A DNA stretch of 64,000 bases from Haliotis rufescens (lineage: Eukaryota). Below the pieces are notes generated by a model, which searched no databases, was not told the DNA's origin, and saw only the letters and a list, made by a program, of their open reading frames with translations. How positions within the stretch are numbered: position 1 is the first letter of the stretch; each line of letters starts with the position of its first letter. Below are positions 1 to 64,000 of the stretch, in pieces. Both the position numbers and the translations under genes were made by a program. The stretch is taken from positions 992,001 through 1,056,000 of the forward strand of contig NW_025964372.1 of the NCBI RefSeq assembly GCF_023055435.1. The letters are read 5' to 3'.

Positions 1-3000
1 CATTGTAATCACTGCCAGCTACAGGAGTACAACCTTGTAATCACTGCCAGCTACAGGAGCTACAGCATTGTAATCACTGCCAGCTACAGGAGTACAACCT
101 TGTAATCACTGTCAGCTACAGGAGTACAACCTTGTAGTCGCTGCCAGCTACAGGAGCTACAACCTTCTAATCACTGTCAGCTACAGGAGCTACAACCTTG
201 TAGTCACTGCCAGCTACAGGAGCTACAACCTTGTAATCACTGCCAGCTACAGGAGTACAACCTTGTAGTCACTGTCAGCTACAGGAGCTACAACCTTGTA
301 ATCACTGCCAGCTACAGGAGCTACAACCTTGTAATCACTGCCAGCTACAGGAGCTACAACCTTGTAATCACTGTCAGCTACAGGAGTACAACCTTGTAAT
401 CACTGTCAGCTACAGGAGCTACAGCCTTGTAATCACTGCCAGCTACAGGAGCTACAACCTTGTAGTCACTGCCAGCTACAGGAGCTACAGCCTTGTAGTC
501 ACTACCAGCTACAGGAGCTACAGCCTTGTAATCACTGCCAGCTACAGGAGCTACAACCTTGTAGTCACTGCCAGCTACAGGAGCTACAGCCTTGTAATCA
601 CTGCCAGCTACAGGAGCTACAGCCTTGTAATCACTGCCAGCTACAGGAGCTACAACCTTGTAGTCACTGCCAGCTACAGGAGCTACAGCCTTGTAATCAC
701 TGCCAGCTACAGGAGCTACAGCCTTGTAATCACTGCCAGCTACAGGAGCTACAACCTTGTAATCACTGCCAGCTACAGGAGCTACAACCTTGTAATCACT
801 GCCAGCTACAGGAGCTACAACCTTGTAATCACTGCCAGCTACAGGAGCTACAGCATTGTAATCACTGCCAGCTACAAGAGCTACAGCATTGTAGTCACTG
901 CCAGCTACAGGAGTACAACCTTGTAATCACTGCCAGCTACAGGAGCTACAACATTGTAATCACTGCCAGCTACAGGAGTACAACCTTGTAATCACTGCCA
1001 GCTACAGGAGCTGCAACCTTGTAATCACTCTCAGCTACAGGAGCTACAGCCTTGTAATCACTGCCAGCTACAGGAGCTACAACCTTGTAATCACTGCCAG
1101 CTACAGGAGTACAGCCTTGTAATCACTGTCAGCTACAGGAGCTACAACCTTGTAATCACTGCCAGCTACAGGAGTACAGCCTTGTAATGACTGTCAGCTA
1201 CAGGATCTACAACCTTGTAATCACTGCCAGCTACAGGAGCTACAACCTTGTAATCACTGCCAGCTACAGGAGCTACAACCTTGTAATCACTGTCAGCTAC
1301 AGGAGTACAACCTTGTAATCACTGTCAGCTACAGGAGCTACAGCCTTGTAATCACTGCCAGCTACAGGAGCTACAACCTTGTAGTCACTGCCAGCTACAG
1401 GAGCTACAGCCTTGTAGTCACTGCCAGCTACAGGAGCTACAGCCTTGTAATCACTGCCAGCTACAGGAGCTACAACCTTGTAGTCACTGCCAGCTACAGG
1501 AGCTACAGCCTTGTAATCACTGCCAGCTACAGGAGCTACAGCCTTGTAATCACTGCCAGCTACAGGAGCTACAACCTTGTAATCACTGCCAGCTACAGGA
1601 GCTACAACATTGTAATCACTGCCAGCTACAGGAGTACAACCTTGTAATCACTGCCAGCTACAGGAGCTACAGCATTGTAATCACTGCCAGCTACAGGAGT
1701 ACAACCTTGTAATCACTGCCAGCTACAGGAGCTACAACATTGTAATCACTGCCAGCTACAGGAGCTACAACATTGTAATCACTGCCAGCTACAGGAGTAC
1801 AACCTTGTAATCACTGCCAGCTACAGGAGCTACAGCATTGTAATCACTGCCAGCTACAGGAGTACAACCTTGTAATCACTGTCAGCTACAGGAGTACAAC
1901 CTTGTAGTCACTGCCAGCTACAGGAGCTACAACCTATTAATCACTGTCAGCTACAGGAGCTACAACCTTGTAGTCACTGCCAGCTACAGGAGCTACAACC
2001 TTGTAATCACTGCCAGCTACAGGAGTACAACCTTGTAGTCACTGTCAGCTACAGGAGCTACAACCTTGTAATCACTGCCAGCTACAGGAGCTACAACCTT
2101 GTAATCACTGCCAGCTACAGGAGCTACAACCTTGTAATCACTGTCAGCTACAGGAGTACAACCTTGTAATCACTGTCAGCTACAGGAGCTACAGCCTTGT
2201 AATCACTGCCAGCTACAGGAGCTACAACCTTGTAGTCACTGCCAGCTACAGGAGCTACAGCCTTGTAGTCACTACCAGCTACAGGAGCTACAGCCTTGTA
2301 ATCACTGCCAGCTACAGGAGCTACAACCTTGTAGTCACTGCCAGCTACAGGAGCTACAGCCTTGTAATCACTGCCAGCTACAGGAGCTACAGCCTTGTAA
2401 TCACTGCCAGCTACAGGAGCTACAACCTTGTAGTCACTGCCAGCTACAGGAGCTACAGCCTTGTAATCACTGCCAGCTACAGGAGCTACAGCCTTGTAAT
2501 CACTGCCAGCTACAGGAGCTACAACCTTGTAATCACTGCCAGCTACAGGAGCTACAACCTTGTAATCACTGCCAGCTACAGGAGCTACAACCTTGTAATC
2601 ACTGTCAGCTACAGGAGCTACAGCATTGTAATCACTGCCAGCTACAAGAGCTACAGCATTGTAGTCACTGCCAGCTACAGGAGTACAACCTTGTAATCAC
2701 TGCCAGCTACAGGAGCTACAACATTGTAATCACTGCCAGCTACAGGAGTACAACCTTGTAATCACTGCCAGCTACAGGAGCTGCAACCTTGTAATCACTC
2801 TCAGCTACAGGAGCTACAGCCTTGTAATCACTGCCAGCTACAGGAGCTACAACCTTGTAATCACTGCCAGCTACAGGAGTACAGCCTTGTAATGACTGTC
2901 AGCTACAGGATCTACAACCTTGTAATCACTGCCAGCTACAGGAGCTACAACCTTGTAATCACTGCCAGCTACAGGAGCTACAACCTTGTAATCACTGTCA

Positions 3001-5110
3001 GCTACAGGAGTACAACCTTGTAATCACTGTCAGCTACAGGAGCTACAGCCTTGTAATCACTGCCAGCTACAGGAGCTACAACCTTGTAGTCACTGCCAGC
3101 TACAGGAGCTACAGCCTTGTAGTCACTGCCAGCTACAGGAGCTACAGCCTTGTAATCACTGCCAGCTACAGGAGCTACAACCTTGTAGTCACTGCCAGCT
3201 ACAGGAGCTACAGCCTTGTAATCACTGCCAGCTACAGGAGCTACAGCCTTGTAATCACTGTCAGCTACAGGAGCTACAACCTTGTAGTCACTGCCAGCTA
3301 CAGGAGCTACAACCTTGTAATCACTGCCAGCTACAGGAGCTACAGCCTTGTAATCACTGCCAGCTACAGGAGTACAACCTTGTAGTCACTGTCAGCTACA
3401 GGAGCTACAACCTTGTAATCACTGTCAGCTACAGGAGCTACAGCCTTGTAATCACTGCCAGCTACAGGAGCTACAACCTTGTAGTCACTGCCAGCTACAG
3501 GAGCTACAGCATTGTAATCACTGCCAGCTACAAGAGCTACAGCCTTGTAGTCACTGCCAGCTAGAGGAGCTACAACCTTGTAGTCACTGCCAGCTACAGG
3601 AGCTACAGCATTGTAATCACTGCCAGCTACAGGAGCTACAACCTTGTAGTCACTGCCAGCTACAGGAGTACAACCTTGTAATCACTGTCAGCTACAGGAG
3701 CTACAACCTTGTAGTCACTGCCAGCTACAGGAGCTACAGCATTGTAATCACTGCCAGCTACGGGAGCTACAACCTTGTAGTCACTGCCAGCTACAGGAGC
3801 TACAGCATTGTAATCACTGCCAGCTACAAGAGCTACAGCCTTGTAGTCACTGCCAGCTACAGGAGTACAACCTTGTAATCACTGTCAGCTACAGGAGCTA
3901 CAGCCTTGTAGTCACTGTCAGCTACAGGAGCTACAACCTTGTAATCACTGTCAGCTACAGGAGCTTCAGCCTTGTAATCACTGCCAGCTACAGGAGCTAC
4001 AACCTTGTAGTCACTGCCAGCTACAGGAGTACAACCTTGTAATCACTGTCAGCTACAGGAGCTACAACCTTGTAGTCACTGCCAGCTACAGGAGCTACAG
4101 CATTGTAATCACTGCCAGCTACAGGAGCTACAACCTTGTAGTCACTGCCAGCTACAGGAGCTACAGCATTGTAATCACTGCCAGCTACAAGAGCTACAGC
4201 ATTGTAGTCACTGCCAGCTACAGGAGTACAACCTTGTAATCACTGCCAGCTACAGGAGCTACAACCTTGTAATCACTGCCAGCTACAGGAGCTACAACCT
4301 TGTAATCACTGCCAGCTACAGGAGCTACAACCTTGTAATCACTGCCAGCTACAGGAGCTACAACCTTGTAATCACTGCCAGCTACAGGAGCTACAGCATT
4401 GTAATCACTGCCAGCTACAAGAGCTACAGCATTGTAGTCACTGCCAGCTACAGGAGTACAACCTTGTAATCACTGCCAGCTACAGGAGCTACAACATTGT
4501 AATCACTGCCAGCTACAGGAGTACAACCTTGTAATCACTGCCAGCTACAGGAGCTGCAACCTTGTAATCACTCTCAGCTACAGGAGCTACAGCCTTGTAA
4601 TCACTGCCAGCTACAGGAGCTACAACCTTGTAATCACTGCCAGCTACAGGAGTACAGCCTTGTAATCACTGTCAGCTACAGGAGCTACAACCTTGTAATC
4701 ACTGCCAGCTACAAGAGTACAGCCTTGTAATGACTGTCAGCTACAGGATCTACAACCTTGTAATCACTGCCAGCTACAGGAGCTACAACCTTGTAATCAC
4801 TGTCAGCTACAGGAGCTACAACCTTGTAATCACTGTCAGCTACAGGAGCTACAACCTTGTAATCACTGCCAGCTACAGGAGCTACAACCTTGTAATCACT
4901 GTCAGCTACAGGAGCTACAACCTTGTAATCACTGTCAGCTACAGGAGCTACAACCTTGTAATCACTGCCAGCTACAGGAGCTACAACCTTGTAATCACTG
5001 TCAGCTACAGGAGCTTCAACCTTGTAATCACTGCCAGCTACAGGAGCTACAACCTTGTAATCACTGTCAGCTACAGGAGCTACAACGTTGTAATCACTGT
5101 CAGCTACAAC
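1..5110. repeat. 33-bp tandem repeat array (satellite/minisatellite), open at window start
   Basis: Unit CTTGTAATCACTGCCAGCTACAGGAGCTACAAC repeated roughly 155 times, with 32-bp variants (GGAGTAC) and recurrent point variants (GTAGTC, CTGTCAG, TACAGC, CATTG). Confidence 0.98.
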
Positions 5111-5363
5111 CACAAATAGAGCCTCTGCTTCAGGTGTCAAAATAGCAAATACAGCTAGTCACAGATCCATCCTGAAAGCCTTGTCATAGAAACATACACA
5201 TGTGAAATATCAGCCTCCGTCACAGCCACAGCTTCAGCGCTAGCTCGAGTTCACAAGACCTTTAAAGATGTCATATATCTGCAACACTCCTCCTCCGAAT
5301 ACCCGTGCTCCAGCAGCAGCCACTTGGTCCACCTGTGCCGAGACAAGACATCATCACGAAGGT

Positions 5364-5643
5364 GCGTGTGTGTGAGTTGGGTTTAACGCCGCTTTTAACT
5401 GTATTCCAGTTATATCACGGCGTGTCAGCTTAATGTGGGAGGAAAGCCCGAAGTGATGCAGGTCTCGGACGTTTACCACTTCGGTGAAACCCACAAGCAC
5501 GGGTATGGTGCTGACAAACCTAGAAACATAATCGGGGCGAACCTGGATTAGAACCCACAATCATAGGTTTCTGGCGTGTCCAAGGGACGCAACTCTGCAC
5601 AGCGAATCGCGGCGCCTTAGACGACTGGGCCACCCGTGCCCCC
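5364..5643 (-). mobile_element. SINE family A (tRNA-Leu-like head, ~280 bp, (ACTC)n tail), full-length copy
   Basis: Reverse complement has A-box TGGCCCAGTCGTCTAAGG and a B-box-like GGGTTCTAATCC; 13-bp target-site duplication TCATCACGAAGGT at 5351 and 5644; many near-identical copies in the window. Confidence 0.92.
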
Positions 5644-5979
5644 TCATCACGAAGGTAACATAGCGAGTGATGACACAGATGTGAGGGATGCGTGATTCTC
5701 ATAACAAACCTTTCTTTAAGGGGTAAAGCCAATAAAGATTGAAATTAGCTTGATAACGTCGCAGTCAGCAATATTACAGCCATATTAGCATGCACTCTGG
5801 GATGGAACCAGACAAACCAGTGATTGATGTTGAGTGGGTACGAATAAACGCATTCTTCCAAGTCACCGATTATAAGCTGCCTCCAACAGACAGCATTAGT
5901 TGGGGAGATTTTCTAACACCATCAAATCTTAGCACTTCAGAGTGATTTGATTCGCAACATTGATTAATGTTGTTGTTTT

Positions 5980-8888
5980 TTATGCTGTACACACACCTGG
6001 GTAAACTGATGACGTCAGAATGGCAATAGCATGAAGGTAGACAATTGTTACTCTGGATTGTTTGCAGTTAATTGTGATCTGCAGAAACAACACATGTATA
6101 TACGAGAGATTTGATTTATGTATGAGGACTTCAATTATATAATTAAGGTTAAGTTTACGTCCCAGCCCATGTATGTATAACGTATTACTATCGCCATTAC
6201 CTGATCGCTCTGGCTCTTCCCGTACCGGCACCAGGAGGTGAAGTGTTCACAGTTGAACAGGACCAGATTGTAGCCAACCCGGTCCAGTCGAGATTTCGCC
6301 CTTTCAACGATTTCGTCTGGAGGATACGGACTGTCAAAGGGGAGATAAACGTACAGTTCACTTAGACGTATTGATAGGAGCGTTTGAGTGTACGTGAGGT
6401 AACAGATTAACGTACAGTTCACTTAGACGTATTGATAGCAGCGTTTGAGTGTACGTGAGGTAACAGATTAACGTACAGTTCACTTACACGTATTGATAGC
6501 AGCGTTTGAGTGTACGTGAGGTAACAGAGTAACGTACAGTTCACTAAGACGTATTGATAGCTGAGTTTGAGTGTTGGGTAACAGATTAACGTACAGTTCA
6601 CTTTAACGTATTGACAGGAGCGTTTGAGTGTACGCGAGATAACAGATTAACTACAGTTCACTTAAACGTATTGATAGCAGCGTTTGAGTAAGTGAGGCAA
6701 CTGAAACAGCGTTACAGAGTACGTGAGGTAACTGAAAGAAAAGGCAAGGGGAGGAGAAGGCTGGAAATGGGTCAATGAGGATAACGGAAGAAATAATAGA
6801 AAATGAATGAAAGATGGATGAACAAAGTAGGAGAAAGGAGTCCTGTGTGAATAGTGTTAAAGTTAAACAGTTAGCGGGAGAAAGGGCATGAAGAAATTGT
6901 AGTTTTGTTTTTGTATTTGCTGAAGACATATATGTGAGTATTGTTTATTGTTGTTAAATGCATTACTAGTAAGTAGTTTGGCTAGTAACGTCACTTTAAA
7001 CAATATTTCAGTTATATCACGGCGTGTCAGCTTGATGCAGGGAGAAGGTCGGGCATGATGCAGGTATTAAACGTTTACCACATTAGACGTGAAACCAACG
7101 AATACGGGTATAGTTTGTGCACAGCCAACATTTATAATCATAATAAACCTTGAATGATCGTCGATCATCCTGCATAGTTCACACATATCAGGATGACTTG
7201 ATAAGGGACAGATTGAAATACACACAAACTGTAATCATAGAAAGCTACAGGAACTCACTCCCATCTGTCGTCTTTATCATTGCTGACGTCAACTTCATCG
7301 CCTCCAGCAACCTTCCAGAAACTGTCCTCTCTGACCTTCACGTCATTGGCGTTATCGTTCATATCTCCGTCCCTGCCCGCAAGGTGAATCACACGACCTT
7401 CACCTTAAATGGTAAAACAAACGTGAAAGTCTTCACTGAATGATTGTCGCCGCAGTGAACACTATTCCAGCTACATCAAGGCAGACCAGTGACATCATCA
7501 TAATGATCATGATCATAATCATAATCCACAGTTTTCTTAAACGAGCCAAGGATGTGGAACATAATATCAATGTCAATGTTGATTTTGTTTGTGGTTCTGT
7601 ACTGCTACACGTTACAGAAATGAATGTCAACCAAGCGAAATGCCATCAAATCGGCCCAAAATCAGTATTTAAAGGACAGGCTATCTGAACGACCACTGCA
7701 TCGAGTTTATGTACAGTGTGTTGAGACGATCAGCAACCCTGCTGAGTTCTTCGCTTGGTTGAAGTTGGCTGGCCTGAAAAGTGAAACAGAAGCCTTCATA
7801 CAAATTCCCAGCCCAACACAATCCATCTTCCCGAGGCAAGAGAGTTAACTGACCTTAAAAGTCCAGTTTCCACCCTTGCTGAACTAGGCTTGAATTCCTG
7901 GGCTCGATCGTAGCGCCACCAGTGGCTATTACGAGTTATGTCCTTTCTATGCCTCTCCTATTGACCAATCAGATTTATCCTCTCGTATCACTTGCATTTG
8001 CTTCAAACAAAACGGTGGCGCCAAGTCAAGACGATCTGATTGATAATCAAGATCTATATTGTGATAAAACGAGTCTTACATCGCGAAGTGCATCAAATCA
8101 CGTGAGCACCTTGATTAAAAGCATGAACAGATTTAGAAAATATCTGTTGACGAGTTAGCGGGGCATATGCTTTGCAAATCCTGCAGTCGACCGAAATCTG
8201 CATGACACTTTACGAACCGGATTTCGATTTCGGTGCGCGATTTTGATTGGACTATGCATAGACTCGTTAGTCCAGCCAAATTGTAACTCCATAATCCCAG
8301 CCTAGTTCGGCAAGGGTGGAAACTGGACTTTTATAGTCAGTTAACTCCCTTGCCTCGGGAAGATGAACACTATCCCAATATTTCAATATAGTTGCCTTGT
8401 ATGAAACGTATAGGGGATCCATTATAAACTGGAATATGTCCCCGTTGTGTTTATGCACATGTAAACAATCACACAGAGCGTCTTATATATTCACTCGATG
8501 CATCACGACATTTAGTTATGACGAAACAGTGTAGCTCCCTACCTATGCATAGCGCCCAGTGACAGTAGATTCCTCGGTCAAACTTCAGCATGTCTCCCGG
8601 GGTAGCTTGGGCCAACGTCTCCTCATTGTGTTGCTTTATCCTTGCAGTGCGAGCCAACGCCTCCTCGGGCGTTACTGTGCCTTTAGCCTGAGACAACGTC
8701 TCTTCGTTGTGCGTCTTCGTGCCTTTAGCCTGAGACAACGTCTCTTCGTTGTGCGTCTTCGTGCCTTTAGCCTGAGACAACGTCTCTTCGTTGTGCGTCT
8801 TCGTGCCTTTAGCGTCAGTCAACGTCTCTCCGTTGTGCTTCTTCGTGCCTTGAGCTTTGGTTGTCGTCTTCCGTTTGCGTGTAAACAT
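5980..8888 (-). CDS. PLAAT/HRASLS-like phospholipase A/acyltransferase (LRAT, NlpC/P60 fold), ~239 aa, 4 coding exons
   Basis: Exons 8888-8543, 7403-7259, 6330-6201 and 6078-5980 have GT-AG junctions and consistent phases. Translation contains PGDMLKFDRGIYCHWALCIG / EGRVIHL / YNLVLFNCEHFTSWCRYGKSQSDQ, the His-His-Cys catalytic motifs of PLAAT enzymes. The last exon (hydrophobic tail) is least certain. An acceptor just before the ATG implies an upstream non-coding exon (candidate donor near 9720). Confidence 0.85.
6347..6730. repeat. 61-bp intronic tandem repeat (~6 copies)
   Basis: Unit TTAACGTACAGTTCACTTAGACGTATTGATAGCAGCGTTTGAGTGTACGTGAGGTAACAGA; period confirmed at 6361/6422. Confidence 0.93.
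7526..7805 (+). mobile_element. Fragment of R4/Dong-like non-LTR retrotransposon
   Basis: HSFLKRAKDVEHNINVNVDFVCGSVLL..NQAKCH..SERPLHR..WLKLAGLKSETEAFI is homologous to the longer copy at 58733-60132; preceded by an (ATC/ATA)n tract. Confidence 0.75.
7824..8365. mobile_element. MITE with ~65-bp TIRs (CATCTTCCCGAGGCAAG...), 9-bp TSD, Mutator-like
   Basis: Left TIR at 7824, right TIR ending CTTGCCTCGGGAAGATG at 8365; flanks AACACAATC / AACACTATC. Related copies at 52532-52701 and ~60973-61094. Confidence 0.85.
8665..8860 (-). repeat. 42-bp (14-aa) coding tandem repeat in PLAAT-like exon 1
   Basis: AKGTKTHNEETLSQ x3, plus a degenerate copy AQGTKKHNGETLTD. Confidence 0.92.
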
Positions 8889-11299
8889 ATCTTTAAACGT
8901 GAATCAGATAGCACAAAGTCTTATAATGAATTCGCTTAAATTACCCTACCTTCGCTTGTCATAAGATGCCATCGGTAGTGCTGTTACAGAACTGAAACAC
9001 ATCTTCGTAAGATCAAAATAGATCCAAATTAAATGAGGAGATTAAATTAGGGAGTCTATTCCATTTCAATCAATCTGCTCTCATTTTACAGGCAATCTGT
9101 ATTTTGACTGAAAATTTCAGTCTGAAAATTTATGAGCATTTTTGACTGAAAATTTCAGTCAATATGTACATTGCCTAAGTGAATCATTCGAGATACATAT
9201 TGACTGAATTTTTGAGTCAATAAACATATTGACTGTACCATCTGTACCTCTCGTCACGTGGTTGTCGTCACTCCAGCTTGATAGTAAAAAACAACATTTC
9301 ATTTTTTCTTTTCATATTTAAATCTGGTTTCATCCTTGTCATCTATTACCGGTTGTTAATATTAATCTGCTGCTTATCACAATATATCATGTAAATGTAC
9401 CTCTTATCACTTGATCGTAGTCAATCTACATAACGGTGTATGAACCTACATCGAAAGGTCGACCGCCTCCGTGGTCTAGTGGTAGAGCGTCCTCACCTCA
9501 CCTCACATCGAAACGTCGTTATATGCAATACACCAGAAGCTGTTACTTATAAAGTGTCCCTATTGTCCCATAAAGCTGGCCACACAAAGATACGAAACTA
9601 ACTGGACTACGTACTGTCTGTATCTTAAACCGGTTAAAGGATCACTTGCCCTCAACAGCGTCTCCCTGGCCCAATAGGAGTAGTTAGGAAACAGATACAC
9701 CCAATCTAGTGATACGTACCTTGTAGACCTCTCACCTGATAAACGTCAGAAAACCTAGGCACACTGTCGTACAGCCGTGGCTAACAGCACAAGCTCCCTT
9801 CTGTTATAGTGTAGCGTAACGAAAGCACAGCAACACTATGTACAACAGCGCGGCGATACCAGTTGTTCGTCTATTCACACGAATCAATACCGCGTGGAGA
9901 CGCCAATATAGATCAATAGACTCATTCACCACGGACTCACCCGAGTAGTTCCGAGTGCACATTCTCTGTATTGATGTCCGACCTATTCATGGTGTTTACA
10001 TTCAGTTTGTGTTCTTGTGTTGTTTAACGCCGCACTCAGCAATATTCCAGCTATATGACGGCGGTCTGTAAATAAATTAATCCAGTCTGGACGAGAATTC
10101 GTTGATTGACATCATGAGCATCCATCCACGCATCAGTTTGTGATGAATGCTGCCTTTGAAACTTACCCCCGCAGAGGCGTGAAATACTGATTTTGTTAAT
10201 ATTACGTCAACACAATGTTATAATTAGATTAGAGTGACCTCCCTTTGAAAGCATGGCAGACGACGTGCTGTCACCAATCCCAAGTCATCTTAAAACTAAG
10301 GTTTGGGCTCAAGTGTGGCTAGTGAGAGGGTCTTTTCAACAGCCGGGGATGTTGTGATTGCTCAGAGGGCTAACCTCAGTAGTGACAATGTGGACATGCT
10401 TGTGTTTTTATCCAAAAACATGATCATCCCTGATGACCTGATTGACCTCACAGTCTGAGGTGATGAGTTTGTCCTGTTGCTGCACAGAGTTGCACTGTTC
10501 AATAAAAAAATAAAGTAAAAACACGTTTTGTTACTTATTTATTGCATATTATTAGACTAATGAATCGAATCGAAAATAATCGAATCGAATGGAAATAATC
10601 GAACCGAATCGAAGTATTGGTGAACCGTTGCAGCCCCAGTACACAACATGCTTCTCCCAGTTTTACTGCCGATATGGCACCTGCACGTGCATGTCTGTGA
10701 GGACATCCATATCATTTCATGGTTTTCCTCACCTCCATGTTCAGCTTCAGAGGCAGCGGGTGGATGGAAGACAATAACAAAAAATAACATTTTCCAAAAT
10801 GACTATCCAAAGTTGGAACTTAAAAGATGGCAAAGCTGAAAACTTATAATGTGAACAGAACATTTGCAGTTATTTCTTGCCTCTTACTGGCTCCAAAGGA
10901 TATATCTAATAAACCATTCACCCCAATTTCACTCGCATCCCCTTCTCAGATCTAGCAGCTTATTCACATCCAGTTTCCAGCTCTGAAATTAAATCAGCAC
11001 TGAAGACCTATTCTACCCAGGATCTTCACGGGTCATGACAATACAAGTTGTTAATTAACACCTGATTAAATCAACATAAAGTAGGAAAAATGAGCATGTT
11101 TTGGCGAATATTTTCCTCTGAATAATACGATACATGAGTGACGACTTCCTCAAAAATAGAAATGTACGAAGTTACATCCTAACATATATAGCAATATAAT
11201 TTATGAAACATGAAAACTCCCTGTTAAACCCACATCCCACCAAACATTGCCTGTGACATCACGTCTTTCTTCATAATACCAACAATTCAGAGTAAATGA

Positions 11300-11580
11300 G
11301 TGAGTGAGTGAGTTGGGTTTAACGCCGCTTTTAACATTATTCCAGTTATATCACGGCGTGTCAGCTTAATTTGGGAGGAAAGCCCGAAGTGATGTAGGTC
11401 GCGGACGTTTACCACTTCGGTGAAACCCACGAGCACGGGTATGGTGCTGACAAACCTAGAAACTTAATCGGAGCGAACCTGGATTCGAACCCACAATCAT
11501 AGGTTTCTGGCGTGCCCAAGGGACGCAACTCTGCACAGCGAATCGCGGCGCCTTAAGACGACTGAGCCACCCGTGCCCCC
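11300..11580 (-). mobile_element. SINE family A, full-length
   Basis: Same consensus as 5364; TSD TCAGAGTAAATGA at 11287 and 11581. Confidence 0.92.
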
Positions 11581-12626
11581 TCAGAGTAAATGATAATGTT
11601 CCAATTCAAACTGTTTTTTTCTTCACGATTGATAACTTAATTTCCAGGTGTATACATCAGAAATAATACAGTTGTCTTCCCTTGGACAAATAGCATCAGC
11701 GCTTCAGCAAGGATCATTCAGCAATAGATTCATTGCTGGAGTAATTGTTGTGGCAAACTGGAACCAGCTGATATCATTCAATAATGGTAGACTTGCCAAT
11801 TCCCTTCCACTCATTTACCCATCTGAGCAAGAGAAAAGAGACCAGTGAAACCCCTTCATCTGTGATGTATAACGATTCAGAGTGACAAACAATATCCACA
11901 AGACTGTATGACAAGATGGATGACTTAAAATATTTAAGTCATTTTACAATTATTTTTCCATATATTATATTATGATAACTAATTCCAAACATTTTTATCC
12001 TTTATTACATCACCCAGTGACTGAATATCATAGGATTAAAAGAAAATGAAATTCTCTGTATATTTTATAAACAAATTTGCTACTAATCCTAGCATAATAA
12101 CTCTAGTGTTATGTTTTTTCATCCCTTTTTGAACTTCTTAATACCTTTCAGTCGGCAAAATAGTGCCTAAGTGAAAATTTCAGTCATTTTACACATTGAT
12201 TGTAACATGGGTGTGTATATAATACTTATAAACCCAAACCAACTGAATTATGATTGTCACATCATAAGTAATGCATGTGTTACAATTGTATGATAATAGT
12301 TATTCTTCCCCGCCCTTAAGGCGGGGAAGTATACGGGAAACGTTAATTTTGTAGCATGTATGTCGACATGTTGGTTTATTTGAAATTTCAAGCCACGCAT
12401 TTACGGAAACAAAACTTACAAATCATGTGCGTGGAATGTTGATGCTGTTCTTTTCCAGCAATAAGAGATACTTCAAAATCGTCTTTATGTAGTTAATTGA
12501 TGCATCTGACCGTTTCTGGTCATTAGCTGACATTATTAAACCATTCATGTGTAATCCGATGTCCTTTTTCCCTCAAGGACTAATTTTCTGACATTGCTTC
12601 CATTTCCTTCGATCTACTTTTTAAAT

Positions 12627-12852
12627 AAAGACCCAGGTTAGAATAGGTCTTCAGCAACCTATGCTTGCCGTAAGAGGCGACGAAGAGGATTGGTTAGTCA
12701 GGCTCGACGATTTGGTCGATGCAAAAAATCGTATTCCAATTGCGTAGTTCGATGCTCTTGGTGTCAATCACTGGATGATCTGGTCCAGACTGGATTATTT
12801 ACAGACCGCCGTCATATGGCTGAAATACTGCTGAGTGCGGCTTTAAACAAGA
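12627..12852 (+). mobile_element. SINE-like family C (non-tRNA structured head, shared tail)
   Basis: AAGACCCAGGTTAGAATAGGTCTTCAGCAACCTATGCTTGCCGTAAGAGGCGAC...GACCGCCGTCATATGGCTGAAATACTGCTGAGTGCGGC; homologous copies at 22825, 39467, 48510, 61815, 62292 and elsewhere. Confidence 0.85.
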
Positions 12853-13337
12853 AACTATTTTTAAATAGACCTTCCCTATGCAAATGTATCAACTGTATTG
12901 CCCCATACTCAAAATAAATAATATTTCTTCCACAACAGCGTTGTGTTATTTGTGGTTAATATAATTATGCTCCTTCATGCCTTTCAGTAACATCATAATT
13001 ATGCGTTTGTGAGGCATCACATATGGCGGGGAACTTTGATGCTTTGCATCAATGTTTTCTTGTTGATTGTATCATGTAGTTAAAACATCTGATACATGAT
13101 GCTTTGGCTGAACACAATGTATCTATACACACGGAGGGTGTTGCCTCCCTTTATTTTGGATTCGTGAGTTGTGTGACATGTCAACCCATTTCCTTCGTGA
13201 TTCATTACATAATATATTTAACAAACTTCTCGTCTCACCTTTGCCTAAACCACTGCAAATATAGGATGAATAAAGCATACACTAATATTTATGTAAAACT
13301 TGCCAGGAAAATCGAAATGTCATGTTTAACATTAGGG

Positions 13338-13616
13338 TGAGTGAGTGAGTTGGGTTTAACGCCGCTTTTAACAGTATTCCAGTTACATCACGTAGTGTCA
13401 GCCTAATGTGGGAGGAAAGCCCGAAGTGATGCAGGTATCAGACGTTAACCACTTCGGTGAAACCCACGAGCACGGGTATGGTGTTGACAAACCTAGAAAC
13501 ATAATTGCGGCGAACGGGGATTCGAACCCACAATCATAGGTTTCTGGCGTGCCCAAGGGACGCAACTCTGCACAGCGAATCGTGGCGCCCTAGACGACTG
13601 GGCCACCCGTGCCCCC
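13338..13616 (-). mobile_element. SINE family A, full-length, in likely 3' UTR of the minus-strand acyl-CoA synthetase
   Basis: TSD TTAACATTAGGG at 13326 and 13617. Confidence 0.92.
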
Positions 13617-13712
13617 TTAACATTAGGGAGCCCTGTTCACCAAACGCAAACAATTATTTGATGTAACGCTTAAACTTGTGTTCTCCTGATAGAATATACG
13701 CCTTATTGATGT

Positions 13713-15365
13713 CTACTCCAGCTGCAGCCTCTTTTGGGCAAACCTGGTGAGTTCTTTTCGATCCAACTTCAATGTCTTTGTGACAGGAAACGAATCAAAG
13801 AATAACACATACTTTGGAACAACATTCATATCCGACCTCACGGTCTCAGCCACGTCACCTCTAACAAAGGTTATGACATCCTCCCCTGTAAGGCGAGCTC
13901 CCTCCTCCAGTTGGACACAGGCACAAATCTCGTGGTGCATGACCTTGTCTGGCACCGGAACAATATAGTTCTGCTTAATACCAGGACATCTGGCAAGCTT
14001 TTCTTCCAGCCATGTGGGGTAGAGGATGTACTGACCGTGCATGATGGCATCCGAACTTCTTCCTTCCACAATCAGACAACCTTTGCCGTCAATGAACCCA
14101 ATATCATCTGTTCTGAACCATCCGTCTGACAGAAAGGCTGGATGTTTATCAGGAACATCAACATATCCTGCAGTTATTGTCTCTGAACGTATGAGAATTT
14201 CTCCACGAGTGTTCTCTGCCACACTGGCCATATTTGAATCAACTATTTTGGCCTCCACACCTGAAGCAAGAACCCCTGCCATGTTTTCCTTGAAAAGGCT
14301 CAGATTGGATTCCCTGAAACCGATGCCAGCAACATACCCAACCTCTGTTGAGGCATACAGGCAAAATATGGATTCTGTAAGCTGTCCAATGGTATCCAGA
14401 TACTCTCTGTGAAGAGGCTGTCCTCCCGTTACAATCATAGGAAGTTTCTTTCCTGAGGACTCCCAGATGTCCCTGCGTCCAAGAATGCCCATAAACTGAA
14501 AAGGGGCGAGGGTACAAACTTGGATGTCTTCTTTGCAGGCTACATCCCAAATAAATTGGAGTCTATCGGACACAGCCTCGGCTGTATCATCTATCAATAC
14601 CTGGGGGCACCCGGAATAAAGGTAATATACTGGGAAGCCCCCAATCCACCCAAGAGGACCACTACTGAAGCTTTTACTATGCTTGTCTTTCATTCCTGTA
14701 TCTTCAGTCAGTCTGAAGCACATCACCATCAGAGACCTGTGAGTATGCTGAACAAGTTTACTGTACCCTGAGGTGCCGGAAGTTGCAAATATGTAGGCAA
14801 CATCAGTTGGCTTGTGCTTCGGGATGTTCATGATGCTAGTTTCTATTGAAGGGAGAGTTTTCAGGAATAACGACTCTGGTTTTCTGGTTTTACAAAATGC
14901 AATGTTAGCCAGTGTTGGGACCTCCACACTCGTGGCGATAGGCATGTGTTGGTCTTCAGATACAATGGACACATGTTTCCTGCATATGTTCCATGCATCA
15001 TTCCCTTCATCTGGATCAATAACTAAGACTTTGCATTTTGCTTTGCGCATTGATTCAAGGATATCTTGCCCATCTGAACGTAGAATCTGTCCGTTCATGG
15101 ACACAGCACCCGTCAGCTGCACGCCAAAGTCCACCACAACTCTCTCTGGACTGTTCGGAAGAGACACGCACACCACATCGCCCGGCTGGACACCTTTCTG
15201 AGTCAGCCTGGCGGAAAATCTTCTCGACAGATCCAGGACATCGCCCCGAGACAGGACACATCTACCGTTAGGACTCCAGAAAATAAAGGCAGGTGTGTGT
15301 GGATCTGTTTCTCCCCAAAGCTTGATTCTGTCAGCAATAGTCTGGTCTTTGCATGCTTCTTCCAT
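13713..15365 (-). CDS. AMP-binding enzyme / acyl-CoA synthetase-like (ANL superfamily, ACSF2/4CL-like), 550 aa, intronless CDS
   Basis: Motifs IFATSGTSGYSK (P-loop), GGQP, YASTE, GEILIRS, DGWFRTDDIG, EGRSSDAI, PVTKTLKLDR. Splice acceptor CTTGCAG just upstream of the ATG. Confidence 0.93.
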   Translation of the reverse strand: MEEACKDQTIADRIKLWGETDPHTPAFIFWSPNGRCVLSRGDVLDLSRRFSARLTQKGVQPGDVVCVSLPNSPERVVVDFGVQLTGAVSMNGQILRSDGQDILESMRKAKCKVLVIDPDEGNDAWNICRKHVSIVSEDQHMPIATSVEVPTLANIAFCKTRKPESLFLKTLPSIETSIMNIPKHKPTDVAYIFATSGTSGYSKLVQHTHRSLMVMCFRLTEDTGMKDKHSKSFSSGPLGWIGGFPVYYLYSGCPQVLIDDTAEAVSDRLQFIWDVACKEDIQVCTLAPFQFMGILGRRDIWESSGKKLPMIVTGGQPLHREYLDTIGQLTESIFCLYASTEVGYVAGIGFRESNLSLFKENMAGVLASGVEAKIVDSNMASVAENTRGEILIRSETITAGYVDVPDKHPAFLSDGWFRTDDIGFIDGKGCLIVEGRSSDAIMHGQYILYPTWLEEKLARCPGIKQNYIVPVPDKVMHHEICACVQLEEGARLTGEDVITFVRGDVAETVRSDMNVVPKYVLFFDSFPVTKTLKLDRKELTRFAQKRLQLE

Positions 15366-15521
15366 TTTAGATGTATCTCCTGCAAGACACCATGGTACAT
15401 TTCATGACTGGTGTAAAAATGCGTGGGATATTAATATATGTAAACACATTAAACATGCAACACTCCATTCAGAAAGAATTCGCTAGTGGGATGGACATAG
15501 ATACACGTATCACTGAGCTGT

Positions 15522-15818
15522 GGGGGGCCTGGGGGGCCCAGTCGTCTAAGGCGCCGCGATTCGCTGTGTAGAGTTGCGTCCCTTGGGCACGCCAGAAACC
15601 TATGATTGTGGGTTTGAATCCCGGTTCGCCCCGATTATGTTTCTAGGTTTGTCAGCACCATACGCGTGCTCGTGGATTTCACCGAAGTGGTAAATGTCTT
15701 AGACCTGCATCACTTCGGGCTTTCCTCCCACATTAAGCTGACACGCCGCGATATAACTGGAAAACTGTTAAAAGCGGCGTTAAATCCAACTCACTCACTC
15801 ACTCACTCACTCACTCAC
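15522..15818 (+). mobile_element. SINE family A, full-length
   Basis: Head GGGGG..GGCCCAGTCGTCTAAGGCGCC, tail AAAAGCGGCGTTAAATCCAAC(TCAC)n; imperfect TSD CACTGA(G/C)CTGTG. Confidence 0.9.
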
Positions 15819-16017
15819 TGACCTGTGATGTGTGTAGGCAGCTGTACTTGGAGTAAGTACAATAACTGAAAGTCATCTCGTGAGTTCCTTTAGATTTCTG
15901 TCACATTAACAATTGTAACAGGTTGTAAATATCCATTACTGTAACTATGCCCATGTGGAATTAAAACAATGTTACTTTGAAGAATGATTAATCCGTTTAA
16001 TAATTTAAATATTAAAG

Positions 16018-16165
16018 TGAGTGAGTATCGTTTTACGTCGCCTAAGCAATAGTCCAGCAACATCACGGCGGGGGACACCAGAAATGGGCTTTTAACATAT
16101 CGGGAATCGAACCCGGGTCTTCGGCGTAACGAGCGAACGCTTTAACCACTAGGCTACCCCACCGG
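16018..16165 (-). mobile_element. SINE family B (short, tRNA-Asp/Val-like head)
   Basis: Reverse complement GGGTAGCCTAGTGGTTAAAGCGTTCGCTCGTTACGCCGAAGACCCGGGTTCGATTCCC...CCCCCGCCGTGAT...ACTCACTC. Confidence 0.88.
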
Positions 16166-17166
16166 ACCAGAAATATTAGGACTTGTTTCTAAGTCCTATC
16201 TTAATTCGTTCACGTGACTTAACTTCAGTAACATACATATGCACATGATATGCACAAATTGCGCTTCGCCTTCTCAATATGCCCTAAACTGGTGCATAAT
16301 TAATGCCTATATAACTTGTAAAATGGGGATCTATATAAGGTCTACCTACACGTATAATTGTGTTTTGCGAATGACGTTTAAACGAGTTTAATACAAATTA
16401 ATCTTTGGCTTTTCTTCACCATATATTGATTTAAATGTTTCTTACTCGTTATTGTAGACACAGAGTTTATAAGCTGGGCCTTCCTACCCTGAATATCATA
16501 TTAGAAATATATATTTCTCGTAATTTAAATTACTTGTAAAAGTTTTTGTCATTTCAATTATTTTCTCGTTACTTCAAGTTTATTCTTCTTATTTTAGTTT
16601 TTTCTCATTACTTCAAGATTTTCCCGTTACTTCCATTATTTTCTCGTTATTTCGATGATTTTCTTGTTACTTCAAATATATTTCAAATACTCGAAATTTT
16701 GATTTTTTTTCTTATTTCTTCGGTTTGTTCCCTCGTTACTTCGTTATTACAAGTTTATTTTAAAAGATCGAACTATTATATTATGAAAAAAAAAAAATTG
16801 ACATTACGAGAAAATAATCGAAGCAACGGGAAAAAATTAAAATTTTTGAGTTTTGAAACAAAAATAAAGCAATAATTGAAAAGAAAAGAAATTTCGATTT
16901 AAAAAAATCAAGTTTTGCTTCCAAAGTGATACCGTTAGGCTTTTGTACCCTTCTTGGCTCGATCGTGGCGCCACCCTGTGTAGATCTCGAATTATGTCCT
17001 TTGTAATAAAAACGCCACATAGCTACACAATGACTACCTGGTCGATCCGATAATGAAAACATTTGAGCTTTCATCCCTGACAGCCACACAAAATGATCAC
17101 AGGAAAGTTACATGCTACAGCCGCATGTCGCCCCTTTAATAGTAGAGGCGTGCAGACAACACAGTA

Positions 17167-17341
17167 CAGTAAAGTACGGTTATAACGAATTCAAAGGGAC
17201 CACTAATTTTAGTTCGTTATAACCGTAGTTCGTTATAAGCATATATACAGCATAACTACATCATATAGTCGGGACCTAAAAGTAAGTTCGTTATATCCGT
17301 CAGTTCGTTATAAGCGTGTTCGTTATAACCGTAGTTTACTG
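17167..17341. mobile_element. Tc1/mariner-pogo (Tigger-like) MITE
   Basis: TIRs CAGTAAA(G/C)TACGGTTATAACGAA, TA TSD on both sides; inverted, diverged copy at 35254-35425. Confidence 0.88.
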
Positions 17342-17981
17342 TATTAAGTAACATAATGATTGCACATCGCGGTAACATGAAACGCTCAGCAGAGGTTGAC
17401 TAAAAATAGCATTGCATCTCAGTCACTGAGATACGCGTTCAGTCTTTGCAGATAAAAAGCAATGACGTTTACCCTCAAATTTTAATATAAAAAAGTACTT
17501 GTTAATTGAAAACTTTGAACCACTTCGGAACTATTTGCCTTCGCTTAATATTTGAAATATCTTCAGCCCAAATTTCGATAGGTGAGGGCTGTAGCCATAA
17601 CAGCGACGTTTTCGGAACCCGGATGTTGATTATGTCAAACGTGTTCTGATTGGACTAATCACATGTGTGAAAGTCTTCTCATATTTTAGCACAGCAAAGT
17701 AGGCTTGAAATAGCAATAAACATGGCTGCTGTCGTCTAAACTTCACCCCTGAGTTTTGTCTTCCGTCATCACCCTGAACTACCATGCGAGGGCCGAAACG
17801 TACGCCCTTGTAAACTATAAGTGACCAAAGTACTGTCAGGCCTCGATATGGGGAAGTACCTATTGGGAGCAAGCCTTGAAACGAGAGGAGAGAGAGCTGT
17901 GAATTCTTTGGGTATATTCTAGCAAGTGTGTGGTCATATCATTCAAAATACATTAATTCGTATCAAATAATTACATGCGAT

Positions 17982-18190
17982 GATAATAATAATTATGATA
18001 ATATCCTAATACACTTCCAATTTAAGCCTGGGAATAAATACTAGGTATGGGGAATTGGCGTTTGTACGGTTAATTAAAATAATATCACAATGATAATAAT
18101 GATGATAGTAATATCCTAATACAGTTTCAATCTAAGCCTGGGAATAAATACTATGTTTGTTATATTGGAGTATGTACGGTAAATGAACAC
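17982..18190. repeat. ~110-bp tandem duplication (2 copies)
   Basis: TAATATCCTAATACA..TAAGCCTGGGAATAAATACTA..TGTACGGT occurs at ~18000 and ~18110. Confidence 0.8.
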
Positions 18191-18297
18191 AGAGTTACTA
18201 TACAATTAATGCAACCTTTACTAAAGTAATTACGATAATGACAACAGTTTACAGATAAATTGAGTAACTATAAGGAGACAACTCTATATGTGGTATC

Positions 18298-18458
18298 GGG
18301 GCGGTCGGGTAGCCTAGCGGTTAAAGCTTTAGCTCGTCACGCCGAAGACCCGGGTTCGATTCCCGACATGGGTACAATGTGTGAAGCCCATTTCTGGTGT
18401 CCCCCGCCGTGATATTGCTGGAGTATTGCTAAAAGCGGCGTAAAACCATACTCACTCA
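18298..18458 (+). mobile_element. SINE family B, full-length
   Basis: A/B boxes TAGCCTAGCGG and GGTTCGATTCC; tail CGCCGTGATATTGCTGGAGTATTGCTAAAAGCGGCGTAAAACCATACTCACTC. Confidence 0.9.
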
Positions 18459-19931
18459 TCGAGCGCCTATTTTGTTAACTACGGTAAATATGTATGACTT
18501 GTTCATATTAATTTGAATAATGGGAATACATACCTAGAGCATATACGGTAAACTGCGCAGAGTGGTTGGGTGACAAGGTAGACACAATTTTATGGATAAC
18601 AACTGTAAAAAGCGGCGGTTCGGTATAGAGCTACAGCACAGCGGGAAATGCGGAATTATACAGTATGATTGAACACATATAACTGTGTCTTGGGTATATT
18701 TTAAGATGCAAGACATATATAAAATAACAAATTATTTCTGAGGGATTCTTTGACGAAGAACTTGAAATCATACGCGCATTCTGATTGGTTTGTCGTATTT
18801 TCGCACATAACATTCATCGATAGGGGGACGAGTCTACTTGCAGGTTACGGAAATGGGCGAGTTGTGACGAATGGCAGGGTTGGGTGAAAACATAACATTT
18901 ACTACGGTAAAGACGGTAAACATTCATACCTGTTGTTTTTTTGTAATAAATTTACCGACGTACTAATTTCGGAGAGTACGGTAAAGAAAATAACCACGTA
19001 TTGGGAAGAAGGTACACGGTAGAAGGTATAGCTCAGTTTTACCGAGACATAGTAAGTTCAGTAGCGATGATTTTGGTGACTACTGTAATGTATTACGATT
19101 AGACGTTGCTTTACTATATATTGAGAGAGCTAGATAATAACAGATAATTGAGAGAGTACCGTAATTGTATACTTAATCGATGCACGTTTGAATGTACTTT
19201 GCTGACTGTCTTTAAATGACTACGGTAATTAAATTAGCATACAGGCTGTATATGCATTTGAACATATATTGATGAACAAAGAATATAGTTGTCGAAACAT
19301 AGAAAAGGAATATTGATTTCACATTTCAAAGATATAACTGGAGGAACCAACGACAACACACTTAACACACCATAAGGTGTTATTGCCTAAATATCGTTAC
19401 ACGGGAGTACTGATTCAAACTGAACCGAAAACAATTCTACTTTAGACGTAAAAAACACTAATATTTAAACATTTCTTACCTTTAAACGAGAGAAGAGAGA
19501 GCTGTGACGTCCTTTGTTTGTTTCAAGCAAGTGTGCCAAGGGGGTACATACCTCACAGCTCTCGTCTCACATGAACCACTTCTCGTATGTTCGTTGGACA
19601 CAATGGTATGCGCATGACTGAACTTGCTAAGGGCTGCTGGGTTTGAATAGTGTTGTGATAAATGAGCTATACCGTGCCTGGAGACTTGCCAATATAAAGA
19701 GTTCCTTTGTTAAGGATTATTTATGAAAAATATGGAAAAGTATCAAGAAACATATGCAGTGCAATAACACCAATATCATTGGTGAAATAGTTTCTTTCAA
19801 AAGTCATACTTGTCGGGAAATGGAATAAAATTCCTAGGGAGAAATAAGGCAAGAATTTCACTCTTGAAAGTTTGAGGACTGGTTGCCGAAAATGTGTATT
19901 CAAAAACGAACTAGGCTTCGAAAGGATAAAG

Positions 19932-21341
19932 AAATATCGGCGAAACCGCATTATCGGTGGTTCGAGAAGGGAGCTAACTCCGTTTGCCTAATCGAAAGTT
20001 CGAGGTGGGTCCACATTCGAAACTGAACGCACTTGTTGTTGAGAATATGTACTACGTAAACAAACCCGCATTACGAACTGCTATTTTGTCTATTTAAAAT
20101 AATTATTATGACTTATAATTGGATTAAAATGTACAAATGCGATGGCAATACAGCAGAACTCACTTCTACGAACATCGCCAAACTAGGTGGTGGGGTCATT
20201 AATATTCATGAGTTATTCCTTTTATGGAACAAGTTTGAGGCTTGTATCATGTCCGAGGTCAATTCAAGCGTAGACATATTTTCAGGCTTATATCGCCACC
20301 AACACTTATGATCAGATTGATGTGTTATACTGGAAAAGGTAGAATGGGTGGTATTGCCTCTGTAAATTTAATTTGAAGTAGATTTAAGTTTCTTGCTTTG
20401 TAACTATTTTTGTAAAACTAGTGTGGTCAGCTATGATGACGTTATTCAAACTTCAAAGATGTTTGTGCCTTTCGTGGAATTAACGTCACACGAAATGATT
20501 TATAAAGATATTTCCCATCAATATTAGAAAATATAAATAATATATAATGTCACATACCCATGCAAAGTAATGGCAAATGTGAGCCCACTAGCCTAAATGA
20601 CTTCTGTCAACCCAATGAAACCCAGCGATTTACATTTGAGGGCCCACCTGTTTCGATCACTATAAGACGGGAACATTGTGGGCCCACATTTTAGAAAATG
20701 GTTTTAAGTAAGCCAAGCTAATGAAGCTTAGCGATTTTGGAATGTGGTCCCTCCTGTTGCAATCACTATGACGGAAGAACGTCAACCCACTAAGCGATAA
20801 ACAAATGTGGGCCCACTTGTTTCGATCACCATATATGACGGGAACAATGTGGGCCCGCATTTGAGAAAATGATTTTCAATATTTAAGTAGAATTTCGCGA
20901 TTAATAAATGTGGTCCCTCCTGTTGCAATCAATATGACGGAAGAACGTCTGCCCACATTTAGGAATTGATTATCAGAACTAACGAAACAACCTAACGAAG
21001 CTAGGCGAAATACAAATGTACGTGGGCCCACTTGTTTCGAACACCATAGATCACGGGAAAGATGTGGTCCCACATTTTAGAAAATGTTTATCAGCACTAA
21101 ACCAATCTTAGAAGATGTACGGATGGAAACATAAATATATAATGCATTCAAACATTTAATTAAGAATACGTTTACCTTAGGGATAAGCTGGGCATTTAAT
21201 AGCTGGACCAACAACGTACGTACAGCGTGGGTGACGCCATTACTCGCAAATACGAAAACAACGGAGATAGCTCCCGTTTGAAATTAGAGTGACCTCCCTT
21301 TCCCAATATGAACCACTGATAATGCGGTTTCGACGAAATAT
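19932..21341. mobile_element. Putative non-autonomous DNA element with ~50-bp inverted termini and internal GTGGGCCCAC-containing repeats
   Basis: AAATATCGGCGAAACCGCATTATCGGTGGTTC..AAGGGAGCTAACTC (19932) is the inverted counterpart of GAGTGACCTCCCTT..GAACCACTGATAATGCGGTTTCGACGAAATAT (21288-21341); internal repeats at 20575-21090. Confidence 0.6.
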
Positions 21342-21543
21342 CTGCATTGTATTAATGCCTCTGTGCGCCGTGGGGCTTTTGTCCACAAAAGCAAAAGAAA
21401 AGGAATGAAACGAACGCTCAAACAACTGGGCTACCCAACCGCCCCTACCACATGTCAGGGATGAAATGGAACGACGTTAGCAACGTTGCAGCACCTCCGG
21501 CTAATCCTTCCTCAGAAATGGAATTCTAATCAATGAGGCGGTA

Positions 21544-21660
21544 GGGGCGGTTGGGTAGCCAAGTGGTTGAAGCGTTCGCTCGTCACGCCAAAGACCCGGG
21601 TTCGATTCCCGACATGGGTACAATATGTGAAGCCCATTTTCCGGTGTCCCCGCCGTCATA
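21544..21660 (+). mobile_element. SINE family B, 3'-truncated
   Basis: Family B head and body ending CCCCGCCGTCATA. Confidence 0.85.
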
Positions 21661-22824
21661 TTCCTCAAAGAGGCTGAGGTATCCACCCTGCATCAATGCT
21701 CTGTTGACTGTGTGAGTTTGCCTCGATCCAAGGCTGGCAATGTGTCACGTTAACTTTGTGTATATTTTTATCAAGTGCTGATAAAATACTATTTTTTTTC
21801 TGTGACCTAACACCGTCAAAGGGAAAAGAGATAACAAACAATTGGCTGCACTAAGGGAAAGCTGAATTCATTTGGACGGCAGGTGTACGACACAGGTAAC
21901 TATATTGTCCCACTTTTGATTCGTTTGAACATTTTACCATTACAGCCCGTGGAAATTTCATGGTATAATACGTCCCGTCTCAAAACGACCCGACATTTCT
22001 GCACACATGACCGCCGTGGTGACTTGTAACGGTGTAAGCCTTGACTAAATTTGACCCGTCGACCTCGCCAGCATATGACCGCCACGTGATGAAAACATCC
22101 TAGCTTGCTGTCGGCGACCATGAACGCCTTGTCATTCGGAAAAAAACCTGCATAAAGCTGGTAATCTGGTAGCGATGTGTGACGACGATATATCACTAAT
22201 ATATGTATTAGCAATGTAAATAACTGTTTGCAGTCAACAGGTTGGAACTATTTTCAAAACGGTGTATACAAGTATATTTTGAATATATTTCGGATAAAAA
22301 CGGAATAAGTAACCAACGTATATGTATGACTAACGACAACTAAACACAGAGACGCAATACTGTGCATCCGTGGTCGTGTTTGGGCAGAGGCCTGTTTGCT
22401 GTATGGGGACATGTGACCCCATCATTCGTTACCACTCGCCCTTTTCCGTAACAACACGAGTTGGACACGAATAGTGACTCTATTTCTCACGTTTAAACGC
22501 GAGTCTTCTTTGCGGTTACGGAAAGGGGCGAGGTTTGCCGATTGTACCTATGCCCGTCTTGAGATGTCCACAATGAGTATCGGGTGTTGATGGAGGTAAT
22601 AGTTTTCATATCACCATGACACATGTGCAACTTTACGTGGCTTACAGTTCGTATGTTTGATGTGGATTAGCTGTCCCAATCAAGGGCGGAACCGTCTGTG
22701 GCAATAACAGGTCAAGGTCACGCGGTTATTTTCGCAACAGTAAACGCAGGTCAAACTGTGACCCAGCTAACTGGCTGACATAGGGACTTATCACGGTTGC
22801 GGCCGCTTCACGGTTGGCTACAGG

Positions 22825-23040
22825 CAACTATGCTTGTCGTAAGAGGCCACTAACGGGATCGGGTGGTCAGGCTCGCTGACTTAGTTGACGCATGTCATCG
22901 TATCCTAATTGCATGGATCGATGCTCATGATGTAAATCACTGGATTGTCTGGTCTTGACTCAATTATTTTCAGACCGCCGTAATATAGCTGGAATTTGCT
23001 GAGTGCGGCGTTAAACAACTACAAACAAACTAAACAAACT
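22825..23040 (+). mobile_element. SINE-like family C, ending ~30 bp before the splice acceptor of the second acyl-CoA synthetase
   Basis: ATGCTTGTCGTAAGAGGCCACTAACGGGATCGGGTGGTCAGG...GCTGAGTGCGGCGTTAAACAACTACAAAC. Confidence 0.87.
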
Positions 23041-23085
23041 ATATTGGATATACAAAAGTGTATATTGTTTCAGCTACAAGCTAAT

Positions 23086-24726
23086 ATGGCACACACTGAC
23101 CGCCAAGGGTTTACAGATGAAACAATAGTGGACAGAATCCAGTATTGGGGACAGACTGATTCCCATGAACCTGCTTTCATCTTCAGGAGTTCAAATGGCA
23201 GGTTCACCCTCTCAAGGGGGGACGTGTTGGACTTGTCCAGTAGGTTTGCGTCCAGACTGACCAAGGGAGGGTTGAAGCCTGGTGAGGTCGTCTGTATTGC
23301 TCTCCCGAACAGTCCTGAGAGAATAGTTGTGGAGTTCGGAGTCCATCTGGCAGGAGGGGTGTCTATGAATGGGCAGGTTCTACGAGAAGATGGGTGTGAT
23401 CTAGCAGAAAGCATCAACAGTGTAGGGTGTAAGATCTTAATTTCCGATCTTGAAAGATCGGACAGCGCTTGGGGCCTCTTACAGAAACATTTTACTATTC
23501 TGGAATCAGGAAAGGACCTCTTAAAGGTTACGTCGGATTTTGTCAAAGATTTGGAAATTGTTCAGCTTTGCCGAATTCAAAGGCACAGCGAAGGCTTCTT
23601 GGCAGGTTTGAGATCAGAACAGTTATTCGTCTATGATCGCACAAAGTCAACGGACCTTGCGACAATATTTACAACATCTGGTAGCTCGGGCTACACGAAA
23701 CTGGTGAAACAATCACATAGAAATATCCTGAACAGTGGGTACATGTTCAGTAGATGTACTGAACTCAGTGCACCCGACAAGATATATCACTCGTCGCCTC
23801 TAGGGTGGGCTGGCGGGTACCCAGCACACTTCCTGTACACTGGCTGCACTCGCGTTTTGGTTGACGCTGGAGCTGGACCAATAACGGATTTCGCTTCTCT
23901 GATGTGGAATGCCGTTAATGAAGAGGACGTCAGTGTATTTAACGCTGTGCCAATTCATGTTGAACTGCTGTACCAACAAGCTAAGAAGAAGGGGTTTAAT
24001 AGACCACCATTCAAGAAAATCATCACTGGAGGCCAGCCGATCAAACGAGCGAACCTTTGTGCAGTTGGGTTCCTTGCAGACTCACTTCAGATAGTCTACG
24101 GTGCCACAGAGTTAGGGTATATTGCATCCCTGAATGTGGACATCGACAGTGTTGCTGTCTTCAGAGACTTCACCGTTGGGTACCCTCTCCCAGGTGTACA
24201 GCTGAAAGTAGACTGCGAGTCCACGACAGCTCTGCACAACGAGAGTCGTGGAGAAGTCCTGGTCAAGTCTCCAACTCTCTGTATGGGTTACGCCGGTGAT
24301 GAACCCATTCCTGTTACCGACGGCTGGTTCCACACAGGTGATATTGGATATATGAACAAAGATGGCAGTGTGGCAGTGGAAGGAAGAAGTTCCGACGCCA
24401 TCATGCACGGCTCCTATGTCCTCTACCCGACGTGGCTGGAGAAGGTGCTGATGGCGTGTCCCGGGGTGCAGCAGGTGGCCATTGTTCCAGTTCCCGACCA
24501 GGTCATGCATCATGAGATCTGTGCGTGCGTGCAGCCTCAAGCCGGCGCTGAAACAACGACGGAAGACGTCATCATGTTCTGTAGGAAGGAGCTTGCACTT
24601 GCTCAGACTTCAACTCTCAATGTTGTCCCCAAATATGTAGTCTTCTTCGAAGCATTCCCACTTACCAGTACGGGTAAACTAGATCGGAAGAAACTTTCAG
24701 CTGAGGCGACATCGAAGCTGAGTTAG
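23086..24726 (+). CDS. AMP-binding enzyme / acyl-CoA synthetase-like paralog, 546 aa, intronless CDS
   Basis: True ATG at 23086 (MAHTDRQGF...) follows acceptor TTGTTTCAG; the track's 22996 start lies inside a SINE. Motifs IFTTSGSSGYTK, YGATE, DGWFHTGDIG, EGRSSDAI, PLTSTGKLDR; collinear with the 13713-15365 protein. Confidence 0.93.
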   Translation: MAHTDRQGFTDETIVDRIQYWGQTDSHEPAFIFRSSNGRFTLSRGDVLDLSSRFASRLTKGGLKPGEVVCIALPNSPERIVVEFGVHLAGGVSMNGQVLREDGCDLAESINSVGCKILISDLERSDSAWGLLQKHFTILESGKDLLKVTSDFVKDLEIVQLCRIQRHSEGFLAGLRSEQLFVYDRTKSTDLATIFTTSGSSGYTKLVKQSHRNILNSGYMFSRCTELSAPDKIYHSSPLGWAGGYPAHFLYTGCTRVLVDAGAGPITDFASLMWNAVNEEDVSVFNAVPIHVELLYQQAKKKGFNRPPFKKIITGGQPIKRANLCAVGFLADSLQIVYGATELGYIASLNVDIDSVAVFRDFTVGYPLPGVQLKVDCESTTALHNESRGEVLVKSPTLCMGYAGDEPIPVTDGWFHTGDIGYMNKDGSVAVEGRSSDAIMHGSYVLYPTWLEKVLMACPGVQQVAIVPVPDQVMHHEICACVQPQAGAETTTEDVIMFCRKELALAQTSTLNVVPKYVVFFEAFPLTSTGKLDRKKLSAEATSKLS

Positions 24727-24773
24727 AACACGTGTGTTTGATGCTTAACGGCGGTCTCTTCTATATTCCGGCT

Positions 24774-25007
24774 GGGGGCACGGGTGGCCCAGTCGTCTAA
24801 GGCGCCGCGATTCGCTGTGCAGAGTTGCGTCCCTTGGGCACGCCAGAAACCTATGATTGTGGGTTCGAATCCTGGTTCGCCCCGATTATGTTTCTAAGTT
24901 TGTCAGCACCATACTCGTGCTCGTGGGTTTCACCGAAGAGGTAAACGTCCTAGACCTGCATCACTTCGGGCTTTCCTCCCACATTAAGCTGACACGCCGT
25001 GATATAA
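24774..25007 (+). mobile_element. SINE family A running into assembly gap, 48 bp after the acyl-CoA synthetase stop codon
   Basis: GGGGGCACGGGTGGCCCAGTCGTCTAAGG...CACGCCGTGATATAA followed by Ns. Confidence 0.9.
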
Positions 25008-25170
25008 NNNNNNNNNNNNNNNNNNNNNNNNNNNNNNNNNNNNNNNNNNNNNNNNNNNNNNNNNNNNNNNNNNNNNNNNNNNNNNNNNNNNNNNNNNNNN
25101 NNNNNNNNNNNNNNNNNNNNNNNNNNNNNNNNNNNNNNNNNNNNNNNNNNNNNNNNNNNNNNNNNNNNNN
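25008..25170. other. Assembly gap (N run)
   Basis: Run of n characters. Confidence 1.
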
Positions 25171-25234
25171 ATCTATTCTCATCAGGATATTCAAAGGAAC
25201 TTAACATATTGTTTACATAATTACACCTGTACTA

Positions 25235-25508
25235 GGGAACACGGGTGGCCCAGTCGTTTAAGGCGCCGCGTTTGGTTGTGTAGAGTTGCGTCCCTTGGGC
25301 ACGCCAGAAACCTATGATTGTGGGTTCGAATCCCGGTTCGCCGAGATTTGAGCACCATACCCGTGCTCGTGGGTTTCACCGAAGTGGTAAACGTCTGACA
25401 CCTGCATCACTTCGGGCTTTCCTCCCACATTAAGCTGACGCGCCGGCATATAACTGGAATACTGTTAAAAGCGGCGTTAAACCCAACTCACTCACTCACT
25501 CACTCACT
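25235..25508 (+). mobile_element. SINE family A with small internal deletion
   Basis: Family A head and (CTCA)n tail; lacks the ATGTTTCTAGGTTTGT segment. Confidence 0.88.
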
Positions 25509-25635
25509 ATACCGGTATAAAGGGCAGCTCGTGAGAAAAAAACAAATTTGGAGCAATCCACCCAAGCAGCGTATTACAGGGGCAATTTGGACTTGTTCAG
25601 ACTGAGCGCTCTGAGGGGCTTCGGGGCTTCGGGGT

Positions 25636-25850
25636 CCGCCTCCGTGGCCTCGTGCTAGAGCGTCCCCGACCGCGTCATACCAGACATACAGATGGTACTT
25701 GTTGTTACCCTGTCTGGCGCTCGGCATTGAGGGGCTAAAAAAGGACTCGTCGCCTAGTGTTTGAGTGGGGTATTCATGTTAAACCCTGACATGATATCTC
25801 AGTGGGCTAGCACTATAAACTCGGCATTATACAAGCAGCCATACACACGC
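25636..25850 (+). mobile_element. SINE family D (tRNA head + V-domain-like body)
   Basis: CGCGTCATACCAGAC..GATGGTACTTGTTGTTACCCTGTCTGGCGCTCGGCA; a more complete copy lies at 56595-56793 and a head fragment at 9462. Confidence 0.7.
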
Positions 25851-26092
25851 ACACACACGCACGCACGCACGCACGTACGTCGCAATATAAGTGCAATAAT
25901 CTTGGACGCACGCACGCACACACGCACGTCGAAATATAAGTGCAATAATCTTGGACGCGACGTAAACTCCATTTCACCTCTCCTCTCTGACCTGGAATTA
26001 TATCTCGAAAATCTGTTCTTTCGAAAACCTTATAGACAAAACCTGACTTTACCTTTCCAATCCGCCCTATTGCACCTTGTAGCCCTACGGTG

Positions 26093-26266
26093 AACGCCGC
26101 TTTTAACAGCATTCCAGTTAAATCAAGGCGTGTCAGCTTAATGTGGGAGGAAAGCCCGAAGTGATGCAAGGCTCAGACGTTTACCACTTCGGTGAAACCC
26201 ACGTGCGCGGGTATGGTGCTGATAAACCTTGAAACACAATCGGGGCGAACCGGGATTCGAACCCAC
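26093..26266 (-). mobile_element. SINE family A, 5'-truncated
   Basis: Reverse complement of the family A 3' half, from the B-box to the tail. Confidence 0.85.
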
Positions 26267-27482
26267 GAAAATTAATGTTTCTGTCACATGACATTTAATA
26301 CTTACACATCAGGGGGGTGATGTTAAATACTCTTCGAAACGACATTAAACGTAACTAACTCACTCACTCTCAGTTAAGTTAGTCGGAGAGACAGGAGCGC
26401 ATCTAGGCTAATTTTAAGTGTAAGCAAAACCAATTTTACAACAGTGCAGAGTGTCGAAGCCCTCCCAGGGATTAAAAAATAGATGCTTTTAAAAAAAAGA
26501 TCGGATAATTGTGAGAGCGCGGTTTGCTTACGTCACAAAGTACGTATAAGTGTGAAACACTTACTTAAAAGGGCTCTTTGCTAGCATGTGTGAAATACTA
26601 GACTAAGTCTATGAAACCTTATATTACACAACATCCTTCTTGACACTAAAAATATTTAAAAAAACATTTTTCCCTATGCTGATAGAGCTAGCTAGAGCTG
26701 GCTGCTTTTGTATGCGTTTCTAGATTGTGCTTATTTTTCATAAAATAAATATATTCCACAGTCAGGGTGCAGGACTAGTGAAATAGATCTACAAGAAAGT
26801 ATAGTCATTTGAAATTTTTATATAACTATACCTACTATAGTATTTCTTCAAATTATTTCCAGAAGGTTTCGAGATGAACTTAAAATACAACAAATGTTTT
26901 TTTGGTATTTTTTTCAATTCAACTTTGAAATGAACACTGAACGCACATTTGACCATGAAAAAGGAAACAATTGTCCTATAATCCACCCCTGAATTTCAAT
27001 TTCTTGCTCATTTTAGGATATTGCAGTTCAGAATATCATATTAAACAGACAAAAGTTACTAGTAGTCTACTAACAGGTTATTAGATTGTCATAAATACGC
27101 ATGGGGATGTCATGATCATCTAAAACAGCCTTTCTTTCTTCCTTGACCATGTTGACGGTATATATATATATTAAAAACGTGCATCGTGTCAACAAAGGGA
27201 CACCACTCTCACAACGTGATAAACCATCTACCACTAAAATCCTAAAGTGCGTAAGATTCCAGTTTTCAAGTCAATAAATATCAAGTTCGACCGTGGAGAG
27301 TTTAAATTAGATCTAATAATTTACTGCATAGATACTGCAAACAAAAGCTCACAAATTGTGAAGATGCTAATATCGACTATATTGTACATCACGAAAGCGA
27401 AGGTGTTTAAACTTGTTCAATCTCATTAAAATCAGATTTTAGTTTTCGCTACCGCTAAACAAAGATCTGAGGACAGATAGCG

Positions 27483-27838
27483 CACAGGCCCCTGAAGCAG
27501 GATAGTGATATAACTGAAACACTGGACCCATATATATAAATAGACAAGGTACGTCACTCGCCATCTTGGCCGAAGTTGAAATCGGCTGTATCGTTTAAAT
27601 TAAATGGAAATGTGTGCATGTCATGTTCACAATACCTCCACACCTCCTTCCAAATACGACCTGCATGCCACAAACCTTTATTTTTGGCAATTTATTACCT
27701 ATATCGGGCGATTTTATCGACATATTGGCTCAGTCGCGGCTGTGGGTCACGGAAGTATACAAAAATCTCCGCGCTCTATTTATATATATATATGGGTCCA
27801 GTGTTTCATTTTTCACTATCCTGCTTCAGGGGCCTGTG
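27483..27838. mobile_element. MITE with ~60-bp TIRs
   Basis: CACAGGCCCCTGAAGCAGGATAGTGA..TGAAACACTGGACCCATATATATAAATAGA is mirrored at 27775-27838. Confidence 0.85.
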
Positions 27839-28717
27839 GGTGCGTCGGGATTCTCGACTGCAGTATGTCGTAAATATATTCTGTATTTATCAATGTTAAG
27901 AAAGCATGCAAAGCTTAGCATTAAACGTGATGGGGGGTCAAATCATACAGATCTAATAAAAATAAACAAGTACTTTAATAATGAAATGTGGTAACAGATA
28001 TTGTATAGGTTTACGGCAGCAAACTTCCGGTTCAAGCAGACGACATAAACAAGACTCCGTTTCAGACGGGTTGATTAAGCAGGTAGACAATGAACACATG
28101 CCTCTTTGGAGTAACTTGATCTCAAACTATTTCAGTTAAAGTATAGCTATTAACTATGCCCCATGGTCTGGTGTTCATGCACAATAAGTAGGTCACGGGC
28201 GTGTTCCTATTTCCACCCCTCCAAATTCCACGAATACCGTCTCGTTTATTCACCTTGGATTTTTAAAGTATACAATAAATACAACAAACTTATGTAGGCT
28301 AGTGATATAAAATATGGACAAGATTTATCGTTATTCTTTTTTAAATACTGTATTTGCATATTTTCGAATGTGATTATATGTGTCTTTATTTTGATTACGT
28401 ATGGATTGAATGGACGGTTGAACATAGATCATGTTGATTGGGATAAAAAAGATCTACCTATCATGAGTTAATATATAAATATGTTTTTCTCCACAACCAA
28501 TTATTGACACTTACAATCAATCATGGATCTTTTAAGGTAACCAGTCAATCATTGATTGAAGTAGATCATCAGAATATCACTCTGAATTGATCTCATGATC
28601 ATAAAAATAACTACTATGAACATTTTGGGAATGGAACCCGGGCCTTCAGTGTAACAAGCGAATGCTTTAACCACAAGGCTACCCCACTGCCTCGACAGTG
28701 TAGATACATGACCTGTA

Positions 28718-29039
28718 CCGTATTCGACGTAATAAGCGCCCCACTCTAATAAGCGCCCAGGTCGAGATTTGCTGATATATTGGCTAGTGAACAATCCCAG
28801 TTAACACCCCTTCCGACCCCTTTTCGCATATAATACCCACTCGTGCGTTATAGGCACTCTAACTTATGGGCAATTAAATCCTGGAAAAATAGATCTGTCG
28901 TACATAAACATTTCAGGCTATCAGCATAAACCACGAAATTTATCTTTCAACTTTATTTTATTCACCAAAATGATATTCTATAAGAGTCCCCTATTTCTAA
29001 TTTTGAGAGCGCCCTGGGCGCTTATTACGTCGAATACGG
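28718..29039. mobile_element. pogo/Tigger-like MITE
   Basis: Perfect 24-bp TIR CCGTATTCGACGTAATAAGCGCCC, TA TSD on both sides. Confidence 0.9.
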
Positions 29040-29377
29040 TATTTACATCTGTATTTAGGGTTTGTTTTCATCCTTGAGGTGATTGTTGTGGCCAGAGACC
29101 TACATTGCCAATTGTTTTCAAGATATTTCTGCTTTCATGTTGTGTGTAAGTTACTTCTTTCAGATTTGCACGTTTTTTCAGAATCCAAGTCAGCAAAGCA
29201 GCAGGACATGAAATGTTTACTAGCCAGAATAGTGATAACATATATGAGAAAGACAACTTAAAGAATGAAGCTCTACTAACCATCAGGATTCCTTAAACGT
29301 CAGACAAAATGACATGGGCTGACACACAGGCATCATGGGCATTAAATATGACCATGAGTTTTATTTTAATTCTTTAC

Positions 29378-29532
29378 AGGATTAGAAACTAACAGTTTTT
29401 GTCCACTAGTCCTTATGATGATAACATATAGCAAAACCATTAAAATGGGCCAATTTCTACTAGTCCTTATGATACCTTTACAATTGGGCAGTTTGGTAAG
29501 GATTACAGGACTAGTGCCAATTTCTAATGCTG
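29378..29532. mobile_element. ~155-bp hAT-like MITE
   Basis: TIR CAG(G/C)NTTAGAAA; inverted copy at 40709-40864. Confidence 0.75.
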
Positions 29533-30956
29533 CTTTATGTATATTCAATAAATAACTACCAGCTTCTGACAGTTATTTTAGTTTTAAACATTAACCATTA
29601 TTACCAAACTTCTGTTCATAGTTAATGCCCATGATAAAGGTATCAAACACATAAGACCCATTCACCTGTAAAAATTGAAAGGGTTTTGTCATTTGTATTA
29701 ATATAAATTTTGCCATTTATAAAAAAGGATTAATTTGCTAATATTGAAAAGAAAATTTTAAGAAAATTGTCCTTAGTATACTTCTCAGAAGCCACATGTC
29801 AAAATGAGGAGACACAGTGTGTAAGATCTAATGGATAATGAAAAGTTATTTTCATTTGGTTATCTACCTCATCCTAAACATCACCATCCCCTCCCAAGTG
29901 GCCATTGAGAGGTTGCAGAAAAATCAAATTTTACATCTCAGTAACTACAGTACAAATGTTGTAGTATTTTTTACAATAAAAGAATGTTACAAAGATACCG
30001 TACTGTCCTCCATAAAACTGACCACATCACACAGACAATTATTATGGGAAACATGAAACTATAGTACAAAGCCACATTTTTGACATGGTAGTTGAAGATT
30101 TCACTACATATGACTTTCAGCTCAGTGAGCTCACGATGCACCTAGTATATCATTTGCATCAGAATTAGACATGGGCGCCAATTGTTTCACACTTCAATTC
30201 AAACACATTGTGTAAGCTTTGTTTGAGTTGGTGATGTTTTTGTTGCTGATAATTGCTTTTTTCCAAACAATAGTATCATCTCTATTTTGTCAAGGAATGT
30301 ATGTTAAAGATTTGGTCTGAAAGTTTAAGAAACTTATTCCATAAATGAAAATACTTGATTGGTTGCATGTGTTTTTGTATCTTATTACTTACAAATTTCA
30401 GTTTTGGGAAGGGAAAAACATGTTTTATAAAATTATTTATGACAGATGGCATTTTTCTGAAAAATCAATTTTGATTAATGATTATGTCTTGCACTAGCAA
30501 ATTTATGTTAATTTTGACCCCTGCATAGAATGTGACAATTACTACAAATAGCAGTTATTCATCCAGGAAGGATAAGACAAATCACACTAGAAACTGATTT
30601 ATTTAGGGCCATATTGGGTTGTTTACCCTTCTATTTAACAGTATTAACACACAGAGCAGTGTAACAAATGCAATATTGTCTGCACATTTATAAAATACTC
30701 ATTGTTTGTGTTTATGAATTAGAGCATGTGCTTGTCTCTTTAATGCCTAGTATAAGTTTGAGTAAGAAATACAATTAATAAGCATAAATTTATTAATTAG
30801 AATTGTGCACTACTTTGCTAACCACAAAGGCTCCGTTTACAGCGTTTAGGCAAATGTTCGCTAAGAGTTATGATTAGTCTTTCATGATACCAAAATGTCA
30901 CTTGTCTAGACAAAGAAGTAAATGGTTCCTATTTTCTTTTTGTAGAATTAGTCGTC

Positions 30957-33900
30957 ATGAACAACAAGGCAAAAGGAAGAGGGAAGAAAAGGAAAGCTCC
31001 ATCGAAAGGTAAGTACCACAAATTTCTTTTTCACTGTAACTGAGTTAGGAACTTTCAAGTCATTATTTGATGAACAGTTTGCCTAATTCTGCCAACAGAT
31101 TTCTTCTAGCAGGGAGTTTTCTCCGGCCCCTAATCAGTGCCACTGATGCATAAGGTCCAAGTCTTTTTGACATGAGGTTATCAAGTTAGGAATATGAGGT
31201 ATCCATGTTAGGTGTTGGTCAAATGTGACTCCCTGCAGGCAACTGGGATATGTAGTGATTGCAGTTTGTAATTCTTGTATATTTATTATTTGGTTGAATG
31301 GTAAGTGTGTGAAGTCATAATTTTTATGGTATTTTGTAATTTAAGGGTGTGGTTTGTGGAGCTGCTTGTTGTTGAAAAGTGCGCAGCAATTATATTTGCA
31401 TTTTTGTTTGTGGTAAGGTATTTGATGTTTGTTAAATAAAGGTTTTGCTTTTATTGGAGTTACGTTTTATGGCTTTTTTCTGTTTTCTAGCATGTATTAC
31501 TTCGTTGCTCCACCGGGGGACTGGGTTACGTGAGTGGTTGGTTTTAGAGATGGGTATACATTTAGTGGCAGTTTTATTGGATTTTTGTTGATTTTATTTG
31601 TAAAGTTTGTACATGAAGTTTCTAATACTTTCTATGTTTGTGTTTTTTATTTGTGTTCTGTCTATTTGATTGCAGAGTTCTATAAACAGCTGCCAGTTTT
31701 CATTATTGAAGTTGAAATGTATTAGCTGGGCATTTTGATCTAAAGATGGGTCTTGTAGTGGTTTGGAGATGGTAAGCGATATTTTTATGGGTCAGTGGGC
31801 ATTGCCCCAGGTGTCATTGTGAACTTCACAGCTTTTTTTTATTTCAAAGGTTCGCTGTAGTTACTCACTGCTGTTGGATTTTGAAGATCATCAGTAGGAT
31901 AACTTGGTTCATTATCATTTAAAGTTCTTAAGTTATTGCTGTCAAGCCAGTCTGTGATGAGTTTGCCAAATTTCTTTGTATATGTGTTTGTGCCCCACAG
32001 TGGATGGTCAGCACTGAAGTTTCCTAGCAAAAGTGTGTTTGGATTTATATAGTTGAATCATAGGTTTTCGGACATCATAGGTTTTCAGACGGCCATTTTT
32101 ATCTAGATAGCTTGCGCTATACTAGGGGCCGTTGCATAACACAGACATTGTTCATACTCAGATGATGGCTTGTTTTTTAAGAGAAAGGTGTCTTTTATAA
32201 GTGAATGAGATGTTTTGCAGTTGTTCAGAGAACGTGGTTACAGAAAGAACTACAAGTGTTTCTTTACCCCCTGGATGCCAGAGGGATATATATGTCCCTC
32301 CTCTTCAACCCTCACTTTGAAGTAGAATAAAATTTAAAATACATCATGCAGACAAATACACTTCACAGTTTTGAATTTTGTGGGAAATTCCCTGTTCCGT
32401 GATATCATCAAATGTCATTTAAGGCAAAGCTAAATTACTGAAAATGACCTCTGAAAATTAGGTACATTGTAAATGTTGCCATTTTTTACACATTAATAAA
32501 TCACCTTTCTCAGTGTTATTTACAGCATATTTTTTTAATCTAAATTTCGGATATTTATTCGAAGAAATGAATTTAAAAAATAGCATATTGGTGATCACGG
32601 GTATCTGTGTTTTATCAAATATCCAATGTTCATTCTAAAACGTCGTTGATAACCCTAGAAGTGTTTAAAATGTTTTGGAAAATATGCAGACACAAACGCC
32701 AAAGTGAATTTTCTGCAATATTGGATAGTGTTTACAAAAAATCTCATTTCACGCATATCGGTATTAAAGACGCCAATAACATCACATATATTTCAAACTC
32801 TGATGATGTACATACATCCTTAAATTCCTCATACAGTTTAGATTCAAATGTCAATGGGTCTTTGTCACCAATACCAAGTGTCAAGATGAAATCAAGCAAA
32901 AAAGATTAGGTGTGAAAACAAACGCTGTGCTCGGAAAACTGAGTGTACGAAAAATTAGGGAAATAAAAAAAATACATTGCAATCATTTGTTGAATTCAAC
33001 AGAAATTGTTAAAGTTTTCGTCCAGCGTGACGCGATGACTGAAACAAAATCATGCACAACCCCAGCGGTATTTATCAGAATGTTTTACTATTTCTCTTGC
33101 TTTCAATGAAAAATATAACAACAAATAACAGTACACAGATTGTCAGAATGTTTCTGATTACTTACATGTCACATTTTATGTACATACGATCCCAGAACCA
33201 ACGAAAGTCCCCTTGTAAAGCCCCGCATGCTGTTGTCAGTGAACATGCCATTTTGTAAAAGTTGGTCATCGCTAGTGGTGTGACTGGTGTCATACGTCAA
33301 CGTTGTTGTACATATTTGATAATTTCTTTGAGGTGAAGATCCTTGAATGAAAGCACACATGATCATTGTATCATGCTGTTTACAGTTTCAATTATGATTC
33401 AGATTCAAGATGTATTTTATGCAATTTTTTCACATAATTTAATAATTCCACTATGAAAATTTATCAATGTTCATTTCATATCATACGTAAAAATATAGGC
33501 CACAAAACGTATGAACCTGTGTTAATCTCCTGTTTGTTTGAACATTTGAACAAGAAATTGATACCGTTGAATGCAATATTTTTTTCATTTAGACAAGTGT
33601 TAAAAGATGAAATGAAATCGTGTAATACTCAATATTGTAATTTCATAAAAACAGGTTACTGAAAAGCCATTTCATTTTATTTTGAAACTAAAACTGAATC
33701 TATTACTGTAAATAATCGGACTACTGTAGCAAAATGGATAAAAAAAATTGTTGAACAGTATGAACACATTTTTAGAAGAATTTTTTTCGTCTTTTTATAT
33801 TTTGTGTCGTATGATATACAGAACAGTGAAGCTACAAATGATATACAAATTATTCCTCACATTGTGTATTGTATAATGAGTTCAACCTTTTTAAATATTG

Positions 33901-36900
33901 TGATCACAGGATATTAAACTTTATTTCTCCAAGAACTGTTAAAAAATATTAAAAATATAAAGCGTGCCATGTAACCAGTGTGTCGAACCATATGTGATTA
34001 TCCTTGATAATTCTATACCAGCTGCTATACGTCTGAAATAATGCTGATGCGCCGTTAAATTTTAACTCACTCACTCTATACCAAAAGGAGCTTTCTATGC
34101 ATCTGCTTTTGTATAATTCTGAGACAAGATTAAGAGAAATATTCAGATAATAATGAACAAATACATGTTCAATATTGAATATGATTATGTTTGTTTTAAA
34201 ATAGTCTAAATGCAGACATGACTGAAACTGGTGAACCAAAGCCAAAATTATCTAAACATAAATCAGCATGTGGCATTCCCAGTAATTGGCCTCTTCCAAA
34301 GTACAAAACGTGGGTAATATATGACAGGGATAATAAGAATGATTATTTTGCAAAATATGCAAAGAGTATGGTCAATCAGTTGGAAAAGATGGGAAATATA
34401 AAAATTCTTCAATGGTTTGAGGGGTTTCAGAGCCAACATCCTTAAAACACATTTATGTCATTTAAATTTGTCATCTAATGGATATTAACATATGTCACTC
34501 AAGGCAACCGGCCACGTATGTGAAGCTCTTCTTATACAGACTGGTTCTTGGAATTTTTTATTTCGGCCAATAACATAACTCGGGTTGGTTTTGTTTACCA
34601 ATGCAGAACTCCAGATAAGCTTGTGGTGTTGTGGGTATTTTACCCATACATTTTAAAATCATTGGGTATCAGTAATTCTATCTGAGTATTCAAATTTCTG
34701 TTACCAACTAGTTTTTGCACATGTGGGTATTTAAGTTAAATATTTTAAAAAAACTATTAATCTAGTCCTTGCAAACTGGTGTCGAGTGGGTTCGAGAACA
34801 TTATAGGACTCAAAAATACCACGACACTTCCACAAGAAAGTGTGATGGCAAATGATCATGATGTAACTGTCATCGTGGAGTTTGGCAAGGTTGACGGAAT
34901 GCCCGTTTATAATTTCAGAATCAGTTGCTGATTTGGTAATTGAATACACAGGGTTACTTCACAATATTTTGATGATACGCACAAGTTTTATTTTTGTAGC
35001 GTATCTGTAATGTTCGTTGCGTAATTGATACTCTTGGATTTTATTTTACTGCGTATTTCACGCAGATACGCAGGTATCTGGAGCTCTGCCAATTTTTACA
35101 AAACTTGAAACCTCCATCTTGCATCTTATATATGTTCATTTAGTTTCTGTAAATTTAATGTTGTAGTAGTTTTTCTCTTCATTTTCTGCAGAGCAAGAAA
35201 ACCAGTGCTCCCAGGAGAAGGGTGTTACCAACAATGATGAATTGAAGTAAGTTCAGTAAACTATGTTTATAATGAACACGTTAGTGAACTTACCGATATA
35301 ACAAACTTATTTTTTAATCCCGGCCATTTATTGTATATATGCTGAATATATGCTTATAATGAACTACTCATATTACAAACTAAAATTAGTGGTCCCTTTG
35401 AGTTTGTTATAACCATAGTTTACTGTACATTCATAAAAATAGTAAACAACACAAGCAAGTACCAGTACTATCTATCCATTTGCAAAATCTACATACAAAT
35501 CAACAATTTTGATACATTTTTTTTTAATGATAATACAACATTCTTTCCTTATTTGGAATACTTACATCTAGATACTTGCATGGACATTGGACATAGATGC
35601 ACAAACCTTGAACAATGATGAACATTAATGGTCTGGATAGTAAATTGTAATGTCAAGTACTTGACTTTCACTTTACAGATTTTCAAAATGTAAATAACTT
35701 AAGTATGTCCACATACATATATTCAAAGTTTAGAAGATTTTTTTTGTCTGTTATACAAAAACAAGTTAACTAAGAGGCTGCTTGACTGTTCGATTTAGCA
35801 CCTTCAGTTTAACACAACCTTCAAAATAGCAAAAAACACTGGTATGACTTCATGTGGATAAAACTTGTATTTCAGACAGACTGATTCACAGTCCAGGGTT
35901 GTGCCTTCATTTACCAAGAGGAAGAAGGTAACTGAGCCTGCACCTGAACAGTAAGCCACAGTTGGAATTTAAATGTTGTTGATTTGTAATTATGGTGATG
36001 ATCTGGGGTAGGGATGTCAAAATGCATATGTCATGTTTGGATACATATTATGATACTTGAGTCACGATACTAAATTTCCACTCTTTACAAGCTTACAAAA
36101 GGTTATGGCTTGCAAGTAGTTAGTGTTTTTCTCACATGAATATGACATCAGTTGAAACTATTACAGAGAATAGGCAAAATACATTCCTGGCAACATTCAG
36201 CATTTGCTGCACCACACATAATGTCATTAAATTCATCACTGAAATGGAAATTAATGTTTGTTATTTAATGCACACTTTATGTGTGTAAACATGCCGCAGA
36301 GCAATGCAATGGTTCTGACACTGTATATATGCTGTAAACTGTTAGTAACGTGTTTAACTTGGGATATATGGAAACAAGTCTGTAGATGATGAGCCATTTC
36401 ATGCTAGTAAACTAAAGCCTGGGCAAATGGCAATGTGTTTTTCACTAGCCCTAGTGTCTAGTCAGGTATCTCCACAGTATCTGGACAGCAACTATCTCAG
36501 TGGATGTTTTAGTTGACAGCCATTGAATCAGATGCATTCATTGATCAAGACGCATGTGGGGATTTCAGGTTAGACAGCAACCTGGAGGTGACTTTATGGA
36601 TGGGATGGTCAGGCTTGGTGACTTGGTTGATAGTATGTCAAACCAGGCATATCATTCCCAGAAAGTGGGAATGGTTGTTCATTATATTAATCACTGAAAT
36701 ATCTGATCCAGACTGGATTATTTGTAGACTGCTGTCATATTTTTATTAGCTGACTAGATCGAACAGAGTTTACTAGACTTGGGCTTCAGGCTTGTGTCTA
36801 AAGTTGTAGAGTGAAACTGATTACATACAAGGTATACTGGGAACAATATTAAAAGGGAACTCCAATATTTATTCAGAAATTAATTGTAAAGAAATGTTGT

Positions 36901-39900
36901 TGTTCAATTCAGTCTTCATAGTGAAGTCAAAATCTGGTCCATGCCCCGTGAGCATCAATATAGGCACAACATCTGAGCATACTGGATATCAAATGCTGGA
37001 TTGTCGCCCTTGGTATCCTTTGCCATTCTTCTTGTAAGCTGCAGTTGTGTTTGCAAACATAACAGCACCATTGCTCAAGATCCTTTTGGAAGAATTTCTT
37101 CAACTTATGGTAATTCAAGTGCAATGTTGTTAGTACGCAGGACACCTATAAGAAAATTTGAAAAGTCACATATCAGACCAACAGTAGGTCACTCGCACTG
37201 CCAGTGTCCCGGCTGTGCAATCAAAATGGTTCGGTTTCCTTGATCTATCAGCCGAATTTATATCATGTCCGTACCATTTTGGAAGAGTGAAATCCCCACG
37301 ATGTCTTCAGATGTTATGATAAAGCAGTAATGTGAAGATATGTGATGTCATCATTTCCGTGATCAAGTGGGCACTGTGTGATGGGATTAGCCACTCAACT
37401 AGTTGGAACAACTTCTTCTTCAGTTGGACCTTACACAGCTTCAATCATATTTCTGTCAAAAATTAGCATACAAGTGTAAACAGTATTTAGTATTTACTCA
37501 TTTTCAACTCTGATAAAGAAATTTTGGTGTTGTAGGACAGAATGCAACGACAATGGGTCTCATAATAAGAGACAGGAAGAAATTGAAGGATGTGACACTT
37601 TAGCCTTTGATAAATCACCTCTTCACACAGAAAAAGAAACAGAAGCAGAAGTGTCACATGGACATCTGGAAACAAAACCAAGAACACAAGAATCCACGTA
37701 CACAGTCAATACTGAAGTTTCCATTAGCCCCAAGGAAGAACTGCCAGAACAGGAGGATCAACACCCAGGCTGTGGCCTTACTCCTAAAACTTTGTTAAAT
37801 GAAACAGGTAGTGATCCAGCTGGATGTATAACAAATCCTCAGGTTGTGGAGGGTTCCCCAAACAAGACTGACAAAACGGCACATGTATTAGAAAATATAA
37901 TTTCTTTTGCTAATGTGGCCAAGGTAGCTGCTGACACAACAAAGGTCATGAAGCCCACTGGTGTATCATGTGGAAGTATGCCTGTCAGTGTGGAGAGATG
38001 GGGGCATGTGAAGGATGTAATGCCAGTGCCAGCATTAACTGATGAAGCAGAGAATGTTTCCTTGATTCCTTCCAAAAATATACTGAAAAGTTTAGAGCAG
38101 TGCATTGAAGATGGTAAGTCAGCTGAAACAGACGGTGACATTTTGAAGCCAAATATGGCGTCAGTAGAAAAGATGGAGGATATTCAAGCTCATGGAGAAA
38201 TGGAGGAGGCTGATCAAGGTCATACAGACCAAGGTTGTATGTCTGAACAGGTAATTTCTCTAATAAAAGTGCAAGATACGAAGCTGACAGAAACAATGGG
38301 AGCAGACATCAATCAAAATGAAGAGAACAGGAAGGGTAGAAAGTGTTTCTCGCTGACTACACATGAAGAAAGCCCAATTGATCCAATGCTTGAATCAGGC
38401 TGTGCTGAAGAGTCGGATAAGACATCTGATCCTTCATCAATGGACAAAAGCATAACAAAAAATAAAGAAGTGTACAAAGATAAATTGGTCGATCAACATA
38501 CTGAGACCAAGAAGAATTCAACGGAGATACTGCAGGGCCAGTCAGGGGTATCCAGTGAACAGGGTGAAGTTAGTGCAGATGAGATCATTCCTCCTGAGAT
38601 GGATATTGGTATTGCTGAGGAGAGAACTGCAGCAGTGAAGAACGAGGAAGCTGACATACTTGCAGGTATGTGAGTCTGATATACTTGCACACAAAAGGAA
38701 TGCCTATGCATCATCTACTTAAATGAATTAGCGAGTATGGTTTTACACCGCTTTTAGCAATATCATGGCGGGTGACACCAGAAATGGGCTTCACACATTG
38801 TACCCATGTCGGGAATCAAACCCAGGTCTTCGGTGTGACAAGCAAACACTTTAACCACTAGGCAACCGACCCCCCCTCTCTCTACTTAAATGAGGAATTT
38901 CTGACAGATGTTGGTTTGGCAGGAATTTATTAAGGAACTATGTGTCCTTGACATGCAAATTCTTTTTTTTAAGATTTTAAGATTTTTCTAAAGTTCCCAT
39001 CTTCTTAAATTCAGAGGTATTTTAACATTTATTTAACATTACATTCAATGCAATTGTAATACAGAGTAACTGATTCTTGTTCATATGCTGTATGTCAGGT
39101 TTTGTTTGAAATTTGAATTTGAAGATAGATGGTTACTAGGTTTAAAATATGCAGTCATTGATTAAGTAAGAAACAATGATTGATTAAAGTATCAATGATT
39201 AAGAATCAAATGAAAGAGAATCATTAAGAGAATTCATTCTCCACATCCTCCATGTAAAACACATTGTAGACTTGAAACAGTACCCTGCTATGCAAATACC
39301 AGGAAACACTGCAGCAGCAACAGGCCTTGGTACCCAAATGTCTTCACTTTGGGATTTTTATAATTTTGTACTTAATTCTGTTATGCCCATAAATTCCTTA
39401 AATGAAATTGCGACTTACTATGGTCAGTGGAATCTATTGAATATGGAATAACACTCAGTATTGGAAACCCATGAAGATCCAAGTTAGCATATGTCTTCCT
39501 GTTGTAAAAGGCGACTATGGTTGTCTTAAGAGGCGACTAACGGGATCGGGTGGTCAGGCTCGCTGACTTGGTATCGGGATACTTGATGCCTCGTGGGGTG
39601 CTGCGCACATGTCACAAATCAGGTGAGGCCAGATCTTTTTTTACTTGCTTTACAAATTTAATGATGGTAAATTTTGTTGAAATGTTATAAACAAACAAGA
39701 TTTTTGTTAGAAACGTAGAGAAGCTCTATGTGTTTGCAAGGATTATTTAAACTTGCGATCTGACTCCCTGCACTTGACATCTACCGGTATAAATGATGAA
39801 CTGTCATATATAATATTGCATGAGAGGGAAGGGAGGTTACTCCAAATCATTTTGCCGATCCAAGGTGTTGGCCACTCTTATGACAAATATGTTTTCCCAG

Positions 39901-40656
39901 GTTGAGGTGACTTGTTTTTTCGAAACGGAATCTAACTTTCAAAGAACTGGCAGAGGAATAAGGCACTTCAATTGTTAGTTTTATCAATGTCCTATCAATG
40001 TCCCATGTTTTTAACAAAACAATGTACACATTCAAGACGTTTTGGTTTGTGAGGGATCTTATCAGTGACCCTATTTATGATTGTACTGACAGTGCAAGAC
40101 AAGAACTCTCCGAAGTCTAAACAGTGTTCCCTCTTGATTTGTCTGGTTTGCATTGCTGAAGTGACAGCTGTGTTTCAGGCTCTCCTCCCACATTAAAGCA
40201 TTATTTATTTATACCAGCCGACCTGTAGAAGAGGAGAGGAAAAATTGAATTGCCATTTCTTTTCTTTTTCACCTACCGACGGGTAATTTCCTATAAAAAT
40301 CTGTAAAGCAAGTGAAAGAAAGTGTGGCCTGAAGTTAAGCAGCACTGGTCCCCAGAGAGAGTCTATGGCTTCAGTCCTGCCCCACACTGAAGCAAATGTA
40401 GTGCATGTGTCGTCTCCTGAGGTAAACGAAATATGCCTCTGTTCACCTAGCAGTGAATGGGTACCAGCTAGGTTGGATGAGATGGCATAGGAACTGTTAT
40501 CCTTCTAACACCTCACAAGCAGCTTGGGTAGTATACTGCCCAGGGAGATGAGAATGAAAATCAAGTGCACGCTGATCCCTCAGCCTGGGTTATATGTAGC
40601 TCTTTAACCATGCTTTAGGATGTGGATTTGGTGCGTTATAAATATGCACATTAGTG

Positions 40657-40708
<52 letters not shown>

Positions 40709-40862
40709 CAGCCTTAGAAATTGGCACTAGTCCTGTAGTCCTTACCAAACTCCCCAATAGTAAAGGTATCCTAAGGACTAGTAGAAATTGGCCCATTTTA
40801 AGAGGTTTGCTATATGTTATCATTATAAGGACCAGTGGACAAAAACTGTTAGTTTCTAACCC

Positions 40863-40898
<36 letters not shown>

Positions 40899-43570
40899 AA
40901 ATAAAACTTAACTGACTGACTCACTCACTCTTGTGTGTTGATGATGTACAGCACCAGGAAAGGATGTAGATGCGGACATGGACTTCACAGACTCCCAACT
41001 GTGTGAGGCAGTCAGTCTGGAGGAATCAGCAAAGTAAGGAAACAGTACTGAACACACATGATTGCTTTAAACTGATCTGTGAATGAACATTTCAGTGTGA
41101 AATATTCTGTGATTTTCCATTTTAATTCACTTTTAAAAGTATGAGATTGAAGTACAGGTAGGTTATTATTAGTGAGAGTATAGTTTACTGAGTGCATGAT
41201 AAACATCATAAACATATTCGAATATTGATACTGTACATTCATATTGATAAAGGCATTGGAGTTACCTCCCTTACACTTGCTGCTCTGGGCAGAGGCGAAT
41301 TTGAATTGGCAAACAATTTGAGTGTATATCAATGTAGCAGTTAATGAATTTATTAAATTACAGTCTAAGTTTCACAAAAGGCTCAGATGACAATATCTTT
41401 ACCCAGCCAGGCAGTGGAATATTGTCTCCCTGATATATTAACCGGAGACCACCAGGTGTCTGTTTGATGAACCTACAAGGAGAATGAACCCACCATTATA
41501 TAAACATATAGCTGGAATATGGAATATTGCTGAGTGTGGCATTAATAAAGACACAGACAAATATGCTTACACATGTCATTTTGAAGTTTTGTGCTCTATT
41601 TTTATTATTTGTGACTTGTTTTCTCCTCGGACATGATATCTTTGAGTTTCCCCTTAAGTTTCGTGACATCACATAACAAGATGGAGATCACTTCTAACTA
41701 TTACAGTCAACTGATGGTGCTGCAAGAAGTTCAGAAGCAACGGATGGAAGGAAGGAAGATCATCCATGATCTCATTGTAGATCTGTCATATCTGAAGTAA
41801 GGCCTGTTCAGTTAATATGTTTTAACAGGTGTAGTCACTATTGGTCAAATTCTACTCATCTTCGGACACGTAATACATAATTCTTTCAATTTATGATTAT
41901 TCAATATGTAATGTGATTTTATAATTGGATTTATACTCCCAGGGATAGGAGGTAAGTATCTTCAGTGAGATATGTTTCCTTTCAATGATATGACATTTGC
42001 GTGGGGAGATTTCCTCTTATATGTAAGAATATGAAATAACACATGCAGCTTCTATCATAAAATGCATCATGTGTGAACTCTGACTATACTGTAGCAAAGT
42101 CAATATGTGACTACAATCCTGTTTGGGGATGAATTGCAGCCCTACTCTGATTAAGGATGCGACTGTTGCATAAACCACATCGCAACTAGAAAGTAACATC
42201 TAAACCTTGCAATGCAATATCTATGCACAAGACCTCTGGGAATTTATTTTGCTTTCACCTATCTGATTTTTTGTCTGACCCTCAACAACATTCACATTCT
42301 TGCTGTTGCTACCATTTTCAGCTTCCATGTCAGATGAGCAAGGGAGTAGGCTCGTGCCTCTGGTAGTTTTGGATTTTGCATGGGTACTGTACACTGTATA
42401 AGCACCAATAAATACCAGCTCAGGTTGTTTTGAACTAATCAAACCTAATTTGGACAATACTCGTCATTGTCAATGTCTGTGTTTGACTGAGGGTGGAACA
42501 GTATTTAAGTTAAATCACAGCCTTCAGCTTAAAGTGAGTGGAAAGCATGAAGATATGCAGGTCTTAATGGTGCATGCTATTACCTGATAACTATTTGGTT
42601 TGTAAATATCCTGGGTCGGTCCGGTTGATCGTCTGGTTTGAACACGAAGCAGAAATACTTCCGGTGATGTACGAAAATGAGCAATGGCGGGAATATAAAC
42701 CTGAGAGCACAGAAACGCCAAAGGACTTTATTTGTTGGTGTAAAAAGTTTACAGTGTCACCATAGTACAGATTAACATTGGTAGCATATTGGTAAAAAGA
42801 GAATCGTTCTGTCCACGATACATATCTCAATATCATTTTTCAATGCTTGGTATTCAAGGTGATTTCAAATAGCAATATTTATCAATGTATATATATTGAA
42901 TGTTATACACTTGTCAAATACCCGGAGCGTGCATCCAGAGCCTGCATCCATGCATATTTACTGAATGAGTAAACATTGTGTTGTACCAGCATCTTGTTTT
43001 CTTCAATTTATGAAATTTGTTTCATTCACTGGTGTTTTAAATTGCTTTTGAATTCAAAATTTAGAATTATACAATATATTGTGATATATATTGCAATACA
43101 GTCTTGTGCATCATAAAATATTGTGATGCTTTAAACCTCCATTACCCATCCCTCTTGAATGATTAACACTTTGGTGAAACCCACAAGTGTGAGGATATGG
43201 TGCTGACAAACCAAGCATCATAATCAGGGCAAATCACAATCAAAAGATTCTTGCTTGCCAAAGAAACACATCGATGAATTGTGGCACCATAGACAACTGT
43301 TCAAACATTTAGTGAAATGATAATGCCACTTAATGGTATTCATTTATCAAAACGAATCTTTATAAATATTATTCAACAGCTGAAATGAATATAAAGCATC
43401 TGTTGTTCAACATGTGGTCCTCTCTTAAATGGCTTGTTTCTTTTCATTTCAGCAAACTTGTACTGCGCACAAAACGAGAGATTGAGACGGCCAGAAGAAA
43501 AAGACAACCTCAGTCATGTGTACAGAATAGAGTCACTGGACAATCCTTTCAGGAACACCGGAAGTTTTGA
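30957..43570 (+). CDS. BRME1: BRME1-like (C19orf57/MEIOK21-like) protein, ~549 aa, 7 coding exons
   Basis: Exons 30957-31008, 35192-35246, 35876-35950, 37536-38665, 40952-41033, 41659-41796 and 43453-43570 are all GT-AG and phase-consistent, totalling 1650 nt. Basic N-terminus (KGRGKKRK; TKRKK), long acidic disordered middle, MDFTDSQLCEA, and C-terminal IIHDLIVDLSYLNKLVLRTKREIETARRK. The exon model is well supported; the BRME1 identity rests on recalled similarity of short motifs. Confidence 0.65.
31200..32040 (-). mobile_element. Decayed LINE fragment (endonuclease region)
   Basis: LLGNFSADHPLWG...GKLITDWLDSNNLRTLNDNEPS resembles the GDFNAHxxxWG...L.xLN...PT motif of LINE AP-endonucleases. 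Confidence 0.6.
34604..35088. mobile_element. MITE with TIR CAGA(A/G)CTCCAGATA (hAT-like)
   Basis: CAGAACTCCAGATA at 34604 and TATCTGGAGCTCTG ending at 35088. Confidence 0.7.
35254..35425. mobile_element. Tigger-like MITE (same family as 17167)
   Basis: CAGTAAACTATGTTTATAATGAAC...GTTATAACCATAGTTTACTG. Confidence 0.8.
36835..37480 (-). mobile_element. Decayed Tc1-like transposon
   Basis: LQEEWQRIPRATIQHLISSMLRCCAYIDAHGAWTRF is the typical Tc1 transposase C-terminus. Confidence 0.7.
38730..38875 (-). mobile_element. SINE family B
   Basis: Reverse complement of the family B consensus. Confidence 0.82.
40655..40897. repeat. (GTA)n microsatellite interrupted by hAT-like MITE at 40709-40864
   Basis: GTA repeats on both sides; the MITE is the reverse complement of 29378-29532. 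Confidence 0.88.
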
Positions 43571-43603
43571 TGCAGTTGTTTTACCACTACTTACGATGTG
43601 TTA

Positions 43604-43766
43604 GGGGCAGTAGGATAGCCTAGTGGTTAAAGCATTTGCTCTTCACGCCGAGGACCCACGTTCGATTCCACACATGGGTATATTGTGTGAAGTCCGTTTC
43701 TGGTGTCCCCCGACGTGATATTACTGGAATATTGCAAAAAAAGGTGTAAAAGTCACTCACTCACTC
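43604..43766 (+). mobile_element. SINE family B in the 3' UTR of the BRME1-like gene
   Basis: Family B consensus; TSD-like GATGTGTTA on both flanks. Confidence 0.85.
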
Positions 43767-44797
43767 AAGATGTGTTATGACACTATTCTTTGCATCAAAT
43801 CCACATATGCCATGTTGCCTATGTGAAACATTTCCACATTTGAAATATATACAAATATACTTATCTATTGTTTTATCATACAGTGTATTTTGAAATACAG
43901 ACTTGTTCATTTTACAGGACCATGTATGTCACCATTGGTCTAAATGGCCTTTGGCTTGTGCTCACACAACCTGTTACATAATTCCATTTTCTGAAATTGA
44001 CATTTATTTGTGTTGGTTATTTTTACTAAACACCCTTGTTTGTCTCCAAATGGATTATCAACATCTCTAAAGTCACTGGACTAACAAGACTAACCTGTCC
44101 AGCATGTTATAATATGGCAACTATGTTTGTCATGTTGAAAAACCAGGTGATGCCTTCAGTCAGCTATTTCTGAAAACATGAAAAAGAAATGTAGTATCTG
44201 AGTAGCTTGTAGTTGGAGAGTTCAATATATTGTTCTTGTTTTGAAATGTATTGAAAACTCATATTTTTTATAAAAATGAAGTTACATTTGGTATGCTGTA
44301 GTGTGGATCAGTATATTTGCAATGTGTTTACTGCATTTTGAAATTATGCTTTCATTTCATCACTAGATATTGCCGAATTGTACTCAAAATAGGTTTAAGC
44401 CTCAGCTCTGGGATTTGGCTGATCGTGTGGCATTGTACTGGTCATTGATTGGTCCAGGTTATTGTGATATCAGCTGGAAGAATACGTAAAATATCATTCA
44501 CTCCAAGAGCTCTGATTGGATTGCAGGTAAACCAGTTTCTAATGCTGGTAATACAGAGAATTGTGTGGTCAGGCTCAGTGACTTAACCTACAACTGTGTA
44601 CTATCGTGCCGAGTTGGCATTGATTGTTTGCCCTTGCTTTCAGTTGCAGATTTGTCTGGTCCAGACATAAATACACACAGTCCACCCTGATATAATTGTA
44701 TTATTGCTGATTATTAATATGATATGTTGCTCATGATATTGTGAAACATTCATTCACTCATTTTGCAGTTAAGACATTGGGGAGGCCTCATGATTAA

Positions 44798-45070
44798 AGT
44801 GAGTGAGTTAGGTTTAACACTGCTTGGAACAGTATTCTAGTTATGTCACTGTGTCAGCTTATTGTGGGAGGAAACCCCCAGTGATGCAGGTCTCAGCGTT
44901 TACCACTTTGCTGAAACCGACAAGTATAGGTATGATGCTGTCAAACCTGGAAACATTAATTGGTCGAACCGGATATTCAAAGCCACAATGATAGTTTTTC
45001 TGACGTGACCATGGGACGCAACTCTGCACAGCGAATTATGGTGCCTTAGATGACTGGGCCACCCATGCCC
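44798..45070 (-). mobile_element. SINE family A, diverged
   Basis: Reverse complement of the family A consensus with many substitutions. Confidence 0.82.
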
Positions 45071-45230
45071 AATTTGGAATTAAAGCTTCTTTGTGTTGAC
45101 CTAAGCCTACTTGCAGCAGACAGTGTTATACATGTACAGTTATATATTTTTTATTGGCATTCTATTTTGGGATCAATTGTCAATTATTAATCATGACTTG
45201 TAGCGAATCAGTGCCTTGAGTTGATGTTAT

Positions 45231-45271
45231 CCATCCATCCATCCATCCATCCATCCAAACACACACACACA

Positions 45272-45313
<42 letters not shown>
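45231..45313. repeat. (CCAT)n + (CA)n compound microsatellite
   Basis: Directly visible. Confidence 0.95.
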
Positions 45314-45314
<1 letters not shown>

Positions 45315-45875
45315 CGAGAAGTAGCTTGATAAAAATACCACAACAAATGCAATCTGATTCATGAAAGCCATATCCACAGATATTAAGCTCCACGTCCCAG
45401 TTTAAACACGTTCTCGCTGACCTCATGATTTTTAAAACGATAACAAAAGCAAGGAGAAGCTATTTTGAAAATAAAGAAACTTTGTGAAAACACAAATATT
45501 CAAAACAAATATGTCAAAATATAGATAGTAAGCACTCTATGTGAGGAAACGTTTTCGGCGATGTTTCATTTCGACCTTCATTCGAAGTAGAATGTTTTTT
45601 AACCTGAAAATAAACTGCTCCCATACGTGTGTCGGTACACATGATACATGCAGATCATTCCTTCCCAGATAACAGTAAACAGTCCCCTCGTCATTTCTAT
45701 ATATAACTAAGTACATGTACACATATATCTGCATATCGTCTTCATCAATTTGTGAAATCATTTTTGGTTTCCGCCGTCGTGAAATTACTGGAATATGTTT
45801 TCGTTAAAACAATATTCACTAGTTAAGTTAAAAATATAAAAAGTTATCAGACAACCATTCGTCGGACAAATGTGT

Positions 45876-45907
<32 letters not shown>

Positions 45908-46371
45908 CACAAAACACCTACTTCTGTTACAGTCAGACTACGCATCGGTTACAACATTCTACTCCCAGTCAGAGACCATATATGGTCTCTGTCCCAGTCA
46001 AGTTGTGTAAACATGCCTTCCTTAGTTGACCGAGATAACAGCCACACAAACATGGCATGCGTCATTGCTGTTCACACGAACTGGTTGTCGAGTGCACATA
46101 CTCAGCTTATCAACTACATGTGTCCCTGCTTGGAGATATTGTTATCATATACCACGGGTATGGCACTATGATTCATACACGTATGACAATATCGCACAGA
46201 CACAATAGCTGTCACAGTTAGAGGGTGTGCGTTGAAGTTGGTTGTGTCTCAGCTTGAGAATCACGTAAAGGTAACATGTTTGCGCGCCGTGAGTTTGCGC
46301 CAAGCGTTTGATTTCCGTTTAACGTGAGGATCAGTCACTCTATTAGTAGGCCACAGTCATTTTGGACCGCC

Positions 46372-49300
46372 ATGTTTAAGAAGCTGTTTCTATTCACCTT
46401 ACTTGGCTGCGTAAGTTCGTCATTGGGTCAAGAGGATGCCTATCTTGACATGGAAGGAAACCATGGCCTATTAAAAGAGAATTTCGAGTCTCAAAGTATT
46501 ATTAATCTAGTCAGAGATATAGCTTTTAAGAAATTGTTTAGTGTTCGTGACGAACAAAATGTGAACAAAGAAAGCAAGACCATTCTCAGGGGAGAGTTTG
46601 AGGAAGAGGCTGCGAATGCTCCAGTGGAAGAAAATCCCCAGGAAGTTGCTAATCTCCGCCAGATGCTAGGGATTCTTCAGGACACACAAGATGTCTGTAT
46701 GAACCATACCCAGAATGTGATCACTGGTATTATGGAAAATAAAGAATGGGCTCTGCAGAGTAAGTACATTACATATACTAGTACATGTTACAATTTTAAT
46801 TACGAACAAACTATGGCAGCTGGAAATGTGCATTTCATTAAGAAAAAACTCATAGTAACCATATTCAATCGTTAATCTTAGCTTTTGGCCTAGCGTGTTG
46901 CTCCCAGAGTGTCATGTGAAACAACAAAGAAACATATTTACAGGGAATACAAATATGCTGTACTATCGGGTGATTATCGCACCCAAGCGATAACTGCACT
47001 ACTCATATCCACGGTTATCGCCATATAAACTAATGCAGAATCGCTACATGCAAAGCATGGATGTGACCCGTAGGGATTCCGCGTTAGAATGGGCCCAAAC
47101 ATGGCCTGATACACAGACGACGTCATGATGATACATACAACGAAGCAATGACGACACATTCTAACCATCGATACAACTCAACGTTCGCTAATAATCAAGT
47201 TTTGATCTAACAACAAAATCCCCCAACATGTTAAGATTGAAATATCCCGGTAAACAATGATTGGGTAACCCCTATAGGACCTGAATTTCGTGATGAACGG
47301 ACAAATGCATGCTGTCATGGGCACGAGGGGCTTGAAAACCTGTGTTTGGGTGTATCGTGACAGAATCGTTGCTCATTATCATAGATCACAACAGCATTTG
47401 CTTCTGAGGATTGCAAGAGAATGTATTTATGTCCCCTCAGAGTCAAAGTGTGTGAGTTGGGTTTAATGCCGCTTTTAAGAATATTCCAGTTATATCACGG
47501 CGTGTCAGCTTAATGTGAGAGGAAAGCCCGAAGAGATGCAGGTCTAAGACGTTTACCACTTCGGTGAAACCCATGACCTCATTATTGTGCTGACAAGCCT
47601 AGAAACATAATTGGGGGCGTACCGGGATTCGAACCCACAATCATAGGTTTCTGGCGTGACCAAGGGACGCAACTCTACACAGCGAATCGCGGCGCCTTTG
47701 ATGACTGGGCCACCCGTGCCCACTCAGCGTCAAAGACGTATGAGGGTGGAAGAATTAGGCAGATGCATGGGAATGCTTGAACTGGGTCAACACAACGTCA
47801 TGTTGCAAACTGCTTTGGTGTCAGCCAAAGTGTGATCGGCAGGGCATGCAGGCGATCTTCAACCACACAGCGGGAAGACAGGTTTCTCCTCATTGCAGCA
47901 CGTCATCATCACTTCGTGACTGCCACCTCACTCAGGGGAACGCCAAGAGGTCCTCTCATTGAAGCTGGTATCCAGTCACCTCCGGGCGACATCACAGGCA
48001 GGCACATTTGGATTGGGCTGAAGATCACGTCGCTTGGAAAGACCAGGTCTGGGTTCCAGTACTTTTTCACTGATGAAATACTAGATAATGTCTAGACTTC
48101 ACTGGTCGTCTTACCCTCGTGTGGTGTAGACAAGGAGATTTCAGGATTCCAACGTAGCCGAACATGACCGCTATGGAAGGGGCCCAATCGTGACATGGGA
48201 TTGGATCAGTAGAGCTGGAAGAACCGATCTCCATGTCCTACAGCGAGGCACGATGACACCAGTGTGTGCTTCAGGGATCTGGATATTTCATTAAACATGT
48301 CACGCAGTATTGTCTCGGGCTATTTCAGTAGATGCTTATGGTGATCCTTAGCTAACATTGATTGTTATATTTTCCAGAACAGCTTCTGGTTAAGAATTTC
48401 TGTGTTTGACAGTTTGTTTGCTGTTAACACCGCACTGAGCAATATTCCAGGTATGGAGAAGAAATCGAATCTGAACCAGGCAGGTCAGTGATGGATATCA
48501 TCAGCACACGACTGTGAAGATCCAGGTTAGAATTGGTCATCAGCAACCCATGCTTGTCGTAAAGAGGCGACTAACGGAATCGGCTGGCAACGCTCGCTGA
48601 CTTGGTTGATGTATGTCATCGTATCCCAATTGCATGGATCAATTCTCATGATGTCAAGCACTGGATTGTCTGGTCCAGATTCGATTATTTAGAGACCTCC
48701 GTCATATCGCTGAAATACTGCTGAGTGCGGCCTTAAACAAGAATCGATCAATCAATCATTCAAGCACTGGTTAATTATATCGTATCTGCAAGGTATGCAT
48801 ATGTTTCTCACGCACAAAAGATTCGTATTCATGATGTTGGCAGTATTGGACTCCAACCCGGCTTCAACGCACTCTGATATTTGACCACTGGTATATTCAC
48901 AGTGTTGGATGCTTTTGGTAAGCCTGGCAGTGCCATTCTCAAGGGAGAGCTCACCTGGCTGGGATCATTTGATGAATGTCTTGGAGTCACAACCAACAGG
49001 ACTGAGGTGGATTTCGGTGCCACGTATTGTAGAGCTCTCCTGATGCCCCCGAATCAGGTAGGAGATGTACTGTTTAATACTTGAGAAACATGTCAAAATA
49101 CCAACACTTTGTCAATGTATGTCCCACTACTTCATGGACATTACATGTGAAATAAATTCAATAAATCATTAATTCCACATGACAAGGTTGATTTATTGTT
49201 TCAAATGCACAGGGAAAACGATTTCAAATAAATGAAGAAAGGAAATCAGTTGATACATTCTTTTGCTATTTTAGTTACAAATATTTTCGTTCCATATGGT

Positions 49301-52300
49301 TGAAAATCATAGCAGAAAAGGGTTAGTGAGTGGGTATTGGTTTACGTTGCAATATTCCAGGTATATCACGGTTAGGGAGCACCGGAAATTGAACAAAATA
49401 TTGTAACAGCTGGCCCTCGACAGCCTGCGCCCTGGAACAGGAACTCGCACTACCAGTGATTAGTCTGTCTTGATTGTCTTAGAATATGTTGACAGGGGCT
49501 GCTTTCGATGGTTCAAGCTTGGCAGCAGGCAGGCTAGAAAACTACAAGTATACATCATGCTTCAGGAAACGCCTGGCACTCTGTGTGAGATATACTACAC
49601 GTTCTCCTGAACATACAAGTGAGCATGGCGTCAGCTTTGCTGTCAACTCACTGCGCAGAACGATAGAGCTTGGCAAGAATGGAACAGAGAGACTATTGTC
49701 CCTCCGATTCCTCACATCCGATATGCCTCTAACCCTCATCAGTGTGTACGTTCCTGACTTTCGCTCAAAACACGAGGTGAAGGATGAGTTCCAGTTCTAC
49801 GTCCAGCTCCACACTGATATGAAGAGAATCGCCACTCAAGAATAGCTGCTAATCTTTGGCGATTTTAATGCAAGAGTGCGTACTGAGCACATAATTTGGT
49901 TCAGAAAAATATCTGAATATACTTAATATCTCTAAATTTGGAAATTGTCTTGCAAAGCTAATATGCAGAAACTGACACTAATAGGCGAAACGATCAGTGA
50001 CAGGCAAGCAGATGAAGAGAGTAATGGAGGAGCTGGATAAAGACTCCTCGGTTGAGGAGCTGAGCAAGAGTATCTGTTTTGAGAGTAAGCACTCAGAATT
50101 GATCCCTCCAAAGGCTGACAACTGCAGAAAGGGACTCCTGCTAATCCACCTGTATGAACTTCTCTGCCAGTTTGGGGAAGAGGGAGCTGTGTCACAGGAC
50201 TTGATAGACTATGCAACATTGTCACCTTGTAGAAGAAGGATGATAGAATCAATTGTAACAACTGCCACAGGAACTCTGTCCTGAGCATCACCGGAAAGCT
50301 CTTCGCTTGTGTGGCCTTGAACAGATTACAGAAACTTGCTGAGAATATGTATCCCAAACCACAGCATGGATTCATGGCAGAACGACCCACAGCTGACATG
50401 GTCTTCACACTCCGACTGCTGCAGGAAAAGTGCAGAGAGCAGAAGCAGCAAATCTATGTCTCCTTCATCAACCTCACAAAAGCCTTCAGCCTTGTGAGCC
50501 GTGATTGGCTCCTCAGCATGTTCCAGTCATTGCATAATGAAAGGCACCATGCAATTTGACGGCTCATACACTGAGGCTTCCAACACCAACAGTGGAGTAA
50601 GGGAGGGCTGTGTACTTGCCCCTACCCTGTTTGTAAACTTCTCAGTGATGCTGAAACACGCCTTTGAACCCTCGACCACCCACTGAAAATGTGATGGGTA
50701 GTTCTTCAATCTGGCTTGCCTGTAGGCTAAATCTAAAGTGCGTAAAGTCCGAGACCCGGTCAAGGTTGTTTTCTGCTGATCCTGCATCCCGAGCACATTA
50801 GACCCTCTCCTCCAGATATGAAAAGAAACACAATACCTTCCACGTGCGCATCATGAAACGCATCCTCGGAATTAGCTGCAGTGACCAAGTCACAGAAAGC
50901 TGGAGTTCTTTCCCACGCCGCAAACCTGAGTCTCTTCTCTCTGCTCCAACATTGGCGATTTCACTTGCCTGGCCACGCTACAAAAAACTTCAGGGTCACA
51001 GGACGTTCCTGAGATTGACGGATGCCAACGAATAAAGAAAATTAAAAAGACATGACCACCCTGTACAGAAGATTCTATTAAAGTGTATAATACAAAGTAC
51101 CTGTTTATGTCAAGTTAAATAATTGATTTCCTAAACTATAGAAACACAAATGCTGATCTCAAACCACAATTCCGGCCCGCTTACGATTACCACAGCTGAA
51201 AATCCAATGGTCGTTCCGAAAACCTGTTTTGATCAAGGAGCAAAGTTTAGTAGTTGCAATAAGAATGTATTGATACTCTGGTGATTAATTCTCGACACGC
51301 AGTGACGCTCTTGACTTTTGTTTTACTTCAGACGAACCCGATGAATCCCACCCCGACATACATCACCCTCGGGATGTGCATGCCAGATTCCTGCTCTGGG
51401 CAAGACGTCACAGCCATCGCTAACGGCCGTAAACTATCACCTTTTCTTACTCCATGCTTTAAGGCCACGAAAGGCTGTTTTACAAAACTGTCGTAACTTC
51501 TTCTATACTTCAACGTAGACTGCTTCATCCTTCCATGCATGCATTTTCACCTTGGTTCACTGCAATCATATAGGTAAACTCGGGCAGCATTGTGTTCATG
51601 CATCACTTGCTGGGTATCTAATTGTATATCTATGCTATGAACCATAAGAAAATTTGTTTCTTAGTTTCGCTCGTCACATTTTATGCAGTCGGATCTAGCG
51701 TTACATTGATACAGTGAGTGAGTGTAGTGTTGCGCCGCTTTAAGCAATATTCCAGCAATTTCACACCAAAAATGTGCTTCACACATCGCATCCATGATGG
51801 GACTCGGACTCTGGCCTTGGGTGTGACGAGCGTACTCTTTAGCCACTAGGCTTCCCCACCGCCCGATCTAGCACTCCAAGGATTACAGTAACATGATGCA
51901 ATATCCCTCTTCCATTGCTTCCAGGGTATGATAACGAAGATAATACATGATCATGAAATATGCCGAATGGCCCCTAAATTATCTCCGTTTCGGTTATTTA
52001 TTAACTGGACCTTTCTTTGTTATCAGTGCTGATGTCTCAGAACATATCCCTTCTGGCAAGTGTTACCTGTTATGAAAAGGACAAGCCCCTTGACACTGAC
52101 GCCATTGTTGCCATGTAAGTAACAGGTATCTTTCAATCTCCTTAAACCTATCTATTTTACTCCAATACGATACCTTTGTGTGAAGATCTGACAATCTTTA
52201 CATTGGAGGTGGTGTCGGGTGAGCTTTCTAATCAATCAGTCCGCGTCCAGGATTCTATATACTCTGTAGAAACGAGCCAAACATTTAGAGCAAAATATCT

Positions 52301-55300
52301 GATTTCTGCATCTCGAAAACAAACATATACGGGCAGTTCCGAATATGGAATGGAATACATTAAAACTCATTCCGCTGTATTGTTGTGGATCCTGTCATAT
52401 CTGTCGCCTACATTGACAACAGTGTACTATCTGAGTAACATTTGTCTTCTGTGTGTTTTTACTTTTGTTTAGATCGAAGTGGTGAAGAAATAAAGCCGAA
52501 TCGTGTTAGAAAGCTGATAGTTGATTAACTCCATCTTCCCGAGGCAAGGAAGAACTGACTTTAAAAGTCCAGTTTCCGCCCTTGCCAAACTCGGCTGGAA
52601 TTATGGAGTTATATTTTGGCTGGACAGAAATTTCATCCTAGTTCGGCAAGGATGGAACGAAGACTTTTTTAGTCTGTTGACTCCCTTGCCTCGGGAAGAT
52701 GATTGGCTTAAGAACCAGTGCATGTACTATAAAGATGAGTATGAGAAACAATGCCCAAACTATGCATTATAAAGAACAATATTCAGACCATTCATTATAA
52801 GAATAAATATTGATACCATGCATTGTAAAGAACAATATCACTCCATGCATTATAAGGAACAACACACATACCATGCAATGTATTCATTGACCACATCGGA
52901 GATTCCGGATCAGGATTTACATGTGTATCAAATAGCAGACATTTAAAACTTGACTTTCTGTATCTCTTCACGATGATATTGGTTCGTTCTAGTGTCATCT
53001 GTTCAATATTTGCGTTGCTGGTCGTACTTGGAACCGGATATGACGTCATTTTCATTCAAATGCGCAAAGATGAAATTTCGAAATCAAGTTATAAACACGC
53101 AGGGGCGTCGACAACCGCTGATCGCAGAGAAACGGTTGACTCAGAAAAAGTCCCTTTGCTGTCGGAATCAACTTCTGTGAGCGTTGAAGATGCTGAGGCC
53201 ATACAGGAAGATGAAAGAAGTCGTAAAACCGCCGGCCGAGAAACCATCTATAAACCACAAGACAAAGCATCGGGTAATATTTTGAGACTAAACCGTACAT
53301 GTGAAATCTTCATTCTTCATTGGGTTTGTTTGTTGCTTGAATCGACAAAATTTCACATACGTAATTGAGTCTGGACCAGACAAACCAGTGATTGATAGTA
53401 TGAACAGCGTTCAACGCCCTCAGGATACGAAGATCCACAATCAAATGAGCCACTGAGCCTTCTTCACGCGTGTGCTTTGTTTGAATCTGTGTTTTTTCGC
53501 ATGTCATCACCAACGCATCATAACAGACTTATGCTGCAAAATAAACATTGCATGCATGTCAGCTTAGCACTATTTCGTATTTTCTGTTAGATGTAGGTAA
53601 ATGGGACACGCTAAAACACTATACGCAAAACAAAGTAAAATCTAGAACTACATTATAAAAATTGTAAGTGTGAAGTGACATTGTGCATAGTTAAGAAACA
53701 CACGGCCCAGGAAACCGTATATACAAATTGTAGACAAACTGTGTACTGTGTGTTAATGATAATTTATGGACTTTGACAAGCGTACTATCCTACAGGTAGA
53801 TTTCGTTTGCGATAGTATGCAAGGCAAGTGATATGATCAACTTGTACTGAAGTCATAGGTTGTCAAACGATTTTCTAGAAGGATAATTATTAATTATTAC
53901 AGAAAGTATGTTCCCTCATAGGCCTAAACAACAGACAGAATAAGACAAATGCGACCCGTTTTAATTGTTTAGCTTAGCTGACTGAAATTTAGTGTGCTTA
54001 TATCATGACCTGTTTTTCCACAGTCGTAAACATGTCAGAAAGCACTGGACCCATGACGCTGAAACTGCACATACTTGTTCCCTCCAATGATGACACCCCA
54101 ATTTGTTCACAAGGTTCAATTCAATCCGAGGTTCAATATGGCCGCCACGGCATCCATATTGAAAAAACATTATCATGGTCTTAAATCATTTATGTTAAAA
54201 ACTTGGTTTATGTAAACTTAGTAGTGGGACTCAACACATATACGCTTTATTAAATTCTCTCATAATGTATATTTCGCAATGTTAACTCAGAAATTGCAAG
54301 ACTGAGGAAGGTAAAAGATGTCATGTCTGTTTCTTCTCTTGATGATTTTTTTCTTCAAATCATAAAGCTTTTGGTGTTAGTCCCTTGTTCTCAGTATATC
54401 AGAACAAAATATTTGCAGATAAATGCTGATGGCATTTTTCATTAAGTGGCTGAATGTGTTGATATTCAAAAGGATGTCTACATACCCAGCTGTGTTTTTT
54501 GGTGAAAGCTGTTGTAAGCATTCCCTGTCTACAGAACAACCTTGGGTGTTTGGGTGTTAGCTGCTGTTAGCATTCCCTGTCTACAGAACCACCTCGTGGG
54601 TTTGGGTGTACGCTGCTGTTAGCATTCCCTGGGTTTGGGTGTAAGCTTCTGTTAGCATTCCCTGTCTTCAGAACCACCTCGTGGGTTTGGGTGTAAGCTG
54701 CTGTTAGAATTCCCTGTCTACAGAACCACCTCGTAGGTTTGGGTGTTAGCTGCTGTTAACATTCCCTGTCTACAGAACCACCTCGTGGGTTTGGGTGTAA
54801 GCTGCTGTTAGCATTCCCTGTCTACAGAACCACCTCGTGGGTTTGGGCGTAAGCTGCTGTTAGCATTCCCTGTCTACAGAACCACCTCGTGGGTTTGGGC
54901 GTAAGCTGCTGTTAGCATTCCCTGGGTTTGGGCGTAAGCTGTTGTTAGCATTCTCTGTCTACAGAACCACCTCGTGGGTTTGGGTGTAAGCGGCTTTTGG
55001 GATGCTAATGACGTCACTCATTGAATTGTCTGGTCCAGACTGAATTATTTACTGACTGCCGTCATATGACAGGAATATAACAAACAAACAAACATTATCT
55101 ATCTACAGAACCATCTCCCGTGAACGCGGTTGTTCCCATTATCTATCTACAGAACCATCTCCCGCGAACTCGGTTGTTCCCATTCTCTTTCTGCAGAACC
55201 ATCCCAAAGACTGGGGATTAAAATGTTGGTGTCATTCTCTGCCTACACAAATGGAGCAAAGATCCTGGATACGAAACAAGCAGCGGGGAGCCTGACAGCT

Positions 55301-58300
55301 GTCCATGGCATCCGGTTCCTCAGCATGACGTGGGTCATTCTGGGACATGCCTTCTCAACTCTTATGACCATGGGCTGTAAGTGCCATGTGTTTTCACTGT
55401 TTTCACTGTTGTAAAAAACAATTTGTACGGCTCCTCTTTTCAGAGAAAAATGTCTTGAAACGGAAAAGAATTGTGTGTGACAGAGGATTAGGCTTTGTTT
55501 CCTTTTTAAGTTGTTAACCGAAGTTAATTGTCTAAGGATATAAAGACAGAACAAATGTATGGTGTGCAGTTACCTTGGCCCAGAGACTTGTAAAATTTTC
55601 TCTTGAAGATGGCAAAATCGGTCTTTTTAGCTTTTTTTCAGACATGTTTGTGTGCTTAACAAAATGCAAGTCACACCTCGTCCTTTTGGTAATCCGGACG
55701 ATTTCAGTCTGACGTCAGTTTTGATGATATTTCTCTTTATCATCCAAAACTGGCTCCTACAGGAGATATCGCTTGGATGAGATCAATGAAATTACATTAC
55801 AATGCTTTGCAGACCATTGTGACATCACTGGTTACCATGACGCCACAATCAAATGACATCACAAATGGCTCTGCTACTGAAGCTGTTAGCAGTACTTTTT
55901 ACACTGAAGACACTGCTAATTACTGTCTACAAATTGAAAAAGTTTGAAAAATGATGTTGGATGATAAATAAAACCTCACCCTCGTGTCTTTTGATATCAA
56001 ATAAATCAACACTCGTTGATAAAAGTGGCAAAAACCTTGGCAAGCCTCGGAATTTTTCCACTTTTATCAACTCGTGTTGATATACTTGATATCAAAAGAC
56101 ACTCAGGTGAGATTCCCTTTGTACTTATCGTATCAACTTGCATTGTCATATATTCTTACTGAATTTCTGTTGCATGAATCATAATATCATTCTGTTAACT
56201 TTTCGTTTCCATAAAACACGGAGATATGGCTCTCTCTTTCAGCAAATCGTGCCCCCTTCATCCAGGAGAATGTCAGCAGGTGGACATTCCATGGAATCCT
56301 CAATGCTCTCGTATCTGTCGACACATTCTTCACATTAAGGTGATGCGACTCAAGCAATCATTAAATAACATATATTAGCGACATTCGAATTATCGCTGTT
56401 TCATTCATAGTAAGTGTTTGTTCGTTTGTTGTTTAACGCCGCACTCAGCAATATTCTAGTTTTATGACGGAGGTCTGTAAATAATCAAGTCTGGACCAGA
56501 CAATCCTTGATTGATATCATGAGCATCGATCTACTCAGTTTGGATACGCTGGGGGTGGGGTGGGGGGGGGGGGGGGGGGTACCATGCCGCAGTTTAACAT
56601 GAATGCCCCACTAAGACACAGTATACTGACTCCGAGCCGACCAGTCCTTGTTTTAGCCCCTGATTGCCGAGCGCCTGACAGGGTAACAACAAGTACCATC
56701 TTGTAACGTCTTTTGGTATGACGCGGTCGGGGATCGAACCCCGGACCTTCCGCTCTCCGGGTGGACGCTCTACCACTAGACCACGGAGGCGGTAACCGTT
56801 ATAGAGTTGAAAGATTGCTGAGTGCGGCTTTAATAATCTAAAAACAGAACTTTTCACCAATATTTTATTGAACTTCCTTTCGTTTCTTGACCAGTGGACT
56901 GCTTGTTGCCTATCTGGCCATGAAGGAGCTGAAGAAAGGACGGGGGAAACTAAACTGGGCCATGTTCTACTTCCACAGATTCTGGAGGTAGGCATTAAAC
57001 AACTGTTGTACACCCCTGTGAGGAACCCAATAGGTCTCCACAACCCTAAGCTTACTTACGCGTTCGGTTCATCATTTTCATGTGGACAGATATATTCACT
57101 TAAAAACATGGCAGCTCTGTAATAGGGCTGGGAGAGGTATCTCGGGTACCCGGGTCGGGTGGGTACAGAGTAGGACCCGGGTACCAACAGGTCTACCCGG
57201 ACCCGTGATATATTGTCTCATGACTAAAATTATCTGGAATTTATGGTTACACTACAAGTCATTAATGTTCGCTTTTCTTTCTGACCATGCACCCATTCCT
57301 TCTGACTTTTCATATGGTTGAATAAGCATATAACTTAAGTGAACTTCAGTGTATGCATGACCAGATTGTTTAATACATGTATCTAAATACGTTTTGCCAG
57401 GGCTATGCTAAAAATGTTCCCAATAGGACATTTTGAGACATCTCCTGAGACCTAGAGTGGGTACCCGGGTAGGGTAGGGTAATAGGGGGGTGGGTACCCT
57501 GGTAGTTAATTTGGACTCGTCCCAGCCCTACTCTGTAACTTAAGCTACCGTTAAGGCAGGACACCTGGTGTCATCACTGATTTTCAATACCCCATGCATA
57601 TAATTTGCAGCACCTTTTAGCTCAATGGAATCTGTTTAGTCAAATACTGGCGACTGGCTATTCTCTGACATTGACGTTTATGTTTAAGAAAAAGAAAATT
57701 CAAGTATGCTTCATTAAGTGAGGAGAGGTGGGGTAGCCTAGTGGTTAAAACGTTCGCTCGTTACGCTGAAGACCCGAGTTCTATTCCCCACAAGGGTACA
57801 ATGTGTGAAGCCCATTTCTGGTGTCCCCCGCTCTGATATTGGTGGAATATTGCTAAAAGCGGCGTAACACTATACTCACTCACTCATGTAAGTGACTTAA
57901 ATGAAAGCTCTTAGATAAGTCTCACGTCTAAAAGAATGTATTAATAGCCGTCTTGTTGCCTGTAACGTCATATATTTCTTTAAATCACATCAACGTACTA
58001 AGAAAAAGTCCCACTATTATTATGAGGTCCTATTTTGGTCCACATGATTTGTGCTGAGAAAACTGTTAGAAATTGTTTTTTGAAAGTTATCAGATGTGTT
58101 CACATGAATGAGAATTAGTCTTTGTTCTTAAACCAGTTGGATGTTTGCGACTCGTGACAACACTACATGCACAGGTGATTGTAGAGGAAAGCGGGTTTCA
58201 AATATTTGAACAAGAGCAAGTCTTTGACCAAAGCTGATGTTCGTAGAAGATACAGATACTTAGATTTTTACTTGAAGTTCGAAATATCGGCCTCATTGTA

Positions 58301-61300
58301 GTCATATTCATCATTTGATCAGGTCAGAAGTATAAGATTTGCAAGTTCGAAAAGCAAAGAAGCCGCTTCTCCATTTGAACTGTCTGATAATTTTCAAACC
58401 ATTTTGACATTTCCAGGGGGCCAGAACGAGCCTCAATCCTAACTCGACCTTCAAAAGACCGAAATTATACAAGTCGTAGACGTTTACCTATTTAGAGAAA
58501 GTGCTGACACATCTAGAAACATTATTAGGGCGAATATGGGATTCGAACCCACCAGCATAAAGTCTATAGCACGCCGAATGGACGCAATCTGAACATAGAA
58601 TTCAGGCGCCTGAGACTATTGATCCATCCTTAGGCACGTGACTTTGTTTGAAATGTGCCTCTGATCACCCAGCACCCGTCACGATGTGTGAAACCAAGCT
58701 CATTATGAATATACTATGAATATTATTATTATGTACAGATTAAAATAGAAAATGCAGCAAAGAGGGTTTGGGTGGTCCTGTCACAGTCAGGCTGGTTACG
58801 CTCATCATCAGCTCAGGGCCCTTGCCCCCTCTACACGCAGCCGAGACAGCAGTGGTCGTTCAGACCTCTCCTTGAACAACTGAGTCTGGGCCGATTTGAT
58901 ATGGCACTTCGCTTGGTTGACACTCATGTCTGTACCGCCCAGCAGTACAGAACCATCAACAAAATCAACACCGACATTGAGATTATGTCCCACATCCTTG
59001 GCTCGTTTTAGAAAACTGTGGAATGCCTTGTTTTCATCATGAGTCTTGACATGCTTCAAAAGAGGATCATCAGACAAATAAATGTGTGCAAAAGTGCACA
59101 AAACAATTATATCATGAAGATCCTCCACATTAATCAAACCTCGCCCTCCCTGCATAATTGGTAAATATATGTGATTGAGGGAAGAGCGGGGGTGGTGGGA
59201 TCTAATGTCTGACATGATTCTTCGTGTGATGATGTCAATACCCTAAATTTCTTGTTTCGTCTAATCATCAACACCAAAGGAATACGAAAGGACGGGTACA
59301 GCATAAGTATTTGTGGCTTTGACTTTGTTGCGAGCGTTCAGCTCTGAACTCCAGATTTTCTTTAGTCTACATATGTACTCTGCCCGAAGTTTGCCCTTGA
59401 TATGGGCATTCTGGAGTTTGTCCCTAATCTGCATCCCTAAGTACGTATAGGCCTGACCTTCCCCAATTAAACTGACTGATCCTCGCTCTTCTACCTTGCC
59501 ACGTTTCAAATGAAGAATGTTGCATTTGTCGAGTCCAAAGGTCATGCCGATATCATTAGAAAAGGACTCAACAAGCAGAATTTGTTTTTAGTGTGGATCC
59601 TCTTTTGGCAATAAGTTCAAGGTCATCCATGTAAAGGAGGTGAGTAAGGAGTGTTGGGGATCTGTGCTTAGGAGGTCACGGGTGATAACCTTCCTCTTTG
59701 CTGAGCAAAAAACCTTTACGGTATTAGTGACAAACAGAAAAGCAAAGGACTAAAAGAATCGCCCTGAAATAGTCCTCTTCTGGTAGAAATGGGTTCCAAA
59801 TTCACCACCTGCCCCTGCGATTACATCTCAAGTTGAGTTGACCAGCAATTCATTAAAGACTTGAGTAAAACAAGTAGTCGCTCGGGGAAGTCAATACATT
59901 CCAGTGACCTCAAAATCCATTCGTGAGGTACAGAATAATTAGCTTTTGTGTAGTCTATTCAACACATTGAGAGGTTACGGTGGTAGGTTTTAGCCTCTTT
60001 AAGGGTCATTTTCTGAACTAGTAGTTGATCCTTACAACCCCAACATCCCTTTCTAGCTCATTTCTGCTCCATGTAAATAATGTCATTGGATGCGCAGTAT
60101 GATGACACAATATCTGTAAGACATCCTGTAAATTATTATTATTATTTGTATTATTATTATCATTATTATAGGTTGACTCCAGTTTACATGATGATGCTGA
60201 TGTTTTACACATGCCTGCTGCATTATCTCGGAGATGGACCTATTTGGCCTCAAACAGGTGTTCAGAAACAGCAGTGCAGAGACAACTGGTGGACCAACCT
60301 CCTTTACATTAACAACCTCGTCAACAGAAACGACATGGTAGTTAACATATCACACAAGGCGCCTGCATAAATATGGCCAATGTTTCTGTGATAGCCCATA
60401 AAGTGATCATTTAGAATGTTCCCCGTTTACTCAATGGTAGCTGTTGAGCGCTCTTTCCAAGCAAGAACGAGGCCGTTTAATGCCAGAACGAGGCTTATGT
60501 TGTCCTTCTATTTTTCGCGTCACATGTGGTAGAACTGTTTTATGGTTTTCTTTATTGACGAAGATTAGTACATGTATTTGATATATATACATGTATACTC
60601 AATAAACGCTTAAGAGGGTTTAAAGTCTACAAAATGTACCAATTAATTGTTAATGCTTGGTGCAACACGCGGGTCAATTGACAGGCTGGATTCCTGGAGG
60701 CTGGAGTGAATCATGCCCCCGACACCCACCACCCCCCTGTGAGAAATGACCTGACCCTGAGATTTTGTTTATCCTTCTGTGATACAACTTATTCTTTGAA
60801 AGGAACACCCAAACATATTTTTGGATCCTACAGTTCATGTTTTCATTATGTCATGTGATAATTTTTTTAGTTTTATATTGTAAACCCTAACCGGGTTAAA
60901 GCGTTCGTTCGGCACGCAGAAGGCCCGATTGGGTACAATGTGTGAAGTCCATAAGGGTGTCCTCCGTCTAGAAGGGACATAACTCGTAATAACCACTGGT
61001 GGCGCTACGGTCGAGCCCAGGAATTCAAGCCTAGTTCGGCAAGGGTGGAAACTGGACTTTTAAAGTCAGTTAACTCTCTTGCCTCGGGAAGATGATAAAG
61101 GTGTCCTCTGCCGTGAAATTGCTGGTATATTGCTAAAAGTGGCGTGTGACCATACTCTATACTCTATTTGAATCCCATGTTAATTGCACGTGTGGTTATA
61201 TATATATATGTGTTAAATCTTATGATTAATTAGCATAATAGGTAAGTCTTACTTGAAACTCAACTCATTGTTGTGGCTTTGACATGGATGTTAATGCTAG

Positions 61301-63014
61301 CTGACCACTCTAATTTTACAGTGTTTCACATGGGCCTGGTATCTGGCAAACGACATGCAGTTCTACGTCTTGAGCCCGCTCATTCTTATTCCACTCTTCT
61401 AGTAAGTAAGGTTAGGGATAATGAGTCACACTGTTACGAGCACTGAACTTTAAATGAAGATGACAGTGCATCCGTTCCATGGCAACATCGAACACTATTT
61501 GTATGACAACAGATTGGAGTTAGTAGTCAAATTCAGTCCCCATTATACCTGTGAAAAGTTAAGAGGTATATATGCTTGTTATACCTTTTAAAATGCGATG
61601 TTGTGTGTATAACATGTCTCAGGGACCAACTATTTATTATGGTGGCAGATACAACTATATTTAATTCTGGATTGATTCTTTTTTTCCAAATAGCGCTGTT
61701 GTCTCTTATTTTGTGAATGAACACTTCTTTGAGGACGATTTCTGACTGTATTATAATGATTCAGATCTCTTCAATATATATACGCTAGGTAATGTACAGT
61801 TACATATGTATGTCATCCGTAAAGATACGGGGTAGAATAGATCTTCAGCAACTCATGCTTGTCGTAAGAGGCGACTAACTGGATCGTATGGTCAGGCTCG
61901 CTGACTTGATTCATGCATGTCATCGTATTCCAACTGCATGGATCGATGCTCATGATATCAATCACTGGATTGCCTAGTCCAGACTCGATTATTTACAGAC
62001 CACCGTCGTATAGCTAGAATATTGCTGAGGGCGAAATTAAACATCAAACCATCAAAACAAAACAGTTTAGTTTGCTAATTTGGAGTGGCATTATTATTAT
62101 AATTAGTATCATATGTAATTTCGGTTTTGTATAAGTGATAAGTCATCAATAATTAGCAGAAGAGGTAAGTTATCTAAATTAATTAGTAGATGCCTATTCC
62201 ATTATTAGTAATGTATATGATACATATTCCAGGGTTAGTAATTAATATAATACGTATTTATACGTATGATTTAATGTTGTTACAAATAATTGGACCCGTG
62301 ACGATCCGGGTTAGAATAGGTCTTCAGCAACCCATGCTTGCCGTAAAAGGCGACTATGCTTGTCGTAAGAGACCATTAACGGGGTGGTCAGGCTCGCTGG
62401 CTTGGTTGATTCGTGTCATCGATCCCAATTGCGTCAATCGATGCTCGTGATGTCAATCCCTGGATTGTCTGGTCAAGACTCGATTATTTACAGACCGCCG
62501 TCATATAGCTGGAATATTGATGAGTGCTGCGTTAAACAACAAACCAACCAACCATGGCTCTTATGTAGGATGGCTGTTTTCCAAGGGTGTCCTGTTTCGG
62601 CAGATAGGGTTTGACCTCCGTGTTTGAACTACAATGTTATCCGTCTCTCACACCCCAAGGGGGGTAACTCGGGTGCAGGATGAATCACCAATAACCCATG
62701 CTTGTCGTAAGAGCCAAGTGATGAGGATCGGATGGTCATATCGTGTGACATTGTTGGTTGGGGGTCATTGCTCATGCTTTCACTCACCGGTTTGTCTGAC
62801 CCAGACTCGATTATTAGCAGGCCGCCGTGATGAACCTGGAATATTGCTGACTTTGCATAAAACAACATCTGTTTGTATCCTTTAATTCCAGTTCGGAGAT
62901 CCTCGGTATGGTTGTGATCGGTGTCTTCATGGCTGCTACTCTCACGACTGCTGGTTTGATATCAAGGCTGAACAACATGACCACGGGTATATTATACCAG
63001 ACGGAGGGAACACC
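46372..63014 (+). CDS. nrf-6: Nose-resistant-to-fluoxetine-6 (NRF-6/OACYL)-like acyltransferase-3 membrane protein, 5' 11 exons; gene continues beyond window
   Basis: Exons 46372-46759, 48903-49057, 51332-51428, 52027-52114, 52993-53273, 55197-55376, 56243-56339, 56895-56987, 60172-60337, 61322-61401 and 62892-63014 are all phase-consistent. Signal peptide; NRF domain WALQMLDAFGKP..G..WLGSFDEC..YC..GMCMPDSCS; AT3 motifs HGIRFLSMTWVILGH, SVDTFFTLSGLL, HRFWRLTP, WWTNLLYINN, WYLANDMQFY. Confidence 0.92.
47447..47723 (-). mobile_element. SINE family A, full-length
   Basis: Family A reverse complement; TSD TCAG(A/C)GTCAAAG. Confidence 0.88.
47730..48270 (+). mobile_element. Decayed Tc1-like transposase fragment
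   Basis: TTQREDRFLLIAAR..FVTATSL (HTH region), FFTDE (first catalytic Asp) and a G-G-x-x-V-x-W-like segment, with frameshifts. Confidence 0.65.
48510..48755 (+). mobile_element. SINE-like family C, full-length
   Basis: GACTGTGAAGATCCAGGTTAGAATTGGTCATCAGCAACCCATGCTTGTCG...GCTGAGTGCGGCCTTAAACAA. Confidence 0.85.
49420..51000 (+). mobile_element. Decayed RTE-clade LINE (endonuclease + RT remnants, internally deleted)
   Basis: HGVSFAV, TLISVYVP, GDFNARV (AP endonuclease); PKPQHGFMAERPTADMVFTLRLLQEKCREQ..FINLTKAF and GVREGCVLAPTLF (RT), with stops and frameshifts. Confidence 0.88.
51714..51865 (-). mobile_element. SINE family B, diverged
   Basis: Reverse complement of family B. Confidence 0.78.
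52532..52701. mobile_element. Short MITE of the CATCTTCCCGAGGCAAG family
   Basis: Both TIRs present with a very short internal sequence. Confidence 0.82.
54506..54991 (+). repeat. 52-bp minisatellite (~9-10 units, some internally deleted) in the intron before NRF-6 exon 6
   Basis: Unit AACCACCTCGTGGGTTTGGGTGTAAGCTGCTGTTAGCATTCCCTGTCTACAG; period confirmed at 54811/54863. Confidence 0.93.
55735..56115. mobile_element. Palindromic non-autonomous DNA element with long terminal hairpin
   Basis: TTTATCATCCAA/TTGGATGATAAA inverted pair, then a ~140-bp hairpin GTGTCTTTTGATATCAA..GGCAAGCC..TTGATATCAAAAGACAC. Confidence 0.6.
56595..56793 (-). mobile_element. SINE family D (tRNA head + V-domain-like body)
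   Basis: Reverse complement CCGTGGTCTAGTGGTAGAGCG..GGTTCGATCCCCGACCGCGTCATACCAAAAGAC..GATGGTAC..CCTGTCAGGCGCTCGGCA. Confidence 0.8.
57123..57530. mobile_element. hAT-family MITE
   Basis: TIR TAGGGCTGGGA; exact 8-bp TSD CTCTGTAA (57115-57122 and 57531-57538); subterminal GGGTACCC repeats. Confidence 0.92.
57722..57885 (+). mobile_element. SINE family B, full-length
   Basis: Family B consensus; TSD-like TAAGTGA. Confidence 0.87.
58733..60132 (-). mobile_element. 5'-truncated, internally deleted R4/Dong-like non-LTR retrotransposon
   Basis: GCKDQLL, IDY.KA..SVPHEWI, RRGLFQGDSFSPLLFC, HLLYMDDL, GMTFGLDKC, YTYLG, SELNARNKVKATNTYAVPVLSYSFG, YLP..QGGRGL, with stops and frameshifts; flanked by (TAA)n on both sides. 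Confidence 0.88.
60890..61160 (+). mobile_element. SINE family B interrupted by a one-ended MITE (~60973-61094)
   Basis: SINE B head, then MITE end ...CTTGCCTCGGGAAGATG, then SINE B tail; ATAA(G/A)GGTGTCCTC is duplicated around the insert. Confidence 0.72.
61815..62062 (+). mobile_element. SINE-like family C
   Basis: Family C consensus. Confidence 0.85.
62292..62553 (+). mobile_element. SINE-like family C with duplicated hairpin module
   Basis: GGACCCGTGACGATCCGGGTTAGAATAGGTCTTCAGCAACCCATGCTTGCCGTAAAAGGCGACTATGCTTGTCGTAAGAG... Confidence 0.87.
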
Positions 63015-63140
63015 GTAGGTTTAGCTTGAAGTGATTTCTATCTAGTAGCTATCTAGTTGTCGTTGTATTAATTCATAGTAGTGACACTGCATTCTGTATT
63101 GGCACATTAATCATATTATATAAACAATTTATCTTTTGAA

Positions 63141-63435
63141 ATTGTGAGTCACTTGTGACTTGAGATTCTTGTGACTCTTGTGATTTGTGACGCTTGTGAG
63201 TCACTTGTGACCTTAAGATTCTTGTGACCATTGTGACCTTGTGAGTCATTTGTGACTTGAGATTCTTGTGACCCTTGCGAGTCACTTGTGACTTGAGATT
63301 CTAGAGTCACATGTGACTTGTGACGCTTGTGAGTCACTTGTGACCTTAAGATTCTTGCGACCCTTGTGACTTGTGACCCTTATGAGTGATGACTCTTGTG
63401 ATGTGTGACCCTTTCACCCTTGATCTTTGTGACAA
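63141..63435. repeat. Complex short-period repeat built on TTGTGAC/GAGTCAC motifs
   Basis: Many TTGTGAC(T/C) units with a longer sub-period (GAGTCACTTGTGACCTTAAGATTCTTG recurs). Confidence 0.85.
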
Positions 63436-64000
63436 AGCGATGGAATCTCTAATGTCTGGAATCATGTGCTGTCGTAGGAGATGGCTGACTTTCGCTCTTA
63501 TTTATAGACTGCTAAGGACCAAAATAGTCATTTTCAGTCAAAGGCGTGGTCCTGTTCAAATGTGTAGTAGTGTAGGATGCCATAAAAACCCAATTCATTC
63601 GGCAAGAATACAAGACAATAACAGAACTTTAAGCTGTGTTTGTTAGTGCACATGTACCCCTGTGCAAACGTAGGACGTTACTCATAATATCTACCATTGG
63701 TTTCCGAGTTGTTATTCTGTATTTCAACCATATTCTTTTTCTTAAAAAGGTAGAAAAACGTGTGTTCCTAACCCTTAGAAAAGGCATAAGTCAGTAGTTA
63801 ATCGTTGGAACAACGATATATACTAATTTGACTTTTCAATTATTTGCGACAAGGTTACGAGGTCATCTTGCTGAAATCCAAACAAACAAAACATTTCTTT
63901 GAAAAAATTCAGGCTCATACCTTAAATGTAAAAAAACAACCTTGATTTGTAGTTGTAGCTGAAAACATATCTAATGTCGACACCAACCCAACACCCCTCC

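What the first reader, a model, noticed from the sequence alone, without database searches (positions are those of the whole stretch)
30957..43570. Candidate invertebrate (molluscan) ortholog of meiotic BRCA2-MEILB2 cofactor BRME1
Seen: a cleanly splicing 7-exon ORF (549 aa), of which the ORF track shows only the 340-aa middle exon and a fragment of the last. It has basic NLS-like patches at the N-terminus (KGRGKKRK, FTKRKKV), a large low-complexity acidic exon, a short DFTDSQLCEA motif, and a C-terminal amphipathic helix EGRKIIHDLIVDLSYLNKLVLRTKREIETARRK. Knowledge (recalled, not looked up): vertebrate BRME1 is largely disordered, begins with a TKRKK-type basic patch, has a D-F-x-x-D-S-Q-I-type motif, and ends in a MEILB2/HSF2BP-binding helix of the pattern GLIVELSNLNRLIMxTHRxLE. 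BRME1 is generally presented as a vertebrate protein. Inference: the BRCA2-MEILB2-BRME1 recombinase-loading module may be pan-bilaterian and missed in invertebrates because only ~35 residues are conserved and they are split by an intron.
Basis: partly seen in the sequence, partly recalled or inferred. Interest (0 to 1): 0.82.

Follow-up and report, generated by a model that had tools for sequence, protein, structure and literature searches.

The report
Abalone gene resembling meiotic factor BRME1
A transcribed, single-copy abalone gene encodes a mostly disordered acidic protein whose C-terminal helix and a nearby short motif match vertebrate BRME1, a meiotic BRCA2 helper so far reported only in vertebrates, so this module may be older than thought.

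Summary
Window 30957-43570 (+) carries a seven-exon GT-AG gene. It reads as 533 aa with acceptor 41707, which is the one used by spliced RNA contigs from four public runs and by NCBI's Haliotis cracherodii model.

The protein is single-copy, acidic and disordered. Its one confident structural element is a helix at residues 451-512.

Three independent lines point to BRME1:
- Of 177,635 PDB sequences, the only hits are the two BRME1 peptides that bind MEILB2/HSF2BP. The E-value improves from 0.18 to 0.022 to 0.0034 as the gastropod profile widens, and the alignment is ungapped with the heptad core kept.
- The three nearest named ESM-Atlas clusters for the whole protein are all BRME1 (PF15710).
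- Mouse BRME1 has DFLPDSQI upstream of its helix, where abalone has DFTDSQL.

Evidence against: Pfam PF15710 itself does not match, and relatives were found only in Haliotis and Gigantopelta.

Three things could not be tested: whether abalone has a MEILB2/HSF2BP partner, whether the helix binds it, and whether expression is germline-specific.

Verdict: a probable (about 0.7) first invertebrate BRME1 homologue. The pan-bilaterian claim remains an inference.

The parts
30957..31008 (+). Exon 1: start codon and N-terminal basic patch (KGRGKKRK at 30972-30995), NLS-like
   Evidence: Matches residues 1-17 of P0001. The patch is conserved in Haliotis spp. and Gigantopelta.
35192..35246 (+). Exon 2 (55 nt)
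   Evidence: tblastn of P0001. GT-AG borders and reading frame.
35876..35950 (+). Exon 3 with the second basic patch, FTKRKKV (35910-35930)
   Evidence: PSF-x-K-K-x-K is conserved in Gigantopelta.
37536..38665 (+). Exon 4: large, acidic, disordered central region of about 377 aa. It evolves fast: about 47% identity to H. rubra and H. asinina, against 80-90% for the C-terminus.
   Evidence: Covered by RNA contigs.
40952..41033 (+). Exon 5: mini-exon carrying DFTDSQLCEA (40981-41010), where the predicted long helix begins
   Evidence: Joint 38665|40952 in three runs. Mouse BRME1 has DFLPDSQI here.
41707..41796 (+). Exon 6 as used in RNA. It holds the first half of the BRME1-like helix (41753-41796 = R481 to the first two bases of the N495 codon).
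   Evidence: Joints 41033->41707 and 41796->43453..
43453..43570 (+). Exon 7: second half of the helix (43453-43501, up to K511), the basic run RRKR, a conserved tail ending in RKF, and stop TGA at 43568-43570
   Evidence: PDB alignments.

Best explanation
This is a transcribed, single-copy abalone gene for a divergent homologue of BRME1 (C19orf57), the meiotic cofactor that stabilises MEILB2/HSF2BP on BRCA2. The protein is an acidic, intrinsically disordered chain of about 533 aa. It has N-terminal basic, NLS-like patches and a fast-evolving central part. Its conserved C-terminal module consists of a DF-T-DSQL motif, one long amphipathic helix, a basic run and a short tail. Inferred mechanism: as in mouse and human, the helix (about R481-K511) would pack in parallel against the N-terminal alpha-1 helix of an abalone MEILB2/HSF2BP-like partner to form a 2:2 four-helix bundle. 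The basic run after the helix would help DNA contact, and the complex would promote RAD51/DMC1 loading at meiotic breaks. What is shown: the gene structure, its transcription and splicing, the disorder plus single helix, and the sequence-level match to the BRME1 binding helix and the DSQ motif. What is inferred: the partner, the binding, and the meiotic role.
For: (1) PDB search. P0001, the 94.6%-identical H. cracherodii orthologue, hits only two of 177,635 sequences at E<=10. Both are BRME1 peptides, 8a51_B and 7z8z_B (E 0.18 and 0.74). A three-Haliotis profile gives E 0.022. Adding Gigantopelta gives E 0.0034 at 19.5 bits, and BRME1 is again the only hit. The alignment is ungapped over human 605-635. 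That lies within the crystallographic helix T605-R638, which binds HSF2BP alpha-1 at about 20 nM.
(2) Core residues. Mouse 'a' positions V548/L555/I562, whose 3E mutation abolishes MEILB2 binding, align with I484/L491/V498. The 'd' positions L/L/T align with L487/L494/T501. S492, N495, R503 and E506 are identical. Mouse basic 575-RKTK-579 falls on the abalone RRKR run.
(3) ESM Atlas by features. For the whole protein the three best named clusters are all BRME1/PF15710, at 0.93, 0.91 and 0.90, with 210, 204 and 200 of 256 features shared.
(4) Second collinear motif. A mouse Brme1 oligo printed in PMC7498267 translates to ...[22 protein letters not shown] followed by a splice donor. Abalone has DMDFTDSQLCEAVSLEESA(N) followed by a donor.
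(5) Same architecture. BRME1 is about 600 aa, acidic, without domains, disordered, with a dispensable central part, since mouse delta142-472 is fertile. The abalone protein is 18% D+E, 443 of 533 residues have pLDDT<50, it has one helix at 451-512 with pLDDT 91-98, and its centre is poorly conserved.
(6) Selection on the module. Only the N-terminal patches and the C-terminal roughly 90 aa are conserved between Haliotis and Gigantopelta (E 7.6e-12 over the C-terminus alone).
(7) Expression. The gene is transcribed and spliced in four runs from four studies and is single-copy.
Against: Pfam's curated Brme1 model PF15710 (699 positions) matches none of the four gastropod proteins at E<=10. It also matches nothing in the six-frame genome. 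The best E-value, 0.0034, rests on about 30 residues of an amphipathic helix. Gigantopelta alone gives no BRME1 hit. No bridging sequences were found: a profile search of 1.84 billion proteins returned only Haliotis and Gigantopelta, and the word searches did the same. The literature states that MEILB2 and BRME1 are confined to vertebrates, and the partner could not be sought in this genome. Tissue specificity is unknown. DNA-binding R549 of mouse aligns with His, and R540 with Gln. The Atlas tool warns that 4 of 10 best hits sharing a family is a weak count, although the Atlas may hold only about four BRME1 clusters.
Confidence: 0.72

Rival explanations
1. This is a lineage-specific (vetigastropod/neomphaline) disordered nuclear protein. 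Its C-terminal coiled-coil helix resembles the BRME1 helix by chance, it binds some other partner or itself, and it has no link to BRCA2-MEILB2.
For: PF15710 does not match. Relatives occur only in two gastropod lineages. The match is short, with E-values of 0.18 to 0.0034. MEILB2 is reported as vertebrate-only. Amphipathic helices share heptad patterns.
Against: None of the many coiled coils in the PDB reaches E<=10, while both BRME1 peptides do, and the E-value improves as the profile widens. An independent embedding search of the whole protein also lands on BRME1. A second, collinear motif, DF..DSQ[IL], is shared with mouse. The polar positions S, N, T, R and E of the helix are kept, not only the hydrophobic ones.
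Confidence: 0.2
2. This is a convergent mimic: an unrelated disordered protein that independently evolved a helix fitting a MEILB2-like alpha-1 helix. It would work like BRME1 without sharing ancestry.
For: Short helical binding motifs in disordered proteins can arise repeatedly. There is no detectable similarity outside about 50 residues.
Against: Collinearity of the N-terminal basic patches, acidic centre, DSQ motif, helix, basic run and short tail is easier to explain by descent. So is the whole-protein embedding similarity.
Confidence: 0.05

Closest known systems
BRME1 / C19orf57 / MEIOK21 (Pfam PF15710 Brme1, formerly DUF4671), vertebrates
   Same: Similar size, acidic, disordered, no domains. 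Poorly conserved central part. A DF-x(1,2)-DSQ-[IL] motif sits upstream of a C-terminal amphipathic helix that aligns without gaps to the crystallised MEILB2/HSF2BP-binding helix (12/31 identical to human, heptad a/d core kept). A basic run and a short tail follow the helix. Its clusters are the nearest named clusters in the ESM Atlas.
   Different: Not matched by the family's Pfam model. Found in gastropods, outside the reported vertebrate range. The linker between the DSQ motif and the helix is shorter (about 30 versus about 60 aa). Mouse DNA-binding R540/R549 are not conserved. In abalone the DSQ motif lies in its own mini-exon and the helix is split by a phase-2 intron. Partner, binding and meiotic role are unproven.
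Gigantopelta aegis XP_041371106.1 (P0006) and Haliotis 'uncharacterized proteins' (P0001, P0003, P0004)
   Same: True orthologues. They share the N-terminal GRG-KRK and PSF-K-K-K patches, D[FL][TS]DSQLC, EGRK..LI.D..YLNKL.L.TKREI.TA.RK and a C-terminal RKF.
   Different: All are unannotated. Gigantopelta is 920 aa, with a different, repeat-rich centre.
C. elegans RIPR-1 (BRC-2 cofactor; bioRxiv 10.64898/2026.06.19.733317)
   Same: An invertebrate BRCA2 cofactor proposed as a functional analogue of the MEILB2-BRME1 relationship.
   Different: No sequence relation was claimed or seen. It was discovered by interaction, not by homology.

Membership tests
BRME1 (PF15710 / DUF4671) | Match to the curated Pfam model above its cut-off (27 bits) | tested here: not met
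   No PF15710 hit at E<=10 for P0001, P0003, P0004 or P0006, for single exons, or in the six-frame genome. In the genome the helix is split by an intron, so the genome search could not see it.
BRME1 (PF15710 / DUF4671) | C-terminal MEILB2/HSF2BP-binding helix (human T605-R638; mouse core V548/L555/I562) | tested here: met
   Met at sequence level only. The BRME1 peptides are the only PDB hits, with E 0.18, then 0.022, then 0.0034. The alignment is ungapped and the a/d positions are kept as I484/L491/V498 and L487/L494/T501. The helix is predicted with pLDDT 91-98.
BRME1 (PF15710 / DUF4671) | DF-x-x-DSQ-I type motif upstream of the helix | tested here: met
   Mouse has DFLPDSQI, read from the Brme1 oligo printed in PMC7498267. 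Abalone has DFTDSQL and Gigantopelta DLSDSQL. There is a one-residue indel. Only one vertebrate sequence was available.
BRME1 (PF15710 / DUF4671) | Acidic, intrinsically disordered protein of about 600 aa without domains, with a dispensable and poorly conserved centre | tested here: met
   18% D+E; 443 of 533 residues have pLDDT<50. The centre is about 47% identical among Haliotis, against 80-90% at the C-terminus. Vertebrate description.
BRME1 (PF15710 / DUF4671) | Physical binding to the alpha-1 helix of MEILB2/HSF2BP | not testable with these tools
   No abalone MEILB2/HSF2BP sequence could be obtained by reference, so no complex prediction was sent.
BRME1 (PF15710 / DUF4671) | A MEILB2/HSF2BP partner gene in the same genome | tested here: inconclusive
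   There is no Pfam family or referenced sequence for HSF2BP. In mouse the first motif tried is split by an intron. These results say nothing about absence.
BRME1 (PF15710 / DUF4671) | Germ-line / meiotic prophase expression | not testable with these tools
   The gene is transcribed and spliced in four runs, but run metadata are coded and give no tissue.

The most novel reading that the evidence does not exclude
BRME1, and by implication the BRCA2-MEILB2-BRME1 recombinase-loading module, is not a vertebrate invention. It dates back at least to the protostome-deuterostome ancestor. It has been overlooked in invertebrates because only about 50 residues (the DSQ motif and the binding helix) are conserved and these are split over small exons.
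Probability: 0.55. Interest if true: 0.7.

Novelty: new member of a known kind. Interest (0 to 1): 0.62.

Why it matters
Papers from 2019 to 2026 state that MEILB2 and BRME1 have no recognisable relatives outside vertebrates. They treat this as an obstacle to studying BRCA2 regulation in simpler animals. A molluscan BRME1 would push the origin of this meiotic cofactor back by several hundred million years. It would define the minimal conserved module: the DSQ motif, the alpha-1-binding helix and the basic run. It would also give a motif profile for finding the gene in other invertebrates. Finally, it predicts that a MEILB2-like partner exists in molluscs. All of this can be tested with standard binding assays and gonad expression data.

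Tried and rejected
- Exon-by-exon Pfam and PDB searches found only chance-level hits (DUF4476, MYO10_CC, MED17). The helix is split by an intron, so each half is too short to be detected.
- Pfam on the full orthologues gave nothing. PF15710 against the whole genome gave nothing.
- The three word searches found only Haliotis spp., or the query itself.
- The one big profile search (1.84e9 proteins) found only Haliotis and Gigantopelta.
- The Atlas search on the C-terminal part alone gave no usable feature hit, and its structure hits are just long helices.
- Synteny: the window's neighbours are two intronless AMP-binding genes, and nothing there is informative.
- HSF2BP/MEILB2 in the abalone genome: no family accession or referenced sequence exists in these tools. 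Three short degenerate patterns written from my memory of ARM motifs, and one derived from the mouse Hsf2bp oligo printed in PMC7498267, returned only random-looking hits without reading-frame context. This is uninformative. A protein search with the mouse exon printed in that paper was left out because it has no reference.
- Literature searches for HSF2BP in molluscs or metazoa found nothing useful. The alignments in the supplement of PMC11297322 are held only as images.
- Complex prediction was not sent, because no partner sequence was available.
- The window's joined spliced protein was assembled only inside local scripts, to count length, stops and composition and to align it with its orthologues. 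The database orthologue P0001 served for all full-length searches.
Full report
**What is there.** The window is a piece of an abalone (Haliotis) genome: G000 contig C594, 1.33 Gb in total.

Mapping the closest database protein onto the window gives seven exons, all with GT-AG borders: 30957-31008, 35192-35246, 35876-35950, 37536-38665, 40952-41033, 41659 or 41707 to 41796, and 43453-43570. That protein is P0001, NCBI 'uncharacterized protein isoform X3' of H. cracherodii, 533 aa. With 41707 it is 533 aa, and 504 of 533 residues are identical to P0001. The intron inside L-N-K is phase 2.

**Transcription.** Contigs of four public runs from four studies were laid on 37580-43579. They carry the joints 38665|40952 (reported as 38662->40949 with a +3 ambiguity), 41033->41707 and 41796->43453, all GT..AG. 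Single contigs of 1.6-1.8 kb span several exons. The genome holds only this one locus, so these are spliced transcripts and not a processed copy.

The acceptor seen is 41707. Run metadata are coded, so the tissue is unknown.

**Anatomy of the protein.**
- It is 18% Asp+Glu and 64% disorder-promoting residues.
- AlphaFold2 with the four-sequence alignment gives pLDDT<50 for 443 of 533 residues. It gives one very confident helix at 451-512, with pLDDT 91-98.
- Among Haliotis species the central exon is only about 47% identical, while the last three exons are 80-90% identical.
- The only non-Haliotis relative found in 1.84 billion representative proteins is a 920-aa uncharacterized protein of the vent snail Gigantopelta aegis. 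It matches only over the C-terminal roughly 80 residues, at E 7.6e-12.
- The parts shared with Gigantopelta are the N-terminal basic patches (GRG-KRK, PSF-K-K-K), D[FL][TS]DSQLC, the helix EGRK..LI.D..YLNKL.L.TKREI.TA.RK, and a terminal RKF.

The selected part of the protein is therefore a small C-terminal module plus NLS-like patches.

**Is it BRME1? Evidence for.**

First, sequence against solved structures. P0001 against 177,635 PDB sequences gives two hits at E<=10. Both are the BRME1 peptides crystallised with the MEILB2/HSF2BP alpha-1 helix: 8a51_B (human E602-K641) at E 0.18, and 7z8z_B (mouse) at E 0.74. A profile of three Haliotis sequences gives E 0.022. Adding Gigantopelta gives E 0.0034, and again nothing but BRME1 is listed.

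An E-value that improves as the profile becomes more diverse, with thousands of unrelated coiled coils in the same database staying silent, is how true remote homology behaves.

The alignment is ungapped over human 605-635, and the crystallographic helix is T605-R638. Mouse V548, L555 and I562 are the heptad 'a' positions whose triple Glu mutation abolishes MEILB2 binding. They align with I484, L491 and V498. The 'd' positions L551/L558/T565 align with L487/L494/T501, so the unusual core Thr is kept. S492, N495, R503 and E506 are identical. The mouse basic stretch 575-RKTK-579 falls on the abalone RRKR run.

Second, an independent method. The ESM-Atlas feature search with the whole protein, restricted to named clusters, returns BRME1/C19orf57 (PF15710) clusters as its three best hits. 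Their scores are 0.93, 0.91 and 0.90, with 210, 204 and 200 of 256 features shared.

The tool's own calibration says a top hit at or above 0.9 occurs for 4-10% of shuffled proteins. A chance top hit would not be expected to land on the very family singled out by the PDB search.

Third, a second collinear motif. A repair oligo for the mouse Brme1 delta142-472 allele is printed in PMC7498267. It reads ...[22 protein letters not shown] followed by a GTAAGA donor (my hand translation).

Abalone exon 5 reads DMDFTDSQLCEAVSLEESA(N) followed by a donor. In both animals the motif lies upstream of the helix, and an exon ends 10-11 codons after it. The phases differ, 0 in mouse and 2 in abalone, so I do not count this as a conserved intron.

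Fourth, the general description of BRME1 fits the abalone protein. BRME1 is about 600 aa, acidic, without domains and intrinsically disordered. Its HSF2BP binding maps to the C-terminal fragment, and its central part is dispensable in vivo.

**Evidence against.**
- Pfam's Brme1 model PF15710 (699 positions) does not match any of the four gastropod proteins even at E<=10.
- PF15710 finds nothing in the six-frame genome either. There the split helix could not be seen in any case.
- Gigantopelta alone gives no BRME1 hit.
- No bridging sequences from other phyla were found.
- The literature states that BRME1 and MEILB2 are vertebrate-only.
- Mouse DNA-binding residues R540 and R549 are not conserved.
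- The whole case rests on about 50 conserved residues.

**What could not be done.** The decisive in-silico test is to find the abalone MEILB2/HSF2BP and model the 2:2 helix bundle with controls. It was not possible, because these tools hold no Pfam family and no referenced sequence for HSF2BP.

The mouse Hsf2bp oligo in PMC7498267 shows that one of the motifs I tried is split by an intron in mouse. A protein search with that printed mouse exon was left out because it has no reference.

The window's joined spliced protein was built only in local scripts, to count length, stops and composition and to align it with its orthologues.

**Mechanism proposed.** Shown: the gene, its splicing, the disorder plus a single helix, and the motif-level match to BRME1.

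Inferred:
- The N-terminal basic patches import the protein into the nucleus.
- The helix at 481-511 packs in parallel with the alpha-1 helix of a MEILB2-like protein into a 2:2 four-helix bundle, as in 7Z8Z and 8A51.
- The adjacent RRKR run contributes to DNA contact, as RKTK does in mouse.
- The complex stabilises MEILB2 on BRCA2 at meiotic breaks.

I put the homology at about 0.72. A chance resemblance in a lineage-specific orphan gets about 0.2, and convergence about 0.05.

**Novelty and verdict.** The gene is annotated only as 'uncharacterized' in three Haliotis species and in Gigantopelta. I found no paper reporting an invertebrate BRME1. If the homology holds, this is the first invertebrate member of the family. 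It would contradict published statements on the family's range and predict a molluscan MEILB2. 'Pan-bilaterian' remains an inference from two gastropod lineages plus vertebrates.

Noticed in passing
window 13713-15365 (-) and 22996-24726 (+): Two long intronless ORFs (550 and 576 aa) encode AMP-binding enzymes. They are closest in the PDB to 4-coumarate-CoA ligase, oxalyl-CoA synthetase and luciferase-type acyl-CoA ligases (E about 1e-26). They sit in divergent orientation upstream of the BRME1-like gene. Being intronless in a mollusc genome may deserve a look (tandem retrogenes or a recent expansion).
   Followed up: partly
window 38733-38867, 39505-39572, 40722-40855, 43159-43233: Short intronic repeats match thousands of RNA contigs at very high summed depth, some in opposite orientation to one another. 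They are probably an abundant SINE-like family. A copy also seems to lie in the transcript's 3' UTR: the X1 contig ends with a stretch that fits 38769-38863 on the minus strand.
   Followed up: no
window 40652-40708 and 40865-40897: Trinucleotide microsatellites (TAG)19 and (AGT)11 in intron 4. They create the spurious poly-Val and poly-Thr ORFs in the ORF list.
   Followed up: no
window 34218-34445 (+), inside intron 1: A 75-aa ORF with protein-like composition (…GIPSNWPLPKYKTWVIYDRDNKNDYFAKYAKSMVNQLEKMG…) has no Pfam hit. It may be a remnant of a mobile element or an unannotated exon.
   Followed up: partly
window 25008-25170: A run of 163 N (assembly gap or masked), just downstream of the second AMP-binding ORF.
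   Followed up: no
window 45800-64000 (+): Several medium ORFs without Pfam hits suggest another multi-exon gene downstream. Earlier first-stage notes on this window describe a minisatellite (54506-54991) and a SINE-like element (62292-62385) there. It was not examined.
   Followed up: no
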